Positions 1 through 64,000 of a DNA stretch of 64,000 nucleotides are shown one piece after another. The position numbers were made by a program, and so were the translations under genes. Location of the stretch: the NCBI GenBank assembly GCA_001509375.1, contig LGFT01000007.1, forward strand, positions 5,122 through 69,121, given 5' to 3'. Source of the stretch: Methanothrix harundinacea. Lineage in GTDB: Archaea > Halobacteriota > Methanosarcinia > Methanotrichales > Methanotrichaceae. How positions within the stretch are numbered: position 1 is the first letter of the stretch; every line of letters begins with the position of its first letter. The notes beneath the pieces were generated by a model that searched no databases, was not told the origin of the DNA, and saw only the letters and a list, made by a program, of their open reading frames with translations.

Positions 1-59
1 GCGATGGCGGTATTCTCTGACGTGGGACGGCGATAGTGTAAGGACGAAAATGATTCAGT

Positions 60-105
60 ATGAATTTAACCGAAAAATTTATTACATATTAAGATATAGT
101 TGGTG
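60..105 (+). promoter_or_regulatory. BRE/TATA-like promoter element, copy 1 of a duplicated ~45-nt motif
   Basis: The sequence ATGAATTTAACCGAAAAATTTATTACATATTAAG has a purine-rich CGAAAA stretch followed directly by an A/T-rich TATA-like box. A closely related copy lies at 297-342. Confidence 0.4.
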
Positions 106-296
106 CTGGGGTGCGCTACACTCGCCATGCCATGACCTCCTAAATGACGGCATCCCTCAATAGGCCATTGCCCTCCCTCCAACCGGGGCGTCGTTCGTGG
201 GGCAAAGTCAACATCGAAACGGCGCCCCTCTTCTGCCATTTAATCGAGTCAGATTATCTATTCATGTGAATTTATCTAAACAAATTATTGATTAAT

Positions 297-342
297 ATGA
301 AATTCAACCGAAAATGTTATAAATAATTTGGTATAACTCTTG
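297..342 (+). promoter_or_regulatory. BRE/TATA-like promoter element, copy 2, upstream of the FmdE-like gene
   Basis: The sequence ATGAAATTCAACCGAAAATGTTATAAATAATTTGG shares the AACCGAAAA core with copy 1. Its TATA-like box (about 316-326) is correctly placed upstream of the GTG start at 403. Confidence 0.45.
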
Positions 343-402
343 TCGTCTTGCGTAGCATTAGTTATCAGCTCGCAAGTCCAGTTTCGAACAGCAGGTGATG
401 AT

Positions 403-1434
403 GTGAAGATCGATCGATTCGCAGTAACGATTCTCCTCCTCTTGGCCCTGGTCCCGATGGCCCTGGGCGACGGGGCGGATATGTACCAGCTCGGCGCGGA
501 TGCCGCAGACTACGCCATGGCTGAGCTGGGGTTTGAGAAGGGAGATGCGGACGTTCTGGCCATAACCAACGCCGGATATCCGGTGATAGATGGCGAGACC
601 ACCGACATGGCCCTGGACGCGGTGATGGAGATCACGGGCTGCTCTCCGGGAAAGGAGAACCTGATCAACATCCTCTCCGCCCCCTGGAAGCCCCTCTGGT
701 TTGGCTTCTTCAACGCCAACACCGGTGAGGCGGTCTACATGACGACGAACGCTGACGCATCAGGCTTTGACGTCCAGGCGAAGGATAAGATCGACGCTGA
801 GACGATCCTCGCCAACGTCTCCGCCTGGGAGCCGGGCGTCTTCGGCCACATGATGCCGATAGCCAACGTTTGGGCCCACGAGAATACCCCCTACGTCTTC
901 ATGAAGGCGGTCCAGCTCCATGACCACATCTGCCCCGGAGTCTCCAGCGGCTTCTTGCTCGCAAAGTACATGGAGAAGACTCTTCCCATCGAGGACCCAG
1001 CCAACCAGAGCTACAAGGTCATAGCCTGCCCCAACTGGTGCAAGGACGACTACTTCCAGATAGCCTGGGACTGCACCCCCGGCAAGAGCGGCCTCTTCGT
1101 CAAGAAGCTCACAGACGTTGAGACGAGCGCTCTAACAGATAAGTACGGAACAAGAGTCGCCGGAATATTCATCCGCTGGGACGGATCTTCCAACACCGGT
1201 GATGGCCTGGTCCTCGGGTTCGACTTTGACAAGGCCGGGAACATGAGCAACATCGACATCTGGCCGAGCTGGGCCTATCGGGTGAAGGAGGACATAGTCC
1301 TGATGGACGCCGCCGACACCCCCGAAGATTTCGTCTCCACCATCAAGGAGTTCAGTCTCTCGAACAACGGCGAGCTGGTCGCCCTCCAGAGCGCTGGCGT
1401 CAACCCCCTGAAGGTGCTGGGTGTAGAGACCTGA
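403..1434 (+). CDS. Exported FmdE-domain protein with two FmdE-like halves
   Basis: This is the 340..1434 ORF with the start moved to the in-frame GTG at 403, which follows a GGTGA Shine-Dalgarno-like site. That start gives a signal-peptide-like N-terminus (KIDRFAVTILLLLALVPMALG). The HICPGVSSGF motif and ...DCTPGKSG... are typical of FmdE. The first half carries ITGCSPGKENL but has no HxCPG. Confidence 0.6.
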   Translation: MKIDRFAVTILLLLALVPMALGDGADMYQLGADAADYAMAELGFEKGDADVLAITNAGYPVIDGETTDMALDAVMEITGCSPGKENLINILSAPWKPLWFGFFNANTGEAVYMTTNADASGFDVQAKDKIDAETILANVSAWEPGVFGHMMPIANVWAHENTPYVFMKAVQLHDHICPGVSSGFLLAKYMEKTLPIEDPANQSYKVIACPNWCKDDYFQIAWDCTPGKSGLFVKKLTDVETSALTDKYGTRVAGIFIRWDGSSNTGDGLVLGFDFDKAGNMSNIDIWPSWAYRVKEDIVLMDAADTPEDFVSTIKEFSLSNNGELVALQSAGVNPLKVLGVET

Positions 1435-1505
1435 AAACGATTTCGAGGATGGGATAATCGACCATCCTCCCTCCTTTTTTCCAACAAACCGAAGTTCTGA
1501 CGGCC

Positions 1506-2312
1506 TCAGCGCCCCTTCATCGCCACGAGGGCGCTGGCGAGCATGATCGGCCCTGAAAAATTCTTTCTCGCCCGACTCGAATCGACGAAGACCGGGTCCA
1601 TGATCACCGGGGCCCCGAAGCCTCTCGCTCCGGATAGAAGCATCAGGGTGCGGAAGATCAGGTTTCCGGATATGCCGTCGGGGGCGACGATCAGGTCGTC
1701 GCCGCGGCAGGTCTCGATGAGAATGCCCCTATGCTCGGCCCGGACGCCAGCGTCTCGGGCGAGCCTTGCCAAAAGCTCCGCCTCGGCGAGGGTCCGATCG
1801 ACCCGGTCGCACCTCCCCAGGTCCTCAAGCCTCCCGCCAGAGAGGATTGAGACCCCGGGGTCGACGTCCATTGACTTCAGGTACTCGGCCCCCTGGACCG
1901 CCAGTTTCAGCCGGTCGGATATGGAGTCTCCCTCATCGATCCCCACGGGAGCGAGGAAGAAGGACCAGTCGGGTAGGGCGAGAAGCGACAGCCTCCTCAC
2001 CCTCACTTCGAAGGTCTTGGAGATCCTGCTCATCACCCTGGTAGCGGAGAGGTTCCCCCTCACCGCCCCGTCGATCTCGCCTTTTTCCAGGAGGCCGACC
2101 AGGGTCGAGGCGGGATCTTCGGCCCTGATCTGCTCCAGCGTCCCTATATCGCAATCGGGGCCCGGATCGCCCACCATTACGATCTCGGCGTACTCCGATG
2201 CGGCCTCGATCCCTTCGATGATATTGAGGCCGCAGGTGTCAACGCCGATGCCGATCCTTGCCTGTCGGCCTTTGGCAGCCCGCTCCATCCGGTCCAGAAA
2301 CCCCGTGTCCAA
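1506..2312 (-). CDS. MtxX / methanogenesis-marker-4-like protein (phosphotransacetylase-fold related)
   Basis: A 268-aa ORF. The N-terminal RIGIGV...IIEGIEAA and the overall Gly/Asp-rich pattern resemble the methanogen MtxX family. It lies 4 nt downstream of the AIR-synthase-like gene. Confidence 0.45.
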   Translation of the reverse strand: MDTGFLDRMERAAKGRQARIGIGVDTCGLNIIEGIEAASEYAEIVMVGDPGPDCDIGTLEQIRAEDPASTLVGLLEKGEIDGAVRGNLSATRVMSRISKTFEVRVRRLSLLALPDWSFFLAPVGIDEGDSISDRLKLAVQGAEYLKSMDVDPGVSILSGGRLEDLGRCDRVDRTLAEAELLARLARDAGVRAEHRGILIETCRGDDLIVAPDGISGNLIFRTLMLLSGARGFGAPVIMDPVFVDSSRARKNFSGPIMLASALVAMKGR

Positions 2313-2316
2313 AGGA

Positions 2317-3282
2317 TCACCTTATCCCGGTGATATTCTCGCGATCGAAGTCGAAGAGGACGGCCCTCTCCCCGCGGGATTCGATCACCAGACGCCGCTC
2401 CTTCGTCACCTCGCCGACGACGGCAGCGGTGAGGCCCCGGTCCCTGAAGACCCTGGTGACCTCCTCGGCCTTCTCCTGCGGAGCCGTTACGACGAAGCCC
2501 ATCCCCGGATACATCCTCTGCCAGGCGAGCATCTCCATCCCCTGGGGCTTTGGGAGGAGGTCGAGGTGGACGACGGCTCCCGCCCGGCTCGACTCAAGAA
2601 GCATCCCCAGGGTTCCCAGCATTCCCGGATTGCTGATGTCCTTTCCTGCGGTGGCAAGCCTCCTCTCCCCCAGCACCCTCATCGATCCCAGCTGCTGCAG
2701 GAGAACTTCCCCGTCCTTGAAGCTGGTGGTGTCCCAGTTGATCGCAAAGCTGGGGTGGACTCGGCCGTCCAGGTCAACCCCGACGACGACGGAGTCGCCG
2801 GGCTCCGCCGTGCTGCTGAGGATCACAGCCCCCTTCTTCGCCTTGCCCAGGATGGCGACGTCCAGGGCGCTGTAGGGGGTGTCTGGATGGAAGTGGCCGC
2901 CGATGATCGGCACCTTGAACTTCTCGATCCCCCTTCTGAGGCCCCGGAGGACGTCTTCGGCGAGATCGGGCGAATCGACGGAGAAGACGTCCACCATGGC
3001 CACGGGCCATCCGCCCATCGCCGCGATATCGTGGACGTTCACCAATACTGCGCAGTAGCCGGCCCATTCGGCATCGGCCTCCAGAAGCCTGCTCCAGATT
3101 CCGTCGGCTGCGAGGAGCATCACCTCGTCGCCGTCGTCGATGACTGCCGCGTCCTCACCGAAAGAGGCTATGATCAGGTCTGAGTCCACGGGAAAGTGAC
3201 CGACCAGATCGCCGATGGCCTTCTTCCGGGTTATGCCCACAAACCCCCGAAGCTCGGCCGCTAGAGACTCAAGGTTCATCAA
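2317..3282 (-). CDS. AIR-synthase-related (PurM/ThiL/HypE fold) protein, methanogenesis-marker-2-like
   Basis: A 321-aa ORF. It has GEDAAVIDDG..., LLAADGIW and VNVHDIAAMGG motifs typical of the PurM-like ATP-binding superfamily. Confidence 0.55.
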   Translation of the reverse strand: MMNLESLAAELRGFVGITRKKAIGDLVGHFPVDSDLIIASFGEDAAVIDDGDEVMLLAADGIWSRLLEADAEWAGYCAVLVNVHDIAAMGGWPVAMVDVFSVDSPDLAEDVLRGLRRGIEKFKVPIIGGHFHPDTPYSALDVAILGKAKKGAVILSSTAEPGDSVVVGVDLDGRVHPSFAINWDTTSFKDGEVLLQQLGSMRVLGERRLATAGKDISNPGMLGTLGMLLESSRAGAVVHLDLLPKPQGMEMLAWQRMYPGMGFVVTAPQEKAEEVTRVFRDRGLTAAVVGEVTKERRLVIESRGERAVLFDFDRENITGIR

Positions 3283-3374
3283 TCATCGAGAAAACCCCGG
3301 AAGAAAAATAGCTGACGGTTTGATAAGAGACCCTACGAGCCGAGGTTATGGTGAGACTTATTTGTATACTGACA

Positions 3375-4340
3375 TTAATTAGATCCCCTCTTCCGATGCT
3401 CAGAGCCGATCCCGAAGACCTGCTCCAGGGAGTCGATGGCCTTCTCCTGGACCGCCGAGGGGCACTTAACGCAGGCCTCTTGGAGGTGCTCGATCGCCCC
3501 GGGATCTCCTATCTCTCCCAGGCTCCAGGCGGCCCATGCCCTGATCTCCTCGTCATCTTCGCCGAACATGACATCGACTAGCTGGTCGAGGGCGTCGGCG
3601 AGGCCGATCTCCCCGAGGGCGGTGACGGCCGAAAGCCTCACCTGGGGATGCTCATCCCCGAGCAGGGCGAGGGCCATCCTGCAGGCCTTCTCGCCGCCGA
3701 TGGTGGCGAGGGCCTTGGCGGCAGTCATCCTGACTATGTGGCTTTCATCTTCAAGGGCTGACGAGAGAAGAGGAGTAGCCGCAGTCGTTCTCATCTCCCC
3801 AAGAGACCAGGCCACCCTCCTCCTCAGCTCGGCGTCTTCGTCTTCGATTAATGAAGCCACCATCTCCATCGACTCGATGCACCTGAGGCGGCCGAGGCCC
3901 ACCGCCGCCATCTGTTTAGCCTCTAAATCGCCCTCCTCGAGGAGTTCCATGAAGGCGTCGGCGGCTCCGAAGGTCACGAGGGCGAGGGAGGACCTGAGCC
4001 TCACGTCCCTGGACGAGTCAGACGCGAGGGACTGGGCCAGGGTGGGGACAACCCGACGGTCACCGATCGTCTCCAGAGACGAGGCCGCCCACTCCCTAAC
4101 CGATGGGTCCTCGTCCTCAATGAGGGCTCGGGCGAGGGGGTCTAGGGCTCTCTTGTCCCCGATCTTACCCAGAGCCCAGGCCGCCTTGAACCTCACCTGG
4201 GGGTTTTTGTCCCTCTCCAGCGCTGCTAGGAGGGGCTCTACTGCCTCGCTGCCCGCCTCCACCAACTTCCATGCGGCGCTCTGCCTCTCGAAGTAGTCAT
4301 CGCTTCCAAGGATCAGAACCAGTTCTGAAAGGGGCTGCAT
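3375..4340 (-). CDS. HEAT / PBS-lyase-type repeat protein
   Basis: A 321-aa ORF. A ~31-aa repeat recurs throughout (...D.D..VR..AA.ALG.IGD..A...L...L.D), which is typical of HEAT_PBS repeats. Confidence 0.8.
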   Translation of the reverse strand: MQPLSELVLILGSDDYFERQSAAWKLVEAGSEAVEPLLAALERDKNPQVRFKAAWALGKIGDKRALDPLARALIEDEDPSVREWAASSLETIGDRRVVPTLAQSLASDSSRDVRLRSSLALVTFGAADAFMELLEEGDLEAKQMAAVGLGRLRCIESMEMVASLIEDEDAELRRRVAWSLGEMRTTAATPLLSSALEDESHIVRMTAAKALATIGGEKACRMALALLGDEHPQVRLSAVTALGEIGLADALDQLVDVMFGEDDEEIRAWAAWSLGEIGDPGAIEHLQEACVKCPSAVQEKAIDSLEQVFGIGSEHRKRGSN

Positions 4341-4584
4341 GCATCAACCTCCGGCCTTCAGTCCTTTAAGCTTTGCCCGATCTACCGCGCCTTTGTCCGC
4401 TCTCAGTTTCGACGGAGGAGCAACTGTCAAAAATCCCGAATCCGAGCCGAGAATCCTGAGATTTGGACTGATATCATGCTAAATCGTTATATCTATCTTC
4501 TGAGAAGATGATCTGAGATCTGAAAGACTAAATGGATTTCAAAGACCAGAAAATGTAGGATCCTTCGGAGGAGTTGTCGGCGAG

Positions 4585-7500
4585 ATGATCTATGAAATTC
4601 TGGAAGGAAAGATCGAAAAAGCTCAAAAGCAGATCAGAGAGCTCTGTCGAGAGGACGGCCTCTCCAAAGAAGAGCTGGCAGGTGGCCTGGAAGATCTCTC
4701 TGCCACCCTGGACGCCCTCCGAAGATCAGGAGAGATGCTCCAACAAAGAAATGACGATCTCGAGTCGTCGGAAGAAATTCTTCGAAGGTCGATGGAGAGA
4801 TACCAAGCCCTGGTGGAGAAGATGGACAGCGTGATCTACGTCGTTGAACCCCAGGGGATGATCACCTACGTCAGTCCCACCATCGAGAGGATGTTGGGCT
4901 ACTCCGTCGAGGAGATCCTGGGTCAGAGCGTCTACCAGTTTCTCCACCCCGATGACATAAGCATCTTTGAAACCTGGTTGAAGAGAGCTCTTGACGGCAG
5001 ATCTAAACCCAGCGAATTCAGATTCATCGACAAAAGAGGCATTGTTCACGTCGTTAGAACCTACGGAAGGCCTATCATCGAAGGTGGCGAGTTGAGGGGG
5101 CTCAACGGGATCATGTTGGACATGACAAATCAGAAGAAGGCCCAAGCTGCCCCCAAGATGAGCGAAGAACGCCTCAACACCGCCATCGTGGGGGCGGACC
5201 TCGCCATCTGGAGCTGGGACCTATTGACGGACGTAGTGACTCACAACGACCGGTACGCCGAGATGATCAACCTCCGTCTAGGCGAAAAGAGCGATTTAAA
5301 TTCCTGGAAGAGGTCGATCCATCCCGATGATCTGCCCATTGTTGAGGCGAGCTTACAGGACATCTATGAGGGAAGGACTTCCCACTTCGACGTCGACTAC
5401 AGAACGGTCTCCACTGGCGGGGATTGCATATGGATCCAAGATCGTGGGCTCGTGGTGAAGAGGGACGCCGAGGGAAACCCCACGAAGATGGCAGGGACGA
5501 TGCAGGACATCTCCTGGCGGAAAAAAATGGAAGAATCGATCTTAGAGGCCTCGGATAAGCTGAAGAAGCTGGAGAGGATTGTCAACCGCAGCCCTGCCAT
5601 CGCCTTCATCCAGCGCATTCCTTTTGGAGGGCCGGTCGAGTTCGTATCCGAAAACGTCAGCCAATTAGGATACACCCCCGAAGATTTTTATTCAGGAGCC
5701 ATTTCGTTTGATGAGGACTTAGTCCATTATGAAGATCTAGAGCTGATATTCTCCGAATTGAACCGGCAGATCGAGGATGGATCCAACAGCTTCTATCAGG
5801 AGTTCAGGGTCCTCACTTCGTCTGATGACGTCCGATGGCTTGCCAGTAATGTCTGGATCGGCCGGGATGAAGACGGTGCCGTGACCGCCGTTGAGGGGAT
5901 CGCTCTCGACATAACGGATCGGAAAAAGATGGAGATGGCCCTGACGGAGAGCGAACGGAGGTTCAGAGAGATGGCAGATACCCTGCCCCAGCCTATCTTC
6001 GAATGCGACCTTCAGGGGAACGTCACTTTCGCCAATCAAACCGCTTTCGACCTTTATGGGTACGAACGCCAGGACCTTAAGAAGGGCGTCAGCATCTTTC
6101 AGGTATTCGCCTACGAAGACCGAGAAAATATGATGAAGAATTTCCAGAAGAGTCTGAGCCAGGATCGGGTCTTCACTTACGAATATACAGGGCTCAAAAA
6201 GGAGGGCACGACCTTCCACTTCATCGTCTACTCCCGGCCGATAATCCGCGAGGGCCGTCCCGTGGGGCTGAGGGGCACCATCGTCGACATAACCGAACGG
6301 AAACGTGTAGAGGAGAACATAAAGCAGCTGGCAGACCTGAGCGAACAGCTCGTCGAGATCGGAAGCCCCATGATCTATGTGATCGATAGAAATAGGAGGA
6401 TATTCCTCTGGAACCGGTCAGCCGAGGAGGTCACCGGATACTCCGCCCAGGAGGTGATGGGGGACGAAGAGATCTGGATGACCCTCATCCCCGACCCGAC
6501 GGAGCGGGATGCGTTCCTCAGAACCCTGGAAGGGATCGAGATCGGCAGAACGGCAGAAGGGCAGAGGACGAAGATTCAGATAAAGTCGGGCGAGGATAGG
6601 GTGATATCCTGGGGCGGCATAAATCTCGAAGATAGCGACGGAAATAGGATAGGAATCGTGATCACTGCCCAGGACATGACCGAATATGCGAGGATGGAAG
6701 AGGAGATCCGCTCAGAACGGGAATTTTCTAGGGGGATAATCGAGGGAGCTGACCTCTTCATCGTCGGTCTCGACCCCCAGGGGAGGATTACCCTCTTCAA
6801 CCGGGGGGCTGAGAACGTCACAGGCCTTCCCGCAAGAGAGGTGATGGGGAGCAACTTTTACGAGCATTTCATAGCTGAAACCGATAGAGAGGCCTTTGAA
6901 ATTCACGTATCAACGATATTTGAGGGAAAGTCAGCGGGGCAGACAGAGGCTGCCGTCATCACTCGGACGGGAGACGAGATGGCGGTCCAGTGGGGTTGGA
7001 GCGTCATCAGAAGCCAAACGAATGAGATAGAGAGGGTGATCGCCTTCGGACACGACATATCTTACGACCGGTGGCTGGAAGAGCAGATGCTCCTCTTCAT
7101 GGACGCCATCGAGTCCTCCAACGACGGGATTGCCATCTTCGGTAAATTCAACCACCTCCTCTTCGCAAATCCGGCCCTTCTGGAGATGTTCGGGTTCACG
7201 CTGGAAGAGGTCCGAGGAAGACACTACAAAGACTTCATCCTGGACTTCGAGGACGGAGATCTGTCAAAGGAAGTGAAAAACGGCAGTCGGTGGAGGATAA
7301 CCTGTGTGAGGAAGGACGGATCCACCTTCCCTGCATCCATCAGCTTTGCCCCCGTCAATAACAGAGACGGAAAGCCCATGGCCACGATAGCCGTGGCGAG
7401 AGACATATCAGAGTCCATAGAGTACGAACAGAAGCTAGAGACCCTCAACCGCGAGCTTGAGAGCTTCGCCTATACCATATCTCACGACCTGAGAGCACCC

Positions 7501-8145
7501 CTCCGAGGCATCCAGGGGTTTGCCCTCGCCCTCCAGGAGGACTATGGCGAGAGACTCGACGATAATGGCAGAAGGTACCTTGGCAGGATCGGAACGATCG
7601 CGGCAAACATGGATCGTCTGATCCTGGACCTCTTGGACTACTCCAGGATAGGAAGGATAGTATCTCCCCCACAGGAGGTCGACATGAAAAAGCTGATCGT
7701 CGAAGCTTATACGGAGGTAAAATCGATGGCAGAGGGCAAACCCGTCTTTCTCTCTCTTGAGGGGGATTTCCCGGTGATCAGCTGTGAGAGGAGCCGGACA
7801 AAACAGATCTTCACCAATCTTCTTGAGAACAGCCTGAAATATTCGAATGAAGAGATAGAGATCGAGGTAGGGTGCATCGATCGAGATGGCGTCTACGAGT
7901 TCTGGGTCAGGGACAACGGCATTGGTTTCGATGTGAAGTATCACGACAAGATATTCGACCCCTTCACGAGGCTTGAGAGGTCTGGGGAAGGGTCGGGGAT
8001 AGGACTTGCCACCGTAAAGAAGATCGTCGAGACCTGCAGAGGAAAGATTTGGGCAGAATCGGTCCCCGGGGAAGGTAGCATCTTCAGGTTCACTATCCCA
8101 AAAGAGAGGGGAGGAGCATCGCCGTCACCTTCAAAGGGAAAATAG
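4585..8145 (+). CDS. Multi-PAS sensor histidine kinase
   Basis: A 1186-aa ORF. It has an N-terminal coiled coil and many PAS/PAC repeats (recurrent ...DITERK/DITDRKK... boundaries). The H-box is FAYTISHDLRAPLR and the C-terminal HATPase has N/G boxes (NLLENSLKY, RDNGIGF, GSGIGLA). Confidence 0.9.
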   Translation: MIYEILEGKIEKAQKQIRELCREDGLSKEELAGGLEDLSATLDALRRSGEMLQQRNDDLESSEEILRRSMERYQALVEKMDSVIYVVEPQGMITYVSPTIERMLGYSVEEILGQSVYQFLHPDDISIFETWLKRALDGRSKPSEFRFIDKRGIVHVVRTYGRPIIEGGELRGLNGIMLDMTNQKKAQAAPKMSEERLNTAIVGADLAIWSWDLLTDVVTHNDRYAEMINLRLGEKSDLNSWKRSIHPDDLPIVEASLQDIYEGRTSHFDVDYRTVSTGGDCIWIQDRGLVVKRDAEGNPTKMAGTMQDISWRKKMEESILEASDKLKKLERIVNRSPAIAFIQRIPFGGPVEFVSENVSQLGYTPEDFYSGAISFDEDLVHYEDLELIFSELNRQIEDGSNSFYQEFRVLTSSDDVRWLASNVWIGRDEDGAVTAVEGIALDITDRKKMEMALTESERRFREMADTLPQPIFECDLQGNVTFANQTAFDLYGYERQDLKKGVSIFQVFAYEDRENMMKNFQKSLSQDRVFTYEYTGLKKEGTTFHFIVYSRPIIREGRPVGLRGTIVDITERKRVEENIKQLADLSEQLVEIGSPMIYVIDRNRRIFLWNRSAEEVTGYSAQEVMGDEEIWMTLIPDPTERDAFLRTLEGIEIGRTAEGQRTKIQIKSGEDRVISWGGINLEDSDGNRIGIVITAQDMTEYARMEEEIRSEREFSRGIIEGADLFIVGLDPQGRITLFNRGAENVTGLPAREVMGSNFYEHFIAETDREAFEIHVSTIFEGKSAGQTEAAVITRTGDEMAVQWGWSVIRSQTNEIERVIAFGHDISYDRWLEEQMLLFMDAIESSNDGIAIFGKFNHLLFANPALLEMFGFTLEEVRGRHYKDFILDFEDGDLSKEVKNGSRWRITCVRKDGSTFPASISFAPVNNRDGKPMATIAVARDISESIEYEQKLETLNRELESFAYTISHDLRAPLRGIQGFALALQEDYGERLDDNGRRYLGRIGTIAANMDRLILDLLDYSRIGRIVSPPQEVDMKKLIVEAYTEVKSMAEGKPVFLSLEGDFPVISCERSRTKQIFTNLLENSLKYSNEEIEIEVGCIDRDGVYEFWVRDNGIGFDVKYHDKIFDPFTRLERSGEGSGIGLATVKKIVETCRGKIWAESVPGEGSIFRFTIPKERGGASPSPSKGK

Positions 8146-8153
8146 AAATTCCG

Positions 8154-9332
8154 TCAAGACAATTTGTCAGTCTCGACCAACCGCAAAGCCCTCCTGGTCA
8201 GTATGTATATGGGAATGGTGGTGCCAACGCCTATCCCCCCACCCAGGAGAAAGACGGCGCCTATCGAGAACGCATCCATCACCACCCCTCCCAGAAGAGG
8301 CGCGGTGATCATCCCAAGGCTCATGGCGGTGTTGTACGCCCCCATAGAGGTACCCATCCCGATCTTTTTTCCGATCTTCACCGTTATGGCCATCAAAGCC
8401 GGCATCATCAAAGCACTTCCGAGGCCGTTGACTGAGGCGACAAAGAAGAGATCCAAAAAGGAGCTGCTCTTTGGGATCAGAGTGAGGCTTCCGGCGGAGA
8501 CGATCGATCCCGTGAGGATCATCTTGGTGGCAGATCCCCTGTCAGCCATCCTTCCCAGGGGTATCTGAAATATCGCCATTAAGAAGATGGAGGCGGTGAG
8601 GATCAGGCCGACCTCGCCGGGGACCACTGAGATCTCGGGGGCGAAGAGGGGCATGAATACGAGGAGGGCTCCGCGAGCTATCGCGTTAATGGCCGTGAAG
8701 GCGAGAACCGCAGGAACCGCGGGCTGGCTGAATGCATCTCGAAAGGAGATTCTCATCCTCCCCGACGATGATCGCCCTTCCGTCTCGGGGAGGAAGGCGA
8801 CGATCACCAGAAACGAGAGGGCCGAGAGGCTCGCCATGGCGTAGAACGCCGAAGAAAAACCGAAGGCGTCGTTCAGAACTCCGCCCAGGAGGGGTCCGGA
8901 TCCGAGGCCCAAGAAGAAGGAGACCTGAAACTTGGCCATATAGGTTCCCTCCTCCCCACTCTTCGAGAGGTCGCCGATGTAGGCCATGGCGATGGGAACT
9001 ACCATCGCTGAGGCTATGCCGTGAAAAAACCGGACGGCAGTGAGGGAATAGACGCTCCCGGCCGTCACATAGCCCAGAGAGAGTATGGCGTAGGCGAAGA
9101 GGCCTGCGACGATGAACTTCTTTCGTCCCGACTTGTCAGAGAGCCTTCCGACGATGGGCATGAATATCGCCCGGGCGGCCGCAAAACCCGAAAAGATCAT
9201 CCCGATCCAGAGCCCCGATGCCCCGAGGTTGTCGGCGTAGATGGGAAGGAGGGGGCCGACTATGCCCAGGCCCAGCATGGCGGCGAAAACCGATATGAAG
9301 AGGACGTCAAATTGCCTTTTATCCGAATTCAT
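8154..9332 (-). CDS. MFS transporter
   Basis: A 392-aa ORF with about 12 hydrophobic segments. The MFS loop motif GRLSDKSGRKK sits between TM2 and TM3. Confidence 0.8.
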   Translation of the reverse strand: MNSDKRQFDVLFISVFAAMLGLGIVGPLLPIYADNLGASGLWIGMIFSGFAAARAIFMPIVGRLSDKSGRKKFIVAGLFAYAILSLGYVTAGSVYSLTAVRFFHGIASAMVVPIAMAYIGDLSKSGEEGTYMAKFQVSFFLGLGSGPLLGGVLNDAFGFSSAFYAMASLSALSFLVIVAFLPETEGRSSSGRMRISFRDAFSQPAVPAVLAFTAINAIARGALLVFMPLFAPEISVVPGEVGLILTASIFLMAIFQIPLGRMADRGSATKMILTGSIVSAGSLTLIPKSSSFLDLFFVASVNGLGSALMMPALMAITVKIGKKIGMGTSMGAYNTAMSLGMITAPLLGGVVMDAFSIGAVFLLGGGIGVGTTIPIYILTRRALRLVETDKLS

Positions 9333-9402
9333 AAGCCGATCCCCAAATTTGAGGTTCCCTTTGCATAGAAGGAGTCAAACCCCCTCCAGATCTCATCAAA
9401 AC

Positions 9403-10863
9403 CTAGTCCCTCCTCACCAGCTTTCCGACATAGCTCCGAACCCAGATGTAGCCGACGGCATCCCCCAGGAGGTTCCCGATTACCATCCCCCACCAGACCC
9501 CAGGAAGGCCCCACCCGAAACCGACCGCAAAGAGCATCACCAGCATCACGTTGAATACGACCGTCCGCAAGACCGATATGGCGAGGGCGGTGCTGCCCCT
9601 TCCCACCCCCTGAAAGACGGCGGCGGCGAAGATCCCCAGGGGTATCGCTGGGTAGAAGAAGGCCATAACTCGTAGGAAGATGATAATCTCCGATGCTAGA
9701 TCTCTAGAGGCCTCGGAGTACGAGAAGAGAACGGCGATCTGGGGAGCGAAGATGTAGGTGGCCGCTGAGAGGAGGAGAGCTACGAGAATCCCCACCCTCA
9801 CCGAGTAGAGGTGAGCATCATCGATCTTCTGAAACGCCTTGGAGCCGAAGGCCGCCCCTGAGACGGAGATCACCGCCGTACTCATCGCGATCAGCGGCGT
9901 CATGCCGATGTTCACCACCCTCATCCCGACGGAGCATACAGCCACCCCATCGGTGGAGGAGACGGCGACGATGATCAGGTTGATGACGATCCCCATGAGG
10001 GCAAGAGATATGAACTCGAAGCTTGCGGGAACCCCCACCTGCAGGATTTCGCGGACGATGCCCCTATCGCAGGAGAAGCCGAGGCTGTTGATGGAGACGT
10101 AGGTCTCTTTTTTTACCGCCATCCACCAGAGCATCACCGCCGATGAGACGGCCATCGAGAGGACCGTCGCCCAGGCGGCGCCTCCGATCCCCCAGCCGAA
10201 GACATAGATGAAGATCGGATCGAGGAGGATGTTGAGAAGGCTTGCGACTCCCATGGCGTACATCGCCCTCTTCGCGTCGCCTTCGCCCCTGAGGATGGCG
10301 TATGCCACGTTGGAAAAGAGGAGGAAGATGGTGCCGGTGAAGATCGCCTTTGCATAATCCGCCGCCAGGGGGGCGGCAGAGCCAGCCCCCAAAAGGACGA
10401 AGATCCGGTCCGATGCGAGGTAGAGGGGGATGGAGAATAGGACGGCGACAGCTGCCATGATCGCCATCGTATGCTGGGCGACAAGGTCAGCGCCCGCCTT
10501 GTCCTGAGTCCCGATCCTCCGGGATATGGCTGAACCGCCGCCGACGCCGAGGCCGTTGGCGATCCCCAGGGCGACGAAGAAGAGGGGGAAGACGAACCCG
10601 ACGGCCGCCAGGGCGTCGCTCCCGAGACCCGCCACCCAGAAGGCGTCGACTATGTTGTAGAGGGAGAGGAGGAACATGGAGACGACCATCGGAGCTGAGA
10701 GCTTCAGAATGGCGGACTTCGGATCGCCGAGGAGGGTCTCCACCCCCACCGTCCGCCCCCTCACGTAGAGAGATCCGGAGTCAAAATATTCGGCTTCGAG
10801 GGGTTCGGCCCTGAGGGCTTCGGTCGTCGTCTCTATTCCCGTTCGCCGCTCCCCTGAGATCAC
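9403..10863 (-). CDS. MATE-family efflux transporter
   Basis: The ORF is listed as 9403..10968. I prefer the GTG at 10863, which forms a GTGA overlap with the stop of the upstream regulator gene. The protein is polytopic with MATE-like features (ILKLSAPMVVSM..., two homologous halves). Confidence 0.75.
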   Translation of the reverse strand: MISGERRTGIETTTEALRAEPLEAEYFDSGSLYVRGRTVGVETLLGDPKSAILKLSAPMVVSMFLLSLYNIVDAFWVAGLGSDALAAVGFVFPLFFVALGIANGLGVGGGSAISRRIGTQDKAGADLVAQHTMAIMAAVAVLFSIPLYLASDRIFVLLGAGSAAPLAADYAKAIFTGTIFLLFSNVAYAILRGEGDAKRAMYAMGVASLLNILLDPIFIYVFGWGIGGAAWATVLSMAVSSAVMLWWMAVKKETYVSINSLGFSCDRGIVREILQVGVPASFEFISLALMGIVINLIIVAVSSTDGVAVCSVGMRVVNIGMTPLIAMSTAVISVSGAAFGSKAFQKIDDAHLYSVRVGILVALLLSAATYIFAPQIAVLFSYSEASRDLASEIIIFLRVMAFFYPAIPLGIFAAAVFQGVGRGSTALAISVLRTVVFNVMLVMLFAVGFGWGLPGVWWGMVIGNLLGDAVGYIWVRSYVGKLVRRD

Positions 10864-11423
10864 CGCTCGCCCGCCTCTCGGATCGCAACCTCTCTTTCCA
10901 TAATTTCGATAAGATCGTCCATGGTGAAGGGGCTCACCAGGTCTATCAGCTTCCGAGCCTTGACGCACTCCTCCCTCATGGAGCTGAAGAGGCGGCGGAG
11001 CCGCTCTGCCTCATCGCTCTCTCCCGCATCCTCCAGGATCCTCTCCGCCTCATCGATGGCGGCGATTTGGATCTGCATGATCTGCTTGATCTTCTCATTC
11101 TCGGCCCTGAAGGTCTCGTCTATGCTCTGCATTATGACGTAGTAGTTTCTCTTATCGCCCGGCCTTCTTATCCTGCGGACGATCCCCTGACTCTCCAGAG
11201 GGGCCATGTTGGTGCTGACGGTGGATTTGCTGTACCCCGTCACCCCCACCAGCTCGTCCATCGAAAGGGGGCCATCAGCAATAAAAAGCGATCCGATGAG
11301 GGCGCCGGCGGCGTCGCTGTGCCCCAGCATATTTGCCATCTGGATGCTGGCATTAATCATGGACCTCTTAGCAACCTCTTCGGGAGGGATATCATCCCGT
11401 CTCATCGAGAGAAGGTCTGCCAC
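10860..11423 (-). CDS. GbsR/COG1510-type winged-helix transcription regulator
   Basis: A 187-aa ORF. The wHTH segment is LSMDELVGVTGYSKSTVSTNMAPLESQGIVRRIRRPGDKRNYY and a helical C-terminal domain follows. It is translationally coupled (GTGA) to the MATE gene. Confidence 0.65.
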   Translation of the reverse strand: MADLLSMRRDDIPPEEVAKRSMINASIQMANMLGHSDAAGALIGSLFIADGPLSMDELVGVTGYSKSTVSTNMAPLESQGIVRRIRRPGDKRNYYVIMQSIDETFRAENEKIKQIMQIQIAAIDEAERILEDAGESDEAERLRRLFSSMREECVKARKLIDLVSPFTMDDLIEIMEREVAIREAGER

Positions 11424-11502
11424 AAGCTTTAAGTACGTTTCGTATAATCCGAAAGCCTCGAAGTTTCAGAATGTTCCGAACTAGAGGATCAAAATTCTGA
11501 AG

Positions 11503-13830
11503 GTGAAGATCACGAGCAGGGGAGAGAAGCTGGGAAGATGGATTGAGGGAAACCCGCTAGTCATTCTGACGGTGGCGGCGCTTTTCACCGTGGCGTCGAT
11601 CCATTTCGCCCAGACCATCACCATGGAGACGGAAACGGAGACCTTCGTCGACGAGAACTCGAGGCTCTACGTGGAGTACGATCACCTTTACAACGATCGG
11701 TTCGGGATACAATCGATCGTGGTTCTGGTGGAGGGGGACGCGGTGACGAGCCCCGAGGCCCTGAAGGCGATGGAACGGCTTACCCGCCAGATGGAGACGG
11801 TGGAGAACGTCCTGGGAACGACGAGCATAGCCGAGATGGTGCTGGAGGCCGAGGCCGAAGAGACTGGGGTCCGGAGGGTCCCCGACTCCCAGGCGAGGAT
11901 CGACGAGATCCTGGATGGGCTTGAAATGGCGAACCCGGCCATGCTGAAAGCGATCCTCCCGGACCGGGGACATACCTTGATAGCGATCGAGCTTCCGACC
12001 TACATACCCATGGAGACTATGGATGCCATCCTTCCGGAAGCCTACTCCGCTGTGGAGATGGCGGAGTTTCCCGCGGGGGCAGACACCATCGTCACCGGCG
12101 AGATCGCCCTCGGTGACGAGATCAAGCGGGAGATGAACACCTCCATGGGAACCCTCCTCATGATCTCGGGCCTCTTGATGGTGGTGGCCCTCTTCCTCGT
12201 CTTCAGGCACGTTCACCTGCCGCTTCTGCCGCTTCCCATCGTCTTTCTGGGGATCATCTGGACCTTCGGGATGATGGGATTTCTAGAGGTGCCTCTGACG
12301 ATGGTATCGATGGCGGCCTTTCCCATCCTCATCGGCCTGGGGATCGATTACGCCATCCAGTTTCAGAACCGGATCGAAGAGGAGTTTCAAAGGGGCGGGT
12401 CCATTGCCAATGCCACCGTAGAAACGGTGGCCCACACCGCCCCCGCAGTCCTGATCGCTCTGACGATAACCGGAGCTGGCTTCTTCTCCCTCTTCTCGTC
12501 CTCCGTTCCCATGATCAGAGACTTCGGCCTCCTCTGCCTGATCGGGATCATTATGTGCTACATCTCCTCCCTCTTCGTGGGGGTCACGGTCCTCTACCAG
12601 ATGGAGAAGGGGCGGAACAACAGAGCCAGCCGGGTCGGCATCGGGAGGAGAGAAAGGAAATCCCCGATAGGCCCTCTCGTCGTCAAGCAGGCGGCCTTCG
12701 TCATTCGTCGGTGGCAAGCAGTGCTGGTGGCGGCGGTCCTCCTCTCTTGCTTCGGCCTTTATGCCGACACCAAAGTCCCGATAGAGACGGACATGAACGA
12801 GTTCATACCTCAGGACCTCCCGCCCCTCAGCCAGTTCCGGCATATGCACAATATATTCGGCGGCGAGGACCAGCTGAACATCATAGTCCAGGGGGACGTG
12901 ACGGATCCCAAAACCCTCAGATGGATGGATGAGTTCGGGGATTACGTCGTGGAATCGAGGGATAAAGTCTACGGCGCCACGAGCCTTGCCACCATCGTCA
13001 AGGGCTACAACGGCGGCGCCATCCCCGAAGATGAATCCGAGGTGGTGGCAATCCTGGGCAGGATGCCCGAAGCGGCCAAGCGCCAGTACATCGACGGTCA
13101 CGACACCGCCCAGATCATCCTGGACATCGGCGAGGCCTTCGACAACCTCGGCCAGGTGGGAATCGAGCGGCTCCAGAATGAGGTCGACAAGGACCTGATC
13201 TGGTTCGCCCCGCCTCCCGGAGTCTCCGTGACCCAGACGGGCGAAATGGCGGTGATGAACATCGTCATCGGAGCCCTCACCACCGGCAGGATGCGGATGA
13301 CCCTCCTGGGACTCGTCCTGATATTCTTCATCCTTCTCCTGGTCTATAGAGATCTGGTCAAGGCGGTCTTGCCAGTCCTTCCGATGTTCATCGTCATCGG
13401 CTGGATGGGGGGGGTGATGTACGTCTCAGGGATGAAGTACAACCCCATGACCGCCACGTTGGGGGCGCTGATCCTGGGGGTGGGGTCGGAGTATGCCATC
13501 TTGACGATGGAGCGGTTCTACGAGGAGAAGGAGAGGACCGATGACACCATGAAGGCGCTCTTCACAGCGACGGGGAGCATCGGGGCTGCGATAGTCGCCT
13601 CGGGGCTCACCACAGTCTTCGGATTCTCCGCCCTCATAGCCTCCCCCTTCCCCATGACCAGCAGCTTCGGAACGATAACCGTCCTATCGGTCATATTCGC
13701 CCTCGTCGCCACCTTCACCGTATTTCCGGTGCTTCTTATAAGGCTCGAGTACTGGAGAAGACACAAAGCCGAAGTGAAAGCCAGAGCCTCAAGCTTACTC
13801 ATCATTTCCCTCAGGAGGTTGAAGGATTGA
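11503..13830 (+). CDS. RND-superfamily exporter, MMPL type (two 6-TM bundles)
   Basis: A 775-aa ORF made of two repeats, each a large soluble loop plus a TM bundle. Motifs typical of archaeal COG1033 exporters are present (GIDYAIQF..., GVGSEYAIL...). Confidence 0.8.
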   Translation: MKITSRGEKLGRWIEGNPLVILTVAALFTVASIHFAQTITMETETETFVDENSRLYVEYDHLYNDRFGIQSIVVLVEGDAVTSPEALKAMERLTRQMETVENVLGTTSIAEMVLEAEAEETGVRRVPDSQARIDEILDGLEMANPAMLKAILPDRGHTLIAIELPTYIPMETMDAILPEAYSAVEMAEFPAGADTIVTGEIALGDEIKREMNTSMGTLLMISGLLMVVALFLVFRHVHLPLLPLPIVFLGIIWTFGMMGFLEVPLTMVSMAAFPILIGLGIDYAIQFQNRIEEEFQRGGSIANATVETVAHTAPAVLIALTITGAGFFSLFSSSVPMIRDFGLLCLIGIIMCYISSLFVGVTVLYQMEKGRNNRASRVGIGRRERKSPIGPLVVKQAAFVIRRWQAVLVAAVLLSCFGLYADTKVPIETDMNEFIPQDLPPLSQFRHMHNIFGGEDQLNIIVQGDVTDPKTLRWMDEFGDYVVESRDKVYGATSLATIVKGYNGGAIPEDESEVVAILGRMPEAAKRQYIDGHDTAQIILDIGEAFDNLGQVGIERLQNEVDKDLIWFAPPPGVSVTQTGEMAVMNIVIGALTTGRMRMTLLGLVLIFFILLLVYRDLVKAVLPVLPMFIVIGWMGGVMYVSGMKYNPMTATLGALILGVGSEYAILTMERFYEEKERTDDTMKALFTATGSIGAAIVASGLTTVFGFSALIASPFPMTSSFGTITVLSVIFALVATFTVFPVLLIRLEYWRRHKAEVKARASSLLIISLRRLKD

Positions 13831-14885
13831 GAAAGATAGTCGATCTCGGCCTTTTGGCCGCGTTTCTGTTCATCGCCCTGGCGGGCCTTGTTCCAGCTGG
13901 GGCCTCTGACAACTACATCCCCTCGGTATCGCTGGATAACTACTGGACCACCTTCGGTTCGCCGCAGCTGGACGCGAGCCTCGCGGGGACGAACGAGTTC
14001 GAGCGGGGAGAGACCGTCACCCTCTACGTCGACCTCACCAACTACGGAAGGATCATGGGGTTCAAGGCCGACAAGAAAGCCGATACCAAGATGGAGCAAG
14101 CGCTGGCAGACCGGGAGCTGGACTATGAGAGGGAGAAGACGACGGCCCTGGGGATAACGGGGACCCTGAGGTCGACATCAGACCTCATCGAGGTGAAGTC
14201 CGGCGACCAGGTGATCGAGGCTCTGAGATCGGGGGAGAAGTCGAGAGAGCCGATGAGGTTCGCGATAAAGATCGGAAGCCACACCCCAGCGGGCGAGTAC
14301 CCGATGCGCCTCGACCTATCCTACGATTACCAGTACAACGCCGAGGTGGACGCTGACGAGCTCGACCCCGAGATCGGACTCCGGGGGTTCCAGTCCTCTT
14401 TCTGGTACGAGAGGGCGAACACGACGATAACGATCCCCGTATTCGTCAAGAAAGAATCGGACTTCGAGATCGCCGAGGCTGAGGCCCAGCTATCCGCCGG
14501 AGAGAAGGGCGGAATTATCGAGGTGACGTACAAGAACATCGGCGAGGAGGAGGCCTCCGACGCCATAGCGAGGCTCTCCGTCTTCAAGCCCTTCTCTTCC
14601 ACCGACGATCAGGCCTACATCGGTGACCTCGCGCCGGGAGAGGAGAGGAGGGTGAAGTTCAAGATCGACGTCGACTCGGACGCCACAGCCAAGCCCTACA
14701 GCATCAACAGCGAGATCAAGTACACCGACCTCCGGGGAGAGACGGTCATCTCCACGAGCATGAAGATCCCCGTGAACGTCGCCCCAGCCAAGAGGTCTTA
14801 TGCCTTTCCGGCGGTCGTGGTCTTGATCCTTCTTTTGGCCGGAGGAATCTCCCTATATCGGAGGAGGAGGGGGAGGGGGAGCTGA
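13827..14885 (+). CDS. S-layer-domain-like (COG1361-type) surface protein with C-terminal TM anchor
   Basis: A 352-aa ORF with a signal peptide and two beta-rich modules (VTLYVDLTNYG..., IIEVTYKNIGEEEASD...). The C-terminal TM segment is followed by RRRRGRGS. It overlaps the MMPL stop by 4 nt. Confidence 0.6.
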   Translation: MRKIVDLGLLAAFLFIALAGLVPAGASDNYIPSVSLDNYWTTFGSPQLDASLAGTNEFERGETVTLYVDLTNYGRIMGFKADKKADTKMEQALADRELDYEREKTTALGITGTLRSTSDLIEVKSGDQVIEALRSGEKSREPMRFAIKIGSHTPAGEYPMRLDLSYDYQYNAEVDADELDPEIGLRGFQSSFWYERANTTITIPVFVKKESDFEIAEAEAQLSAGEKGGIIEVTYKNIGEEEASDAIARLSVFKPFSSTDDQAYIGDLAPGEERRVKFKIDVDSDATAKPYSINSEIKYTDLRGETVISTSMKIPVNVAPAKRSYAFPAVVVLILLLAGGISLYRRRRGRGS

Positions 14886-15233
14886 GGCAAGCTCCACCCT
14901 CCGGCATCACATCATCTCGGAAATCAGCTTCATACCCTTTCATCCCCTTCGTCAAACCGCTGCCTTTCTGATCGTTGGCGTTATTTATCATCCGCCCCAG
15001 CACACCATCATGATGACCCTTTTGGAGGGGTGGGAAACAGTTAAATAGTTTTTCAAGATCAATATACAATAAGCAATGAAAGGGGGGGACCGTATCGCTG
15101 TTCGATCAGAGGAGTGGATCGGCTTTCTGGAGGGCAAGCTGGAGATGGAAGTCCCAGACGATCCTAATTCACCAATTCTGAAGAGATCGGCGTCGACACC
15201 CTATCTGTATGGTCCTGAAAATGAGGGAGAATT

Positions 15234-17588
15234 ATGAGTAAAATTGTGACAGCGGGTTTGATCTGTCTCTTGGGCTTATCTTTGAGCTTTGCGATCGGTT
15301 CATCAGCTCTGGCTCAGGGGGATCATCGCAGCACGAACAAGATCACGTTGCAGTACCTTATCAATGATCCGAACATCAATAGAGGCGCAGTGACATTGAC
15401 TGGCCCCGACGGATCCGGCGAGATTTACGACTCGGTGACGATACCAGGGCTTACCAACCAGATAAATCCAGGAGAGCCGGTCTTGCCCTTGAAGACGGCA
15501 AGAATCCTGATACCCTACGGAGAAGAGGTTCAGGAGGTGAAGGTGGTCCCTGGAAACGAAAAGTACATGGGCACCGTCTCGATAAGCCCAGGCCAAAACT
15601 CCGTCCCCATGGGCTTCACCGAGAACTGTACCGGCTGCAATCCTGAAGAAAACTGGACCGCTATGCCAGAGCTTTACCTTCTGAACGAGGAGACCTACAA
15701 CTCCGAAACCTCCTATCCCGAGGCCGCCTACTCGATCCTCGGTGTTCAGAAGAAGCACGGCTACGATATCCTCTACGTAAACCTCTACCCGATCAGGTAC
15801 ATCCCCAAGACGGGAGAAGCTTACAGCTACGGAGCCTTTGACGTAGAGGTGACGACTGCTCCCAGAGAGACCCTCGATCAAGGCCTCTATCGAGGAATTC
15901 CCGAGGACAGGGAGGAAGTAGACATGATCGTCGACAATCCAGAGAAGACGGCCACCTACCCCACTGATCTTGCCCCCACGGGCAAGTCCCTCCTCCTGGA
16001 CGGAGACTATGATTATGTCATCATCACCAACCAGTACTTGAAAGAGGCTCCAGGTCCCTACAACTTCCAGGCCCTGGCCGCCTGGAAGACCAAAAAGGGA
16101 GTGGAGGCAACTATCGTCACCGTTGAGGATATCTATGCCAATTACAGGCGGAGTTTCGACCAGGATGACCAGGAAGTAATCCGTGAGTTCATCAAGGACG
16201 CCTATATTAATAACCACATAAAATACGTCCTCCTGGGCGGTGACGGCGATGGGGCGAGGATAGGCGGAGAGACCTGGGACCCGATTGTTCCCGCAAGACT
16301 TCTTTACGCATGGGCTTATGAGCCTGACCCAGATAGCTGCTTCATACCAAAAGATAGAGTAGGCATAGCGTCCGACCTCTATTATGCCTGTCTTGAAGGG
16401 GACTTCGACAGCAACAAAAACGGAATATTCGGCGAACCGGACGATAGCGTCAACCTCCACGCCAACGTATACGTCGGGCGGGCTCCGGTGGACAACCATG
16501 ATGAGCTATCAAACTTCGTCAGAAAGACTATAGCCTACGAATCCACAAATATAACCGACCGCTACCTCGCTGGCGTTTGGCTGGTCGGCGAATATACAGA
16601 ACCCATGGTCTATTCTAAGGCTGACGAGGACGATCCCGAGGATGAGCCTCGAGGGACTGCGACTTGGGCATGGGGCGGAGACTACAAAGACGAGATTAAG
16701 CCCTTATTCCCGACGGATGTATTCTACGTTAAGATCCTATATGACAGGGAAACCAAAGGAGACGAATGCGACTGCAACAAGCATGATTGGTCCCGGACGG
16801 TGCTGATAAAGGATATTAACGGCAACTACATCCACGCCATCAATCACATGGGCACTTCCAACTTCTGTGACATCGTAGCCTACGTAATGAAGATGGGCTA
16901 CAACCACGCCGACGCCCTCAACAACACCAAGTACTTCTTCGGTTATTCCCTGGCCGGGTATGCAGCGTCCTTTGACAACAGAGATCCTGCGGGAGTTTAC
17001 CTGCCTCACGACTCCGTCCTGGAGCACTTCGTGACCGCACCGGGTGGAGCCTTCGCCTTCATAGGGAACACCAGATATGGCCTGACCGATTTGAACATGA
17101 ATAACCCTGATGACAGCCCGTCCCTGAAGTTCGACCACGCCTTCTGGGAGGAGATGTTCAATGCTGAATCCGCCAAAAACATCGGCAAAGTAAACCAGCT
17201 GTCAAAAGAGACGTTCATCGGAGATTTCAACGATGATCAGGGTATGAACTTGAGGTACTGCTACTACGGAATCAACCTCCTCGGCGATCCCGAGACGCCC
17301 TTCCTAATGCCCTCCGCTACCATTGCGACGACGGAAGAGATGCCCGAGGCGGCCGGGGCGGAGGCGCCAGTGACGGAGGAAAAGGTGACTGAAGTGCCCA
17401 AGGCTGCGGCCGAAGCCGAGAAGGTGACGCAGATCAGCCCGAGCCTCGGTATGCCCAACCTCTTCGAGGACGGGATCAGCTTCGATGCGAATGCCTTCGA
17501 GTTTGGGGAGATGGAGTTCGACTTCGGAGAGGGCATGGACTTAAGCTTCGGTGGGGGCATGGACTTCGGGGACTCCATGAACTTCTGA
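15234..17588 (+). CDS. Peptidase-C25 (gingipain)-like surface protein, possibly non-catalytic
   Basis: A 784-aa ORF with a signal peptide. C25-like blocks include YDYVIITNQ..., WKTKKGVEATIVTVEDIY, YVLLGGDG, VYVGRAPV, AFIGNTRYG and LLGDPETPF. The C-terminal tail is acidic and low-complexity. Confidence 0.7.
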   Translation: MSKIVTAGLICLLGLSLSFAIGSSALAQGDHRSTNKITLQYLINDPNINRGAVTLTGPDGSGEIYDSVTIPGLTNQINPGEPVLPLKTARILIPYGEEVQEVKVVPGNEKYMGTVSISPGQNSVPMGFTENCTGCNPEENWTAMPELYLLNEETYNSETSYPEAAYSILGVQKKHGYDILYVNLYPIRYIPKTGEAYSYGAFDVEVTTAPRETLDQGLYRGIPEDREEVDMIVDNPEKTATYPTDLAPTGKSLLLDGDYDYVIITNQYLKEAPGPYNFQALAAWKTKKGVEATIVTVEDIYANYRRSFDQDDQEVIREFIKDAYINNHIKYVLLGGDGDGARIGGETWDPIVPARLLYAWAYEPDPDSCFIPKDRVGIASDLYYACLEGDFDSNKNGIFGEPDDSVNLHANVYVGRAPVDNHDELSNFVRKTIAYESTNITDRYLAGVWLVGEYTEPMVYSKADEDDPEDEPRGTATWAWGGDYKDEIKPLFPTDVFYVKILYDRETKGDECDCNKHDWSRTVLIKDINGNYIHAINHMGTSNFCDIVAYVMKMGYNHADALNNTKYFFGYSLAGYAASFDNRDPAGVYLPHDSVLEHFVTAPGGAFAFIGNTRYGLTDLNMNNPDDSPSLKFDHAFWEEMFNAESAKNIGKVNQLSKETFIGDFNDDQGMNLRYCYYGINLLGDPETPFLMPSATIATTEEMPEAAGAEAPVTEEKVTEVPKAAAEAEKVTQISPSLGMPNLFEDGISFDANAFEFGEMEFDFGEGMDLSFGGGMDFGDSMNF

Positions 17589-17611
17589 CGACAATTTGGA
17601 TCGAGAAGGTT

Positions 17612-17659
17612 AGAAGATAAAAGGGGTCCGCCATCTTCTGGGGGCCCCATCTTATTTTT
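17612..17659 (+). terminator. Hairpin plus T-run between convergent genes
   Basis: AGAAGAT (17612-17618) pairs with ATCTTCT (17633-17639) as a 7-bp stem. It is followed by the GGGGCCCC palindrome and TTTTT (17655-17659). Confidence 0.35.
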
Positions 17660-18497
17660 AATCGAATTCGAGATCCAGCCCCACGCCCACCTCTTTCAGG
17701 GTCGCGACCTCGGCGAGGGCGACCTTTGATTCGAGGTCGGTGCAGTGGCAGGCGTGGACCTCGCGGGGCCGCAACCTCTCAAAGTATCTCAAGGTCTCTC
17801 TCATCTGCCTCTCCGGTGGGTCCATCAGATGGAAACCCCCGACGACGTCGAGGACCCTGCTCTCAGAAAGGATCCGTCTCGCCTGCTCTACGATGTTGCA
17901 GATCCCCGAATGGGAGCAGCCGGAGACGATTACGAGCCCGTCGGTCGATCGATAGGCGAGGGCGGAGTCATCCATCAGGAAATCGTCCTCCTCGCCCCCT
18001 TCGGTCGAGATCGTCCCCAGGGGCCTCTTAGCCTCAAAGTCATTTTCGCGTTCGATCTCCCCGAGGAAGACGAGCCGGTCCGTCAGCCAGAAAGGATCTC
18101 TGCATAATGCCATCTCGAAGTGGCGGGAGAGTTTCTCCTCGGAGAGGAGCGACCCGATCTCTTCGAGGCCGCTGACCTTTCGCGAGAGGAGCGCATCTGG
18201 ATGGGCCACCAGAGTCGGCATCTTGTGATCGATCCCCTCGATCTTCGCCTCGGTGATGAGCCTCACCAGGGGATCGAGCCCCCAGGTGTGATCGAGGTGG
18301 CCGTGGGAGAGGACGACGAAATCGAGGTTCAACAGGTTGATCCCCATCTTGAATGCGTTCTCTATGACGAGGCTCGAGTACCCGACGTCGAAGAGGATCT
18401 TCGTCGATCCGTCCTCGATGAAGAAGGAGACTCCGGGCTCCCCCTGGAAGTAGCGATCGATGAGAGTATTGTTGTCCACCAGAACTTTGAGCTTCAT
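17658..18497 (-). CDS. MBL-fold metallo-hydrolase, COG1237 type (the family that includes the methanopterin-pathway dihydropteroate-synthase analogue)
   Basis: A 279-aa ORF. It has MKLKVLVDN..., FDVGYS... and VVLSHGHLDHTWGL (the HxHxDH motif). Confidence 0.6.
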   Translation of the reverse strand: MKLKVLVDNNTLIDRYFQGEPGVSFFIEDGSTKILFDVGYSSLVIENAFKMGINLLNLDFVVLSHGHLDHTWGLDPLVRLITEAKIEGIDHKMPTLVAHPDALLSRKVSGLEEIGSLLSEEKLSRHFEMALCRDPFWLTDRLVFLGEIERENDFEAKRPLGTISTEGGEEDDFLMDDSALAYRSTDGLVIVSGCSHSGICNIVEQARRILSESRVLDVVGGFHLMDPPERQMRETLRYFERLRPREVHACHCTDLESKVALAEVATLKEVGVGLDLEFD

Positions 18498-18635
18498 ATT
18501 CTGACCTTTTTATTATTTAGTCGTTAAACTATAAAGGTTTAAGCCTCATCAGGAACTCAGATAATCTATAGACCCGATACCTCTCAATAAAGATGGCCAT
18601 CGATCGGATTCGGATCCGGTCTCAATGGAGGCAAA

Positions 18636-19607
18636 ATGGATATCTTTACTCACGTAGCCATCCCCCTCCTCCTGGGAAGGTGGCTAAAACGGAGCGGCGA
18701 TGAGGTGGCGGCCCTGGCCATCGGGGGGCTCGCCCCCGACCTGGACATCTTCCTTCTGCCGATCAATGTGATCCATCCGAACTTCTTTCTTCTGGTCCAC
18801 CGGGGGATCTCTCACAGCCTCTTATTTGGATTTTTGGCCGCCCTTCTCGCCCTTCGTCTCTTTTGCGCGGCGCCCCTCCAGCCTCGAGTCTCGCAGCACC
18901 TCGGCCTTAATCCAAAGTTCACGAGAAGGGCGATCCTCTTCGCCTTCGCCGGCGTTCTGATCCACCTCGCCCTCGACGGCCTGACCACCCAGGGCGTTCC
19001 TCTCCTCTTCCCCTTCGACCCTGCACGGTGGTCTGCCGAGATATTCTTCTACACCGAGACCCCTCTTCTCCTTGCAAGCCTGGGGATTTTGATCTTCGAG
19101 GTCAAAATGCAAAAAATCGTCGATCATCGAAAGATGCTCCTTCTCCTTCTTCTGCTTTTGGCCATAACAGGATCCCTCAGGCTCGCCGAGAAGGTGAGGG
19201 CAGAGGGGGTCTTCGACGATGATGCGACGGCCTTTCCGGCCCCGAACCTCTTCGAGTGGACGGTCCTCACCGAGGAAGAGGGATGCTTTGGCGTCTACGG
19301 CTACCACGCTCTATCCGGAGAAGTCCTCTTCGATGGAAATTTTCCCAAAATGGATATTATTATCTCACAGAAAGAAAACTTCACTGAACATGGCCTGAAG
19401 GAGGCACTCGACCGAGCGGAAAATCTTCCCCAGGTAAAGACCTTCCGATGGAAGGCATATGACGTGGCGATCTCAGCGGCTTTCAGGGACGGAGGGTGGG
19501 ACCTGGTGTACATGGACCCGGTCATGGCCGCTCGGATGAAGGACCAGTCTTCGCCCCTGAAGGGCTTCTTCTCAGGCCTCGTCTTCCTCGACGTCAGGGT
19601 CGAGTAG
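18636..19607 (+). CDS. Membrane-bound metal-dependent hydrolase (DUF457/YdjM-like) with an extra C-terminal soluble domain
   Basis: A 323-aa ORF. It has MDIFTHVAIPLLLG, HRGISHSLLFG, LIHLALDGLT and several TM segments. Confidence 0.55.
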   Translation: MDIFTHVAIPLLLGRWLKRSGDEVAALAIGGLAPDLDIFLLPINVIHPNFFLLVHRGISHSLLFGFLAALLALRLFCAAPLQPRVSQHLGLNPKFTRRAILFAFAGVLIHLALDGLTTQGVPLLFPFDPARWSAEIFFYTETPLLLASLGILIFEVKMQKIVDHRKMLLLLLLLLAITGSLRLAEKVRAEGVFDDDATAFPAPNLFEWTVLTEEEGCFGVYGYHALSGEVLFDGNFPKMDIIISQKENFTEHGLKEALDRAENLPQVKTFRWKAYDVAISAAFRDGGWDLVYMDPVMAARMKDQSSPLKGFFSGLVFLDVRVE

Positions 19608-19697
19608 GAGAGGGCGAGGGTCAGAAGTGGGTTACCATCATCCAATCTAAAAATCCAAAAAGTTTATTAAATACTTCGACGGATTGTTGATGCGGAG

Positions 19698-19910
19698 GTG
19701 TTAAGATTGGCTAAGCTGGCTCCCATAGATCTGTTGGCCATAGTACTGGTGATAGTCGGCGGCCTCAACTGGGGGCTTTATGCCTTCGGGTACAATTTGG
19801 TGAGCATTCTTTTGGGATGGATGCCCATCCTCGAGAAAGCGGTCTACGTCATCGTGGCCCTGGCCGCGATCTACCTTGCGGCGATAACCACCAAGCTCTC
19901 CAAGCGTTGA
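19698..19910 (+). CDS. DUF378 small membrane protein
   Basis: A 70-aa ORF. The sequence IVLVIVGGLNWGLYAFGYNLV is the characteristic GGLNWG motif. Confidence 0.65.
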   Translation: MLRLAKLAPIDLLAIVLVIVGGLNWGLYAFGYNLVSILLGWMPILEKAVYVIVALAAIYLAAITTKLSKR

Positions 19911-20644
19911 CCGTGGCGGGCGCAAGTTTTGCGCCTCGCCCTTTTTAACGGCTGGTGCACCAGATAAATAATGAGGGAGTTTCTTCCCAGAATGCAGATC
20001 TGCTTTGCCGGGGTTCTGGCCGAGATGTCGGGAAGGGGAACTCTTCTCCTTCCCTCTGGATAGAGGACGGTTCCGAGGAATATCCCCACCATGACGACGC
20101 CAAACCAAGGGAGGAGGGGAAAGTAGTCGACGGAGCAGAAATGGCGGGGAACGAAGCCGAGCCACAGGAGCCAGGGCGAATCGAAGGTGAATTGGCGGAT
20201 CCAAAGCCCTGCAGATATCGCAGCCGATCCAAAAACGAGGTCGGCGAGGGGCCGTCTCAAGAACGGATACGAAAGGATTATGGATATGCCAATCAGGTGG
20301 AGGATGCCGAAGACGACAAACCCGTCCCCCAGAAGAAGGATCGTCGAGATGGTGATGGCCATCCCCCAGGAGAAGATTTTGGCCCCTCGGCGGAGGTGTC
20401 GGAGAAAGGAGTCCCCTCCCCGGACCCTGGCCCCAGCAGAGCTGATATTCAGGGATATCCCCACCAGTAGGAGAAATATCGTAGCTATAGCTTTTGCGAA
20501 AGAGGGCCAGATCCCGGAATGGACGTCGACCGGGCCCGAGAAGAAGTCCAGGTCGTATAAGGCATGAAAGGAGACCATCATGCCTACGGCGATGCCGCGA
20601 AGGAGATCCAACTCCCAGTATCGGCCAATTCGGGATTTACCCAA
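19871..20644 (-). CDS. DUF1624 / heparan-alpha-glucosaminide N-acetyltransferase-like membrane protein
   Basis: A 257-aa polytopic ORF. The N-terminal RYWELDLLRGIAVGMMVSFH is typical of the family. Its 3' end overlaps the convergent DUF378 gene by 40 nt. Confidence 0.6.
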   Translation of the reverse strand: MGKSRIGRYWELDLLRGIAVGMMVSFHALYDLDFFSGPVDVHSGIWPSFAKAIATIFLLLVGISLNISSAGARVRGGDSFLRHLRRGAKIFSWGMAITISTILLLGDGFVVFGILHLIGISIILSYPFLRRPLADLVFGSAAISAGLWIRQFTFDSPWLLWLGFVPRHFCSVDYFPLLPWFGVVMVGIFLGTVLYPEGRRRVPLPDISARTPAKQICILGRNSLIIYLVHQPLKRARRKTCARHGQRLESLVVIAAR

Positions 20645-20842
20645 AAAGATCGCCGCCGTGGCAACGGATCGATAGTTTTGAAATCAAGATTACCATCTCC
20701 ATTGTGCGCCATTGCCCGTCAGAGGCGTTCTCGGATATGTCACCGTTTTGCTGGCCCACTTCTATCCTTGACCGAATCTGAAAGCCTGAAGAAAAACAGC
20801 GCAATAGGGCAGAGGAATCGAAAAAGAGGGAAATGCCCACAT

Positions 20843-21295
20843 TCAGGGCATCTGATCAGGACCCGCCACAAACCAAGCGTCGTTTATCCCCTGTCCTCTG
20901 ACATCGCTGGGGTTGTAGTCGTTGATGTAGTAATAGAGGGGCCATCCTTTGTAAGTGGTCTGGATAGTGTCGTCCTCCCGATAGATGGTGTCAAAGTCGA
21001 AGGAGCTGAGCTCCAGGGGTATTATAACCTGGCCGGTGTGGAAAGGCGGCCAGTAGTGGGTGCAGGTCTCGCTGCAGCTGCTAGTTCCGCTCTCAGGCGC
21101 GTCTTCGGCGAAGTAGTATAGGGTCATTCCATCCTGGTCCACCAGGTACTTGCCGATGCCGTCTTTGGTGGCGAGATCGATGGTGTTGAGGGGAGCTGCC
21201 GCCCCGATGGCGACGATGGCCACTGATGCAATCGCCAGGGCCATTAGGGTTGTGATCTTCAATTTTATCACCGTGACATTATTCCTGTTGTTCAA
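20843..21295 (-). CDS. Secreted COG4315-type protein (Yx[FWY]xxD repeat lipoprotein family)
   Basis: A 150-aa ORF with a signal or anchor segment. Two repeats are present: GMTLYYFAED... and GWPLYYYINDYNPSDVRGQG. Confidence 0.6.
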   Translation of the reverse strand: MNNRNNVTVIKLKITTLMALAIASVAIVAIGAAAPLNTIDLATKDGIGKYLVDQDGMTLYYFAEDAPESGTSSCSETCTHYWPPFHTGQVIIPLELSSFDFDTIYREDDTIQTTYKGWPLYYYINDYNPSDVRGQGINDAWFVAGPDQMP

Positions 21296-21356
21296 CGTTT
21301 AAAGATTCCGAGAGGGGCAGACCCCCAGCTTTGCTGGAGACCGGATGGGCTCGATC

Positions 21357-21812
21357 TCAACCCTCCGACGGCCTGTAATCGGGGTTTTTCTCCGCCTCCA
21401 CCCCCTTGGGCGAGTCGAAATGCTCCTCATAAGGTTTGATGTCCAGGATGGGGCTTTCGTCCAAGGCATCGAGGCCGGTGACTGTGATCTTGTTTCCCTC
21501 GATGTTCAGGATCTCGACCACAGTAAGGCCGATGGGGTTTGGCCTCCTTGGAGTTCTGGTGGCAAATAGGCCCCTCTTCGGGATCGACTCGTCTCCCATG
21601 GGGTGGACCTGAAGGTCGTAGCCCAAGGCGCGGTGGATGTGGTAGATAACGAAGATATTGCGGAACTTTTCGAGCCCCACCAGGGCGCCCTGGTACTTCT
21701 CGTCGATCTCAAGGGTACATAGGGCGTTTCTCATGGTCTTTGGATCTGCCGGCTCACCGAAGTCGCAATGGACGACGCCTATGGGGGTGAATGTCGCAGG
21801 TTCGAGGTTCAT
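21357..21812 (-). CDS. trmO: TsaA/TrmO-family SAM-dependent tRNA methyltransferase
   Basis: A 151-aa ORF. Motifs are IGVVHCDF..., RTPRRPNPIGLTVVEILNIEGNKITVTGLDALDESPILDIKPY. Confidence 0.75.
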   Translation of the reverse strand: MNLEPATFTPIGVVHCDFGEPADPKTMRNALCTLEIDEKYQGALVGLEKFRNIFVIYHIHRALGYDLQVHPMGDESIPKRGLFATRTPRRPNPIGLTVVEILNIEGNKITVTGLDALDESPILDIKPYEEHFDSPKGVEAEKNPDYRPSEG

Positions 21813-22013
21813 ACTTTTGGAGGTAATGGCCCTCTTGTGATATCTTTCTTTCTCCGTCGTCGTGGGCGGTTCCTTCGAATTGGTTGTTTATGGTCCAGGG
21901 ATAGTATCAGACGCCATACTTCCGATCGAACCTGATAAAACTATATCGGAACGTACTAATACGATAGTTTTGAATGTAAATTCTGCAAGTCTTGAGGTCA
22001 GCGGAGGAGGTTC

Positions 22014-23993
22014 ATGATTCATGTTTTGATGGTGGACGACGACACCACGATTATGGAGCTCACCAAGACCTTCCTCGAAAAATCCGGCGATATAAAGATC
22101 GATTCCGTCTTGTCGGCGAAAGAAGCGATTGAAAGGCTTTTAACCGGAGCTTCGCGATATGACGTCATCATCTCCGACTATGCGATGCCGGAGATGGACG
22201 GGATAACCTTCCTGAAGGCGGTCAGAGACTGGGATCCTGAGATCCCCTTCGTCCTTTTTACAGGAAGGAGCCGGGAGGAGGTGGCCATTGAGGCCTTAAA
22301 CTGCGGTGCAGACTACTATCTTCAGAAAGACGGCGGCCCTGCTCTGATGTTTGCGCAGCTCTCCCACCACATCAAATTGGCGGCCGACCGTTGCAGGGCC
22401 AAAAAAGCTCTTCTGGCGAGCGAAGAGCGCTACCGTACCTTCGTTGAGAACTTTCCAGGCATAGCCTTCCGGAACATTCCCGGGTCCGTCCCCACCTTCG
22501 TTCACGGCCAGGTGGAAGCGATCACAGGGTATTCAGAAGAGGATTTTTATGAGGGGAGGGTCAGATGGAACCAGCTTATACATCCCGAAGACCTCCCCAA
22601 ATTCATTGAAATTAACGAGAGGCTGATGGCAGGTGCTGGAGGCACCGCCAAACAGATTTATCGAATTTTTCGAAAAGACGGAGAGACCCGCTGGGTTTTC
22701 GAGACGGGCCGGATTGTCTGCGACGGAAGGGGCCGTCCTTCAGAGGTGGAGGGGATCGTTCAGGACGTAACGGATCGGAGAAGGGCGAGGAGGCAGCTTC
22801 AGCTCCAGCGGGACATGTCCCTGAAGCTGTCAGAGACGGCTGTCCTTGCAGAGGCCATTAAGATCTGCGTCGATACCGCCATTGAGATATCGGAGATGGA
22901 TTGCGCCACCATCTACCTTCTGGACGAGAATTCGGGAAATCTTCGCCTAGCCCACTCCAAAGGTCTCAGCGAGGATTTTAGAAGCCTCATATCAAACCAG
23001 AAGCGGGACTCTAAAAGGACAAAAAAGGTGATGGAAGGAAGGCCCATCTACATCCGGGTCCAGGATTCAGACCTCCCCCTCCAGAAGGCAAGAGAGCGGG
23101 AGGGGATCCGGTCGATCGCCGTCGTTCCCATCCTTCACCAGGATCGGGTCATCGGATGCTACAGCATCGGATCCCACACCGTCGATAGGGTTCCCATCGC
23201 CAGCAGAACCGTCCTCAAGACGATCGCCTCCATGATAGGAAACGCCATCGCCCGGATACGGGCGATGGAGGAACTCGAGTCGAGGACGGCGGAGCTCGTG
23301 GCTAAGAACGCCGAGATGGAGAGTGTCATCTACACAGTCTCCCACGACCTCCGATCACCCCTCATGGCGATTAGGGGGTTTGCCGCCTGCCTCCGAGAGG
23401 ACGCCGAGAAGGGCGACCATCGGGGTATCGAGTCGGATCTGTCGCGGATTGAGGGAGTGGCGACGAAGATGGACCGGCTTCTGACCGACGCCCTGGAGCT
23501 CTCCCGGATAGGAAAGGTCGCAAAGCCGCCCGAGGAGGCATCCTTTGAAGAGATCGCCGCCGAGGCCCTGTACCAGATGGGGGAGGCGGTCAGGTCGCGA
23601 GGGATCAAGGTCACAGTGGCCGAGGGGATGCCCGCTGTCTTTGTCGACCGCATGAGGATGGTGGAGGCGATGATCAACCTGATCGATAACTCTGTGAAGC
23701 ACGCGGCCAAAGGCCCCTGTCCGAAGATCGATATCGGATTTCGGAGTGCCGATGGCGAGCCCACCTTCTTCGTCCGGGACAACGGCTCCGGGATTCCCAC
23801 CGACGAACAGGAGAAGGTATTCGGCCTCTTCTACAAGGTGGACAGAAATAGCGAAGGAACCGGGGCGGGCCTCGCCATCGTCAAGAGGATCATCGAGGTT
23901 CACGGCGGGAGGGTCTGGATAGAGTCAGAGCCGGGCCAGGGCTGCGCCGTTTGTTTCACCCTGCCCCAGGCCGGGGAAGAGGCGAGTTCTTAG
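22014..23993 (+). CDS. Hybrid response-regulator receiver / PAS / GAF / histidine kinase
   Basis: A 659-aa ORF. The REC domain has MVDDD...DVIISDYAMPEMDG...K. PAS (DVTDRRR boundary) and GAF-like segments follow. The H-box is YTVSHDLRSPL and the HATPase has NLIDNSVKH, RDNGSGI and GTGAGLA. Confidence 0.9.
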   Translation: MIHVLMVDDDTTIMELTKTFLEKSGDIKIDSVLSAKEAIERLLTGASRYDVIISDYAMPEMDGITFLKAVRDWDPEIPFVLFTGRSREEVAIEALNCGADYYLQKDGGPALMFAQLSHHIKLAADRCRAKKALLASEERYRTFVENFPGIAFRNIPGSVPTFVHGQVEAITGYSEEDFYEGRVRWNQLIHPEDLPKFIEINERLMAGAGGTAKQIYRIFRKDGETRWVFETGRIVCDGRGRPSEVEGIVQDVTDRRRARRQLQLQRDMSLKLSETAVLAEAIKICVDTAIEISEMDCATIYLLDENSGNLRLAHSKGLSEDFRSLISNQKRDSKRTKKVMEGRPIYIRVQDSDLPLQKAREREGIRSIAVVPILHQDRVIGCYSIGSHTVDRVPIASRTVLKTIASMIGNAIARIRAMEELESRTAELVAKNAEMESVIYTVSHDLRSPLMAIRGFAACLREDAEKGDHRGIESDLSRIEGVATKMDRLLTDALELSRIGKVAKPPEEASFEEIAAEALYQMGEAVRSRGIKVTVAEGMPAVFVDRMRMVEAMINLIDNSVKHAAKGPCPKIDIGFRSADGEPTFFVRDNGSGIPTDEQEKVFGLFYKVDRNSEGTGAGLAIVKRIIEVHGGRVWIESEPGQGCAVCFTLPQAGEEASS

Positions 23994-24028
23994 GCTGAGG
24001 AATATCTCCAATTTTTAAAGGCCAGTTT

Positions 24029-24472
24029 TCACGCTTCGGAGAAGACGCTCGGGGTGGCGGAGACATCGTAGAAGGTCCGGGAGAGCCGCTCGGGATAGAC
24101 GACGGTGAGCTTTGGGACCTGGGAGCCCAGCTGTTTTGAATCATAGAGGTAGTACCCGCTCCGATACTCGCCAGCCCCCTTCGATACGAGGACGGCCCTG
24201 GAAGGTCCGGTCTTCGCCACCGCCACGTTCTCGAAATCGGAGAATAGGGCCATCAGATCGGGCTCGATGTACTTAGTCCCCAGAGCCAGGACGTAGATCT
24301 TCGCGAAGGGGTCGAGGGCGAAGGAGACGGTGAAGACGGCGTCTCCTTCTTCGAGAGACATCGTCAACTCCTGGATTTTTATGTACTCTCTTCCCCGATC
24401 GGCAGAGCTCTGGGGGGCGAGGGCGAATGCCACCAGAAGAACGACCAGAAGAGCGATTCTCGCCGATCTCAA
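24029..24472 (-). CDS. Secreted hypothetical protein
   Basis: A 147-aa ORF with a clear signal peptide (MRSARIALLVVLLVAFALAPQSSA). It lies 7 nt downstream of the DUF2116 gene. I recognise no family. Confidence 0.5.
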   Translation of the reverse strand: MRSARIALLVVLLVAFALAPQSSADRGREYIKIQELTMSLEEGDAVFTVSFALDPFAKIYVLALGTKYIEPDLMALFSDFENVAVAKTGPSRAVLVSKGAGEYRSGYYLYDSKQLGSQVPKLTVVYPERLSRTFYDVSATPSVFSEA

Positions 24473-24479
24473 TATATCC

Positions 24480-24689
24480 TCAACCTTGGGGCGTCTTCAA
24501 GATCACGGGAACTATGAGCATGAGGATCAAAAGCCCTATAAATACCAAGAAGAAGAGCGTCTGGCGTCTCTGGGCGGATTTGTACTTAGACTCGCAGACC
24601 TCGTCGCAGAAGGTCTCCATCTCATCGATGGTTTTGCCGCAGACGATGCAATGCTTATGAGATGCCACTTTTGTCAACCCGATCACCAA
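24480..24689 (-). CDS. DUF2116 zinc-ribbon protein with C-terminal TM helix
   Basis: A 69-aa ORF. It has HCIVCGK...FCDEVC (CxxC...CxxxC) followed by a TM segment (LFFLVFIGLLILMLIVPVIL). Confidence 0.6.
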   Translation of the reverse strand: MVIGLTKVASHKHCIVCGKTIDEMETFCDEVCESKYKSAQRRQTLFFLVFIGLLILMLIVPVILKTPQG

Positions 24690-24749
24690 CGTCGGGTTAT
24701 GATGAGGACCGTAGATAAGATTTTTGCACGGCGTTTTGGGCGCATTTTA

Positions 24750-26564
24750 ATGGAAAGACGTATTATGGATCGAAGGCCTCTATGGCGAGGTGGACCTATG
24801 CTGAGATTGACCATAACCATCTTGATCGCTCTCTTTGCCTGCCTCCTCGTTGGAGCCGATGCCAGCAGGATGTACATCGTCGACGACGACGGCTTTGCCC
24901 AGTACCACTCCATAGGCGAAGCGGTGGCCATAGCCAACGATGGAGACACGATTTACATAAAGCCGGGAATCTACGAAGAGCACATCGTCCTGGACAAGAG
25001 CCTAACGCTGATGCCTCCGCGGGGTGAGGAGGGGGACGTCAACCTCGCCAGTGATGGAAGCGATATCGGGATAGAGGTTTTGGCGGACGGCTGCAAAATC
25101 GAGGGGCTCACCATCACCGACTTTGCGGGTCCCGGCATCTTCGTGGAGTCCAAAGGGAACGAGATAAGAAAGAACTCCTTCGCAGACAACGTCCACGGCA
25201 TCTTCCTGAACAACACTTCGGGCAACCTCCTCGAAATGAACCGGATGGAGGGCGGTTACTGCGGGATCGTCCTTCTCGCCTCTCGCGAGAACATCATAAG
25301 AAGTAACGTGGCTGATGGGTGCATCCTCGCAGGAGTTCTCCTCAATTCCTCATCGAAGAACGACATCGTAGGAAACGAGGCCAAGGGTTGCACCAGGGGA
25401 GTATACCTTATCACAAAGAGCCAGGAAAACCAGGTGAACGGATGCTCCATGGTCGACTGTGATTACGGAGTTCTCCTGGAAAAGTCTTCGCAGGCGAATG
25501 TGATTATAGGATGCGACTTTGAGAACTCCACCACCGCATTGGCTCTGAACGGCGTATCGAAGAGCCAGATCCAAAATAATTCAATTGCTAACTCGACTAA
25601 CGGAATCGTCCTATTCTCTTCAGCCGAGAACAGCGCCGTCGAAAATGAATTTGTGAGGGTCGATACAGGGATCATGATCTCGGAGAGCTCCGCGGGCAAC
25701 ATCTTCACCAATAACGAGATCGAAGAGTCCAGCTCCGGGATCGTGATCACCGACTCTCCGGCCAATAAATTCGAGGGAAACGTCCAGACAAAAGTCCGAT
25801 GGGGGCTTTACGTCGACGGCTCGACGGAAGAGAGCTTCGATAACCAGATATCTGAATCAAACCAGATAAATGGAAAGCCGATCCTCTACCTCTACGACCG
25901 ATCAAACGAGGAGATATCAGGCCGAGAATCCGGCCATATCACCCTCGCTTCCTGCGAAAAATGCGTCGTCGAGAACAGCTCCGTCACCAACGACGCCCTC
26001 TTCGTCTACAGCTCCCGGGGATGCAAGATCCAGGATAACGTCATCTCAGGCGGCTACGGGATGCGGCTGCAGGGCTCCGACGAGAACGAGATCGTGGGCA
26101 ACCTGGCTTGTGACAATAGGTTCAGCGGGATTCTCCTGCTCGAGTCCAACAGAAACCTCATCAGAAAAAACACCCTCTCCCAAAACGGGAGGGACGGCCT
26201 ATCCCTCGTCGAGTCGGACTCGAACATCGTCACCATGAACACCGCCGAGGCGAACCGGAACACGGGGATAAGGCTCCTATCTTCCAACGAGACTGAGATC
26301 ACAGAAAATTCGGTCATTGGAAACGGGGTCGGGATCGAACTCGGCGAGTCTTCGGGCTGCATCGTCTACAGGAACAACCTCATCGAGAACGCCGTTCAGG
26401 CGAGGGACGATGGCGAGAACCTCTGGGATTGGGGAGCTCTGAAGGGCGGAAACTACTGGTCCGATCATTCATGTCAGGGCAACCCCTGCCAGAGCATGCC
26501 GAGGGCTATCGGGAATTTGACCGCAGACTACTATCCCTTCAGAGATCGGGACGGATGGACCTAG
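24750..26564 (+). CDS. Secreted right-handed beta-helix (PbH1/NosD-like) repeat protein
   Basis: This is the 24330..26564 ORF trimmed to the ATG at 24750 (24798 is also possible), because the upstream part overlaps two minus-strand genes. It has a signal peptide and more than 15 ~23-aa repeats (N.I..N.....GI.L..S..N.I..N). Confidence 0.8.
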   Translation: MERRIMDRRPLWRGGPMLRLTITILIALFACLLVGADASRMYIVDDDGFAQYHSIGEAVAIANDGDTIYIKPGIYEEHIVLDKSLTLMPPRGEEGDVNLASDGSDIGIEVLADGCKIEGLTITDFAGPGIFVESKGNEIRKNSFADNVHGIFLNNTSGNLLEMNRMEGGYCGIVLLASRENIIRSNVADGCILAGVLLNSSSKNDIVGNEAKGCTRGVYLITKSQENQVNGCSMVDCDYGVLLEKSSQANVIIGCDFENSTTALALNGVSKSQIQNNSIANSTNGIVLFSSAENSAVENEFVRVDTGIMISESSAGNIFTNNEIEESSSGIVITDSPANKFEGNVQTKVRWGLYVDGSTEESFDNQISESNQINGKPILYLYDRSNEEISGRESGHITLASCEKCVVENSSVTNDALFVYSSRGCKIQDNVISGGYGMRLQGSDENEIVGNLACDNRFSGILLLESNRNLIRKNTLSQNGRDGLSLVESDSNIVTMNTAEANRNTGIRLLSSNETEITENSVIGNGVGIELGESSGCIVYRNNLIENAVQARDDGENLWDWGALKGGNYWSDHSCQGNPCQSMPRAIGNLTADYYPFRDRDGWT

Positions 26565-26607
26565 GGCCGAAATGTACTTGAAGGGGCCTATAGAATAAGA
26601 GGAACTC

Positions 26608-26781
26608 ATGGCGAAGAAGAAGTCTGAGGGCAGCGGACTGATGTCCTCTGCTGGCCTCATGAGATATTTCGAGGCGGATGATACGGCGATAAAGCTGGGC
26701 CCCAAGACTGTGATCGCTTTCAGCTCGGCGGTGGGGGCTGGGATCCTGGCGATGAACTTCTATTTCGGGCTTTGGCCCTGA
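26608..26781 (+). CDS. Preprotein translocase Sec61-beta (archaeal SecG) subunit
   Basis: A 57-aa ORF that is not in the supplied track. It translates to MAKKKSEGSGLMSSAGLMRYFEADDTAIKLGPKTVIAFSSAVGAGILAMNFYFGLWP. The SSAGLMRYF...I.P motif and tail-anchor TM are characteristic. Confidence 0.8.
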   Translation: MAKKKSEGSGLMSSAGLMRYFEADDTAIKLGPKTVIAFSSAVGAGILAMNFYFGLWP

Positions 26782-26887
26782 AAAGGGAACAAGCCCACCT
26801 TCCCCCCACCAGGTCCCCTTTTCAAGCTGTCATTTTCCCATCGTCATTTTCCCGGCTTTTCTGGCCAGTTTTTCGATCCTCATCTCC

Positions 26888-27799
26888 TCAAAGGCGCTTC
26901 TCCTCATCTTCCAGCTCCTCGAGGATCCTGTCTACGACCTTCTCGAAGCTCTCTTTCGCTACCGTCTCTTTCTCCACGAAGGCGACGCCGCTGTCTCCCA
27001 GGGGGGCGACCTCAGGATCCAGGGGCACAGCCCCTAGGAAGGGGACGCCCAGCTCCTCGGCAGCTCTCTTTCCCCCGCCAGTCTTGAAGATCTCCAGAAT
27101 CTCTCCGCAGTGAGGACACCTCAGGCCGCTCATGTTCTCGACGATTCCCAGAAGGGGTACCTTCATCGACCTCACCATGTTCACAGCCTTCCGGGAGTCG
27201 AGGAGGGCCACCTCCTGGGGCGTGGTGACGATTACCGCTCCTGAGAGATCCGGCAGAAGCTGGACGACGCTGAGAGGCTCATCGCTCGTCCCCGGCGGCA
27301 GGTCGATGATGAGGAAGTCCAAGGAGCCCCAGTTGACGTCGGAGAGGAACTGCTTTATCGCCGCCATCTTCATCGGCCCCCTCCAGACGACGGCGGAGTC
27401 TGTGCTCGAGAGGGCAAAGGCCATAGATATTACCTTCAGGCCCTTCGATTCGACGGGCTCTATTCCCGCCGGACCGCCCACGAGCCTCGACTTTTCGGCG
27501 CCGAGGAGCTTCGCGACGCTGGGGCCGGTGATGTCGGCATCCAGGACGCCAACCCTGTAGCCCCGAAACTGGAGGGCCCGGGCCAGGTTGACGGTGACGG
27601 TGCTCTTTCCCACGCCGCCCTTGCCGCTCGCGACCATTATCTTGTGCTTGACCTTCCCCATCCTCGTGGAGACGGCCCGAAGCTGATCTGCCATCTCCTT
27701 TCTCGGGTCTGTGCAGGTTCCCTTCGTTGCACAGGATTCGCAGTTGCTGTCGCATTCCTCCATATGAACACCATCGTGAAATTTTGAGAGTTTTAACAT
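26888..27799 (-). CDS. Mrp/NBP35/ApbC-family Fe-S cluster carrier ATPase
   Basis: A 303-aa ORF. It has a Cys-rich N-terminus, the deviant Walker A VASGKGGVGKST, and the CPHCG cluster-bridging motif. Confidence 0.85.
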   Translation of the reverse strand: MLKLSKFHDGVHMEECDSNCESCATKGTCTDPRKEMADQLRAVSTRMGKVKHKIMVASGKGGVGKSTVTVNLARALQFRGYRVGVLDADITGPSVAKLLGAEKSRLVGGPAGIEPVESKGLKVISMAFALSSTDSAVVWRGPMKMAAIKQFLSDVNWGSLDFLIIDLPPGTSDEPLSVVQLLPDLSGAVIVTTPQEVALLDSRKAVNMVRSMKVPLLGIVENMSGLRCPHCGEILEIFKTGGGKRAAEELGVPFLGAVPLDPEVAPLGDSGVAFVEKETVAKESFEKVVDRILEELEDEEKRL

Positions 27800-27844
27800 T
27801 ATCTTTGATTATCTTTGAGTCTGACTGGACCCTCGAAAGTTTCC

Positions 27845-28741
27845 TCATCCCTCTTTCGCCGTGAAGTAGAGATCATCGCCGTGCCGGAGCCTCGATATCT
27901 TATCCTCCCTCTCCAGGATCTCCAGGTACTTCAAGATCTCGTTTCGATGGAGGCCCGACAGGCTCCCCAGCTCCGCGAGGGTGCAGGGCCTTCGTTCTAG
28001 GAGGTCGATTATCAAGACCTCGGTCTTCTTCGAAAGGTCCCTTCCCCACTCGGCGATCACCTCAGCACCGGAGAATACATCGAGCATCCTCTCCATCTCT
28101 TCAGGAGACAATGGCTGGATGGGCTCGGCTGGGGGCCTCACCACGGTGTTGAGCTGGACCCTGTCGGGGCCGATCCTCTCGGCCGCCTCGGCGATGAGTT
28201 CCGCCTCGAAGTCATTTTTATCTTTGACCAGCATCACTTCGAGCCATATCTCCCCAGCGAACTCCTCTCGGAGCCGGGCGAGCCCCTCGATGATCTCGTT
28301 GATCAAGAGGTCCGGATGGGGCCTGTTCACCCCCTCGAAGGTGGCCTGGGTGGCGGCGTCCAGGGAGGGAACGATCAGGTCCGCCTCCATCACCTCCTCC
28401 CGGACCTCCTGGCGGGAGAAGAGGGTCCCGTTCGTAAGGACGACGACGGGCCTGTCGACCAAATCTTTCGCCCCCCGGATGATCTCGTCGAGGCCCTGAT
28501 GGAGGAGGGGCTCGCCGGATCCCGCCAGGGTGAGGTAGTCGAACTCGTCCTCCGACCTGGACCTGATCTCCGCCAGCACCTCCTCGGGGGAGACTCGCTT
28601 CTCCCTTTTGAGGGTGAGGCAGGTCGTCCTCCCCAGCTGACAATAGATGCAATCGAGGGTGCAGGTCTTGAAGGGGAGGAGGTCGACTCCCAGGGAAAGG
28701 CCGAGCCTGCGGGAGGGGACGGGTCCGAAGAGATATTTCAT
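27845..28741 (-). CDS. Radical SAM protein with C-terminal winged-helix-like domain
   Basis: A 298-aa ORF. It has GPVPSRRLGLSLGVDLLPFKTCTLDCIYCQLG (CxxxCxxC). The C-terminus (CTLAELGSLSGLHRNEILKYLEILEREDKI) looks like a wHTH. Confidence 0.7.
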   Translation of the reverse strand: MKYLFGPVPSRRLGLSLGVDLLPFKTCTLDCIYCQLGRTTCLTLKREKRVSPEEVLAEIRSRSEDEFDYLTLAGSGEPLLHQGLDEIIRGAKDLVDRPVVVLTNGTLFSRQEVREEVMEADLIVPSLDAATQATFEGVNRPHPDLLINEIIEGLARLREEFAGEIWLEVMLVKDKNDFEAELIAEAAERIGPDRVQLNTVVRPPAEPIQPLSPEEMERMLDVFSGAEVIAEWGRDLSKKTEVLIIDLLERRPCTLAELGSLSGLHRNEILKYLEILEREDKISRLRHGDDLYFTAKEG

Positions 28742-28993
28742 CTTACTTCATCTTCCTGAGGGATCAATCCTCAATTCAAAGGTTGAAGGCAAGATGTACT
28801 AATAGGTTGCGTCAAATGAGGTTTAACGGCGGTGGATGGAAAGAGGATGCTGTAGGATCTCCTCTAGATGTTTTAGATCGGCGTTCTAGCTGTATCTCAA
28901 AATATATTTACTTGCGCCAAGAACCCCTGGTAGGGATATCTTCAAGAGGCAAGGAAATCGAAAGGCCGACCATAAAAGAGCGCAGGTTTCATC

Positions 28994-29938
28994 GTGCAGA
29001 TCAATCTTCATAAAAATACTGCCTTCATCCTGACTCTGGCCGCCACCCTCGGCTTCCTCCTCCCGGGACCGGCCGAGAGGATCGAGTTTCTGGTAATCCC
29101 GGCCCTCTTTCTGATGATGGCCTTCTCCATGGCAGGGATCGATCTCGGCATTCCGCCGATCCGGGGGGCGATGGCCGGATTTCTTATCAACTACCTCTTT
29201 TTATCGGGGCTGATCCTTTTCATCGCCCCCCTGGTCCTGGTGGAGGAGGCGCTGATTCTCGGATTTGTGGTGATGGCCGCAACCCCTCCGGCGGTGGCCG
29301 TAGTTCCCCTGACGAAGCTTTTGGCGGGCGACGTCCGGCTCGCCCTCTACTCGGAGGCGCTATCGTATCTCGGGTCTCTCGTCCTCATGCCCCTGATAAT
29401 ATTCCTCTTCGCCGGGGAGGCGGGGGCGGCGGTGGGAGTCGGCGAGACCTTTGAGATCGTCCTCATCCTGATCCTCCTTCCCATCCTCGCCTCAAGATAC
29501 GTCAACCTGCTGAAGATCGATCCGGCCCACCCCATCAACGCCGGCCTATTCTCCGTCACCTACATCGTGGTGGGGCTGAACAGCAGCGCCATCTCAATGG
29601 AGGCGGCGGGGGTGGCGGGAGTCCTCCTCGTCGCCTTCGCCCGGACCTTCGCCTCGGGGGCGGCCGTTTATGCCGCCTCGGCCGCCACCGGCGTCGAGCA
29701 TCCTCAGAGGGTCGCCTACACCCTCTTCGGATCCTTCAAGAACCTGGGGCTCGCGGCCACGGTGGCCCTCCTTCTCTTCGGCCCTCGGGCCGCGGTCCCG
29801 GCGGCGGTCTGCATCCTGACCGAGACCGGCTTTTACATCCTCCTCTCGGCCCTGGCCGGGCGGCGGAGAAGGGGGACCAGCTCCTCTGCCCCCCCCGACG
29901 CCGAAGAAAAAATAGCATATAGGATCTGTCAGCAATAA
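28994..29938 (+). CDS. Polytopic membrane transporter, BASS/Acr3-like (Na+-dependent transporter superfamily)
   Basis: A 314-aa ORF with about 9-10 TM segments and a GTG start. The family assignment is tentative and rests on architecture only. Confidence 0.4.
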   Translation: MQINLHKNTAFILTLAATLGFLLPGPAERIEFLVIPALFLMMAFSMAGIDLGIPPIRGAMAGFLINYLFLSGLILFIAPLVLVEEALILGFVVMAATPPAVAVVPLTKLLAGDVRLALYSEALSYLGSLVLMPLIIFLFAGEAGAAVGVGETFEIVLILILLPILASRYVNLLKIDPAHPINAGLFSVTYIVVGLNSSAISMEAAGVAGVLLVAFARTFASGAAVYAASAATGVEHPQRVAYTLFGSFKNLGLAATVALLLFGPRAAVPAAVCILTETGFYILLSALAGRRRRGTSSSAPPDAEEKIAYRICQQ

Positions 29939-29973
29939 CCATTGCATAACGAGCGGATTTCGGCTCAGAGGCG

Positions 29974-30312
29974 GTGGAGATGATGATGGATCGGATAGAG
30001 GGAGAGAAAGAAGTGGCCAAAGCCTGCCCCTTCGTGGCGCGAGGCTGCCTGCAGGCGGGGTGCATGGCCTGGGACGATCCCGGCGGCGGGCGCAGATTGA
30101 TCCCATCGACAAAAGAGGCCGCGAGCGCCTTCGACGCGCACCTTCACGAAGCGGCGCCGCTCTTGTACGGCTCGCTTCTGGACCTGGTGCGGGTGATGGA
30201 GGAGCGGGCGCGGGAGTGCGACGCCTGCGGCGCCGAACTCTGGGACTACGCCCAGGAGGTGAGGAGGAGCTTTCTCGACGACCTGATCGAGGCTCAGCTG
30301 AAGGTGGGGTGA
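29974..30312 (+). CDS. Hypothetical protein
   Basis: A 112-aa ORF whose codon usage is consistent with its neighbours. It contains CPFVARGCLQAGC and CDAC. I recognise no family. Confidence 0.35.
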   Translation: MEMMMDRIEGEKEVAKACPFVARGCLQAGCMAWDDPGGGRRLIPSTKEAASAFDAHLHEAAPLLYGSLLDLVRVMEERARECDACGAELWDYAQEVRRSFLDDLIEAQLKVG

Positions 30313-30409
30313 AGGGGGAGGAGATGGGGGGAGAAAGGTGAGAAGGCAGAAGGGGAGTTCGGGTCGATGAAAGATATTTCTTCCGAGAGATAAACTGAAT
30401 AACGAAAAG

Positions 30410-30775
30410 GTGCCGGAGGTCGAATTGACGACATCGTCAAAGAGGAAACCGCGATCGCAATCTCAAGGGAGGGTAAAGACCGCAGAGGAGATCGCCCAGA
30501 TTCTGAGGTCTCACATGCCAGAGCTCGTCAGTCGCTACAAGGTGATGTCTCTTGGGATCTTCGGCTCCTATATCCGGGGTGAGGCCGACGAGGAGAGCGA
30601 CATCGACCTTCTGGTGGATCTGGAGGAGGGCGAGGTGCCGCTCACCCTTCTGGAGTTCATCGCCCTCGAAAACCATTTGAGCGATCTCCTGGGGGCGAAG
30701 GTGGACCTGGTGGAAAGAAGCGCCCTCAAGCCCGCCATAGGTCGTCGCATCCTGGAGGAGGTCGAGATGGTATGA
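30410..30775 (+). CDS. mntA: MNT nucleotidyltransferase antitoxin (type VII TA)
   Basis: A 121-aa ORF. FGSYIRGEADEESDIDLLVDL contains the GSxxRG...DxD minimal nucleotidyltransferase motif. Its stop overlaps the HepT start (ATGA). Confidence 0.85.
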   Translation: MPEVELTTSSKRKPRSQSQGRVKTAEEIAQILRSHMPELVSRYKVMSLGIFGSYIRGEADEESDIDLLVDLEEGEVPLTLLEFIALENHLSDLLGAKVDLVERSALKPAIGRRILEEVEMV

Positions 30776-31146
30776 GGAAAGGGAAACGCGAGATGCTCGA
30801 CTATCTCCAGGACATCCTCGACGCGATTGAGAGCGCTGAGAGCTTTGTTGCAGATATGGATTACGACGCCTTCGAAGCGGATGAAAAGACCAACTTTGCA
30901 GCGGTCAGGGCGCTGGAGATCGTGGGTGAAGCCTCCAAGAAAATCCCTCCCGATATTCGCCGAGAGTATCCCGATGTTCCCTGGAGAGAGATGGCGGGGA
31001 TGCGAGATAAGCTGAGCCATGATTACTTCGGAGTAAACTTGCAGAGGGTATTTGAGACCGTGCGCCGGGACCTACCTCCTCTGCGTGCCTCCATTAAAAA
31101 AATTGTCGACGAACTCGAAACTGCCAAAGGTGATCTGAAGATCTGA
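30772..31146 (+). CDS. hepT: HepT (DUF86) RNase toxin (type VII TA)
   Basis: A 124-aa ORF. The Rx4HxY active-site motif is present as RDKLSHDY, and the size is typical of DUF86. Confidence 0.85.
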   Translation: MRKGKREMLDYLQDILDAIESAESFVADMDYDAFEADEKTNFAAVRALEIVGEASKKIPPDIRREYPDVPWREMAGMRDKLSHDYFGVNLQRVFETVRRDLPPLRASIKKIVDELETAKGDLKI

Positions 31147-31252
31147 ATCCATTTTCGCCAAATATATTCCGTAACGTAAAACAAAGTTCGATCGAAAGGC
31201 CTATCGTCCCCATCGACACAGTGCATTTGCCAAAAGTTAGGAGCCCCACTAC

Positions 31253-32395
31253 ATGATTTCACGACGAGCAGAGGAGATGACCCCCTTTTTGGTGATGGAC
31301 GTTTTGGAGCGCGCCCATGCGATGGAGAGGCAGGGGATCGACGTCGTCCACCTGGAGGTGGGCGAGCCCGACTTCGACCTCCCGGCCCCGATTTCGGAGG
31401 CGGTGGCCGAAGCCCTCGCGCAAGGGCACACCCACTACACCCACAGCCTCGGCGACCCCGAGCTCCGGGAGGCGATCGCCGAGCACTACAATGAGCGGTA
31501 CGGCGTCTCCGTCTCGCCCGACCGGATCGTCGTCGGCTCGGGGACCTCGCCGGCCATGATGCTCGTCTTCTCGGCGCTTCTGGAGGCGGGCGACGAGGTG
31601 ATCATCTCCGACCCCGGCTACGCCTGCTACCCGAACTTCATCCGCTTTGCGGGCGGCGTCCCCGTCCCCGTCCCCGTCTCCGAGGAGGACGGATTCCAGC
31701 TCTCGGCGGAGGCGATCGCTTCGCGGATCTCCGATCAGACCCGGGCCGTGGTCATCAACTCGCCCTCAAACCCGACGGGAATCGTCCTCTCGGAAGAGAG
31801 GATGCGGGCGATCGCCGGGCTATCGCCCACCGTCGTATCCGACGAGATCTACCACGGCCTCGTCTACGCTGGAAAGGAGCACTCGATCCTGGAGTTCACC
31901 GACGACGCCATCGTCTTGAACGGCTTCTCCAAGCTCTACGCCATGACCGGCCTGCGGCTGGGATACCTCATCGCGCCTCCTGAGTTCATCAGGCCGATCC
32001 AGAAGATGCAGCAGAACCTCTTCATCTGCGCCAACTCCGCCGTCCAGAGGGCGGGGATCGCAGCCCTCCGGGAGACCGCCGAGGACGTCTCCCGGATGAG
32101 GCGGACCTACGACGAACGGCGGCGGTTCATGATCCGGCGGCTCCGGGAGCTGGGCTTCGGGATCGCCACCGAGCCGACGGGCGCCTTCTACGTCTTCGCC
32201 AACGCTCGCCACATATCGTCAGACTCGTACGACCTCGCCTTCGACATCCTGGAGAAGGCCCACGTCGGCGTGACCCCTGGCGTCGACTTCGGCACCAACG
32301 GCGAGGGATACCTCCGCTTCTCCTACGCCAGCTCTCTTTCGAGGATCGCCGAGGGGCTCTCAAGAGTGGAGAGGTACCTGGAAAATCGAAGATAG
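31253..32395 (+). CDS. Class I/II PLP-dependent (aspartate-type) aminotransferase
   Basis: A 380-aa ORF. Motifs are GEPDF, INSPSNPTG and the PLP-lysine motif NGFSKLYAMTGLRLGY. Confidence 0.85.
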   Translation: MISRRAEEMTPFLVMDVLERAHAMERQGIDVVHLEVGEPDFDLPAPISEAVAEALAQGHTHYTHSLGDPELREAIAEHYNERYGVSVSPDRIVVGSGTSPAMMLVFSALLEAGDEVIISDPGYACYPNFIRFAGGVPVPVPVSEEDGFQLSAEAIASRISDQTRAVVINSPSNPTGIVLSEERMRAIAGLSPTVVSDEIYHGLVYAGKEHSILEFTDDAIVLNGFSKLYAMTGLRLGYLIAPPEFIRPIQKMQQNLFICANSAVQRAGIAALRETAEDVSRMRRTYDERRRFMIRRLRELGFGIATEPTGAFYVFANARHISSDSYDLAFDILEKAHVGVTPGVDFGTNGEGYLRFSYASSLSRIAEGLSRVERYLENRR

Positions 32396-32483
32396 AGGGG
32401 GAGCTTCAGTCGGGTCTTGAAGGTCCGTCGGACGGAAACCTTTTTCCAGGCTCCATAAGCTGTTTTTGAGCTGAGGTAAAGCT

Positions 32484-33155
32484 ATGCCGCTTCGAGGATA
32501 CGGCCTACTGAAGGGGAAGGCGATCGGGAGCCAAAACGGAGGCGGAGAGAACCACCACTTCCACGTCCTGGTCGTCGACGACGAGCTGAGACATAGAGTC
32601 GCCGTAAACGTCACGTCGAGCATTCCGCCGTCTGATCTGCTCTACTTTGTGGACGAAGACTTCAACCACCCGATCATTGAGGAGCTGATCGCCCTCCCCT
32701 TCGGCTTCCTCGACCTGGAATCAAAGCCCGGAGGGATGGCCCTCGACTACATCAGGGGGGAGATATTCGACCCCTCCAAGATGAGGCCCCTTCCCAGCGA
32801 CCTTCCCGGCCCAAATAACGATCTGAACGATCTGATCCACAAGTACATCGCGACGGCCATCGAGATGGAGAAGAGCGCGATCTACGCCTTCGGCCAGAGG
32901 TGGGGGCCGGATGGTGAACGGGACGTGTACTTCGGCTTCAAGCCCGGAAGCGGCATCCACAACATCCACATGAACCAGGGAAACTCCGAGGCCTGGGAGA
33001 AGGACGACGGTGTATACCAGGACGGCGGACTTCTGATCCATCTCCCCGACGAGGATCAGTGGGTATCCATATTTCTCGCCTTCCAGTCCCAGTGCTTCCA
33101 AACCGATGACAGGACGGGCCACTGCATCGATGAATCCCCAAGATCGAGAGATTGA
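32484..33155 (+). CDS. DUF2278 (YukJ-like) protein
   Basis: A 223-aa ORF. YGLLKGKAI...NHHFHVLV...RVAVNV and the later GIHNIHMNQGN are typical of DUF2278. Confidence 0.6.
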   Translation: MPLRGYGLLKGKAIGSQNGGGENHHFHVLVVDDELRHRVAVNVTSSIPPSDLLYFVDEDFNHPIIEELIALPFGFLDLESKPGGMALDYIRGEIFDPSKMRPLPSDLPGPNNDLNDLIHKYIATAIEMEKSAIYAFGQRWGPDGERDVYFGFKPGSGIHNIHMNQGNSEAWEKDDGVYQDGGLLIHLPDEDQWVSIFLAFQSQCFQTDDRTGHCIDESPRSRD

Positions 33156-33226
33156 ATTGAATCAAAGCCATCCTGATCACCGCTAGCTCTCGCGAAACCC
33201 GATGGTCGAGATCGCCAAACGGCCGG

Positions 33227-33877
33227 TTAATCCGGCTTTCTCCTCTTCCCCGGCATCGTCCTGTAGATCGCGGCGTCGGGGAGGATCTTCCCTTCCATCC
33301 GGAGCTTCTGGACCTTCGGGCCGATCGCCTCCATCCTCTCCGTGAACTGGTCACCGACGAGCTTCTCAAGCTTCTTTTTGTCCGGCACCTTTCCCTTTCC
33401 CATGCCGGGACAGGTGGGGTTGTATCCTATCTCCAGGACGATCCCCCCCGAGGGACGGGACTTCTCGACGACGACGAAGGGGAAGAGACGACATGCCGTA
33501 GGCCTCACCGGGTATATGGTGCAGCCCTTACCATCCTTGTAAAAGACGCAGGCGCCATCCGACTCCCTCGACTTCATCACCGGCAAGTCGAGGATCACCT
33601 TCCCCCCTCCGTCCTCGATCCTGAGGCTCCCTTTTTTGTCGTCATAGAGGGTGTCGACGAACTCTTCGGGGGCCAGCCTCGTCCTCCGGCAGATCTTCTC
33701 GATGTCTTTTTCTGTGAGGTAGATCAGGTTGCTCTTCTCCACGAACTCCGCCTGCCTCTCGGGAGGGACCAGGTCCTCGAACTCCTCAGGTCGGCGATGA
33801 TGACAACAGGACCCACACCGCTGGCACCGAAAACGGGCAGATCCGAAGGCGGCCCTGATCTCCACTCGAAACGGCAA
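33227..33877 (-). CDS. YkgJ-family (UPF0153, CxxCxxCC) cysteine-cluster protein
   Basis: A 216-aa ORF. It has RCQRCGSCCH near the N-terminus and a second Cys cluster (...GACVFY...GCTIYPVRPTACR). Confidence 0.7.
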   Translation of the reverse strand: MPFRVEIRAAFGSARFRCQRCGSCCHHRRPEEFEDLVPPERQAEFVEKSNLIYLTEKDIEKICRRTRLAPEEFVDTLYDDKKGSLRIEDGGGKVILDLPVMKSRESDGACVFYKDGKGCTIYPVRPTACRLFPFVVVEKSRPSGGIVLEIGYNPTCPGMGKGKVPDKKKLEKLVGDQFTERMEAIGPKVQKLRMEGKILPDAAIYRTMPGKRRKPD

Positions 33878-33915
33878 GAAAATCGCCTCAAAAATAAAAA
33901 AAAGAAAAAAGGGTT

Positions 33916-34851
33916 TTAGAGCAGCTTGTTGATGGGGTGGTTCGGGTCAAGGACGTCCAGGCCGAGCTCTTTTGCGCTCTCAGCGCACATGATGTCGACC
34001 ATGGCAGCGGCCGGGAAGACGAGGGTCGCGTTCTCGATGGGGCCATAGAGGTAATAGTCGGCACCCAGGATTCCCGCAACTAGGTTTGATCCGATATCCA
34101 CTGGAGTGAAGGCCGGTCTGTTGACCTTCCTGTACTTCTTCATCCAGTCCCAGGCAGAGGCGCCGTTGTGGTAGCCCGCGCCCACGGGAAGCCCCAAGAT
34201 CGCCTTGACTGCTATCCCTGCCCTTATGGTGGCGCCGGACCCGCTGCCAAGAGGCATGGCGGCGACGTCGATGAGGGGCCTTGTGATCCCGGCCTCTGTT
34301 GCGTAGTCGAGCATCCCCTTCTCTGCGCCCCCCGCGGCCTTCGTCAGAACGTCCATCTTGCCCTGAGTGGTGGCGTCGAGGGCGTTGAAGGCGAGGACGA
34401 TGGCGGAGTCGAGATCACTCTCCTTGACGGCCTGGAACTCCTCGGGGGTGATGCTGGCGTTGATGGAGTTGTGGATCGCCCGATCGGCAACGCCGATCTC
34501 TGTGGCGTACTTGACGCCGAAACCCCTAACGCTGGGGGCGCTGGAGTCCACCAGGAAAGGAGCGTCGGATATGTCTACGAACCAGTCCAGGTACTTGGCC
34601 ATGGCCTCGTCGGTCTCGGCGACGATCTGGTTGAAACAGGGGTTTCCGGTGGTGTCGCTCATCTCTTCCTGGTCTTTCCACAGCTTCTCCGCGGCAGCAA
34701 CGTCGAAGAGACCCTTGTCCTCGTCGGTCACTATCTTGTGCCGGGAATAGAACATCGTGCCTATGCAGACGGTGGGGTACTCGCCGGGCTGACCTCCCAC
34801 CTTGATCTTGCCGAACTCGAATACCTCTTGCTTCTTGTCAAATCTGAACAT
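33916..34851 (-). CDS. mtrH: Tetrahydromethanopterin S-methyltransferase subunit H
   Basis: A 311-aa ORF with MFRFDKKQEVFEFGKIKVGGQPGEYPTV... It is the last gene of the mtr operon order. Confidence 0.95.
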   Translation of the reverse strand: MFRFDKKQEVFEFGKIKVGGQPGEYPTVCIGTMFYSRHKIVTDEDKGLFDVAAAEKLWKDQEEMSDTTGNPCFNQIVAETDEAMAKYLDWFVDISDAPFLVDSSAPSVRGFGVKYATEIGVADRAIHNSINASITPEEFQAVKESDLDSAIVLAFNALDATTQGKMDVLTKAAGGAEKGMLDYATEAGITRPLIDVAAMPLGSGSGATIRAGIAVKAILGLPVGAGYHNGASAWDWMKKYRKVNRPAFTPVDIGSNLVAGILGADYYLYGPIENATLVFPAAAMVDIMCAESAKELGLDVLDPNHPINKLL

Positions 34852-34860
34852 GTCAAACCC

Positions 34861-35085
34861 TCACGCAACGGCCAGCAAATAGTATGCCAGCACCAATATT
34901 AATCCTCCACAGACCCCGTAGAGGATGCCGATATCTCTGCCGAGCTTCTTGCCCTGCCTCTGGGCAATCTCTGCGCTCACGAACTCTATCTTCTCATCAA
35001 TCTTTGCCAGCTTGTCCAGGACGTCCCTGTACTGCTCCTGGTCCACTACGACGCTGGGTACTACATCTCGATTATCTTGAGCCAT
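34861..35085 (-). CDS. mtrG: Tetrahydromethanopterin S-methyltransferase subunit G
   Basis: A 74-aa ORF. Helical EKIEFVSAEIAQRQGKKLGRDIGILYG is followed by a C-terminal TM, and the gene sits between mtrF and mtrH. Confidence 0.9.
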   Translation of the reverse strand: MAQDNRDVVPSVVVDQEQYRDVLDKLAKIDEKIEFVSAEIAQRQGKKLGRDIGILYGVCGGLILVLAYYLLAVA

Positions 35086-35097
35086 GATTGTATCACC

Positions 35098-35400
35098 TCA
35101 GGTCATAAAGTACACTGGCACGAGAACCATCAGAAGCGCAAAGAGGAAGCCGACTATCGCCCCGATGGGCATGGAGGCGTTTACGCCCGAGCTCAGCTTC
35201 TGATCTCTGGCCACCAGCTGCGCTTTGTACTCGATGCTATCTTTGATCTCGTCAAAGGGTCCCATGAAGGGCATCAACACGGTGGGCAGACCCTTCCCGT
35301 AAGGGATGTCGGCAGTTATAGGTTTCTCTTCAAAAACCTCTTCTGTGGCCTCTGCAGCTTCTTCTGTGACCTCTTCAGTCTTTATCTCCTCGTCTGCCAT
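35098..35400 (-). CDS. mtrF: Tetrahydromethanopterin S-methyltransferase subunit F (with acidic N-terminal extension)
   Basis: A 100-aa ORF. The C-terminal ~65 aa are MtrF-like (IEYKAQLVARDQKLSSG plus a TM), and the gene sits between mtrA and mtrG. Confidence 0.8.
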   Translation of the reverse strand: MADEEIKTEEVTEEAAEATEEVFEEKPITADIPYGKGLPTVLMPFMGPFDEIKDSIEYKAQLVARDQKLSSGVNASMPIGAIVGFLFALLMVLVPVYFMT

Positions 35401-35401
35401 C

Positions 35402-36130
35402 TCACATCCCTCCCATCTTGAGGATCAATCCGAAGAGGGCCAGAACGACGGTGAGCCCCGCCGCGATCCCTTCGATCTTTCCGGCGTATATGCCGGCGGC
35501 GTACTTGTTCTGGATTCCCACGTTGGTAACGGCGGCCTCGATCTGCCTCATCCTCGCCCGGATGTTGGCGATCTCTGCCGCCATGGGTCGCAGCCCATGG
35601 GCCTCCTCTTCAGCACCACCCTCGGAGATCTCCACGGTCATGGGCTCCACGTCGAGGGCGCCCGGATCCTTGGAGATGCACTCCTTGATCTTGGAGACGA
35701 TTGTGCCGGTATCCTCGGTGTCGATGATGTTGATCGTCTCTATCTGCTCTTTGAACCTCTCCACGGCCTCTGGGGTCAGGTTCTGGATGAAGGGGATGGC
35801 TCCTATAGCTCCGATGATCCTCCCTTCCTGATCGATCCCGCCCTTTGAGAAGGCCTCGATCGCCTGGCCCGTGATGTGGCCCTTGACCTCCATCCCGGTT
35901 ATTATCAAAAACCTGATGTTGGGGTTGGAGATTATGTTGGCCACCATCTTCTCGATGCCAATGTTCTCAGTCTTGCAGGGGCCTGCCAGGGCCGCGCCCG
36001 CATCGAGGAAAGGTGCGTTGTTCATGTGAGACCCGCAGGTCACGACGGCAACCGGGCTCTCGGCGTTTCCCATCTCGTACTCGCCGGTGATCCAGGGCCA
36101 GGGGTCAGAGGTTGGCTTTTTGTTGGCCAT
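35402..36130 (-). CDS. mtrA: Tetrahydromethanopterin S-methyltransferase subunit A (corrinoid-binding)
   Basis: A 242-aa ORF. It has WPWITGEY..., NIRFLIITGMEVKGHITGQ (His ligand region) and a C-terminal TM. Confidence 0.95.
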   Translation of the reverse strand: MANKKPTSDPWPWITGEYEMGNAESPVAVVTCGSHMNNAPFLDAGAALAGPCKTENIGIEKMVANIISNPNIRFLIITGMEVKGHITGQAIEAFSKGGIDQEGRIIGAIGAIPFIQNLTPEAVERFKEQIETINIIDTEDTGTIVSKIKECISKDPGALDVEPMTVEISEGGAEEEAHGLRPMAAEIANIRARMRQIEAAVTNVGIQNKYAAGIYAGKIEGIAAGLTVVLALFGLILKMGGM

Positions 36131-36442
36131 TCAGAACACACCTCCTTGGGAGAGTAAGTACACTAAGGCGACGACGAGGCCGATGACGAACCCGTACCAT
36201 ATGTTGGTGTAAATGCCCGCCATGTAGCTTGCACCCTCTCTGCCCTTGTAGGAGCCTAGGAGGGGCGCCCGGGGGTCAAGCGAGTTCAATAGGTCGTCGG
36301 CAGCCTTGTTTATCTCATCGATCTGGGCCGTTATCGGGTCCAGAGCGAATTGAACGACGTCCTCCCTCTCCTCTGCGATCATCCCTTCGAGGGGATCGAA
36401 GATCAGATGCAATTCGGAGGGAGTAGCTCTAACAATTCCCAT
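36131..36442 (-). CDS. mtrB: Tetrahydromethanopterin S-methyltransferase subunit B
   Basis: A 103-aa ORF with a C-terminal TM, placed between mtrC and mtrA. Confidence 0.9.
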   Translation of the reverse strand: MGIVRATPSELHLIFDPLEGMIAEEREDVVQFALDPITAQIDEINKAADDLLNSLDPRAPLLGSYKGREGASYMAGIYTNIWYGFVIGLVVALVYLLSQGGVF

Positions 36443-37255
36443 CTACAGACCTCCCTCAGGAAGAAGACCGGTCCCGACCACGCCTGAAGAGTCCCTCTTG
36501 ACGAGCGCGAAGTACCACATGAAGGACTTGATCCAGATGATCACGGCGATGACCACCGTCAGGAGTCCGGCGGCACCGATGGTGGCAAGAGACGCCAATC
36601 CCGCGGCGAACATGGCCAGAGCTCCCGTGGAGATGGTGTGGACCAGGGTCCTGTCCTGGGTCTCATCAGGTCCCAGGTTGGCGTTGAAGGGGTGCAATAT
36701 GGCCAGAGTTCCGGCGATAAAGAGGATCGCTATGTAACCCGTGTTGACGACCGACTCGAGGATCAAGGGATAGCTGATCTCTCCAGATACGGCAACGGAT
36801 AAGCCGATCAGGACGATTGCGCCCGCTCCGCCCAGGGTCATCAATACCTCCTCCATGACGGGGATGTTCATCTTGATGATCTTGTTGGCGAGTAGGCCCA
36901 CGAAGTAGCCGAACCCCATGGCGACGGCGATCCCGATGATGGGTCCCGCGACGCCTCCGATGGAGAGGCCAAACATGGCTGCGACGAGCCCCATCCCCAT
37001 CGCCATGAGGCCGATGGAAGGAACTCCCGTGCCGATGCCGTAGCTGCAGACTCTCCTCACGGCGTCAGAGCCCATCACCACAGCGGCGATGACGCCCAAT
37101 CCAGCCAAGAACGAAAAGTAGCCTGATCCGGTTATGGTGTTCAGAACGTGAGTCAGGTATATTCCCAAAACTCCGCCGCCAAGACCGTACATCATCAGCT
37201 TGGTCTTGTCGATCTTCGATTCTCCTCCGCCTGCTGCAACGCTCATATCAGGCAC
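36443..37255 (-). CDS. mtrC: Tetrahydromethanopterin S-methyltransferase subunit C
   Basis: A 270-aa polytopic, Gly-rich membrane protein at the operon position of mtrC. Confidence 0.9.
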   Translation of the reverse strand: MPDMSVAAGGGESKIDKTKLMMYGLGGGVLGIYLTHVLNTITGSGYFSFLAGLGVIAAVVMGSDAVRRVCSYGIGTGVPSIGLMAMGMGLVAAMFGLSIGGVAGPIIGIAVAMGFGYFVGLLANKIIKMNIPVMEEVLMTLGGAGAIVLIGLSVAVSGEISYPLILESVVNTGYIAILFIAGTLAILHPFNANLGPDETQDRTLVHTISTGALAMFAAGLASLATIGAAGLLTVVIAVIIWIKSFMWYFALVKRDSSGVVGTGLLPEGGL

Positions 37256-37940
37256 CTCCAGTGATCAATACAGCGAATATCCCGATGACCAGCGATGCGA
37301 CGAGACAGACCTGGACGGCTCGGGGAACTCTCTTGAACTTGGGGTCGTGGAATCCCTCGATCGTCCCCTGAATGTTGTAGGACGCGACGACGGCGTTCAC
37401 CACGAAGATACCTATGGCGAAGAAGCCCGAAAGACCAGGGTTCCCGTTGATGCTCATGAGGGCGTAGTATATCAAAGACCCTCCGGCGCCGCCGAGAAGA
37501 CCTCCGATGGTCCCGCTTACAAAGCTGACGGTGGGGATTCCGTGACCTACAGTTCCCGGTGAGATGTAGGGGGGCTGGGGTTCCTTTGTTATGGGGTCAT
37601 AGTCGACCTTGGCAGAGCACGGCGGCACGCCGACTCCGTATATGTAGACCCAGTTGCCCACGATCATGGTGGCGTCTATCATGATCATGGCGCCCACAGC
37701 ACCGCTTATCACGATCATGAGCATGTTATCTGTGACGCTCATCATCAGGCCGGCGCTCAACAGGCCGGTGAGACCTGATCCCGCCGCCAGCTGCACAGTG
37801 CCCGTTCCCACACCAGTGGCCTGGGCCATGGCGGCTGGAGCGCCACCGACAGGCACGAAGTGGACGCCGACGCCCACGAGAAGCCCGCCGATAACGATCT
37901 CTATTATGTACAGTAACATGTTTGCGTCAAATGCGATCAT
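37248..37940 (-). CDS. mtrD: Tetrahydromethanopterin S-methyltransferase subunit D
   Basis: A 230-aa polytopic ORF that overlaps mtrC by 8 nt and mtrE by 4 nt. Confidence 0.9.
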   Translation of the reverse strand: MIAFDANMLLYIIEIVIGGLLVGVGVHFVPVGGAPAAMAQATGVGTGTVQLAAGSGLTGLLSAGLMMSVTDNMLMIVISGAVGAMIMIDATMIVGNWVYIYGVGVPPCSAKVDYDPITKEPQPPYISPGTVGHGIPTVSFVSGTIGGLLGGAGGSLIYYALMSINGNPGLSGFFAIGIFVVNAVVASYNIQGTIEGFHDPKFKRVPRAVQVCLVASLVIGIFAVLITGGA

Positions 37941-38845
37941 GCCTCAATATCCCCCGCATATTCGGGATAGGGCCCGTACCTCTTTTTCGACCTGATCTCC
38001 AGTATCCTGTTGTAGATGTTGAACAGGATGACTATCACGACACCAGTGACGATCGCAAGCCAACCCTGGGTGGCCGGATCGAAGATGGTGGTCCGCCAGT
38101 TGTCCAAGAAGACGGTCAGCCCAAAGGCCATTCCAGTGACGGGACCTCCGAACCGAGCGCAGAACCAGGCGTTGTCGATGGAGCTTCGCAGGCCTGCCTC
38201 AGCCTTGGTGACGATGTCTCCGGAGTTGGCGGCGTTCAGCCCGGACCCGAAGGGATAGGCCTGAAACTCCCTCTCTGCACCGTAGTGAACGTCCCCGGTT
38301 GACGACCCTATGGCGCCGATGGCGAGACCCCAGATGAAAGCCACAAGAGGCATCGGGAAGGGGTGCTGAATCGGAAGCCAAGGTGCTGTCATGATGTAGG
38401 AGATGGTGACGACACAGAAGGCAGTGATGTACGCATGTGCCATTATTGTTGTAGTGTGAGTGCGCAGAACGTCCAGGTAGACGTACTGGTTGAACCTCGC
38501 CTGGCTCGTGTTCCTGCCCATGTAGGCAGTAACTGAAAATATGCCGTTGAATATCGCAGCGGCGACCGCTCCGATGGCGATGGCGAAGAACGCGTTCATA
38601 CCGTACCCGGACATTAAGACACTAGCTGTAACTGCGGCAAGGGCGGCGTAAAGAGCGTTCGATGGTGGCTCTCCAGAAATGGCTTTGTTGTAAATTCTGT
38701 GGGGGTGTCCCACCTGAGCAGCCAACTGGACCTGTGAGTTTGGATTGCTCTGAGAACCCACATCGGACTCTAAGTCCTCACTTGCACCGGCTACTGTCGC
38801 AAGGGCACCCATAGCAGCTAGGAGCCCCATGCTAACCATGTCCAT
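37937..38845 (-). CDS. mtrE: Tetrahydromethanopterin S-methyltransferase subunit E
   Basis: A 302-aa polytopic ORF and the first gene of the mtrEDCBAFGH order. Confidence 0.9.
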   Translation of the reverse strand: MDMVSMGLLAAMGALATVAGASEDLESDVGSQSNPNSQVQLAAQVGHPHRIYNKAISGEPPSNALYAALAAVTASVLMSGYGMNAFFAIAIGAVAAAIFNGIFSVTAYMGRNTSQARFNQYVYLDVLRTHTTTIMAHAYITAFCVVTISYIMTAPWLPIQHPFPMPLVAFIWGLAIGAIGSSTGDVHYGAEREFQAYPFGSGLNAANSGDIVTKAEAGLRSSIDNAWFCARFGGPVTGMAFGLTVFLDNWRTTIFDPATQGWLAIVTGVVIVILFNIYNRILEIRSKKRYGPYPEYAGDIEA

Positions 38846-38927
38846 TTGCTCTCCTCCTTTTTAATTCTTGCCAAATCATAGTAATCTATGAAAAATTTGG
38901 CCAGTAACGTACTGACTATCGGTTACT

Positions 38928-38945
38928 GAACTTATAAAGCTTTCG
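38928..38945 (-). promoter_or_regulatory. Candidate BRE/TATA promoter of the mtr operon
   Basis: The minus strand reads CGAAAGCTTTATAAGTTC (BRE-like CGAAAG plus TTTATAA) about 85 nt upstream of the mtrE start. A second TATA-like box (TTTTTATATT) lies at about 39018-39036. Confidence 0.45.
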
Positions 38946-39178
38946 AAATGGTATTGTAACCCCCATTTTCGTTTTTTGCCAGGGGTTTGAAGGGTCTAAA
39001 CGGCTCAAAAAAGAGAATTCGAAGCTTGAAATATAAAAAACACCTATTCGATCCCCGTTCTTATGATTCTCAGCGAGAACGACGGGAGATTGTTTAGAAA
39101 ATCCGATTCGTCTCGGTTTTAGCGCGAGTTCCTCCCCTCGATACCCCTCAATTCCGCCCCGAAACTGCAGTTTTTGCC

Positions 39179-39724
39179 TCACCAGGGCTCTCTCTTGGCC
39201 TTGATCTTATATCCTATTATATTGGTGGCCCTGTGGAGAATGGGCGTTACAATGAGGACGATCAATATGATCTCCCCGGTGAAGTTTTCCAAAAACCAAC
39301 GGGGCGCAAGAAGAAGTGTAAGGACCCAGCTTCCAGCGACGAAGTCTAGCTGGTCGACGAGGAAGAGTGACGCCCCCCTCTCCATCCCCATCCTCCTCTT
39401 GAAGAAGCTGGCGATTATGTCTCCGGCCATCGCCCCCAAGGATAGACCGACGAGGACCATGATCAGCTCGGCTCCAGCCCCGAAGTCTGGAAGGCCGAGA
39501 TCAGGCCTCGAAGATGCGATCGAGTCTAGGATCAGACCAACTCCCACGCCAGCCAGGGCGCCAGCGATCGTTCCCCGGAAGGTCTTCCCATTTCCGAGGA
39601 TCCGGCGGCCGTCCGGGAAACATCTGCCGAAGTCGAGAGGTCTGCCCCCGCCGAGGAGGACGGCGAAATTGTTTGGCAAGTAGGCGGGCAGCATCAGCCA
39701 TATCGCGATTATGAGCGGGTTCAA
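39179..39724 (-). CDS. carS: CDP-archaeol synthase (CDP-2,3-bis-O-geranylgeranyl-sn-glycerol synthase, DUF46)
   Basis: A 181-aa ORF with 5 TM segments. Motifs are [23 protein letters not shown]...[14 protein letters not shown] and FFKRRMG. Confidence 0.8.
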
Positions 39725-39947
39725 AGTCTCCTTACCTCCGGGAAAATCACCATCGAAATCTTCAGATATTCCTTTTATATCAAGCTATCCTACCTCAGTT
39801 TCCGACCCTTCTCGCGGGCGACCAGCTTCGCCGAAGCTCCGAACCCCCAGACAGCAATCGAGATCGTACGGTCCTTTTACCCCCGATGGCAGAGGATTGA
39901 GATTCCTCTGAAGCCTGTTCTCGACGAAAGGCCGGGCCTCGTCGGAT

Positions 39948-39962
39948 CGAAAACGTTAAGTT
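39948..39962 (+). promoter_or_regulatory. Candidate BRE/TATA element for the tRNA gene
   Basis: The sequence CGAAAACGTTAAGTT ends about 23 nt upstream of the tRNA 5' end. Confidence 0.35.
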
Positions 39963-39985
39963 CAACAAGGCGGTGGTGGGTGTGA

Positions 39986-40078
39986 GCGCCGATGGTCTAG
40001 TGGTTATGACTTGGGCCTTCCAAGCGGCATATATCGCGAAGCAAGCCCAAAACCCGGGTTCGAATCCCGGTCGGCGCA
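39986..40078 (+). tRNA. tRNA-Gly (anticodon UCC) with a 21-nt intron at 37/38 (intron 40023-40043)
   Basis: The acceptor stem GCGCCGA pairs with TCGGCGC and is followed by discriminator A. The T-arm is CCGGG-TTCGAAT-CCCGG. The anticodon stem TGGGC/GCCCA carries the loop CTTCCA|intron|A. The intron folds into a perfect helix-bulge-helix-bulge-helix: central helix CTTC/GAAG, two CAA bulges, inner stem GCGG/TCGC. Confidence 0.85.
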
Positions 40079-40112
40079 TCTCGTTTTATGGAACATCGAT
40101 CGATCACGTCAT

Positions 40113-40886
40113 ATGACGAAATCCTCTTCGTTAACTTTATATTCTAAGGAGGCCCCTCTCAGGTTCATGTCGGCTGGGGGGGATATCTCAGATATTCGAG
40201 GATTGCTCGCAGAAAAGATGGCTGGTGAGATAACTTTATCACAGAATCCCGGCGAGACTCTGAAGAAGTGGCGGAGAAATTTCGGCATCACCCAGACCGA
40301 GCTCTCCAACCATCTGAGAATCTCGCCCTCCGTGATTAGCGATTATGAGAGCGGAAGAAGGAGATCCCCCGGCATATTGATCGTCAGCAAGATCATTGAC
40401 GCCCTCCTCACCATCGACGAATTTCGAGGAAGCACCACCGCCCGGGCTTACAGCGCCATGCTCAGCGATGGCGGAAGCTTCGGGAGGATATGCTGCATAT
40501 GCGAATACTCTGAGCCGATTTCTTTATCAAAATTCGTGGATAGAATCGACGCCTGCGTCGTCTGCGGGGACGTGGACGTCAACATTTACGGTTATACGAT
40601 CATCGACAGTTTGAAGGCGATTTTGGAGCTGCTTCCCGATCAATTTCACAAAATATATGGCAGGAGCACTGCGCGGGCCCTGATCTTCACCGGCGTCTCC
40701 ACCGGCAGGTCGCCGATGGTGGCTGTGAGAGTCAGCCACCTCAAGCCCGGGGCAGTCATCCTCCAGGGGATCGACTCCTCCGAGGTGGACGGCGTGGCCA
40801 GGAGAATAGCAGAGCTGGAGAGGATACCTCTTCTCGCCACCACCATCTCGGCCGAGGATCTAGTGACCATTCTCAATCACAGGTGA
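40113..40886 (+). CDS. XRE-type HTH transcription regulator with C-terminal domain (archaeal COG1709-like)
   Basis: This is the 40011..40886 ORF trimmed, because its 5' end overlaps the tRNA. Candidate starts are 40113, 40167 and 40218. The HTH is [34 protein letters not shown]. Confidence 0.65.
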
Positions 40887-40890
40887 TACT

Positions 40891-41928
40891 TTGCCCGCGG
40901 GAATAGTGAGCTATGGAGTCTACATACCCAAGTACAGGATACGGGCCAAGGAGATAGCTCGGGTCTGGGGCGAGAGGGAGGACATGGCCCAAAACCTGAA
41001 CGTCTTCGAGAAATCCGTCCCGGACATCGACGAGGACGCGGTGACCATCGCCGTTGAGGCTGCGCGAAACGCCGTCAGGCGAGCTTCCATCGATCCGGCC
41101 AGGATCGGGGCTATCTATGCCGGGTCCGAGAGCCACCCTTACGCAGTAAAGCCGACGGGAACTATCGTCGGCGAAGCCATAGGTGTCGATCATCAGCTCA
41201 CGGTGGCGGACTTAGAGTTCGCCTGCAAAGCAGGAACGGCAGCGGTCCAGGCCTGCCTCGGCCTTGTGACAGCGAACCTCATCGACCTGGGCCTCGCCGT
41301 CGGAACTGACACCAGCCAGGGCGCCCCCGGTGACGCCCTCGAGTACACAGCGGCCGCTGGAGCCGCAGCCTACATCATCGGCCGTGAGAACATTGCGGCC
41401 GAGATAGAGGGGTTCTACTCCTTCACCACCGATACCCCCGACTTTTGGAGACGGGAAGGGATGCCCTACCCAGAGCACGGGGGGAGGTTCACCGGCGAGC
41501 CTGGCTACTTCAAGCACGTGATGAGCGCCACCCGAGGGCTATTGAAGAAGATGGGGACCATCCCAGAGGATTACGATTATGCCGTATTCCACCAGCCCAA
41601 CGGGAAGTTCCCCGTTCGTGTGGCAGGCCAGCTCGGATTTTTGAGAGAACAGATCGAACCGGGCCTCGTCGTCCCCTGGATCGGAAACACCTACTCGGGT
41701 TCGAGCCTCATAGGCCTCGCCGCAACCCTGGACGTCGCCCGGCCGGGGGAGAGGATATTTCTTGCGAGCTTCGGATCAGGGGCGGGAAGCGACGCCTTCA
41801 GCATAAGGGTGAAAGACGAGATAGAGGACGTCCGGAATCGCGCCCCGAAGGTCAGGAACTACTTCGAGAACGTCCAGTACCTCGATTACGCGGTTTACGC
41901 CAAGCACAAAGGGAAGCTACGGCTGTGA
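40891..41928 (+). CDS. Archaeal hydroxymethylglutaryl-CoA synthase
   Basis: A 345-aa ORF. It has [14 protein letters not shown]..., the catalytic Cys region LEFACKAGT, and ...HQPNGKF... Confidence 0.85.
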
Positions 41929-41932
41929 GATT

Positions 41933-43096
41933 ATGAGATCTGTATCGATTATCGGAGCGGGGTGCACCCGGTTCGGAGAGCGGTGGTACGACTCCCTCCG
42001 GGACCTGGTGGTGGAGACCGGCATCATGGCCCTAGAGGACGCCAGCGTCAGCGGCGATGAGATAGACGGCCTCTACATCGGAAACATGAGCGGAGGCAGG
42101 TTCGTGGAGCAGGAGCACATCGGCGCCCTCATCTCCGACTGCGCCGGCCTCTCGAGGCTTCATGTCCCCAGCACCCGGGTAGAGGCGGCCTGCGCCTCGG
42201 GGGGACTCGCCCTGAGGCAGGCGGTCCTGGCGGTGGCGAGCGGCTACTCCGACGTCGTCATCGCCGCCGGGGTCGAGAAGATGACCGACGTCACCGGCGG
42301 CGTCGCCGCCGACGCCCTGGCCGCCGCCGCCGACCGGGAGTGGGAGTGCTTCTTCGGGGCGACCTTTCCGGCCCTCTACGCCATGATCGCCAGGCTTCAC
42401 ATGCACCGCTTCGGAACGACGAGGGAAGAGCTCGCCGCGGTGGCCGTAAAGAACCATCACAACGGGTGCGCAAACCCCATCTCCCAGTACCAGATGGAAA
42501 TCTCCGTCGAGAAGGTCCTCCGGTCCCCCCTAGTCGCCGATCCCCTTCGAGTCCTGGACTGCTCTCCGATCACCGATGGCGCCGCCGCCGTAGTCTTGGC
42601 CCCGACGGAAGTGGCTTCCAAGTACTCCGACGCGCCGATAAAGATTTTAGCGGCGGCCCAGGCGAGCGACACCCTCGCCCTCCACGACCGGAGGGAGATC
42701 ACCACCCTGGACGCATCGGTCTATGCCGCCAGGAAGGCCTTCGATCAGGCGGGCCTCGCGCCGAAAGACATCGACCTCGCCGAGGTTCACGACGCCTTCA
42801 CCATAGGGGAGATCGTTGCCATCGAGGATCTGGGGTTCGTCGAGAAGGGCGAGGGAGGCAGGGCCGCCGAGGAGGGGCTGACCGCCATCGGGGGGAAGAT
42901 CCCCATCAACACCTCCGGAGGCCTCAAGGCCTGTGGTCATCCCGTTGGCGCCACCGGGATCAAGCAGGCCTACGAGATGGTCCTCCAGCTCAGGGGCGAG
43001 GCCGGGAAGCGGCAGGTTGATGGGGCGAAGGTCGGCCTCACCCACAACGTCGGAGGCTGCGGCGGCACCGCCCTCGTCCACATCATGTCGAGGTGA
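41933..43096 (+). CDS. Acetyl-CoA C-acetyltransferase (thiolase)
   Basis: A 387-aa ORF. It has the active-site [16 protein letters not shown], and the C-terminal GGCGGTA motif ([16 protein letters not shown]). Confidence 0.9.
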
Positions 43097-43100
43097 AGAG

Positions 43101-43505
43101 ATGTCCACAGTGCCGAGATTCTGGAGACACATACCCCAAAGGTATAACCTGGTGGGGACCCACTGCGAAAAGTGCGACGAGTACTACTATCCTCCGAGGA
43201 CTATCTGCCCCAACTGTCGGAGAAACGCCAAGATGGAGGACCACAAGTTCGATGGCCGGGGGACGGTGGTGACCTACACCACCATCTACAACGCCACCGA
43301 CGACTTCAAGAGGCAGACACCTTACAACCTGGCCATCATCGAGCTAATGGAGGGGCCGAGGCTGACGGGCCAGGTGATCTGCAGCCCCGACGAGATAAAG
43401 ATCGGGATGAAGGTGAAGCCGGTCTTTCGGATCCTGGGGAAAGAGGGGGATCGGGGCATAATATACTACGGGACGAAGTTCGTCCCTGTGGAGGGCTCGG
43501 CCTAA
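43101..43505 (+). CDS. DUF35 Zn-ribbon/OB-fold scaffold protein of the thiolase/HMGCS complex
   Basis: This 134-aa CDS starts at the internal ATG 43101 of ORF 42933..43505. It has CEKCDEYYYPPRTICPNCRR (rubredoxin-like zinc ribbon) followed by an OB-fold. Confidence 0.85.
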   Translation: MSTVPRFWRHIPQRYNLVGTHCEKCDEYYYPPRTICPNCRRNAKMEDHKFDGRGTVVTYTTIYNATDDFKRQTPYNLAIIELMEGPRLTGQVICSPDEIKIGMKVKPVFRILGKEGDRGIIYYGTKFVPVEGSA

Positions 43506-43541
43506 CCCTTAATCCTATTTTCTCGCCGGACCAGCCCGTAC

Positions 43542-43577
43542 CTCCAGTTAAGGCTAAGATCTCCAGTTAAGGCTAAG
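43542..43577. repeat. Tandem direct repeat, 2 x CTCCAGTTAAGGCTAAG (19-nt period)
   Basis: Exact 17-mers at 43542-43558 and 43561-43577, in the intergenic region between the DUF35 gene and gyrB. Confidence 0.9.
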
Positions 43578-43671
43578 TATTGAGAGGTCATTTACTCCCT
43601 TCCCGTATCGAATCTGGACGAAAGGATAAGGTATTCGAATAAAATGTGTTGAATCAAAATATCGTAGGTTC

Positions 43672-43709
43672 CGGTTATCGATTAGGCGGGGATAACCGTT
43701 ATATATAAT
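43672..43709 (+). promoter_or_regulatory. gyrB promoter region: 8-bp inverted repeat abutting a TATA box
   Basis: CGGTTATC (43672-43679) and GATAACCG (43691-43698) form an inverted repeat. TTATATATAAT (43699-43709) follows directly, about 50 nt upstream of the gyrB TTG start. Confidence 0.5.
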
Positions 43710-43740
43710 GCGATAATTTGATTTTGGGTTATTTATGTAA

Positions 43741-45654
<1,914 letters not shown>

Positions 45655-45664
45655 TGGTGAGACG

Positions 45665-48052
45665 ATGACGGAGATCGACGTTGAAATAACTTCGGAGATG
45701 AAGTCCTCTTTCATAGATTACGCCATGAGCGTCATCGTGGCAAGGGCCCTTCCAGACGTTAGGGACGGCCTCAAGCCCGTCCACCGACGGATCCTCTACG
45801 CCATGTACGAGCAAGGGATGACCCACGATCAGCCCTACAAGAAGTCGGCGAGAGTGGTGGGTGACGTCATGGGTAAGTACCACCCCCACGGCGACGCCGC
45901 CATCTACGAGACAATGGTGAGGATGGCCCAGGACTTCTCGATGCGCTACCCCCTCATAGACGGCCAGGGGAACTTCGGCTCCATCGATGGGGATCCCGCA
46001 GCGGCGATGAGGTACACTGAGGCCCGCCTCTCCGAGATCGCGGGAGAGATGCTGACGGACATCGAGAAGGACACTGTAGACTTCGTCCCCAACTACGACG
46101 ACTCTCTCAAAGAGCCCTCGGTCCTCCCATCGAAGCTTCCAAACCTCCTCGTCAACGGCTCCACCGGGATCGCCGTGGGTATGGCGACGAACGTTCCGCC
46201 CCACAATTTGAGCGAGGTGGCAGGGGCGGTGGTAAAGCTGATCGACGATCCTGACGCCACCCTCGCCGACCTGATGGAAGAGATCCCGGGTCCCGACTTC
46301 CCCACTGGGGGCTACATCCTCGGAAGCTCGGGCATAGAGTCGGCCTACGCCACAGGAAGGGGGATCATCAAGCTCCGGGCGAAGTCGGTGATCGAGAGGG
46401 AGGAAAAGTCGAAGATAATCGTGACGGAGCTCCCCTACCAGGTGAACAAAGCGAAGGTGGTGGAGACGATCGCCGACCTGATAAAGGCCGACCGGGTCGA
46501 TGGGATCTCCGACCTCCGGGACGAGTCGGACCGGGAGGGGATAAGGCTTGTAATAGAGCTACGGTCCGGGGTCAACCCCGAGGTGGTCTTAAACCAGCTT
46601 CATCGGCAGACACAGCTTGAGACCTCTTACAGCATCATCAATGTGGTCCTCGTCGACGGCCAGCCAGCGACCTTGCCTCTCAAGAAGATGCTGGAACAGT
46701 ACATAGGCCACCGGTCCGAGGTGATCGAGAGGAGGACCCGCTTCGACCTCGACCGGGCCGAGAAGAGGGCCCACATCCTGGCGGGCCTTCTCATAGCTCT
46801 CGAGAACGTCGACGAGGTGATCAAGCTCATCAGGGCGTCCGAGTCGCCGGCGGAGGCCAGGGCCGCCCTCACCGGGGCCTTCGACCTCTCCGAGGAGCAG
46901 ACGAAGGCGATCTTGGATATGAGGCTCCAGAGGCTCACCGCTCTTGAGCGGGGGAAGATCAGGTCTGAAGAGATGGACCTAGAGGTCGCCATCGCCCGGT
47001 TCAAGGAGATCCTCGCCGACTCAAGAGAGGTCCAGAAGATAATAAAGCAGGAACTCTCCGAACTCGTCGGAAAGTACGGAGACGAGAGGAGAACGGCAAT
47101 CATCGAGGCCGAGGTGGAGATCGACCTTGAGGACCTCATCCAGGAGGAGGAGGTGGCGGTGACCATCACCAGCGACGGCTACATCAAGAGGCAGCCCCTC
47201 ACCGCCTACCGCCAGCAGAGGCGGGGCGGGATGGGGGTGATGGGGGCCGAGACCAAGAGCGAGGACTTCGTGACGGACCTGTTTGTAGCCTCAACCCATG
47301 AGTACATACTCTTCTTCACCGACAAGGGCAAAGCCCACTGGCTCCGGGTCTTCGACGTTCCTGCCCTGGGGAGGACCGCCAGGGGCAAGTCCATCGTCAA
47401 CCTCCTCCAACTCGAGGCCGACGAACGAATCACCGAGGCGATCCCGGTCAAGAGCTTCGACTCCGAGGGGTACATCGTCATGGCGACGTCGAGGGGGCAG
47501 GTCATCAAGACCTCGATCAGGGCCTACAGCAACCCCCGGAAGGGAGGGATCAAGGCCGTGAACCTCCGAGGCGATAGCCTGGTGGCCGCAAGGCTCACCG
47601 ACGGCGGCCAGGACCTGATCTTGGCCACGGCCCGGGGCAAAGCCATCAGGTTCTCCGAGGGGGACGTGCGGCCCAGCAACCGGGGCTCCATGGGAGTCCG
47701 GGGAATCACCCTCGAAGGTGACGACGAGGTGATCTCCATGGACGTCGTCCGGCCCGGCGCCGCCCTCCTAACTGTGACTAGGGAGGGGTATGGGAAGAGG
47801 ACGGAGCTCTACGAGTACGCCCCACATCGGCGGGGCGGCAAAGGGATGAAGAACATCGATTCGAGGAGGGGAGACGTTGTCGCCTCCAGGACCGTCTCCG
47901 AGGAGGACGAGCTGATGATCACGACGAAGGACGGCGTCCTGATCAGGATCCCCGCCTCCGACATCCGGATCCAGGGCCGGGCGACTCAGGGCGTGAGGAT
48001 TATGCGCCTCAAGCCCGGGGATGAGGTAGCGGCGGTGGCGCGGATAAACTAG
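45665..48052 (+). CDS. gyrA: DNA gyrase subunit A
   Basis: The ATG at 45665 lies 11 nt after the gyrB stop; the listed ORF begins at 45632 inside gyrB. Motifs are [34 protein letters not shown] (catalytic Tyr) and the C-terminal beta-pinwheel repeats. Confidence 0.97.
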
Positions 48053-48196
48053 GTCGCGGCCTTCCGCCTATCTTTCCCGTGCAGAAATGCTATACTCTAT
48101 ACTAAAGTGATATCCGAGGCCATTTGCTGCCTTCCCGTGTTTGCGAATACGGGGGCCGCAAACAAGGACGAGAAGTATCGGCATCGATCTCGCCCC

Positions 48197-48898
48197 TTAT
48201 TTCTCCTCAGCCTCAAACTCCAAGACGTCCAGAAACCAGAGCCCCTCCCTCTTCGACGCTTCGCTTCTCGCGATCTTAAGCTTCTTTTTGAAGATGGGGC
48301 AGTCGAGGACGAGGGTGTGAAACTCGCCGTTCTCGCCGCAGGGGTCGATGGAGCGGTCGTGTCCCCGCAGGTCTGCGACGAAGCGCTCGTCGATTTTTCT
48401 GCCCAGCCATTCCTCGCCCAGAAGATCGGCCCTGACGGCGACGAGGATCACCACGAACCCGGCTTCGATCACCTCTTTTATGATCTCTTCGGAGTCCATC
48501 ATCCAGATCGGCATGACGAGCTCGATCCCCAGATCTCCACAGATCCTCTCCGCGAGGGCGTTGTGGGTCTGGATGTGGCCGAATACGGCAGAATCGATCC
48601 TCTCGCCCCTCTCGTTCAGGTCCCTGACGACTCTCTTGAACTCCTCCTCGTAGGATAGAAAGCCCCTTCGTATGAGGGGAATTTCCATCGCCTCGGCCTG
48701 GGCAGAGAGGAGGGCCGGGTTCACCTCGTGGGCCCCCTGACGATTCATGTTCCAGAAGCTGAGGAGATATCGGACGATCCTCCCTTGCAGGATCGCCTTG
48801 TAGGCCGCAAGACAACCGTCCTTCCCTCCGGTCCAGGAGATGACCGAAACGCCAGAACCTTTGGCTCCGTCCGGGCGGGATTCGTCTCCCATGCTCAT
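48197..48898 (-). CDS. DUF71 / Dph6-related ATP pyrophosphatase (MJ0570 family)
   Basis: A 233-aa ORF. It has the PP-loop-like ISWTGGKDGCLA, ...AVFGHIQ..., and CGENGEFHTLVLDCPIF. Confidence 0.7.
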   Translation of the reverse strand: MSMGDESRPDGAKGSGVSVISWTGGKDGCLAAYKAILQGRIVRYLLSFWNMNRQGAHEVNPALLSAQAEAMEIPLIRRGFLSYEEEFKRVVRDLNERGERIDSAVFGHIQTHNALAERICGDLGIELVMPIWMMDSEEIIKEVIEAGFVVILVAVRADLLGEEWLGRKIDERFVADLRGHDRSIDPCGENGEFHTLVLDCPIFKKKLKIARSEASKREGLWFLDVLEFEAEEK

Positions 48899-49380
48899 CC
48901 TTCTCCGATCCCTATCGCCCTCTGTATCGCCAGGTCCAGGACCTCGGCGGCAGATCGGATCTCCTCGTCCCCCTCCTCACCCTCTATCAACCGCGACAGA
49001 TCCCGCCGGAGGGGTCCGAGCCGCAGCTCCGCCTCGGCTCGGGGGAGGCCCTCCGCCTCGCCGACGATCTCCTTCAGCCGGGCGAGCCTGCCCCACAATG
49101 GGCTCCTCGATCCCGGACCCAAGGCGTCGATGAGGTTTGAGAGGGCTGATGCCGCCCTCTGGCCGTGCTCCGTCAGATCTAATCTTCTGATCCTCCCCTC
49201 GGGCCGGGAGCTGATCAGCCCCTGGCCCTCCATCTCGGCGAGGATCTTGAGGGTGTGAGGGACAGTGGAATCGATCGCCTTCGCCACCGCCGAGGCGTAA
49301 GCGGGGTCCAGGTCGCGAACGGCGAGAAGCGCCATGGCGGGCTTCTCCCTCAAAAAGAAGAGCTCAGGCCTCTTTTTCAT
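48895..49380 (-). CDS. Winged-helix transcription regulator (MarR/ArsR-like)
   Basis: A 161-aa ORF. It has YASAVAKAIDSTVPHTLKILAEMEGQGLISSRPEGRIRRLDLTEHG. Its stop overlaps the start of the DUF71 gene (ATGA). Confidence 0.55.
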   Translation of the reverse strand: MKKRPELFFLREKPAMALLAVRDLDPAYASAVAKAIDSTVPHTLKILAEMEGQGLISSRPEGRIRRLDLTEHGQRAASALSNLIDALGPGSRSPLWGRLARLKEIVGEAEGLPRAEAELRLGPLRRDLSRLIEGEEGDEEIRSAAEVLDLAIQRAIGIGEG

Positions 49381-49437
49381 TCCATCGTCCCCGGCTCTCC
49401 CCGGACCATCCTCAGCACCCAGCCCAGCCGCCTTCCC

Positions 49438-50322
49438 TCAGAACGAAGATACGTTCTCGTCCTCCGGAAGGTCGGGCAGGTAGACGGGGGCGGCCTTTGC
49501 CTCCTCCGGGAGGGTCACCACGACCGGTTCATGATACCCTCCAAATCTTCTCACCTCCAGGGTATCGAAGCGGATCTCGAGGTTCTCGGGCGATTCGGGC
49601 GGCATCCTCAGGATCCCGGGCCCCGCCACGTAGACGGCTGAGATCCTGCTCTCTGTGGGAAGGCCGGTTTCCTCTGTTACCCAGACGGTCCAGTCCAGCT
49701 CTCTTCCCCTCTCGAAAAGTCCATTCATGTCGATCATCAGGGGGATTCGGGGATCGACGGAGCTTATCTGCCCCAGCATGATCCCGTAGGCGGTGTCGTT
49801 GTCTGGATTGACCTTCAGCCTGACGAACTCTTGGCCGTCTACGTTATCAGAACCCTCTACCACCACCTCGGACCTCTCGATCATCTCCATCAGGTGGGCG
49901 AGCTGGTCGACCTTCTCGATCCCAAACGCTGGGTCGGGCTGAAACAGGCCGATCCACTCGTCACCCATCTTCTGGTAGAGGGTGCTGTTTATGAAGTAGA
50001 CCTCGACGGTATCCTCAGCGGTCCTGTTTCCGGCCAAAGTCGCCCTCGTCGATGTGGAGACCTCCATCGAGCTCTGATCCGTGAGGTTGATCGCCCCCGA
50101 CCACCGGAGGGAGATCACCTCTCCATCCAGGGAGCCATCTCCGTCAAAGTTGCTGAACTCCACCATCTGGTCCATCTCGATCTCGAACCGATAGGATTCC
50201 AGATCACCTGCGGCCTCTGTCATTCTCGCTTCGACCTCACCGCTCGAAATCGGCCTATCTCCGATGCAGCCGGCAAAGGCCGCTGCCGCCAGGGCCAGCA
50301 CCAGCAAGATCCTCTTCGTCAT
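49438..50322 (-). CDS. Putative lipoprotein (LolA/LppX-like fold suspected)
   Basis: A 294-aa ORF with a signal peptide and a lipobox-like FAGC. The mature part is acidic and beta-rich. The family is uncertain. Confidence 0.5.
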   Translation of the reverse strand: MTKRILLVLALAAAAFAGCIGDRPISSGEVEARMTEAAGDLESYRFEIEMDQMVEFSNFDGDGSLDGEVISLRWSGAINLTDQSSMEVSTSTRATLAGNRTAEDTVEVYFINSTLYQKMGDEWIGLFQPDPAFGIEKVDQLAHLMEMIERSEVVVEGSDNVDGQEFVRLKVNPDNDTAYGIMLGQISSVDPRIPLMIDMNGLFERGRELDWTVWVTEETGLPTESRISAVYVAGPGILRMPPESPENLEIRFDTLEVRRFGGYHEPVVVTLPEEAKAAPVYLPDLPEDENVSSF

Positions 50323-50364
50323 CTCCCCCTCTCCCCATTTTGGGCTCGCGATTTTCGGGCCTCC

Positions 50365-51282
50365 TCAGACTGAGCTTTTGAACTTTTCGCCGGTGATCAT
50401 CTCGAAGAGCTTGATGTAGATCTCGCTCGTCTGAGCTATTACGTCCTGGGGGAGGGCCGGTATATCGGGCTCTGCCTCCCGTCTCTCCCTCGCGCCATAG
50501 AGCCGGTCCTTGTACCCCGCCTTTCGGTAGTGTTGGCGGACGTATTCCTTGGAGAGGTCGACGAACTCCCCCTCCTCGTACTTCGCCCTATCCCAGAACC
50601 TGTCCTCGTCGGCGGTCCCGAATACATCGACGACCATCAAGTTCCTCTCATCGTCGAAGGCGAACTCCTTCTTCCCGTCTACATGGACCAGTCCCCTCGG
50701 TTCCACTTCTCTTCTGATCTCCTCGTCGATTTTGAGGACCGTCTCGCAGATCTGATCGTACTCCTCAGGAGAGAGCCGCGAGATTTTCAAAGCCTCGGCC
50801 CGATCGAGGAGCCGGTCGACCCTCTCGAGTTTCGTTGAGACCTCGATGTAGGGTTCTGGGAAGGGCTCTCCGTACTCGATCTTATGCCCCTTGGGATATC
50901 CGAGGTCTTCAGGCTTGACCTTTCCGGCTTTGAACCTATCGAAGATTGATCCCGCCGCATACCATCTGCATATCACCTCCAGAGGTATCAGGTAGTTTCC
51001 CGACCCAGGCTTGATATCCTCGGGCTGAATCACGTCCACCTTCTTGACCAGCATCCCATTAGGGGGGAGGAACTTCTCGAAGTGAGTTTTTATCCCCATA
51101 TTCTTTGCCCGCAAAAACCAGTGGACCCCTTCCCTGCAGAGCGTCTCCCCCTTGTGGGGAATGAGGCTGGGGATCACTTTGTCGAAGACGGATATCCTAT
51201 CCGTGAACCTGAACTCCAGCTCCCGGCCGAGGTCGTAGACCTCCTTGACCGAGCCCATCCTCAAAGGCTTCCGTTCCATCAC
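50365..51282 (-). CDS. purC: Phosphoribosylaminoimidazole-succinocarboxamide (SAICAR) synthase
   Basis: A 305-aa ORF. It has GSVKEVY..., FTDRISVFD, and LIPLEVICR... Confidence 0.85.
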   Translation of the reverse strand: MMERKPLRMGSVKEVYDLGRELEFRFTDRISVFDKVIPSLIPHKGETLCREGVHWFLRAKNMGIKTHFEKFLPPNGMLVKKVDVIQPEDIKPGSGNYLIPLEVICRWYAAGSIFDRFKAGKVKPEDLGYPKGHKIEYGEPFPEPYIEVSTKLERVDRLLDRAEALKISRLSPEEYDQICETVLKIDEEIRREVEPRGLVHVDGKKEFAFDDERNLMVVDVFGTADEDRFWDRAKYEEGEFVDLSKEYVRQHYRKAGYKDRLYGARERREAEPDIPALPQDVIAQTSEIYIKLFEMITGEKFKSSV

Positions 51283-51422
51283 ATCTCCATCTCTCAGCTG
51301 GTGGATAACTATTTTGCCGTTGATGTTTGGAACTGGTTTAAAGGGGACTGGAGCCGCGGAGGGAAAAAAAGCGGAATTTTATAAGGAGGAGGTGTAATTT
51401 CCTGAGTTTGAGCGAGTATGCG

Positions 51423-52019
51423 TCAGTCGAAAAATGTGCTGTCTGCCGTCCCCGATAGGCTCTGGCCGTCAGAGCCGATGGCCAGGTAGCTTCCCCGGAT
51501 CGATCCCCCTTCGATCTCCAGGTCCAGAACGTAGAGGCGGGATCCGTCCAATGGCACCAGTTTGAGAAACAGCGCGTCGCCAGCAACCGACCCGCTGGCA
51601 CCAACCGCGCTCTTGCCGCCCCTCGCGGTCAGGCTTCCCGCCCCGAAGACGACATCTCCGGATCGGAAAAGGTTGAGGTCGACGTTCCCGGTGACGTCGC
51701 CGAAGAGGGTCAGGTCCACCTGGTCCAGCGCGCCCAATTTGGCCGTCTCCTCTTCCGCGACGCTGGGATCGCCTACGCCGTCTTCACCGGCCTCGTTCAG
51801 CGAATCATCGATCGGAAAATCGTCATCTTCGGCCTCCGCCGTATTCAGGCCCGTCGCACCGTCGTTCGACTTCGGCACGTCGAGATTAAAACCGAGGTCG
51901 CCGGCGCCGAGCCACTCGACGTTATCGACGTAACTTAGCCGAGGGCAAAGCCCATCAGCCGCCCCCAAGATGATAGAGGCCGTCACTACAGAAAGCAACA
52001 ACATACTCAGGTATCTCAT
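51423..52019 (-). CDS. Secreted protein, paralog 1 of an unrecognised 4-member family
   Basis: This is ORF 51423..52232 trimmed to the ATG at 52019, which gives a signal peptide (MRYLSMLLLSVVTASIILGAADG). The shared core is VDLTLF...VVFGAG...YVLDLEI...GSYLAIGSDG. Confidence 0.6.
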   Translation of the reverse strand: MRYLSMLLLSVVTASIILGAADGLCPRLSYVDNVEWLGAGDLGFNLDVPKSNDGATGLNTAEAEDDDFPIDDSLNEAGEDGVGDPSVAEEETAKLGALDQVDLTLFGDVTGNVDLNLFRSGDVVFGAGSLTARGGKSAVGASGSVAGDALFLKLVPLDGSRLYVLDLEIEGGSIRGSYLAIGSDGQSLSGTADSTFFD

Positions 52020-52113
52020 ATATCTCGAAACTCCTCTTGTTCGGGAAATCCAACATTTATAAGAACGTTTTATTCTCACGACTTCAACAAATATTTTTTG
52101 GGTTGTCCTGAGT

Positions 52114-52728
52114 TTAGACAGCTCCAAGCCCCGAACCAAAACCGCTTGCGATGTCCGGAGGGAGCGCCTCCTGGGTCTGAACAGGACCGAGGAACTCCCC
52201 CGAGGAAGCGGTTTTGTATCCGGTGGCGGCACCGGATCCTGTGAGGCCTGACGCCGAATAGGCTGCGTAGCTTCCCTGGATTGGGCTCGTCAAAAGGCTG
52301 AGCCTCAGCCTGATGAGGGCCGGAACGCCGAAGGTGACAACCCGCAAGTCCAACATGTTTGAGGTCGCATACCCCGCCGCTGTGACGGAGTTGCTCCCCC
52401 TCGCCGAATTGATTCTCCCCTCCCCGAAGACCTCGCCTTCGACCTGATAAAGGGCCAGGTCCATCCTTCTCGTCTCGTCGCCTGCCAAGGTGATGGACCA
52501 GATACCGGCGACATCAGCTGAAATTTGGCCGGAAAGGTCGGGCTCGATCCATCCGGTTCCATTCTCCGATAGGTTCATCATGCCGGCGATGTAGCCCTCA
52601 GTATGATGGACGTCGACGATCCGAAGACCTCCGATTCCGAGCCACTCATCTTCAGTCGATCCGTCCGCCTGCGCCGGATACGATGTCGCCAGAAGGAGCG
52701 CAGCGATCAAAACCAGAACGATTTTCAT
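52114..52728 (-). CDS. Secreted protein, paralog 2
   Basis: A 204-aa ORF with a signal peptide (MKIVLVLIAALLLATSYPAQA). The core is GIWSITL...MDLALYQVEGEVFGEG...IRLRLSL...GSYAAYSASG. Confidence 0.65.
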   Translation of the reverse strand: MKIVLVLIAALLLATSYPAQADGSTEDEWLGIGGLRIVDVHHTEGYIAGMMNLSENGTGWIEPDLSGQISADVAGIWSITLAGDETRRMDLALYQVEGEVFGEGRINSARGSNSVTAAGYATSNMLDLRVVTFGVPALIRLRLSLLTSPIQGSYAAYSASGLTGSGAATGYKTASSGEFLGPVQTQEALPPDIASGFGSGLGAV

Positions 52729-52754
52729 CCGATAGACCCCCGATACGATAAGAT

Positions 52755-52785
52755 TTAAAAAAAGGTTGAAGGGATGTATCCCTTC
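52755..52785 (-). terminator. Hairpin plus T7 terminator after paralog 3
   Basis: The minus strand reads GAAGGGATACATCCCTTC (7-bp stem, 52768-52785) followed by AACC and TTTTTTT. It lies immediately after the stop at 52787-52789. Confidence 0.5.
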
Positions 52786-52786
52786 A

Positions 52787-53416
52787 TCAGCTCATGGCGT
52801 TTCCGCCAGATACCCCCATCCCGACACTTACAGTACTCGTAGGCACCGCTGATGCGCTCTGGGTGGTGGCATAGAAGCGGTTTCCATTGCAGTTTCCAGC
52901 CCAGGAGATCCCATCAGAGGAGTAGGCGCTGTAGGTGCCGAAGATGCTGTTTCCGCTGACAGAGGCCTTGAGCCTGTACATGCTGTTTCCGCCGACGGTG
53001 ACCAGACGAAGGGACAGGGCGGATCCTTCAATGAACCCCGCGGCAGTTACCTCCTGGGAGTTGACCCCAGTGGCCATGACTCCCCTTCCGAAGACCTCGT
53101 TTCCGTACTGGTAGAGGGTGAGGTCAACGGTCCTGGAGGCGGAGTCGATGAGACTCAGAGTCCATCTTCCTTCGACGTTCGACCACGGTGTCACCGTCCC
53201 GGAAGCTGGCGTCGAAACGCGGCTTCCGTTATCGGCGCCGGGGCTCATTCCATGGGTCGGGTCGATGTAGAAGAGGGATTCCCCCTTGAAGGCCTCTCCC
53301 ACATCCTCTTTGATACCGCTTCCGGAGAGATCGCTGAGGTAATCTTGAGATGCTGCGGGGAAGGCAAAAGCTGCCAATAAGACCAGCGGCAAAGTCAAAG
53401 CCTTTTGAAATTTCAT
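52787..53416 (-). CDS. Secreted protein, paralog 3
   Basis: A 209-aa ORF with a signal peptide. The core is GRWTLSL...VDLTLYQYGNEVFGRG...YRLKASV...GTYSAYSSDG. Confidence 0.65.
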   Translation of the reverse strand: MKFQKALTLPLVLLAAFAFPAASQDYLSDLSGSGIKEDVGEAFKGESLFYIDPTHGMSPGADNGSRVSTPASGTVTPWSNVEGRWTLSLIDSASRTVDLTLYQYGNEVFGRGVMATGVNSQEVTAAGFIEGSALSLRLVTVGGNSMYRLKASVSGNSIFGTYSAYSSDGISWAGNCNGNRFYATTQSASAVPTSTVSVGMGVSGGNAMS

Positions 53417-53507
53417 TTTATCGCAAACCTCCTTAATCTTCCAAATGAGGATAAATCTGCCGGACCCTTCCGCCCGGCTTTACGATGCTCTTGTACCCCA
53501 CCATCCT

Positions 53508-54200
53508 TCAGCTCTTGCGGGACCCAGTGACGGTTCCATTCCAGGTCGATCCGTCGCTCCCGTAAGCCGAATAGCTCCCTTGGGCGAGATCTCCCGTCAG
53601 GGAGAGATCGAGCCTGTAAAGTGTGATGGTGTCCATGGATACGAGGTCGAGCTTCATCTCATCGCCTGTGACGGTGCCGCTGGCGGCTGCCTGGCTGGCG
53701 GAGCCGAGGGCCGAAGCCGGCTGGTTCAACCAGTCGATCATCGACTCGATTCCTCGATCCTCCGAGGATGCTGAAGCCGTTCCGGTGCCGTCAGACGGGC
53801 CTATAACTCCCTTGCCGAAGATCAGGTCACCCTTCTGGTAGAGGGCCAGGTCCAGGGATCTCATGGTGCTCTCAGCCATCGCAAAGGACCATCTTCCCGA
53901 GAAGTCCGACGGCTCTGTCGTCTCCATATCGGGAGGCTCCGCGGCCGCGCCCGTTCCGCCTATGCTGTAGACCTCCCGGTTGTCGGTCTCATTTGGGATG
54001 GTGGCGATGCCGCCTTCGGTCTTTTCGACGGTCGCATCGTTTTCGCTGGCGCTTCCGACTTTTGAAATATACTCGGAGGTATGGTGCACGTCCGCTATGG
54101 CCATGCTGCCACCGAGCCAGTCGCCATCAGCGGCCTGGGCTACGAAGACAAAAGATGTGAGGACCGCTAGACATAATAGAGCTGACTTAAAGTTGGTCAT
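53508..54200 (-). CDS. Secreted protein, paralog 4
   Basis: A 230-aa ORF with a signal peptide. The core is GRWSFAM...LDLALYQKGDLIFGKG...YRLDLSL...GSYSAYGSDG. Confidence 0.65.
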   Translation of the reverse strand: MTNFKSALLCLAVLTSFVFVAQAADGDWLGGSMAIADVHHTSEYISKVGSASENDATVEKTEGGIATIPNETDNREVYSIGGTGAAAEPPDMETTEPSDFSGRWSFAMAESTMRSLDLALYQKGDLIFGKGVIGPSDGTGTASASSEDRGIESMIDWLNQPASALGSASQAAASGTVTGDEMKLDLVSMDTITLYRLDLSLTGDLAQGSYSAYGSDGSTWNGTVTGSRKS

Positions 54201-54280
54201 TGGATTTTAACCCCCGTTTTGGAAGATGGAGTTTTGGGTATAAAATCGTTTTGTTCTTTTGAAGTAGGGAACCATTTATG

Positions 54281-55444
54281 CTATTCTTCCATCTCGAATA
54301 TGGATGAGTGAGCCTGCCTGAACTTTTCGTCCTTCATCATGCACCCGGCTGGCTTCCCCTTCATCCACCGGTCTCGCCCCATATCTCTCCAGATTTCCTT
54401 GAGGCTTTTCTCCCGGACGTTCCCAAAGGATATCGGCATGTAGGCGCAGGGGAGAACATCGCCCGAGGCTTCGATGTGGAGCCACCTTCTCCCAGCAAAG
54501 CATCCGAACATCTCGGGGCCCAGGAGACGGGGAAAGGCACTTACCCGAGGCCCCTCAGGCAAGCGATTCTTCTCTTCGTGGAATCGACTCAGCCGATCTA
54601 TGTCGCCTTTGCTCAAGACCTCGTCTAGGTGGGTGGACCACCTCCCCACGGCCACGATCTCGTAGAGGGAGAGCTCGTGGACCGAGAGCTCTGCCGCCAA
54701 GTTGTAAGCGTCCTCCAGGTCGTCTATGTTCATGGGGGACGCTACCATGAAGAGGTCTGTCATCAGCCCCCCCGCCAGGGCGTTTTTTATCCCCGAGAGG
54801 GCATCGCTGAAGGCCCCCTCTCTTCCTCGGAAGCGATCGTGCTCTTTTGGGTGAGGGCTGTCGATGCTCACCCTCACAGCATAGAGACCGGCCCGCTTCA
54901 AGGACTGGACCAGCTCCTCGGTAAGGCCGTAGCCGCTGGTGAAGGAGGTGGAGACGGCCCTACCGTCGACTTGAGCCACGAGGTCGGGAAGGTCGCGCCT
55001 GGTCATCGGCTCCCCGCCGTCGAAGGATATGAGGTAAGATCCGAGGTCGAGGCCCTCATCGATCACCCTTTTGATGTCCTCGGAGCTGAGGATCTCCCCC
55101 TTTCGCGACGGTGCGCTGCAGTGGAGGCAGTTGTTGGGACAGGCGCGGATTATGGCGATGGATACCTGGTCAGGGATCCTTCTCCTAGTCAGGGCGGCCA
55201 CCTGAGCTGAGATCATCCGGTCGAAGGCGGGGCTCGGCGCGGGGGGGATCCAGGTGGAGAAGATTATCTGGTCTGGGCCCGACCGGATCGGTTTCTCGCT
55301 CGCAAAGATCTCATTGATCTTTCTTATGGCGGGACCTGCGACCCTAGAGAGGGGGCCGGTCGCCCGGAAGTAAATCTTGCCTCCTTCTGTCTCGGCCTCT
55401 ATCTTCAGCAGCGGTTTTTCAGCGACTTGCATTCTTCTCCCCAC
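54281..55444 (-). CDS. Radical SAM enzyme with SPASM/twitch-type C-terminal domain and ~100-aa N-terminal extension
   Basis: A 387-aa ORF. The CxxxCxxC motif is CPNNCLHC. The auxiliary-cluster signature is CFAGRRWLHIEASGDVLPC (C-x12-G-x4-C), followed by only one more Cys. Confidence 0.8.
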   Translation of the reverse strand: MGRRMQVAEKPLLKIEAETEGGKIYFRATGPLSRVAGPAIRKINEIFASEKPIRSGPDQIIFSTWIPPAPSPAFDRMISAQVAALTRRRIPDQVSIAIIRACPNNCLHCSAPSRKGEILSSEDIKRVIDEGLDLGSYLISFDGGEPMTRRDLPDLVAQVDGRAVSTSFTSGYGLTEELVQSLKRAGLYAVRVSIDSPHPKEHDRFRGREGAFSDALSGIKNALAGGLMTDLFMVASPMNIDDLEDAYNLAAELSVHELSLYEIVAVGRWSTHLDEVLSKGDIDRLSRFHEEKNRLPEGPRVSAFPRLLGPEMFGCFAGRRWLHIEASGDVLPCAYMPISFGNVREKSLKEIWRDMGRDRWMKGKPAGCMMKDEKFRQAHSSIFEMEE

Positions 55445-56262
55445 TTGTCTACGATGCTTCCAAGCCTAGCCTTGATATCTTCATCGCCGCCAGCCTCGGC
55501 GAGAGCCCTCTTTGCGGCACGGCAGTGGTCTCGGATCACCTCGGCACAGAGGCCCAGAGTCGCCTCCATCGAGTGGTCCCGGCTGTAAATGACGGGAAGG
55601 GTCGCGGAAGTCTTCTCCGATGATTTTCCCTTCTCCACCCCCAAAAATTCGTTCAGGTCGTCGGCGACCTGATATGCGAGGCCCAGGTGCATCCCATACC
55701 TCTCGAAGAGGGCGACGTCCTCGTCATCGGCCCCGGCTATCAGGCACCCGATCTTGGAGGAAGCGGATATGAGGGAAGCCGTCTTCTTGCAGATGCAGAG
55801 GTAGTAGTCCTCAGGCCCCTTCCCATTGGCAAGGTCCAGCATCTCCCCTTCGGACATCTCCATGCAGGCCTGGGAAAAGGCCTCGACCACCTTCTGGCTG
55901 TAGCCTGACATGAGGCCGATGGACCTGGATATCAGGTAGTCTCCACAGAGGAGGGCCGCCTCCAGCCCGTATCTGTTAAAAGCGCTGGCTGCGCCCCGCC
56001 GCTCCGTTCCGCAGTCGAGGATGTCGTCGTGGACGAGGGAAGCAGCGTGGACCAGCTCCAAGGCCAGAGCCGCGTCCATCGATTTGGCCGGATCGCAGCC
56101 GAAGGCCTCCGACGAGAGGATGAGGATGAGGGGTCGGACCCTCTTTCCCGGAGAGGCGAGGACGTACTTTATCACCTCCCCCAGGCCCGGGGCCGGCAGC
56201 CTCTCCGTCAGCCTAATAAGCTCCCCGTTGATCAGATGATACTCATCCCAGGCCTCGAACAT
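55405..56262 (-). CDS. Short polyprenyl (trans-isoprenyl) diphosphate synthase-family protein with variant second Asp-rich motif
   Basis: A 285-aa ORF. The first Asp-rich motif is LVHDDILDCGTERRG (DDxxD-x4-RRG). The second reads YQVADDLNE (DDxxE). The 3' end overlaps the radical SAM gene by 40 nt. Confidence 0.75.
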   Translation of the reverse strand: MFEAWDEYHLINGELIRLTERLPAPGLGEVIKYVLASPGKRVRPLILILSSEAFGCDPAKSMDAALALELVHAASLVHDDILDCGTERRGAASAFNRYGLEAALLCGDYLISRSIGLMSGYSQKVVEAFSQACMEMSEGEMLDLANGKGPEDYYLCICKKTASLISASSKIGCLIAGADDEDVALFERYGMHLGLAYQVADDLNEFLGVEKGKSSEKTSATLPVIYSRDHSMEATLGLCAEVIRDHCRAAKRALAEAGGDEDIKARLGSIVDKWGEECKSLKNRC

Positions 56263-56530
56263 CTCGGTGTTGGTTGGCCGGATCTATATTTAGTTGTTGC
56301 GAAACGGAACCGGTGGGTGCGTCTTTTCGAAAAGAGAGTCCTCGAAAGGGTTCGATGGATCTATCCGGATTTACCGTAACATTTAGGATCACATCTCACC
56401 AAACTCCAAAGAAGGTAACGGGTCCAAGGCAGACAATTCTTATCGGCAATAAATTTGAAGTGCCAGCATTTTCGAATACACAAAAGATATTATACTTTAT
56501 CTGTTTAAGTTATACCGAGGAGAAAGGGAG

Positions 56531-58063
56531 ATGAAGGCGATTTATGTTCTATCCTCGGCTCTGCTCCTCGTCTTTGGACTGCTGGGGTCGGCCTCCTCGG
56601 CCCGGACCCTGGCCAGCACCTTCGACGAGGGCAACGAGGGATGGGGTTTGGTGGGGGAAGCTGCCCCATCCTGGCAGCGGTTTGGAGGAGATCAGGGGGG
56701 ATTTTTCCAGGTGGAGGGCACCGGTGCCGAAGCTTGGAGCTTTGAATCGCCAAAGTCTTGGTCGGGAGACTGGAGCCGGTACGTCGGAGGGATATTGAGT
56801 TTCGACGAGAGGCTGATGGCGGCTGACGGGCTGAATCCCGGCGAGGAGACCGTGAAGATTGTGACCTCTGACGGCGCAGTTCTCTCCTGGCGGAGCCCAG
56901 AACCGGAAAGGTTTTGGACCCATCGCGAGGTCGTCCTCAACCCCTCCAACTTCGGAACTTTGGAGGCTGAATTTCGTCGGGCCATGAGATCGGTGGCGAA
57001 GATCTCCATCGAGGGGAATGGGTCGGGGAGAAGGTACCTCATCGGCCTAGACAACATCGTCGTCGCGCCCCCCTCGGGCCTTGACCTCACCGCCGATTTC
57101 GACGATGGGGACGGTGGATGGAGGCCCGATGGCGACGTCTCATTTGAATGGAGAAAGACCGGCGGAAACGGCGGCGGGTTTCTTTTGGGCAGAGATCTCG
57201 GCGACGGAAGCACCTGGTACTTCGCCTCGCCGCGGTCCTGGTCGGGGGACTGGACCCCTTACATCGGAGGGGTTTTGAGCTTCGACCTGAAGATGATAGA
57301 TTCCGGGATGGGCAAGCCTTACGAGGCGGAGAAGGTTAAGATCGTCGGGTCGGATGGATCGGTCGTCTCCATCTACCCTTCATCCTCGTCGTATTCGCCG
57401 GCGGGCTCATGGACCAGATGCCAGGTGGCCCTCACCCCCGCCGTCTTCGGCGCGAGAGAGGAGACGTTTTTGAGGGTCATGAGGTCTGTGGACCGGGTCA
57501 TGATCAGGGGAGAGTACTCGGACCGGAGCGACGTCGAGGGGATCGACAACGTGATGGTCATCCTCCCCATCGTTACTGAACTGATCAGCTGTTTCGATCA
57601 CGGAGACGAGGACTGGAGGGGGGGTCGGGACGTCAATCTCTCCTGGAGAGAGGTGGGAGGAGATCCTGGCGGCTTCCTTCTGGGCGAGGATCGGGGGTCT
57701 GGACAGACCTGGTACTACGTCTCGCCTCTCTCTTGGGCCGGGAACTGGACCCCCTACATCGGCGGGACGCTGAGCTTCGAGCTGAAGGTTGTGGATTCGG
57801 GGAACGGCAGCTCCATATTCGGGGACGTGGTCCGGATATGCGGCCGGGACGGCTCTTACCTATCTTGGTCTTGCGACCCGCCCGGAGCGGCGTGGACCCG
57901 CCGTCAGGTCACCCTCGCCCCATCTTCCTTCAAGGAGGTGGGCGGGAGCTTCGATTCCATAATGAAAGACGTCTCAGAGGTCTGGATCCGGGGGGAGTAC
58001 AGCAACATGAGGGACGTGGGGGGCATCGACAACGTGATGGTCACCCTGGGACCCGGGGGGTAG
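56531..58063 (+). CDS. Secreted protein with three laminin-B (laminin domain IV)-like repeats
   Basis: A 510-aa ORF with a signal peptide and three ~160-aa repeats. Each repeat carries FD.G.EGW..., W[YS][FY].SP.SW.G[DN]W..Y[IV]GG.LSF[DE]..., and ...V..[VI].IRGEYS...D..GIDNV.V. Confidence 0.6.
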   Translation: MKAIYVLSSALLLVFGLLGSASSARTLASTFDEGNEGWGLVGEAAPSWQRFGGDQGGFFQVEGTGAEAWSFESPKSWSGDWSRYVGGILSFDERLMAADGLNPGEETVKIVTSDGAVLSWRSPEPERFWTHREVVLNPSNFGTLEAEFRRAMRSVAKISIEGNGSGRRYLIGLDNIVVAPPSGLDLTADFDDGDGGWRPDGDVSFEWRKTGGNGGGFLLGRDLGDGSTWYFASPRSWSGDWTPYIGGVLSFDLKMIDSGMGKPYEAEKVKIVGSDGSVVSIYPSSSSYSPAGSWTRCQVALTPAVFGAREETFLRVMRSVDRVMIRGEYSDRSDVEGIDNVMVILPIVTELISCFDHGDEDWRGGRDVNLSWREVGGDPGGFLLGEDRGSGQTWYYVSPLSWAGNWTPYIGGTLSFELKVVDSGNGSSIFGDVVRICGRDGSYLSWSCDPPGAAWTRRQVTLAPSSFKEVGGSFDSIMKDVSEVWIRGEYSNMRDVGGIDNVMVTLGPGG

Positions 58064-58180
58064 GCTCCAGGGGGGGAACCTCACCCCCTTCGATCTTCCG
58101 GGATTTTCTCTTCAGGCCGCCACCCCGCCCTCGGCCCTGCTCCGCAAAGTTTTTGGCAGATCCCAGAGAAACATATCAAT

Positions 58181-60223
58181 ATGAAGAGCATTTTCCGGCG
58201 ATCAGCCCCGGGGCTGATCTACGCAACTTTTGTTTTTTTGATGATGGCGACGGCGGGGTACTCTCAGATGGATCCCAACGAGCCGAACAGCGAGCTTGGA
58301 AACGCCACCCGGATCAGCTTAGGCGGTTCCGTGGCGGGGACTATAGAACCGGCGGGGGACGTGGACTTCTTCGGCTTTGAGATCGCAAGCCCAGGGATCC
58401 TGGAGGTGAAATTGAATTCGGTTCCCGATGAGATGAGGGCAAGGATCGACCTCTATGGCAAGAACTTCAACTTCATCACGAGGAGAGACGCCTCAAACCC
58501 CGGAGACCTGGTGACCCTCACCCTCGATCTGGCGAGCCCGGCCCTGTACTACATCGGGATCGTAGACCTGGCGAGGAAGTCCCACGATGCCGGGTACACC
58601 TTCGATCTCGGCTTTGATCCCCTCGTAGACGTAAACGAGCCGAACGGCGAGGCTGGGGACGCGAAGCCCATCGAGATTGGCAATCTCGTAGAGGGATACA
58701 TCTTCCCGAAGGGGGACTTGGACATATACAAGCTCTATGCAAACGGCTCCGGGATCCTGGAGGTGAAGGCCGAGTCAGTACCGGAGAATATGAGGACAAG
58801 GATCGACCTCTACGGCAAAAACTTCAACTTCATCACCAGGGTCGACGCATCGAACCCCGGAGACCTAGTGACTCTGAAGCACGACGTGGTCAATCATGGA
58901 TGGTATCCGGAATGGTACTACATCGGGATCGTAGACCTCTCGGGAGGCTCCTACAACGTCCCATACGCCTTCAAAGCGGACTTTGAGCCGGTGATCGACG
59001 AGAACGAGCCGAACGGCGAGATCGGGAACGCTGTGGGCATCGACCTCGGCGATCAAATAGAGGGATACATCTTTTCCAAGGGGGACGTAGACTTCTTCAA
59101 GATCGAGGCGCCGAGCCCTGGAATTTTGGAGGTGAAGACGGTATCCGTCCCTGATGAGATGAGGACGAGGATCGACCTCTACGGCAAGAGCTTCAATTTC
59201 ATCACCAGGAAAGACGCCTCAAACCCCGGAGACAAGACGACCCTGAGTTTTGACGTAAAGAACCCGGGGGTATATCACATCGGGATCGTCGACCTGGCGG
59301 GCAACTCCCTTAATGTGCCTTACACATTTGAGACCTCCTTCGAGGGGGTTACAGATGGAAACGAGCCGAACAGCGAGATAGGGGACGCCGCCCCCATCAG
59401 CCCCGGCGAGGCTGTCGGAGGGGTCATCTTCCCGGCGGGGGTGGTGGACTTCTACAAGATATGGGCGGACGGCCCCGGGGACCTGGAGGTGAAGCTCGAA
59501 TCTCTCCCCGAAGATATGAGGGCTAGGATCGACCTCTACGGCAAGAACTTCAACTTCATCACGAGAGCCGACGCCACAAACCCCGGAGACCTGGCGACCC
59601 TCAAATATGAGGCTCCAGGTCCCGGCTGGTATTACATCGGAGTCAGCGACCTGGCGGGCAAGTCCCACAGCATCGGCTACACCTTCCGGGCCGTCGGCGA
59701 GGGGCTTGGGGCGAGCGGTTCCGGTCCGACAGAGGACGGTGTCGACGGGACGAAGGCGGGAGAGGTAAAAGACGTTCCTGATGGTACAGCCGGAGGGACG
59801 ATGGCGTCGTATCAAGAGGCTACCATCACCCATTCGGGATTTGATTTCTCCGAGGGCGCCACCGGCGAATACCCCACCTTTGATGGGGAGATAATAGAGT
59901 GGCAGCCCAGCGCCGAGGATCACCCCGATTATCCTCGGGATAGCGGGTACCTCTGGTGGAGGAACACTCATCTGGACAATGTGAACTTCTCGAGCCAGAC
60001 CAAGGATATGGGCGCGGTCGATATCGCTACAGTGCGAAATGTTCCTGCAGAATGGGACAGATCACCCCTGATACCACCACTTCTGTTGGGGCATACGGTC
60101 GTCGCCAAGTGCCATGACGGATACGTCAAGTTCCATGTGATATCGGTGGACTCTAACAACTGGTCTGCTGTGGTCAGGTATTCCTACTCCCCTGATGCCG
60201 TCTTCGACGACCTCGCAAGCTGA
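58181..60223 (+). CDS. Secreted protein with four PPC (pre-peptidase C-terminal)-like repeats plus an unrecognised ~170-aa C-terminal domain
   Basis: A 680-aa ORF with a signal peptide. Four ~120-aa repeats carry NEPN.E.G.A..I..G..v.G.I...GDVDF[FY]K..., G.LEVK, RIDLYGKNFNFITR.DASNPGD and YYIGIVDL. Confidence 0.65.
   Translation: MKSIFRRSAPGLIYATFVFLMMATAGYSQMDPNEPNSELGNATRISLGGSVAGTIEPAGDVDFFGFEIASPGILEVKLNSVPDEMRARIDLYGKNFNFITRRDASNPGDLVTLTLDLASPALYYIGIVDLARKSHDAGYTFDLGFDPLVDVNEPNGEAGDAKPIEIGNLVEGYIFPKGDLDIYKLYANGSGILEVKAESVPENMRTRIDLYGKNFNFITRVDASNPGDLVTLKHDVVNHGWYPEWYYIGIVDLSGGSYNVPYAFKADFEPVIDENEPNGEIGNAVGIDLGDQIEGYIFSKGDVDFFKIEAPSPGILEVKTVSVPDEMRTRIDLYGKSFNFITRKDASNPGDKTTLSFDVKNPGVYHIGIVDLAGNSLNVPYTFETSFEGVTDGNEPNSEIGDAAPISPGEAVGGVIFPAGVVDFYKIWADGPGDLEVKLESLPEDMRARIDLYGKNFNFITRADATNPGDLATLKYEAPGPGWYYIGVSDLAGKSHSIGYTFRAVGEGLGASGSGPTEDGVDGTKAGEVKDVPDGTAGGTMASYQEATITHSGFDFSEGATGEYPTFDGEIIEWQPSAEDHPDYPRDSGYLWWRNTHLDNVNFSSQTKDMGAVDIATVRNVPAEWDRSPLIPPLLLGHTVVAKCHDGYVKFHVISVDSNNWSAVVRYSYSPDAVFDDLAS
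58271..59700 (+). repeat. In-frame coding tandem repeat (4 units, 357-369 nt period)
   Basis: The near-identical core AGGATCGACCTCTA[TC]GGCAA[GA]A[AG]CTTCAA[CT]TTCATCAC starts at 58442, 58799, 59168 and 59525. Confidence 0.9.
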
Positions 60224-60553
60224 GGTTGACAGAGCTTATGGGATAGGAAACCAAAGAAGTTCAAACCCGGCTGATGGACGCCGAGCTGGGGCGGGGGCAG
60301 GCGGGAGGCGTTGGCCTCTCGTCCTCCTTCCGGCCCGGTCCATCCCGCTATTTCTTGGTCCAGCTTCCGGTAATGAGCCTAGATTTTTCGGCTCGGTCTT
60401 TTGCGATCTTTTCGCCGCCGTCGAAAGTGCCCGCTGCCTTCAGAAGGCCGCTGATCGTCTTGGGTGTGGGAAACATTTTCAAGAGGGAGGGAAAACTAAA
60501 AACTGCAGGTTCACCTCGGGCACAGATGAAGCCAAAATCGCAAAATCAGAAGA

Positions 60554-62026
60554 ATGTCAAACGAAGGGGCTTACATGAAAAAGGACGAGATGATGAAAAG
60601 GGCGAGGTTCGAAGAAGAGAGGGAAATCAAAATTCTGTATCTCAAAGGCAGCCCCTACGAGATGGGCTACCAGCACGGCCGTCTTCTGGCGGACAAAATC
60701 GACCTGATGGTGGAGAGGACCCTCCTCGCCACCGGAGCCTACGTCGCCGTCCAGACGAGCTCGGACCTGGAGCTGGCGGAGGAGATGCTCTGGATCGGGC
60801 AGAGGAGGGCAGAGCCTTTTCTTCCCAAGGAGCTCCAGGAGGAGATGGAAGGGATCGCCGACGGCGTCCGGGACGCCGGTGGTAAGGCCACCCTCGAAGA
60901 GATCCTCCTCTGGAATACCAACTACGATCAGTGGTGCATCTACTGCCATCCTCACTACTGGAACTGCGACTGCGACCTCGACGACGGCGGCGGGAGCGGT
61001 GGCGGCGAGGAGGGCGAAACGCCTTCCTTGCCGCCGATGGCGCCTCCAGGAGGCGGGTGCAGCAGCTTCTCCGCCTGGGACGAGGCTGCGGGGGGCGACG
61101 GCGAGCTGATCTTCGGGAAGAACGAGGACAACTTCAACATGCCCGAGCAGCTCGACTGCCGAATGATGGTGGTGGCCGATCCCGACGAGGGCTTCGGCCA
61201 CGTCTTCATGACCTACCCCGGGATGGTCGGCCTCGACGGCGGCGTCAACGAGGAGGGGTTTGAGATGATGACCCAGCTCAGCTCCATGCGCCACGAGTCG
61301 ATGGCAGGGTGTGGGATCGCCGTCTTCACCCGCCTCCTCCTGGCCCACGCGCGGACCGTCGAAGATGCCGTCAGGATTTTCCAGGAACACCCCCGGTGTG
61401 CCGGGATCGCCTACCACGTCGCCGATGCCAAAGCCAGGCAGGCGGCGGTGGTGGAGACCTCCTCGGAGAGGGTCTCTGTCCGCCGTCCCCTGGAGGGGGT
61501 CGAAGCCCTCTGGCAGACGAACCACTCCAACTGCTATCCGGGCTGGATGGGCTATTCGGGGTACAACATGGTGAGAGACCAGGCCCCGGTGAACGAGCTC
61601 GAGGACGTATCCACCGTCGAAAGCTGGCAGAAGAGCCTCAGGGACCCCTATAACTTCTTCGTCCAGGCTCCGAGCAGGTTTGAGAGGTACAGCCAGCTGA
61701 TCCACGAGCACTACGGGAAGATCACCCCCGATGTCGCCATGAAGATCCTCAGCGACCGCTATGACCCATACACCCGGATGACCCGACCTGAGGATTTTCC
61801 CTCCTGGACGAACAACATCCTCTGCACCATCTGCGCCCTCTACCCCGACTTCGCCTACCGGGCGAGGGAGCCCGTCGGGGCCTTCAAGGCCCACATAGCC
61901 AACATGTGGTCCCTCGTCGCCCGGCCCGAGACCGGAGACCTGTGGCTGGCAATCCGGGACTTTCCGGCACAGCGGGGCGGGTACGAGCACTTCAACCTCA
62001 ATGACCTTCTGGGCCTGGGGCGGTGA
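60554..62026 (+). CDS. Peptidase C45 / acyl-CoA:6-APA acyltransferase-like Ntn hydrolase
   Basis: A 490-aa ORF. It has LKGSPYEMGYQHGRLLADKI and the predicted autoprocessing site GGG|CSSFSAW. A downstream Ntn-hydrolase-like core follows (FGKNED..., GMVGLDGGVNEEG). Confidence 0.7.
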   Translation: MSNEGAYMKKDEMMKRARFEEEREIKILYLKGSPYEMGYQHGRLLADKIDLMVERTLLATGAYVAVQTSSDLELAEEMLWIGQRRAEPFLPKELQEEMEGIADGVRDAGGKATLEEILLWNTNYDQWCIYCHPHYWNCDCDLDDGGGSGGGEEGETPSLPPMAPPGGGCSSFSAWDEAAGGDGELIFGKNEDNFNMPEQLDCRMMVVADPDEGFGHVFMTYPGMVGLDGGVNEEGFEMMTQLSSMRHESMAGCGIAVFTRLLLAHARTVEDAVRIFQEHPRCAGIAYHVADAKARQAAVVETSSERVSVRRPLEGVEALWQTNHSNCYPGWMGYSGYNMVRDQAPVNELEDVSTVESWQKSLRDPYNFFVQAPSRFERYSQLIHEHYGKITPDVAMKILSDRYDPYTRMTRPEDFPSWTNNILCTICALYPDFAYRAREPVGAFKAHIANMWSLVARPETGDLWLAIRDFPAQRGGYEHFNLNDLLGLGR

Positions 62027-62108
62027 CCGGGCTCGGCTCGGAGGACCCACACCATCTGTCGCCGTCGAACAAACAGATTTATGACTCTCGAGGGGTAAAC
62101 TTCAAGCC

Positions 62109-63095
62109 ATGAGTGCCCTCCGACTCGAATTCGCATCCCTGTCCTCGACCTTGACCACCATCTTCTCCGTCACCGCCGCGGTAGTCGTCGCCTTGGTCCT
62201 CCTCCTATCGGCCTTTCCGGCGGCGGCCGTCGAACCGATCAAGGAGACCGAGACGATCGGGGATTCTCCCTCCGGGTCCGGGGGAAACGTTACAGCAGGT
62301 GACATAAGGATGTACTACGAGATCCACGGCGAGGGTGAGCCCCTCCTCCTGATCATGGGCCTGGGAGGCCACATCCTCGACTGGGGATGGGTTCTGCCCA
62401 AGAGGCTGGCAGAGGGCCGCTCGGTGATCGTCTTCGACAACCGGGGCGCAGGACGGAGCGACCAGCCTGCCGGACCCTACAGCATCGCAGAGATGGCCAA
62501 CGACACCGTAGGCCTTCTGGACTCCCTGGGAATTGAGCGGGCGGACGTCTTCGGCGTCTCCATGGGAGGGATGATAGCCCAGGAGATGGCCGTCTACCAC
62601 CCAGAACGGATAGGCAGGCTCATCCTGGGAGCCACCAGCCCCGGGGGCGAGGCCCAGGTCCTGGCGCCCCCGGAGGTTCAGGCATACCTGGAGCCGCGGC
62701 CCGACCTGACGCTCCACGAGGCGCTCTGGTGGGGCGCCCCTGCGGGATTTCCCGTGGAATTCATCGACGCTCACCCCGAGGTTGTCGAACGGAAGATCCA
62801 GGCGAACATGGCCTATCCGAGCAGCCTCGAAGCCTACCGGGCGCAGCTTACCGCCTATCGGGCCTTCGCCATCGGCGACCGGATATCCGAGATCTGCGCC
62901 CCGACGCTGGTATTAGCTGGCGACTCCGACATCCTGATCCCGCCAGAGAACGGCCGGATCCTGGCGAATAAGATCCCCGGAGCGGAGTTCCGCACGATCA
63001 AGGAGGCGGGCCACCTGTTCTGGATCAGCCATCCCGGGGAGACCTATTCAGCGGTGGCGGAGTTCCTGGAAGGAAACGAGACGCGAGTTTTGTAA
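62109..63095 (+). CDS. Membrane-anchored or secreted alpha/beta-fold hydrolase
   Basis: A 328-aa ORF with an N-terminal hydrophobic anchor. It has the HG-type oxyanion region (LLIMGLGGH), the nucleophile elbow GVSMGG, and a C-terminal GH (EAGHLFW). Confidence 0.8.
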   Translation: MSALRLEFASLSSTLTTIFSVTAAVVVALVLLLSAFPAAAVEPIKETETIGDSPSGSGGNVTAGDIRMYYEIHGEGEPLLLIMGLGGHILDWGWVLPKRLAEGRSVIVFDNRGAGRSDQPAGPYSIAEMANDTVGLLDSLGIERADVFGVSMGGMIAQEMAVYHPERIGRLILGATSPGGEAQVLAPPEVQAYLEPRPDLTLHEALWWGAPAGFPVEFIDAHPEVVERKIQANMAYPSSLEAYRAQLTAYRAFAIGDRISEICAPTLVLAGDSDILIPPENGRILANKIPGAEFRTIKEAGHLFWISHPGETYSAVAEFLEGNETRVL

Positions 63096-63115
63096 AGGAA
63101 TGTTAGGAAAACGGG

Positions 63116-63443
63116 CTAGGGAACTGAATCTAAAACCCTCAGATCTAGGGCTTTGACGAAAGGCAAGTGGTCGAGAGCGACCCCGGAACAAAGATCAGGC
63201 TTTCCATATCCTCTTCGCCTCGAGGGATCAACCTTTGAGCTCTCGATGCAGCCTCTCAGCTCCCGTTTGAATTTTGCCAGGCTCGCTAAAGGCTTGACCA
63301 CGACCTTTCCGTCTTCAAGCTAATTAAATCACTCTGAAAACGAAGATTTTATGGATACCGCACAGTCTCGCCAGGAAGAACCCCACCCTATAGAGGGCTC
63401 TGATGGCTTCATCGGCGGTGACTCGTGGAAACTTATCCGTCAT
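63116..63443 (-). pseudogene. HicA-like toxin remnant (interrupted)
   Basis: Minus strand 63443..63324 encodes MTDKFPRVTADEAIRALYRVGFFLARLCGIHKIFVFRVI* (HicA/YcfA-like N-terminus with a degenerate GSH motif). A different frame continues EDGKVVVKPL.... The region is AT-richer than its neighbours. Confidence 0.35.
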
Positions 63444-64000
63444 ACGGCCACTTCAAGAGATGTCAGGCTGACAAACTCGACCACAGGAATCAGATTCAGG
63501 TCTGATACCTTAAGAGGATTTCGAAAAATCCAAATGATGGCGGAAGCGTCGCGATCGCGGGCCTTCGGCCCCCTCTCCCGCCGCCTGCGGTTCGAGGGCG
63601 CCCTGAGGTCAATCGGCCGGGCGATCTGCGGCGTGAGTTCCGGGACGGCAGAGATGATGCGCCCGATCAGCGCTGCACGGGAGGGCGGCGAAGCTAACTC
63701 GAGCCAGAAAGTCCGCACGATTAAGATCGAGTTTATAGCGGGAGTGCCCAAGATCCTCCCTCGCGCCCTCGCTGATATTCATCTCGGTGCCGGAAGGCAA
63801 GAAGGACGGGAGACGTAACCGTTCGCCCGAGAAATCGGTGAGATTGAAAGCGAGAACGAGACGAAGTCCCACCAAGGAGGGATTTTGGGGGGGGGGTCAC
63901 TGGGCAGCGAGAGCCGCTGCACAGACCGCCATCGGCCTTAAAATCGGATAATTTTAGACCTTGTGGGCCACTGCAAACCGTTGCATGACCTTGTCGACCA

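What the first reader, a model, noticed from the sequence alone, without database searches (positions are those of the whole stretch)
51423..54200. Tandem array of four divergent paralogous secreted proteins of an unrecognised family
Four consecutive minus-strand genes each encode a ~200-230-aa protein with its own signal peptide. They share a conserved ~100-aa beta-rich core that I cannot place in any named family. The core has four parts:
- G[IR]W[ST]... (paralogs 2-4 only)
- [VML]DL[TA]L[YF](Q)
- [VI]FG.G
- Y.L.L followed by G[ST]Y.A[YI].[SA][DS]G
The N-terminal linkers differ completely between copies (acidic, Ser/Thr-rich or Gly-rich). Each gene appears to have its own TATA-like element, and at least one has its own hairpin plus T7 terminator. 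That pattern suggests an old, diversifying duplication rather than a recent one. Diversified arrays of small secreted proteins often reflect surface or interaction functions such as adhesion, cell-cell recognition or sheath/matrix components.
Basis: seen in the sequence. Interest (0 to 1): 0.72.

Follow-up and report, generated by a model that had tools for sequence, protein, structure and literature searches.

The report
Four secreted beta-barrel paralogs, Methanothrix-specific
Four neighbouring genes encode exported proteins that each end in a small eight-stranded beta-barrel; they belong to an unnamed protein family seen so far only in the sheathed methanogens Methanothrix/Methanocrinis, and its function is unknown.

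Summary
Four minus-strand genes encode 230-, 209-, 204- and 198-aa proteins: W4 53508-54200, W3 52787-53416, W2 52114-52728, W1 51423-52019. Each has a Sec-type signal peptide, then a 50-75-aa acidic, Ser/Thr- and Gly-rich segment that AlphaFold2 leaves unmodelled, then a C-terminal core of about 100 aa.

- **Paralogy:** pairwise BLASTP E-values run from 3e-10 to 1e-20.
- **Selection:** all four are under purifying selection (dN/dS 0.2-0.5).
- **Age:** the array W4-W3-W2-W1 has one-to-one orthologs, in the same order and the same flanks, in 12 of 14 Methanocrinis/M. harundinacea-clade species. The quadruplication is therefore old and fixed.
- **Fold:** AlphaFold2 models the core of W3 and W2 with pLDDT above 93 as an eight-stranded up-and-down beta-barrel. 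Foldseek finds only fold-level resemblance to avidins, lipocalins, fatty-acid-binding proteins and a designed barrel (9-17% identity).
- **Family:** Pfam, NCBIfam and PDB sequence searches find nothing. A profile search finds about 450 cluster representatives. Every one that carries an organism name is Methanothrix, Methanosaeta, Methanocrinis or an unclassified relative. Other genomes carry arrays of two or five copies.

This is a lineage-specific, unnamed sequence family with a known fold. Function is inferred only: the proteins are probably extracytoplasmic binding or docking modules in the cell envelope. I found no expression data.

The parts
53508..54200 (-). W4: 230-aa secreted paralog. 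It has a signal peptide, an N-terminal DWLGGSMAIADVHHTSEYI motif and a linker. Its beta-barrel carries a conserved insertion of about 30 aa (SSEDRGIESMIDWLNQP...).
   Evidence: ORF. Family HMM E = 7e-49. Orthologs in 14 species. dN/dS 0.24-0.37.
52787..53416 (-). W3: 209-aa secreted paralog. It has a signal peptide, the IKEDVGEAFKGESLFYIDPTHGMSPG motif, an eight-stranded barrel at residues 83-180, Cys176, and a disordered Gly/Ser tail.
   Evidence: AlphaFold2 pLDDT above 93 over residues about 80-181. Foldseek matches. An identical protein is present on 180 public contigs (P0002). dN/dS 0.19-0.28.
52114..52728 (-). W2: 204-aa secreted paralog. It has a signal peptide, the strongly conserved EDEWLGIGGLRIVDVHHTEGYIAGMMNLSENGTGW segment, a barrel at residues about 72-175, and a disordered tail.
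   Evidence: AlphaFold2. Identical to P0001. The N-terminal segment has dN/dS of about 0.1, against 0.26-0.40 for the barrel.
51423..52019 (-). W1: 198-aa secreted paralog and the most divergent copy. It lacks GxW. It has an invariant Cys25 just after the signal peptide (GLCPRL), a VEWLGAGDLGF motif, a very acidic linker and the barrel.
   Evidence: Start codon chosen by ortholog alignment. dN/dS 0.38-0.53.
54236..54256 (-). BRE/TATA-like promoter element GAACAAAACGATTTTATACCC, about 40 nt upstream of the W4 start codon.
   Evidence: Its core is identical in most of the 11 species aligned, with single substitutions in two. Function is inferred from the archaeal BRE/TATA consensus.
53459..53478 (-). 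GC-rich hairpin (GCCGG...CCGGC) between W4 and W3, followed by a conserved AAGGAGG ribosome-binding site.
   Evidence: A hairpin-forming GC-rich sequence lies at the same place in 13 species. RNAalifold finds only three invariant pairs and no covariation. Its role is unknown.
52757..52786 (-). Terminator-like hairpin (8-bp stem) plus T7, directly after the W3 stop codon.
   Evidence: Energy -11.3 kcal/mol, z = -3.7, no shuffle of 200 as stable. A stem followed by a T4-T7 run lies at the same place in most other species. Formal covariation support is weak.
52081..52102 (-). Conserved box CCAAAAAATATTTGTTGAAGT between W2 and W1. It is a candidate promoter for W1. The window's own CTTATAAAT lies at 52055-52063.
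   Evidence: Conserved in 10 of 13 species. The promoter role is inferred.
51364..51370 (-). T7 run 53 nt after the W1 stop codon. It is a likely archaeal oligo-T terminator at the end of the array.
   Evidence: Read from the sequence. The role is inferred.

Best explanation
Shown. The locus is a fixed cassette of four anciently duplicated genes. Each product has three parts. The first is a Sec-type signal peptide. The second is a flexible acidic, Ser/Thr- and Gly-rich segment of 50-75 aa that carries a short, paralog-specific conserved motif near the mature N-terminus. The third is a C-terminal soluble beta-barrel of about 100 aa: eight antiparallel strands in strict meander order. One face of each strand is hydrophobic, and the family conserves a Trp (strand 1), a Gln, Phe-Gly-x-Gly, a Tyr and several Gly. 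The barrel has the avidin/lipocalin (calycin-like) topology but no detectable sequence relationship to those families. The family has about 450 clusters at 50% identity. Wherever an organism is named, it is a member of Methanotrichaceae or an unclassified relative. Other genomes carry tandem arrays of two or five copies, or single copies.

Inferred. The proteins are exported to the space between the cytoplasmic membrane and the proteinaceous sheath, or to the surface. There the barrel acts as a small binding module, for a hydrophobic or aromatic small molecule or for a partner peptide. The conserved N-terminal motif, disordered on its own, docks the protein onto an envelope partner or onto another paralog. 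All four orthologous groups have been kept side by side since the common ancestor of the Methanocrinis clade. Each therefore probably has a non-redundant role, either a different ligand or partner or a different subunit of one hetero-oligomer.
For: - Genes and paralogy.
- Real coding genes: dN/dS is 0.19-0.53 in all four, and public gene calls agree.
- Fold: AlphaFold2 gives pLDDT above 93 for eight strands in both W3 and W2. Foldseek target-normalised TM-scores reach 0.69-0.71 against bradavidin 2 and a designed eight-stranded barrel. Wilavidin, shwanavidin, avidin, fatty-acid-binding proteins, lipocalins, nitrophorin and the Cap15 barrel also match, all at 9-17% identity.
- Soluble barrel: hydrophobic and polar positions alternate strictly along every strand.
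- Export: 302 of 332 members have an N-terminal hydrophobic stretch, and the barrel always sits at the C-terminal end.
- Conserved N-terminal motifs: the W2 N-terminal segment has dN/dS of about 0.1, lower than its barrel, yet AlphaFold2 gives it pLDDT of about 40 in the monomer. That pattern fits a motif that folds only on a partner.
- Fixed cassette: the order W4-W3-W2-W1 and the flanks are the same in 12 of 14 species.
- Distribution.
Against: - No ligand, partner, localisation or expression datum exists; the attempts found nothing.
- The inward-facing positions are mostly Leu, Val and Ala. The barrel may therefore be fully packed, with no cavity, which would favour a structural role over ligand binding.
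- Model coordinates could not be inspected for a pocket.
- Signal peptides were judged by eye and by hydropathy only.
- The taxonomic restriction rests on the minority of hits that carry an organism name.
- Arrays of two or five copies and single copies in other genomes argue against an obligatory four-subunit complex.
Confidence: 0.5

Rival explanations
1. The proteins are structural accessory components of the Methanothrix envelope, for example the matrix between cell and sheath, the spacer plug, or links between sheath hoops. They would assemble with each other or with the sheath-forming (SH) proteins, partly through disulfide bonds, rather than binding a small ligand.
For: - The family is seen only in Methanotrichaceae, which are sheathed filaments.
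- Plug and assembly factors of the sheath are still unidentified (PMC11576556).
- W1 has one invariant Cys right after the signal peptide, and W3 has a nearly invariant Cys176. Disulfides are reported to matter for sheath integrity.
- The barrel interior looks packed with aliphatic residues.
- Four paralogs are co-retained.
Against: - The fold is an eight-stranded closed barrel. SH proteins have a two-sheet, six-plus-six-strand amyloid-like core.
- No named homolog comes from the other sheathed lineages (Methanospirillum, ANME-1).
- W2 and W4 have no Cys in the mature protein.
- No viral copies were found, whereas SH-like proteins do occur in viruses.
- There is no direct evidence of any kind.
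Confidence: 0.25
2. The proteins are true but very divergent avidin or lipocalin homologs that sequester a vitamin or cofactor such as biotin or a corrinoid outside the cell.
For: The best Foldseek matches are avidin-family proteins and lipocalins or fatty-acid-binding proteins. A GxW motif sits in the first strand, as in calycins.
Against:
- There is no Pfam Avidin or Lipocalin hit even at E up to 10.
- Only strand 1 has a Trp conserved above 90%, and a second Trp is present in 57% of members. Avidins use several Trp to bind biotin (established knowledge).
- There is no C-terminal helix as in lipocalins.
- Foldseek E-values are only 4e-4 to 1e-2.
Confidence: 0.07
3. The proteins are protease inhibitors of the calycin kind, built like the serralysin inhibitors: a barrel plus an N-terminal segment that plugs a protease active site. 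They would protect the envelope from secreted or foreign proteases.
For: The architecture, a small eight-stranded barrel with a conserved motif close to the mature N-terminus, resembles that class (from memory; a lead only). Large secreted proteins with PPC (pre-peptidase C-terminal) repeats are encoded nearby.
Against: No metalloprotease-inhibitor structure appears among the top 50 Foldseek matches. There is no Pfam inhibitor hit. The motif is separated from the barrel by a long disordered linker, unlike those inhibitors. No partner protease gene is conserved next to the arrays in other genomes.
Confidence: 0.04
4. The ORFs are not real genes, or the similarity among them is a compositional artefact.
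For: None beyond the low-complexity nature of the linkers.
Against: dN/dS is well below 1. One-to-one orthologs exist in 12-14 species. About 450 family clusters exist. AlphaFold2 models the core confidently. Promoter and ribosome-binding-site elements are conserved.
Confidence: 0.01

Closest known systems
Avidin/streptavidin family (bradavidin 2, wilavidin, shwanavidin, avidin; PDB 4ggr, 4ggt, 7our, 3szh, 5hlm)
   Same: A secreted domain of about 100-120 aa forming an eight-stranded up-and-down beta-barrel. G-x-W sits in the first strand. Target-normalised TM-score 0.6-0.71.
   Different: Identity is 9-14%. There is no Pfam Avidin hit. hhalign probability against streptavidin is 0.1%. The biotin-binding Trp set is absent. 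This family has a long disordered N-terminal segment with its own conserved motifs. It is restricted to Methanotrichaceae.
Lipocalins, fatty-acid-binding proteins and nitrophorins (calycin superfamily)
   Same: An up-and-down barrel with a GxW signature at strand 1. The proteins are extracytoplasmic and small.
   Different: Lipocalins have an N-terminal 3-10 helix and a C-terminal alpha-helix, and fatty-acid-binding proteins have ten strands plus a helix-turn-helix lid. None of these is predicted here. TM-scores are only 0.35-0.41. There is no sequence-family hit.
Archaeal sheath-forming (SH) proteins of Methanothrix and Methanospirillum (Medvedeva et al. 2024, PMC11576556)
   Same: Secreted, beta-rich proteins found in the same organisms. 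They are encoded in tandem clusters of paralogs with variable appended regions.
   Different: The SH core is two beta-sheets of six antiparallel strands that polymerise into rings. Here the core is a closed eight-stranded barrel of 100 aa. SH proteins also occur in Methanomicrobiales, ANME-1, Thermofilales and viruses. This family was found in none of these by name, and not in viral contigs.
De novo designed eight-stranded beta-barrel (PDB 8ah9) and the Cap15 cyclic-dinucleotide-receptor barrel (PDB 7n34)
   Same: These are among the best geometric matches (8ah9: E = 3.7e-4, target-normalised TM-score 0.69). They show that the core is a minimal, idealised barrel with Gly at strand kinks.
   Different: There is no evolutionary or functional relationship. 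Cap15 is a cytoplasmic, membrane-anchored defence effector.

Membership tests
Avidin/streptavidin family (Pfam PF01382) | Sequence match to the family profile | tested here: not met
   No Pfam hit at E up to 10 for the four proteins, nor at E up to 0.01 for 145 diverse members. hhalign against streptavidin gives probability 0.1%.
Avidin/streptavidin family (Pfam PF01382) | Eight-stranded antiparallel up-and-down beta-barrel of about 110-125 aa | tested here: met
   AlphaFold2 predicts eight meander strands with pLDDT above 93. Foldseek target-normalised TM-scores against avidins are 0.57-0.71.
Avidin/streptavidin family (Pfam PF01382) | Biotin-binding residues, including several conserved Trp in strands and loops | tested here: not met
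   Only W85 is conserved above 90%. W172 is present in 57% of members. No other Trp is conserved. The comparison with avidin residues rests on established knowledge.
Lipocalin (calycin) family | GxW motif in the first strand | tested here: met
   G83 is present in 94% and W85 in 95% of 145 members. The motif is absent in the W1 orthologous group.
Lipocalin (calycin) family | C-terminal alpha-helix packed on the barrel, and a match to a Lipocalin profile | tested here: not met
   No helix follows the barrel in either model. There is no Pfam Lipocalin hit.
Archaeal sheath SH proteins (PMC11576556) | Core of two beta-sheets, each of six antiparallel strands, able to form continuous cross-beta rings | tested here: not met
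   The core has eight strands and matches closed barrels. Ring formation was not modelled.
Archaeal sheath SH proteins (PMC11576556) | Match to the published SH HMM profiles, or listing in the paper's tables | not tested
   The SH profiles and accession lists were not available to the tools used.
Sec-exported archaeal proteins | N-terminal signal peptide with basic, hydrophobic and AxA-type cleavage regions | tested here: met
   Sequence inspection and hydropathy. 302 of 332 family members have the hydrophobic stretch. No dedicated predictor was run.
Lipoproteins (a source's name for W3 begins 'Lipopr...') | Lipobox with an invariant Cys at the cleavage site | tested here: not met
   W2, W3 and W4 have no Cys near the end of the signal peptide. 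W1 has Cys25, but it is preceded by (E/D)G(L/A/G), which is not a canonical lipobox. The neighbouring 294-aa protein does have one (FAGC).

The most novel reading that the evidence does not exclude
These barrels are the missing non-SH components of the Methanothrix envelope. They would form a lineage-specific set of tethered beta-barrel subunits that assemble through their conserved N-terminal [DE]WLG...DVHHT motifs and the single Cys in W1 and W3. The assembly would build or organise the spacer plug or the matrix between cell and sheath. The fixed four-gene cassette would encode one heteromeric assembly.
Probability: 0.12. Interest if true: 0.7.

Novelty: new variant of a known kind. Interest (0 to 1): 0.4.

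Why it matters
Methanothrix and Methanocrinis are among the most important acetate-consuming methane producers in digesters, wetlands and rice paddies. Their filament envelope (sheath, plugs and the space beneath) is only partly understood at the protein level. The sheath's plug and assembly factors are still unknown (PMC11576556).

A secreted protein family that is specific to this lineage, is expanded into tandem arrays, and is kept as a fixed four-gene set over long evolutionary time is a reasonable candidate for an envelope-specific function. It also gives a clean new sequence family for a minimal eight-stranded barrel, suitable for a Pfam entry.

Without expression, localisation or binding data it remains one of many lineage-specific families of unknown function.

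Tried and rejected
1. Pfam, NCBIfam and PDB sequence searches with the single proteins, the 69-sequence profile and the 145-sequence profile found nothing significant.
2. hhalign against streptavidin gave no relationship.
3. Foldseek against the viral structure library gave only generic small barrels, including one 'Avidin family protein' of a pithovirus.
4. Scans of viral contigs with two subfamily alignments found no relatives.
5. The search for related loci with the whole-family alignment failed because no stretch was conserved enough. It was repeated with the W3 orthologous group.
6. A word-indexed search with the 145-sequence alignment mostly re-found W3 orthologs.
7. I looked for expression data in the literature. 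The M. harundinacea DIET paper has no held supplement and does not mention these genes. I tried to map a single-copy member (L022) onto M. thermoacetophila PT locus tags through its neighbour, myo-inositol-1-phosphate synthase (Mthe_0276). That failed because the neighbouring genes differ. One literature search was uninformative.
8. A functional link to the adjacent radical SAM/SPASM gene was considered and rejected. Arrays in other genomes lie in unrelated contexts. That gene overlaps a geranylfarnesyl-diphosphate-synthase-like gene, which suggests lipid or methanophenazine chemistry instead.
9. Covariation support for the two intergenic hairpins was sought with RNAalifold and was weak.
10. 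Class III (pilin-type) signal peptides were considered and rejected by inspection, because the signal peptides end in AxA-type sites.
Full report
**1. The observation**

The ORF list for 49.5-56.5 kb shows four consecutive minus-strand ORFs. I name them by position in the direction of transcription:
- W4, 53508-54200, 230 aa
- W3, 52787-53416, 209 aa
- W2, 52114-52728, 204 aa
- W1, 51423-52019, 198 aa

The mechanical list extends W1 to a GTG at 52232 (269 aa), which overlaps W2. Alignment with orthologs shows the real start is the ATG at 52019, giving MRYLSM.... Public gene calls on six contigs that carry an identical W3 give the same four genes.

The weakest pair, W1/W2, has E = 3e-10, and W3/W4 has E = 1e-20. 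The paralogy is therefore real.

Each protein begins with a basic N-terminus, a strongly hydrophobic stretch and an AxA-like site. The segment that follows is rich in Asp/Glu (16-26%), Ser/Thr (10-22%) and Gly (12-16%).

**2. Are they real genes?**

Using orthologs from other species (see section 4), Nei-Gojobori dN/dS against six species is:

| Gene | dN/dS |
|---|---|
| W1 | 0.38-0.53 |
| W2 | 0.22-0.38 |
| W3 | 0.19-0.28 |
| W4 | 0.24-0.37 |

All four are under purifying selection. In W2 the N-terminal segment is more constrained (about 0.1) than the barrel (0.26-0.40).

**3. Structure**

AlphaFold2 with a 69-sequence family alignment models W3 residues about 80-181 at pLDDT 93-97. The model has eight beta-strands in strict meander order (83-90, 94-104, 107-116, 119-130, 133-140, 145-154, 157-166, 171-180). 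The N-terminal 80 residues and the C-terminal tail have low confidence. An independent run for W2 gives the same eight strands over residues about 72-175.

Foldseek against the PDB returns the following for W3:
- a designed eight-stranded barrel (8ah9; E = 3.7e-4, target-normalised TM-score 0.69)
- bradavidin 2 (0.69-0.71)
- wilavidin, shwanavidin and avidin
- the Cap15 barrel
- fatty-acid-binding proteins and lipocalins

All are at 9-17% identity. For W2 the matches are weaker but of the same kind: nitrophorin, avidins, lipocalins, Cap15 and a domain of quinohemoprotein amine dehydrogenase. The viral structure library gives the same picture.

Column statistics over 145 diverse members show strict alternation of hydrophobic and polar positions along each strand. 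That means a soluble barrel with a hydrophobic interior. The conserved positions are G83, W85, L89, L99, L101, Q103, F109, G110, G112, G127, L136, Y147, G160, Y162, G174 and G178.

The core is therefore a small calycin/avidin-like up-and-down barrel. The resemblance is one of fold, not of family. Pfam and NCBIfam give no family above threshold, even for 145 members. PDB sequence searches give nothing below E = 0.06.

**4. Distribution and evolution**

A word-indexed search with the four-paralog profile found 67 proteins, all named 'hypothetical' or unnamed. Every organism name was Methanothrix, Methanosaeta, Methanocrinis or Methanotrichaceae. W2 and W3 are identical to proteins of a Methanothrix sp. 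metagenome-assembled genome and occur on about 175-180 public contigs.

An exhaustive HMMER search of 1.84 billion cluster representatives found 450 representatives at E <= 1e-3 and 315 at E <= 1e-10. Most are 160-300 aa. Of 332 collected members, 302 have an N-terminal hydrophobic stretch, and the barrel is always at the C-terminal end. Further name look-ups again gave only Methanosaeta or Methanothrix, 'Methanosarcinales archaeon' or 'uncultured archaeon'.

A scan of one genome per GTDB species with the W3 orthologous group found 14 species, all in the Methanocrinis/M. harundinacea clade. An HMM scan and flank comparison gave these results:
- In 12 of 14 species the same four orthologous groups lie in the same order, W4-W3-W2-W1. 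They sit between a radical SAM/SPASM gene (with an overlapping polyprenyl synthase) and purC.
- In two loci only three copies were detected.
- The flanking proteins are 80-90% identical to the window's.
- The four family proteins are less conserved: W1 46-71%, W2 52-75%, W3 57-83%, W4 53-75%.

The quadruplication therefore predates the clade, and each copy has been retained. The proteins evolve faster than housekeeping neighbours but under constraint.

In lower-GC Methanothrix-type genomes the family occurs in unrelated contexts. It appears as an array of two (L024, on a 3.0-Mb contig), an array of five (L025) and single copies (L021, L022). No relative was found in viral contigs.

**5.

The N-terminal regions are not entirely different. 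Near the mature N-terminus, W1, W2 and W4 share [DE]WLGxG..(L/M)xIxDV(HH)T(E)(G)Y. In W2 this is the best-conserved part of the protein. W3 orthologs share I(K/R)EDVxEAFKGESLFYIDPxTGMSPG. AlphaFold2 does not place these motifs in the monomer (pLDDT about 40). That is the behaviour expected of short motifs that fold on a partner.

Other details:
- W1 orthologs have an invariant Cys directly after the signal peptide.
- W3 orthologs have a Cys in the last strand in 13 of 15 sequences.
- W2 and W4 have no Cys in the mature protein.
- W4 carries a conserved insertion of about 30 aa in a barrel loop, and it contains another DWL.
- N-glycosylation sequons are modestly enriched across the family: 1.5 per 100 aa against 1.1 expected.

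**6. Regulatory signals**

| Position | Element | Conservation |
|---|---|---|
| 54236-54256, upstream of W4 | GAACAAAACGATTTTATACCC, about 40 nt before the start codon; looks like an archaeal BRE/TATA promoter | Core identical in most of 11 species aligned, single substitutions in two |
| 53459-53478, between W4 and W3 | GC-rich hairpin, followed by an AAGGAGG ribosome-binding site | Same place in 13 species; only three invariant pairs, no covariation |
| 52757-52786, after W3 | 8-bp hairpin plus T7; -11.3 kcal/mol, z = -3.7 | A stem followed by an oligo-T run at the same position in most other species; formal covariation weak |
| 52081-52102, between W2 and W1 | CCAAAAGGTATTTGTTGAAGT box (CCAAAAAATATTTGTTGAAGT in the window) | 10 of 13 species |
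| 51364-51370, after W1 | T7 run | Window only |

A reasonable reading is that W4 and W3 form one transcription unit and that W2 and W1 have their own starts. This is inference only.

**7. What it most likely is and does**

Shown: this is a lineage-specific family of Sec-exported proteins. Each consists of a flexible, motif-bearing tether and a C-terminal soluble eight-stranded barrel. In this clade the family is present as a fixed four-paralog cassette.

Inferred: the proteins act outside the membrane, in the space beneath the sheath or on the surface. The barrel would be a binding module, and the N-terminal motif would dock it to a partner. The four copies would have non-redundant specificities or would form a heteromer.

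I put about 0.5 on this overall statement. The structural and evolutionary part is much more certain than the functional part.

The main rival (0.25) is a purely structural role in the envelope, such as matrix, plug or hoop connection. It is favoured by the lineage restriction, the packed aliphatic interior and the conserved single Cys residues. It lacks any direct evidence, and the fold is unlike that of the sheath-forming SH proteins described by Medvedeva et al. 2024. True avidin or lipocalin homology, a protease-inhibitor role and artefact are unlikely for the reasons given in the rival list.

**8. Comparison with known families, and novelty**

The proteins resemble a minimal avidin/calycin barrel in shape. 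They fail the sequence-level and residue-level tests for membership of the avidin or lipocalin families, and they fail the fold test for SH proteins. No curated family covers them.

I therefore classify them as a new variant of a known kind: an unnamed sequence family with a known fold and an unusual tether-plus-barrel architecture. They are not categorically new.

Interest is moderate (0.4). The finding is solid, and the organisms matter. But lineage-specific secreted families of unknown function are common, and nothing yet points to a surprising mechanism.

**9. Limits**

- No expression, localisation or binding data were found.
- Model coordinates could not be examined for a pocket.
- Signal peptides were not run through a dedicated predictor.
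- The taxonomic restriction rests on the named minority of hits.

Noticed in passing
window 56531-58063 (+) and 58181-60223 (+): Two large secreted proteins are encoded divergently from the cassette side. One is a 510-aa protein made of three internal repeats with a Laminin_B-like match (E = 2.5e-12). The other is a 680-aa protein with four PPC (pre-peptidase C-terminal) repeats and a distinct C-terminal domain. Both keep their position in the other Methanocrinis-clade loci (66-74% and about 55-85% identity).
   Followed up: partly
window 54281-55444 (-) and 55405-56262 (-): A radical SAM/SPASM protein scores below the cut-off of every named NCBIfam family; its best partial match is to AhbD heme b synthase (133 bits against a cut-off of 500). 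It overlaps by 40 nt a polyprenyl synthase most similar to methanogen geranylfarnesyl diphosphate synthase. The pair is conserved directly upstream of the cassette. It may belong to methanophenazine or lipid chemistry rather than to the secreted proteins.
   Followed up: partly
window 49438-50322 (-): A 294-aa protein with a canonical lipobox (LALAAAAFAGC) and a weak DUF6612 match lies downstream of purC. It is conserved in position in the related loci (67-79% identity).
   Followed up: no
window 53459-53478 and 52757-52786 (-): GC-rich hairpins lie in the W4-W3 and W3-W2 spacers. They recur at the same positions in about 13 species although their sequences differ. Only the second is followed by an oligo-T run. 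RNAalifold on MAFFT alignments gave little covariation support, possibly because the stems shift register between species.
   Followed up: partly
window 51423-52232 (-): The mechanical ORF for W1 extends 71 codons upstream to a GTG and overlaps the end of W2. This extension is not conserved in the orthologs and should not be annotated.
   Followed up: yes
L025 8547-12521 (contig_5460 of ERZ25039519, GC 46%) and L024 9291-10720 (3.0-Mb contig, GC 50%): Other Methanothrix-type genomes carry tandem arrays of five and two family members in unrelated neighbourhoods: next to glycogen or starch enzymes and SRP54, and next to mutS. Tandem expansion therefore recurs in this family and is not peculiar to the window.
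   Followed up: partly
W4 protein, residues about 136-170 (window about 53690-53795, -): W4 orthologs carry a conserved insertion of about 30 aa in a barrel loop (SSEDRGIESMIDWLNQPxS). It repeats the DWL tripeptide of the N-terminal motif. Its meaning is unknown.
   Followed up: no

Follow-up and report, generated by a model that had tools for sequence, protein, structure and literature searches.

A radical-SAM gene overlapping a geranylfarnesyl-diphosphate-synthase-like gene in Methanothrix harundinacea: a candidate for the methanophenazine pathway

Introduction

What might a radical-SAM enzyme do when its gene begins inside the gene of a short polyprenyl synthase? This question is raised by two minus-strand genes at positions 54,281 to 56,262 of a 64,000-nt stretch of Methanothrix harundinacea DNA (assembly GCA_001509375.1, contig LGFT01000007.1; the whole stretch is hereafter called the window), for which an original prediction made from the sequence alone had proposed an isoprenoid-tailoring module acting on a membrane lipid or a quinone/phenazine-like side chain. 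Methanophenazine is the membrane electron carrier of the Methanosarcinales, an order that includes both the ANME-2 methane oxidisers and acetate-using methanogens, from which a large share of the world's biogenic methane comes. Methanosaeta (Methanothrix) has been cited as passing electrons to methanophenazine (PMC7886697), and papers of 2018 and 2021 describe the steps of the pathway other than the synthase as unidentified. Our literature search found no solved methanophenazine pathway, no paper tying a radical-SAM enzyme to methanophenazine or to geranylfarnesyl diphosphate (GFPP) synthase, and nothing relevant on the neighbouring locus tags or in Tn-seq. A well-conserved radical-SAM gene coupled to a putative C25 synthase is a concrete and testable candidate for this pathway, and in Methanosarcina, some species of which are open to genetic manipulation, its orthologue adjoins the synthase gene.

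Organization of the locus

Translation of the window confirmed the presence of both same-strand genes and of all the sequence features described in the original prediction. The upstream gene (55405..56262, minus strand) encodes a geranylfarnesyl-diphosphate-synthase-like trans-prenyl diphosphate synthase of 285 aa, as indicated by Pfam, NCBIfam and PDB matches, and the downstream gene encodes a so far uncharacterised radical-SAM enzyme whose auxiliary domain is of the twitch type. The mechanical open reading frame of the latter covers 54281..55444 (minus strand) and would give 387 aa with GTG as the start codon; the ATG at 55432 (MQVAEK...) is the start chosen by gene callers and used in all homologues (377-397 aa), which begin at the equivalent Met. 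This ATG is the likely start, giving a protein of 383 aa (54281..55432, minus strand), and the overlap between the two genes, originally put at 40 nt, is corrected to 28 nt. The overlap (55405..55432, minus strand) is out of frame and is bounded by the radical-SAM start codon (ATG, 55432-55430) and the synthase stop codon (TGA, 55407-55405).

Because the radical-SAM start lies 28 nt ahead of the synthase stop, the two genes are probably translated as a coupled unit, with the overlap as the presumed site of translational coupling. A putative Shine-Dalgarno-like sequence, GGGGAG (55437..55442, minus strand), lies within the synthase coding sequence 4 nt upstream of the radical-SAM ATG. An A+T-rich TATA-like element, CTAAATATAG (56284..56293, minus strand), is found approximately 26 nt upstream of the synthase ATG and could be an archaeal promoter yielding a leaderless or short-leader bicistronic transcript. 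No Rfam elements were found in 53400-56700. The locus is best explained as a two-gene operon of a Methanothrix/Methanocrinis-type methanogen. Four small secreted paralogues (200-230 aa) follow the radical-SAM gene in the window.

The synthase as a counterpart of GFPP synthase

The predicted 285-aa trans-prenyl-synthase gene with its DDILD-x4-RRG motif was confirmed by a match to Pfam PF00348 (polyprenyl_synt) of 163.6 bits (threshold, 27). The protein carries ASLVH-DDILD-CGTE-RRG, in which the small residues Ala(-5)/Ser(-4) precede the FARM (DDILD-CGTE-RRG), and a second aspartate-rich motif, VADDLNE, whose third acidic residue is Glu (DDLNE, not DDxxD). The short length and the DDLNE motif had been taken as marks of a variant enzyme; both are real, but both are ordinary for the family. 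The commonest second motifs among 122 synthase homologues were DDLEE (79) and DDLNE (15), and the Methanosarcina protein has DDILE. Since DDxxE occurs throughout the subfamily, the Methanosarcina protein included, DDLNE reads as a subfamily trait and not as a defect. A FARM preceded by small Ala/Ser residues at -5/-4, together with a DDxxE second motif, is common to the whole family, and the NCBIfam GFPS_Meth model has 285 positions, compared with 326-328 for the GGPP synthase models.

Of the 16 NCBIfam matches to the synthase, the best was GFPS_Meth (NF040627) at 233.4 bits, which is below the 600-bit equivalog cut-off of this model; the next match reached 145 bits. Synthases encoded at the same position in other genomes scored 615 on GFPS_Meth in Methanosarcina thermophila, which passes the cut-off, and 357-363 in Methanococcoides and Methanomethylovorans, which do not. 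The window's synthase is 42% identical to the M. thermophila protein, and its best PDB chain is 3IPI (E 2.6e-63), which we take to be the Methanosarcina mazei protein, the PDB lookup having given the molecule name alone. By these sequence matches, the synthase corresponds in Methanotrichaceae to the Methanosarcina GFPP synthase and is neither a variant GGPP synthase nor the housekeeping one; a housekeeping synthase, combined with an unrelated known function of the radical-SAM enzyme, had been named in the original prediction as fatal to its proposal. Its product is predicted to be C25, the sequence evidence for this chain length being the small Ala/Ser residues at -5/-4, which the Methanosarcina enzyme also has.

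A radical-SAM enzyme outside the curated families

The radical-SAM enzyme matched the Pfam families Radical_SAM (PF04055; 74.5 bits; threshold, 29.5) and SPASM (44 bits; a partial match covering profile positions 1-46 of 67). The CPNNCLHC sequence (residues 98-105 in ATG numbering; 55118..55141, minus strand) provides the CxxxCxxC motif for the radical-SAM [4Fe-4S] cluster, and both it and FDGGEP, a GGE-type SAM-binding motif, are invariant in the homologue alignment. The C-terminal domain (residues 301-383; 54284..54532, minus strand), delimited by alignment and Pfam, contains FGC311-x12-G324-x4-C329 followed by C364, the sole further cysteine after the motif, and G310, C311, A313, G324, C329 and C364 are invariant columns. 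The full seven-cysteine SPASM pattern (CX9-15GX4C ... CX2CX5CX3C ... C) is not found, the CX2CX5CX3C block being absent, and the three auxiliary cysteines (C311, C329, C364) fit the shorter twitch type. The first cluster cysteine is preceded by 97 residues, most of which form a domain of three beta strands and two helices (residues 1-90; 55163..55432, minus strand), defined by alignments and models and bearing the signature GPLS...EKP...STWIPPxPSxAF. The original description of the cluster motif, the C-x12-G-x4-C signature with a reduced cysteine count and an extension of about 100 aa thus held in every part. The AF2 model of the enzyme had a pLDDT of 89.3 and a pTM of 0.91, and that of the isolated N-terminal domain a pLDDT of 76.8; a PDB search with the isolated domain gave no significant fold match (best E 0.7).

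The enzyme fell below the score cut-off of every NCBIfam family matched, and by a wide margin. The best of these weak matches were AhbD and NirJ2, and the scores against the cut-offs were 132.9/500 bits for AhbD (TIGR04545), 98.9/650 for AhbC (TIGR04546), 71.7/515 for NirJ, 105.3/381 for PqqE (TIGR02109), and 80.6/325 (TIGR02668) and 61.2/284 (TIGR02666) for MoaA, whose NCBIfam models as a group gave 61-81 against cut-offs of 231-325. The curated family libraries returned no assignment for the enzyme or for six relatives, which supports its placement, as far as sequence can tell, outside all characterised families. An identity as a known heme or cofactor enzyme, which would have undone the original proposal, is backed by no curated cut-off.

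The top whole-protein fold matches were the RiPP maturases SkfB, SuiB and PqqE (E 1e-16 to 1e-14; 6.6e-14 for a PqqE match; TM 0.54-0.61), and the small-molecule enzymes BlsE, DesII, MoaA and viperin had similar TM-scores. A peptide-recognition role for the N-terminal domain was considered and dropped, given the absence of a significant PDB match for the isolated domain and the generic SPASM/twitch nature of the whole-protein matches; a test for an RRE detected no PqqD-like fold at the N-terminus (best E 0.7, a value at which a remote relationship is possible) and no conserved small ORF beside the orthologues. The prediction had also drawn on radical-SAM enzymes that make tetraethers or form rings in archaeal lipids, and no specific resemblance to these was seen: the match to GDGT-MAS/Tes (PDB 7TOL) was confined to query residues 95-207 (113 residues; E 3.4e-4, 23 bits), and Foldseek gave TM 0.48/0.38 and an rmsd of 12.5, a similarity that is generic. 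The original prediction had likewise not recognised the protein as a characterised lipid enzyme.

Conservation of the gene pair

The genome scan listed the closest 80 loci, all from Methanotrichaceae except for two Methanosarcinales MAGs (labelled 'Methanosarcinaceae' and 'Methanosarcinales'), and more distant contexts came from protein look-ups and one metagenome scan. Of the 119 Methanotrichaceae-type loci that could be assessed, 118 have the exact 28-nt overlap, at protein identities ranging from 52 to 92%, and because the arrangement is identical over such divergence, it is far beyond chance. The view of the two genes as a conserved unit that is probably translationally coupled was thereby upheld. 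In eight Methanosarcinaceae loci, including those of Methanococcoides methylutens, Methanomethylovorans hollandica and Methanosarcina thermophila, the radical-SAM gene follows the synthase gene with a gap of 12-131 nt, and in a 'Methanocellales' MAG the two overlap by 34 nt. The pairing is kept across families while every flanking gene differs; between Methanothrix and Methanosarcina, the radical-SAM enzyme (55% identity) is better conserved than the synthase (42%).

In 24 assessable loci of ANME-2 and Methermicoccus, the orthologue occurred without a synthase gene within the flanks available (up to approximately 6 kb), and for this reason the linkage to the synthase is lineage-specific. The predicted conservation of the two genes as neighbours therefore holds in Methanotrichaceae, Methanosarcinaceae and one MAG and fails in ANME-2 and Methermicoccus. 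In a neighbour-joining tree, the radical-SAM proteins of Methanotrichaceae, Methanosarcinaceae and the 'Methanocellales' MAG clustered together, and the proteins of ANME-2a/b, ANME-2c and Methermicoccus best matched the same radical-SAM type (51-70% identity). With orthologues in Methanotrichaceae, Methanosarcinaceae, ANME-2 and Methermicoccus, the clade appears to track the order to whose members methanophenazine use is attributed.

In Methanosarcinaceae, a heme cluster (hemABCL, ahbAB, AhbD, CcmE) flanks the pair on one side and the A-type ATP synthase operon on the other. The order is ahbAB-AhbD-CcmE-synthase-rSAM, with the true AhbD three genes from the radical-SAM gene. The surroundings are thus cofactor genes of the respiratory chain, and that the synthase lies close to heme-cluster and ATP synthase genes had been noted before (PMC3017947). 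In 16 ANME-2a/b-type loci, CcmE is the direct upstream neighbour of the radical-SAM gene, with no synthase between them, an adjacency as suggestive of heme handling as of methanophenazine. Members of a sister clade show a UbiA-rSAM-UbiA arrangement in six loci, four of which also have a ThiC/BzaF-family gene just upstream, and the gene of another relative comes directly after that of a flavoprotein (about 396 aa) resembling geranylgeranyl reductase. A second Methanosarcinaceae homologue (P0135 type) lies among translation genes; it was considered as an orthologue breaking the linkage and was rejected, as the tree and a second search placed it as a paralogue. Because of this paralogue, membership of the radical-SAM family does not by itself imply an isoprenoid role. 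The four secreted paralogues of the window were likewise rejected as substrates or partners, being confined to Methanotrichaceae: neither Methanosarcinaceae nor ANME-2 has them, nor does the 'Methanocellales' locus, where the ORF at the corresponding place is unrelated to them.

Discussion

Our preferred reading, to which we give an even chance, is that the radical-SAM enzyme performs a radical step in making methanophenazine. The upstream gene would be the counterpart of the C25 synthase to which the supply of methanophenazine's polyprenyl tail is attributed, and this makes the quinone/phenazine-like side chain the best-fitting option among those listed in the original prediction. The enzyme would combine three parts, namely the family-specific N-terminal domain of about 90 residues, the CxxxCxxC core and the twitch domain. 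Reductive cleavage of SAM would give a 5'-deoxyadenosyl radical, and this radical would carry out a C-H-activating step that builds or matures methanophenazine; its target would be the head group, the attachment of the C25 chain to it, or a prenylated intermediate. In the three-cysteine twitch domain, a single auxiliary Fe-S cluster would be bound, perhaps with one coordination site left open or filled by a non-cysteine ligand, and this cluster could bind the substrate or shuttle electrons. We infer the link to this substrate from the gene neighbourhood, not from any sequence feature; isoprenoid tailoring as the chemistry of the enzyme was drawn from the neighbourhood in the same way and did not find support.

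A role in heme or cytochrome biogenesis, as a CcmE-linked enzyme or in a step of the siroheme-dependent route, with the synthase adjacency inherited as part of a 'respiratory cofactor' gene order, would account for the weak AhbD and NirJ2 matches, for the Methanosarcinaceae gene order and for the CcmE neighbour in ANME-2a/b-type loci. We nevertheless regard it as distinctly unlikely, given that the enzyme scores 133 bits on AhbD (cut-off, 500) and 99 on AhbC (cut-off, 650) and lacks the full SPASM cysteine set of AhbC, AhbD and NirJ, whereas a genuine AhbD (623-641 bits) is encoded near by in the same Methanosarcinaceae loci and obtains 219-240 bits on the AhbC model, on which the orthologues of our enzyme gave no match at E<=1e-40. 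Moreover, a CcmE or heme gene is adjacent in 0 of approximately 120 Methanotrichaceae loci, yet the assessable ones keep the synthase overlap, and to our knowledge Methanothrix is generally reported to be without c-type cytochromes. The synthase could alternatively supply a C25 (or other) ether-lipid chain whose tails the radical-SAM enzyme cross-links, cyclises or otherwise alters. Relatives adjoining UbiA prenyltransferases and a reductase-like flavoprotein would suit this, but we know of no C25 ether lipids as a trait of Methanosarcinales, the similarity to GDGT-MAS/Tes is of the generic kind, the synthase groups with a Methanosarcina enzyme assigned to methanophenazine and not to lipids, and the Methanosarcinaceae neighbours are respiratory rather than lipid genes. 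Modification of membrane lipids is thus unlikely, even with the precedent of Tes, GrsA/B and Cds as radical-SAM enzymes acting on archaeal isoprenoid lipids (PMC9385802).

In two further explanations, the enzyme would have no functional connection with the synthase. That it is a peptide or protein maturase like SkfB, SuiB or PqqE, with the N-terminal domain recognising a peptide, is highly improbable: these maturases are the top fold matches (E 1e-16 to 1e-14), they typically carry some 90 residues as an N-terminal domain before the core, and small secreted paralogues lie downstream in the window, but the TM-scores are shared with small-molecule enzymes, the isolated domain gave no significant fold match, to a known peptide-recognition domain or otherwise, and the orthologues have no conserved precursor-like gene beside them, the secreted paralogues being restricted to one family. 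It is very unlikely that the two genes are functionally unrelated and that their overlap reflects compact packing kept by descent within one family. Short overlaps of unrelated neighbours do occur in prokaryotes, and the linkage is missing in ANME-2 and Methermicoccus; against this, the pairing is found in two families with orthologues only 42-55% identical and in a further MAG, it persists amid entirely different flanking genes, and in other clades relatives have their own, independent linkage to different prenyl enzymes. It is also unlikely, though hinted at by the conserved operon that the sister clade shares with a ThiC/BzaF enzyme and two UbiA proteins, that the radical-SAM family, possibly with the second Methanosarcinaceae paralogue, uses radical chemistry to build or mature methanophenazine's N-heteroaromatic head group, which would be a phenazine route separate from the bacterial Phz enzymes. 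ThiC/BzaF enzymes make N-heteroaromatics from aminoimidazole ribotide, and were this head-group role true, the wider family would mark archaeal pathways for prenylated N-heteroaromatic membrane cofactors.

Should the enzyme indeed carry out a radical step in methanophenazine synthesis, this would define a new radical-SAM reaction, its gene would be a better genomic marker for methanophenazine use than the synthase alone, and a functional lead would be gained for the wider family tied to prenyltransferases in other archaea.

Comparison with known systems

The closest known system for the synthase is the M. mazei GFPP synthase (MM_0789; NF040627; PDB 3IPI). Both proteins belong to the same Pfam family, have the same length of 285 aa and share ASL[VI]H-DD[IL]LD-x4-RRG with a DDxxE second motif, and the Methanosarcina gene, like that of the window, lies just upstream of the orthologous radical-SAM gene. 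They differ in that identity to the Methanosarcina enzyme is 42%, the window's synthase scores 233 bits against the cut-off of 600, and the Methanosarcinaceae synthase genes adjoin the radical-SAM gene without overlap.

For the radical-SAM enzyme, the best-scoring curated families are AhbD/NirJ (TIGR04545, TIGR04055, TIGR04546), with which it has the radical-SAM core and the first part of SPASM in common, but it reaches between a fifth and a quarter of their cut-offs, the CX2CX5CX3C cysteines are missing, and the AhbD model does not cover the extra STWxPPxPS domain of about 90 residues, its match beginning at model position 5 and query residue 97. Tes/GDGT-MAS (PDB 7TOL), GrsA/B and Cds, the analogy of the original prediction, are also radical-SAM enzymes working on archaeal isoprenoid chains; they differ in size and cluster complement, the direct comparison covering 7TOL. 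Several database records call the orthologues 'PqqE' or 'PqqA peptide cyclase', but unlike PqqE and other RiPP maturases, the enzyme has no PqqA-like or other precursor gene nearby, and its N-terminal domain could not be recognised as a peptide-recognition element. Twitch enzymes such as MoaA and SkfB, and the related BlsE and DesII, carry one abbreviated auxiliary-cluster domain after the core, as does our enzyme, and match its fold with E 1e-16 to 1e-12 at a sequence identity of 16-20%; BtrN is another twitch-domain radical-SAM enzyme. They differ from it in the N-terminal domain and in genomic context. MoaA shares with it the count of three auxiliary cysteines, and in MoaA the fourth iron of the auxiliary cluster binds the substrate.

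Identity of the synthase and extent of the radical-SAM enzyme

The synthase gene (55405-56262, minus strand) encodes a 285-aa trans-prenyl diphosphate synthase (Pfam PF00348, 163.6 bits) with the motifs ASLVH-DDILD-CGTE-RRG and the second motif DDLNE. The original prediction set this second motif against the canonical first one and regarded the protein as shorter than typical GGPP synthases; across 122 homologues, DDLEE (79) and DDLNE (15) were the commonest forms, with DDILE in Methanosarcina, and both the replacement of the second DDxxD by DDxxE and the length of 285 aa are the family norm. The top NCBIfam model was NF040627 (Methanosarcina geranylfarnesyl diphosphate synthase) at 233 bits, below its equivalog cut-off of 600, versus 145 bits for the next family, and the nearest solved structure was 3IPI (E 2.6e-63), which we take to be the M. 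mazei protein. The synthase of Methanosarcina thermophila, 42% identical to that of the window and encoded directly 5' of the orthologous radical-SAM gene, scored 615 bits on the same model, above the cut-off. The M. mazei enzyme MM_0789 has been assigned to the C25 tail of methanophenazine, and its close homologues are restricted to Methanosarcinales (PMC3017947; PMC8546582). From these sequence matches we conclude that the window synthase is the Methanotrichaceae counterpart of the Methanosarcina enzyme, an already known kind of enzyme with a predicted C25 product; its reading as a variant or housekeeping GGPP synthase was rejected.

The radical-SAM gene can be read from GTG (54281-55444, minus strand; 387 aa; PF04055, 74.5 bits; partial SPASM, 44 bits). 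Since homologues and gene callers place the start at ATG 55432 (MQVAEK...), with a GGGGAG site 4 nt upstream, the protein is taken to be 383 aa (54281-55432), and the overlap with the synthase gene shrinks from the 40 nt originally reported to 28 nt. The other features first reported were found in the sequence: the synthase motifs, CPNNCLHC, C-x12-G-x4-C, the few auxiliary cysteines (the C-x12-G-x4-C pair and one more, three in all) and an N-terminal extension of about 100 aa (97 residues ahead of the first cluster cysteine). The sequence lacks the CX2CX5CX3C block found in full-length SPASM domains. The N-terminal domain comprises three strands and two helices and carries the family signature GPLS...EKP...STWxPPxPSxAF.

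Conservation and limits of the linkage

The closest homologues of the pair were found in Methanothrix, Methanocrinis and other Methanotrichaceae. The best 80 loci of a species-level genome scan were all from Methanotrichaceae except for two MAGs ('Methanosarcinaceae', 'Methanosarcinales'), and a metagenome scan added at least 80 loci. Among the loci listed whose radical-SAM protein best matched that of the window, the synthase gene ended exactly 28 nt past the radical-SAM start in 118 of the 119 assessable, over 52-92% identity; two loci lacking a synthase gene were truncated contigs, and some loci came from the same or near-identical genomes, the majority being distinct. Relatives of lower identity came from a full-library search, and one of them, in a 'Methanocellales' MAG (53% identity), overlaps a gene resembling geranylfarnesyl diphosphate (GFPP) synthase by 34 nt. 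In Methanosarcinaceae (Methanococcoides methylutens, Methanomethylovorans hollandica, Methanosarcina thermophila and several MAGs), orthologues with 55-56% identity follow the synthase gene directly, with gaps of 12-131 nt. All synthase-linked radical-SAM proteins fell into a single clade in a neighbor-joining tree, and between Methanothrix and Methanosarcina the radical-SAM enzyme (55%) is better conserved than the synthase (42%). In Methanococcoides, Methanomethylovorans and one MAG, the pair is situated between a heme cluster (hemABCL, ahbAB, a genuine AhbD of 623-641 bits, CcmE) and the A-type ATP synthase operon.

Methanosarcinaceae homologues with 37% identity (loci L084:8001-9212, L085:8001-9212 and L086:8001-9218) were rejected as orthologues, the true ones being the 55-56% identical, synthase-linked proteins. 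This second paralogue has a conserved context of translation genes (L10e, eIF2-beta, the radical-SAM gene, Trp/Tyr-tRNA synthetase, Phe-tRNA synthetase alpha).

The synthase gene was missing nearby at 32 loci (24 with 1 kb or more of sequence on the upstream side) whose radical-SAM protein best matched the Methanosarcinaceae type at 51-70% identity; nine of these proteins were placed by exact look-up in ANME-2a/b, ANME-2c (Methanogaster) and Methermicoccus shengliensis. At 16 ANME-2a/b-type loci, the gene immediately upstream is CcmE (L113:5583-7173; similarly L102, L103, L106-L108, L110, L112, L115-L117, L119 and L121-L124), which corresponds to the Methanosarcinaceae order CcmE-synthase-radical SAM minus the synthase. 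The ANME-2c loci carry CofH about 1.5 kb upstream, and Methermicoccus carries CofG and purB upstream. Because these orthologues lack a nearby synthase gene, the predicted conservation of the two genes as neighbors stands for Methanotrichaceae, Methanosarcinaceae and one further MAG and fails for ANME-2 and Methermicoccus: the radical-SAM clade is found across the whole order, and synthase attachment is lineage-specific.

Prenyl enzymes in the wider family

In a sister clade (41% identity), the radical-SAM gene is flanked by two UbiA prenyltransferase genes at six loci (68-97% identity), four of which have a ThiC/BzaF-family gene just upstream, with reading frames overlapping or almost touching (L092:5691-10239, L095:1077-5474, L096:46-3656, L097:289-4684). 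Against the ThiC model, the ThiC/BzaF-family protein scored 582-596 bits, and against BzaB 545-569 bits. Since ThiC/BzaF enzymes convert aminoimidazole ribotide to N-heteroaromatics, this tightly packed four-gene operon looks like a pathway for a prenylated heteroaromatic compound. Three kinds of prenyl-metabolism enzymes are each linked independently to this part of the family, which argues that its members act on prenylated compounds; no prenyl neighbor was seen for other family members.

On one short contig (L093:83-2526), a 43% identical relative directly follows the gene of a 396-aa geranylgeranyl-reductase-type FAD-binding protein (FAD_binding_3, faint Lycopene_cycl match). Methanonatronarchaeum sp. 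AMET-Sl (L174:6793-10231) has two tandem paralogues and, after them, a third radical-SAM gene that is shorter, with no prenyl enzyme within 8 kb.

Gene content of the window

The window also contains gyrase, SAICAR synthase, the mtr operon (33916-38845, minus strand; MtrE, D, C, A and H identified) and a pair of mevalonate-pathway entry enzymes, HMG-CoA synthase and thiolase (40891-43096, plus strand), whose genes lie about 12 kb away from that of the prenyl synthase; this gene content fits an acetate-using methanogen. Four paralogues (51423-54200, minus strand: 53508-54200, 52787-53416, 52114-52728 and 51423-52232) come after the radical-SAM gene. They encode proteins of about 200-230 aa with signal peptides, 29-37% mutual identity, a common motif (DL.LYQ...FG.G) and no Pfam match, and are conserved in the harundinacea-like clade; other Methanothrix have weaker copies. 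The first gene is preceded by a TATA-like element, which suggests a promoter of its own. Divergent from the synthase gene, 56531-60223 (plus strand) encodes two large secreted repeat proteins: one (510 aa) combines a Laminin_B-like domain with a threefold internal repeat, and the other (680 aa) contains a pre-peptidase C-terminal (PPC) domain in repeated form. In the span 26888-28741 (minus strand), another radical-SAM gene (298 aa, without a SPASM domain) adjoins a gene for an Mrp/NUBPL-type iron-sulfur P-loop ATPase.

Proposed role in methanophenazine synthesis

The best-supported reading, to which we give roughly even chances, is a translationally coupled operon in which the methanophenazine tail synthase is joined by a radical-SAM enzyme that serves the same pathway, because the overlap is exact and conserved, the pairing persists while all flanking genes change, the radical-SAM enzyme is the more strongly conserved partner, the clade is confined to the methanophenazine-using order, the Methanosarcinaceae neighborhood is one of respiratory cofactors, and sister clades have prenyl links. 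Methanosaeta (Methanothrix) has been cited for electron transfer to methanophenazine (PMC7886697). By the mechanism that we infer, SAM would be cleaved at the CxxxCxxC cluster, and the resulting 5'-deoxyadenosyl radical would abstract hydrogen from the head group, from its linkage or from the prenylated intermediate, while the three-cysteine auxiliary cluster may bind substrate or relay electrons. According to papers of 2018 and 2021, the synthase is the one identified part of the pathway; in the literature searched, no later paper solved the pathway and none described this pairing. The pair is of value not so much for being strange as for bringing a long-standing question within direct experimental reach: Methanosarcina, in which the radical-SAM orthologue adjoins the synthase gene, includes genetically tractable species.

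Alternative roles and comparison with known enzymes

All 49 NCBIfam matches of the radical-SAM enzyme were far under their cut-offs, including AhbD (133 bits against 500), NirJ2 (119/500), PqqE (105/381), AhbC (99/650) and MoaA (81/325), and six relatives and the Methanosarcinaceae orthologues likewise scored below cut-off. A heme or cytochrome role, to which the neighboring CcmE and AhbD genes would point, is improbable, given the failed Ahb membership tests and Methanotrichaceae loci free of CcmE. It is still less probable that the two genes are functionally unlinked neighbors, as the loci without a synthase might suggest, given that the pairing recurs in two families and persists while the flanking genes differ. 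Least credible is a peptide maturase: the AlphaFold model, a confident one (alignment of 18 sequences; pLDDT 89.3, pTM 0.91), matched generic SPASM/twitch folds (SkfB, SuiB, PqqE, BlsE, DesII, MoaA, viperin) with TM-scores of 0.52-0.61, and the N-terminal domain, modeled alone (pLDDT 76.8), was not recognizable as a peptide-recognition domain, its best PDB fold match having an E-value of 0.7.

A membrane-lipid role for the pair, as first envisaged, is somewhat less remote than these, though unlikely. PDB sequence matches were weak (BlsE at E 2.6e-13, SkfB, PqqE, MoaA and GDGT-MAS), and the tetraether lipid enzyme GDGT-MAS aligned at E 3.4e-4 over just 113 residues, with model TM-scores of only 0.48/0.38, which agrees with the initial impression that the protein resembles no characterized lipid enzyme. 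By these comparisons, the radical-SAM enzyme belongs to an uncharacterized family inside the well-known twitch/SPASM class.
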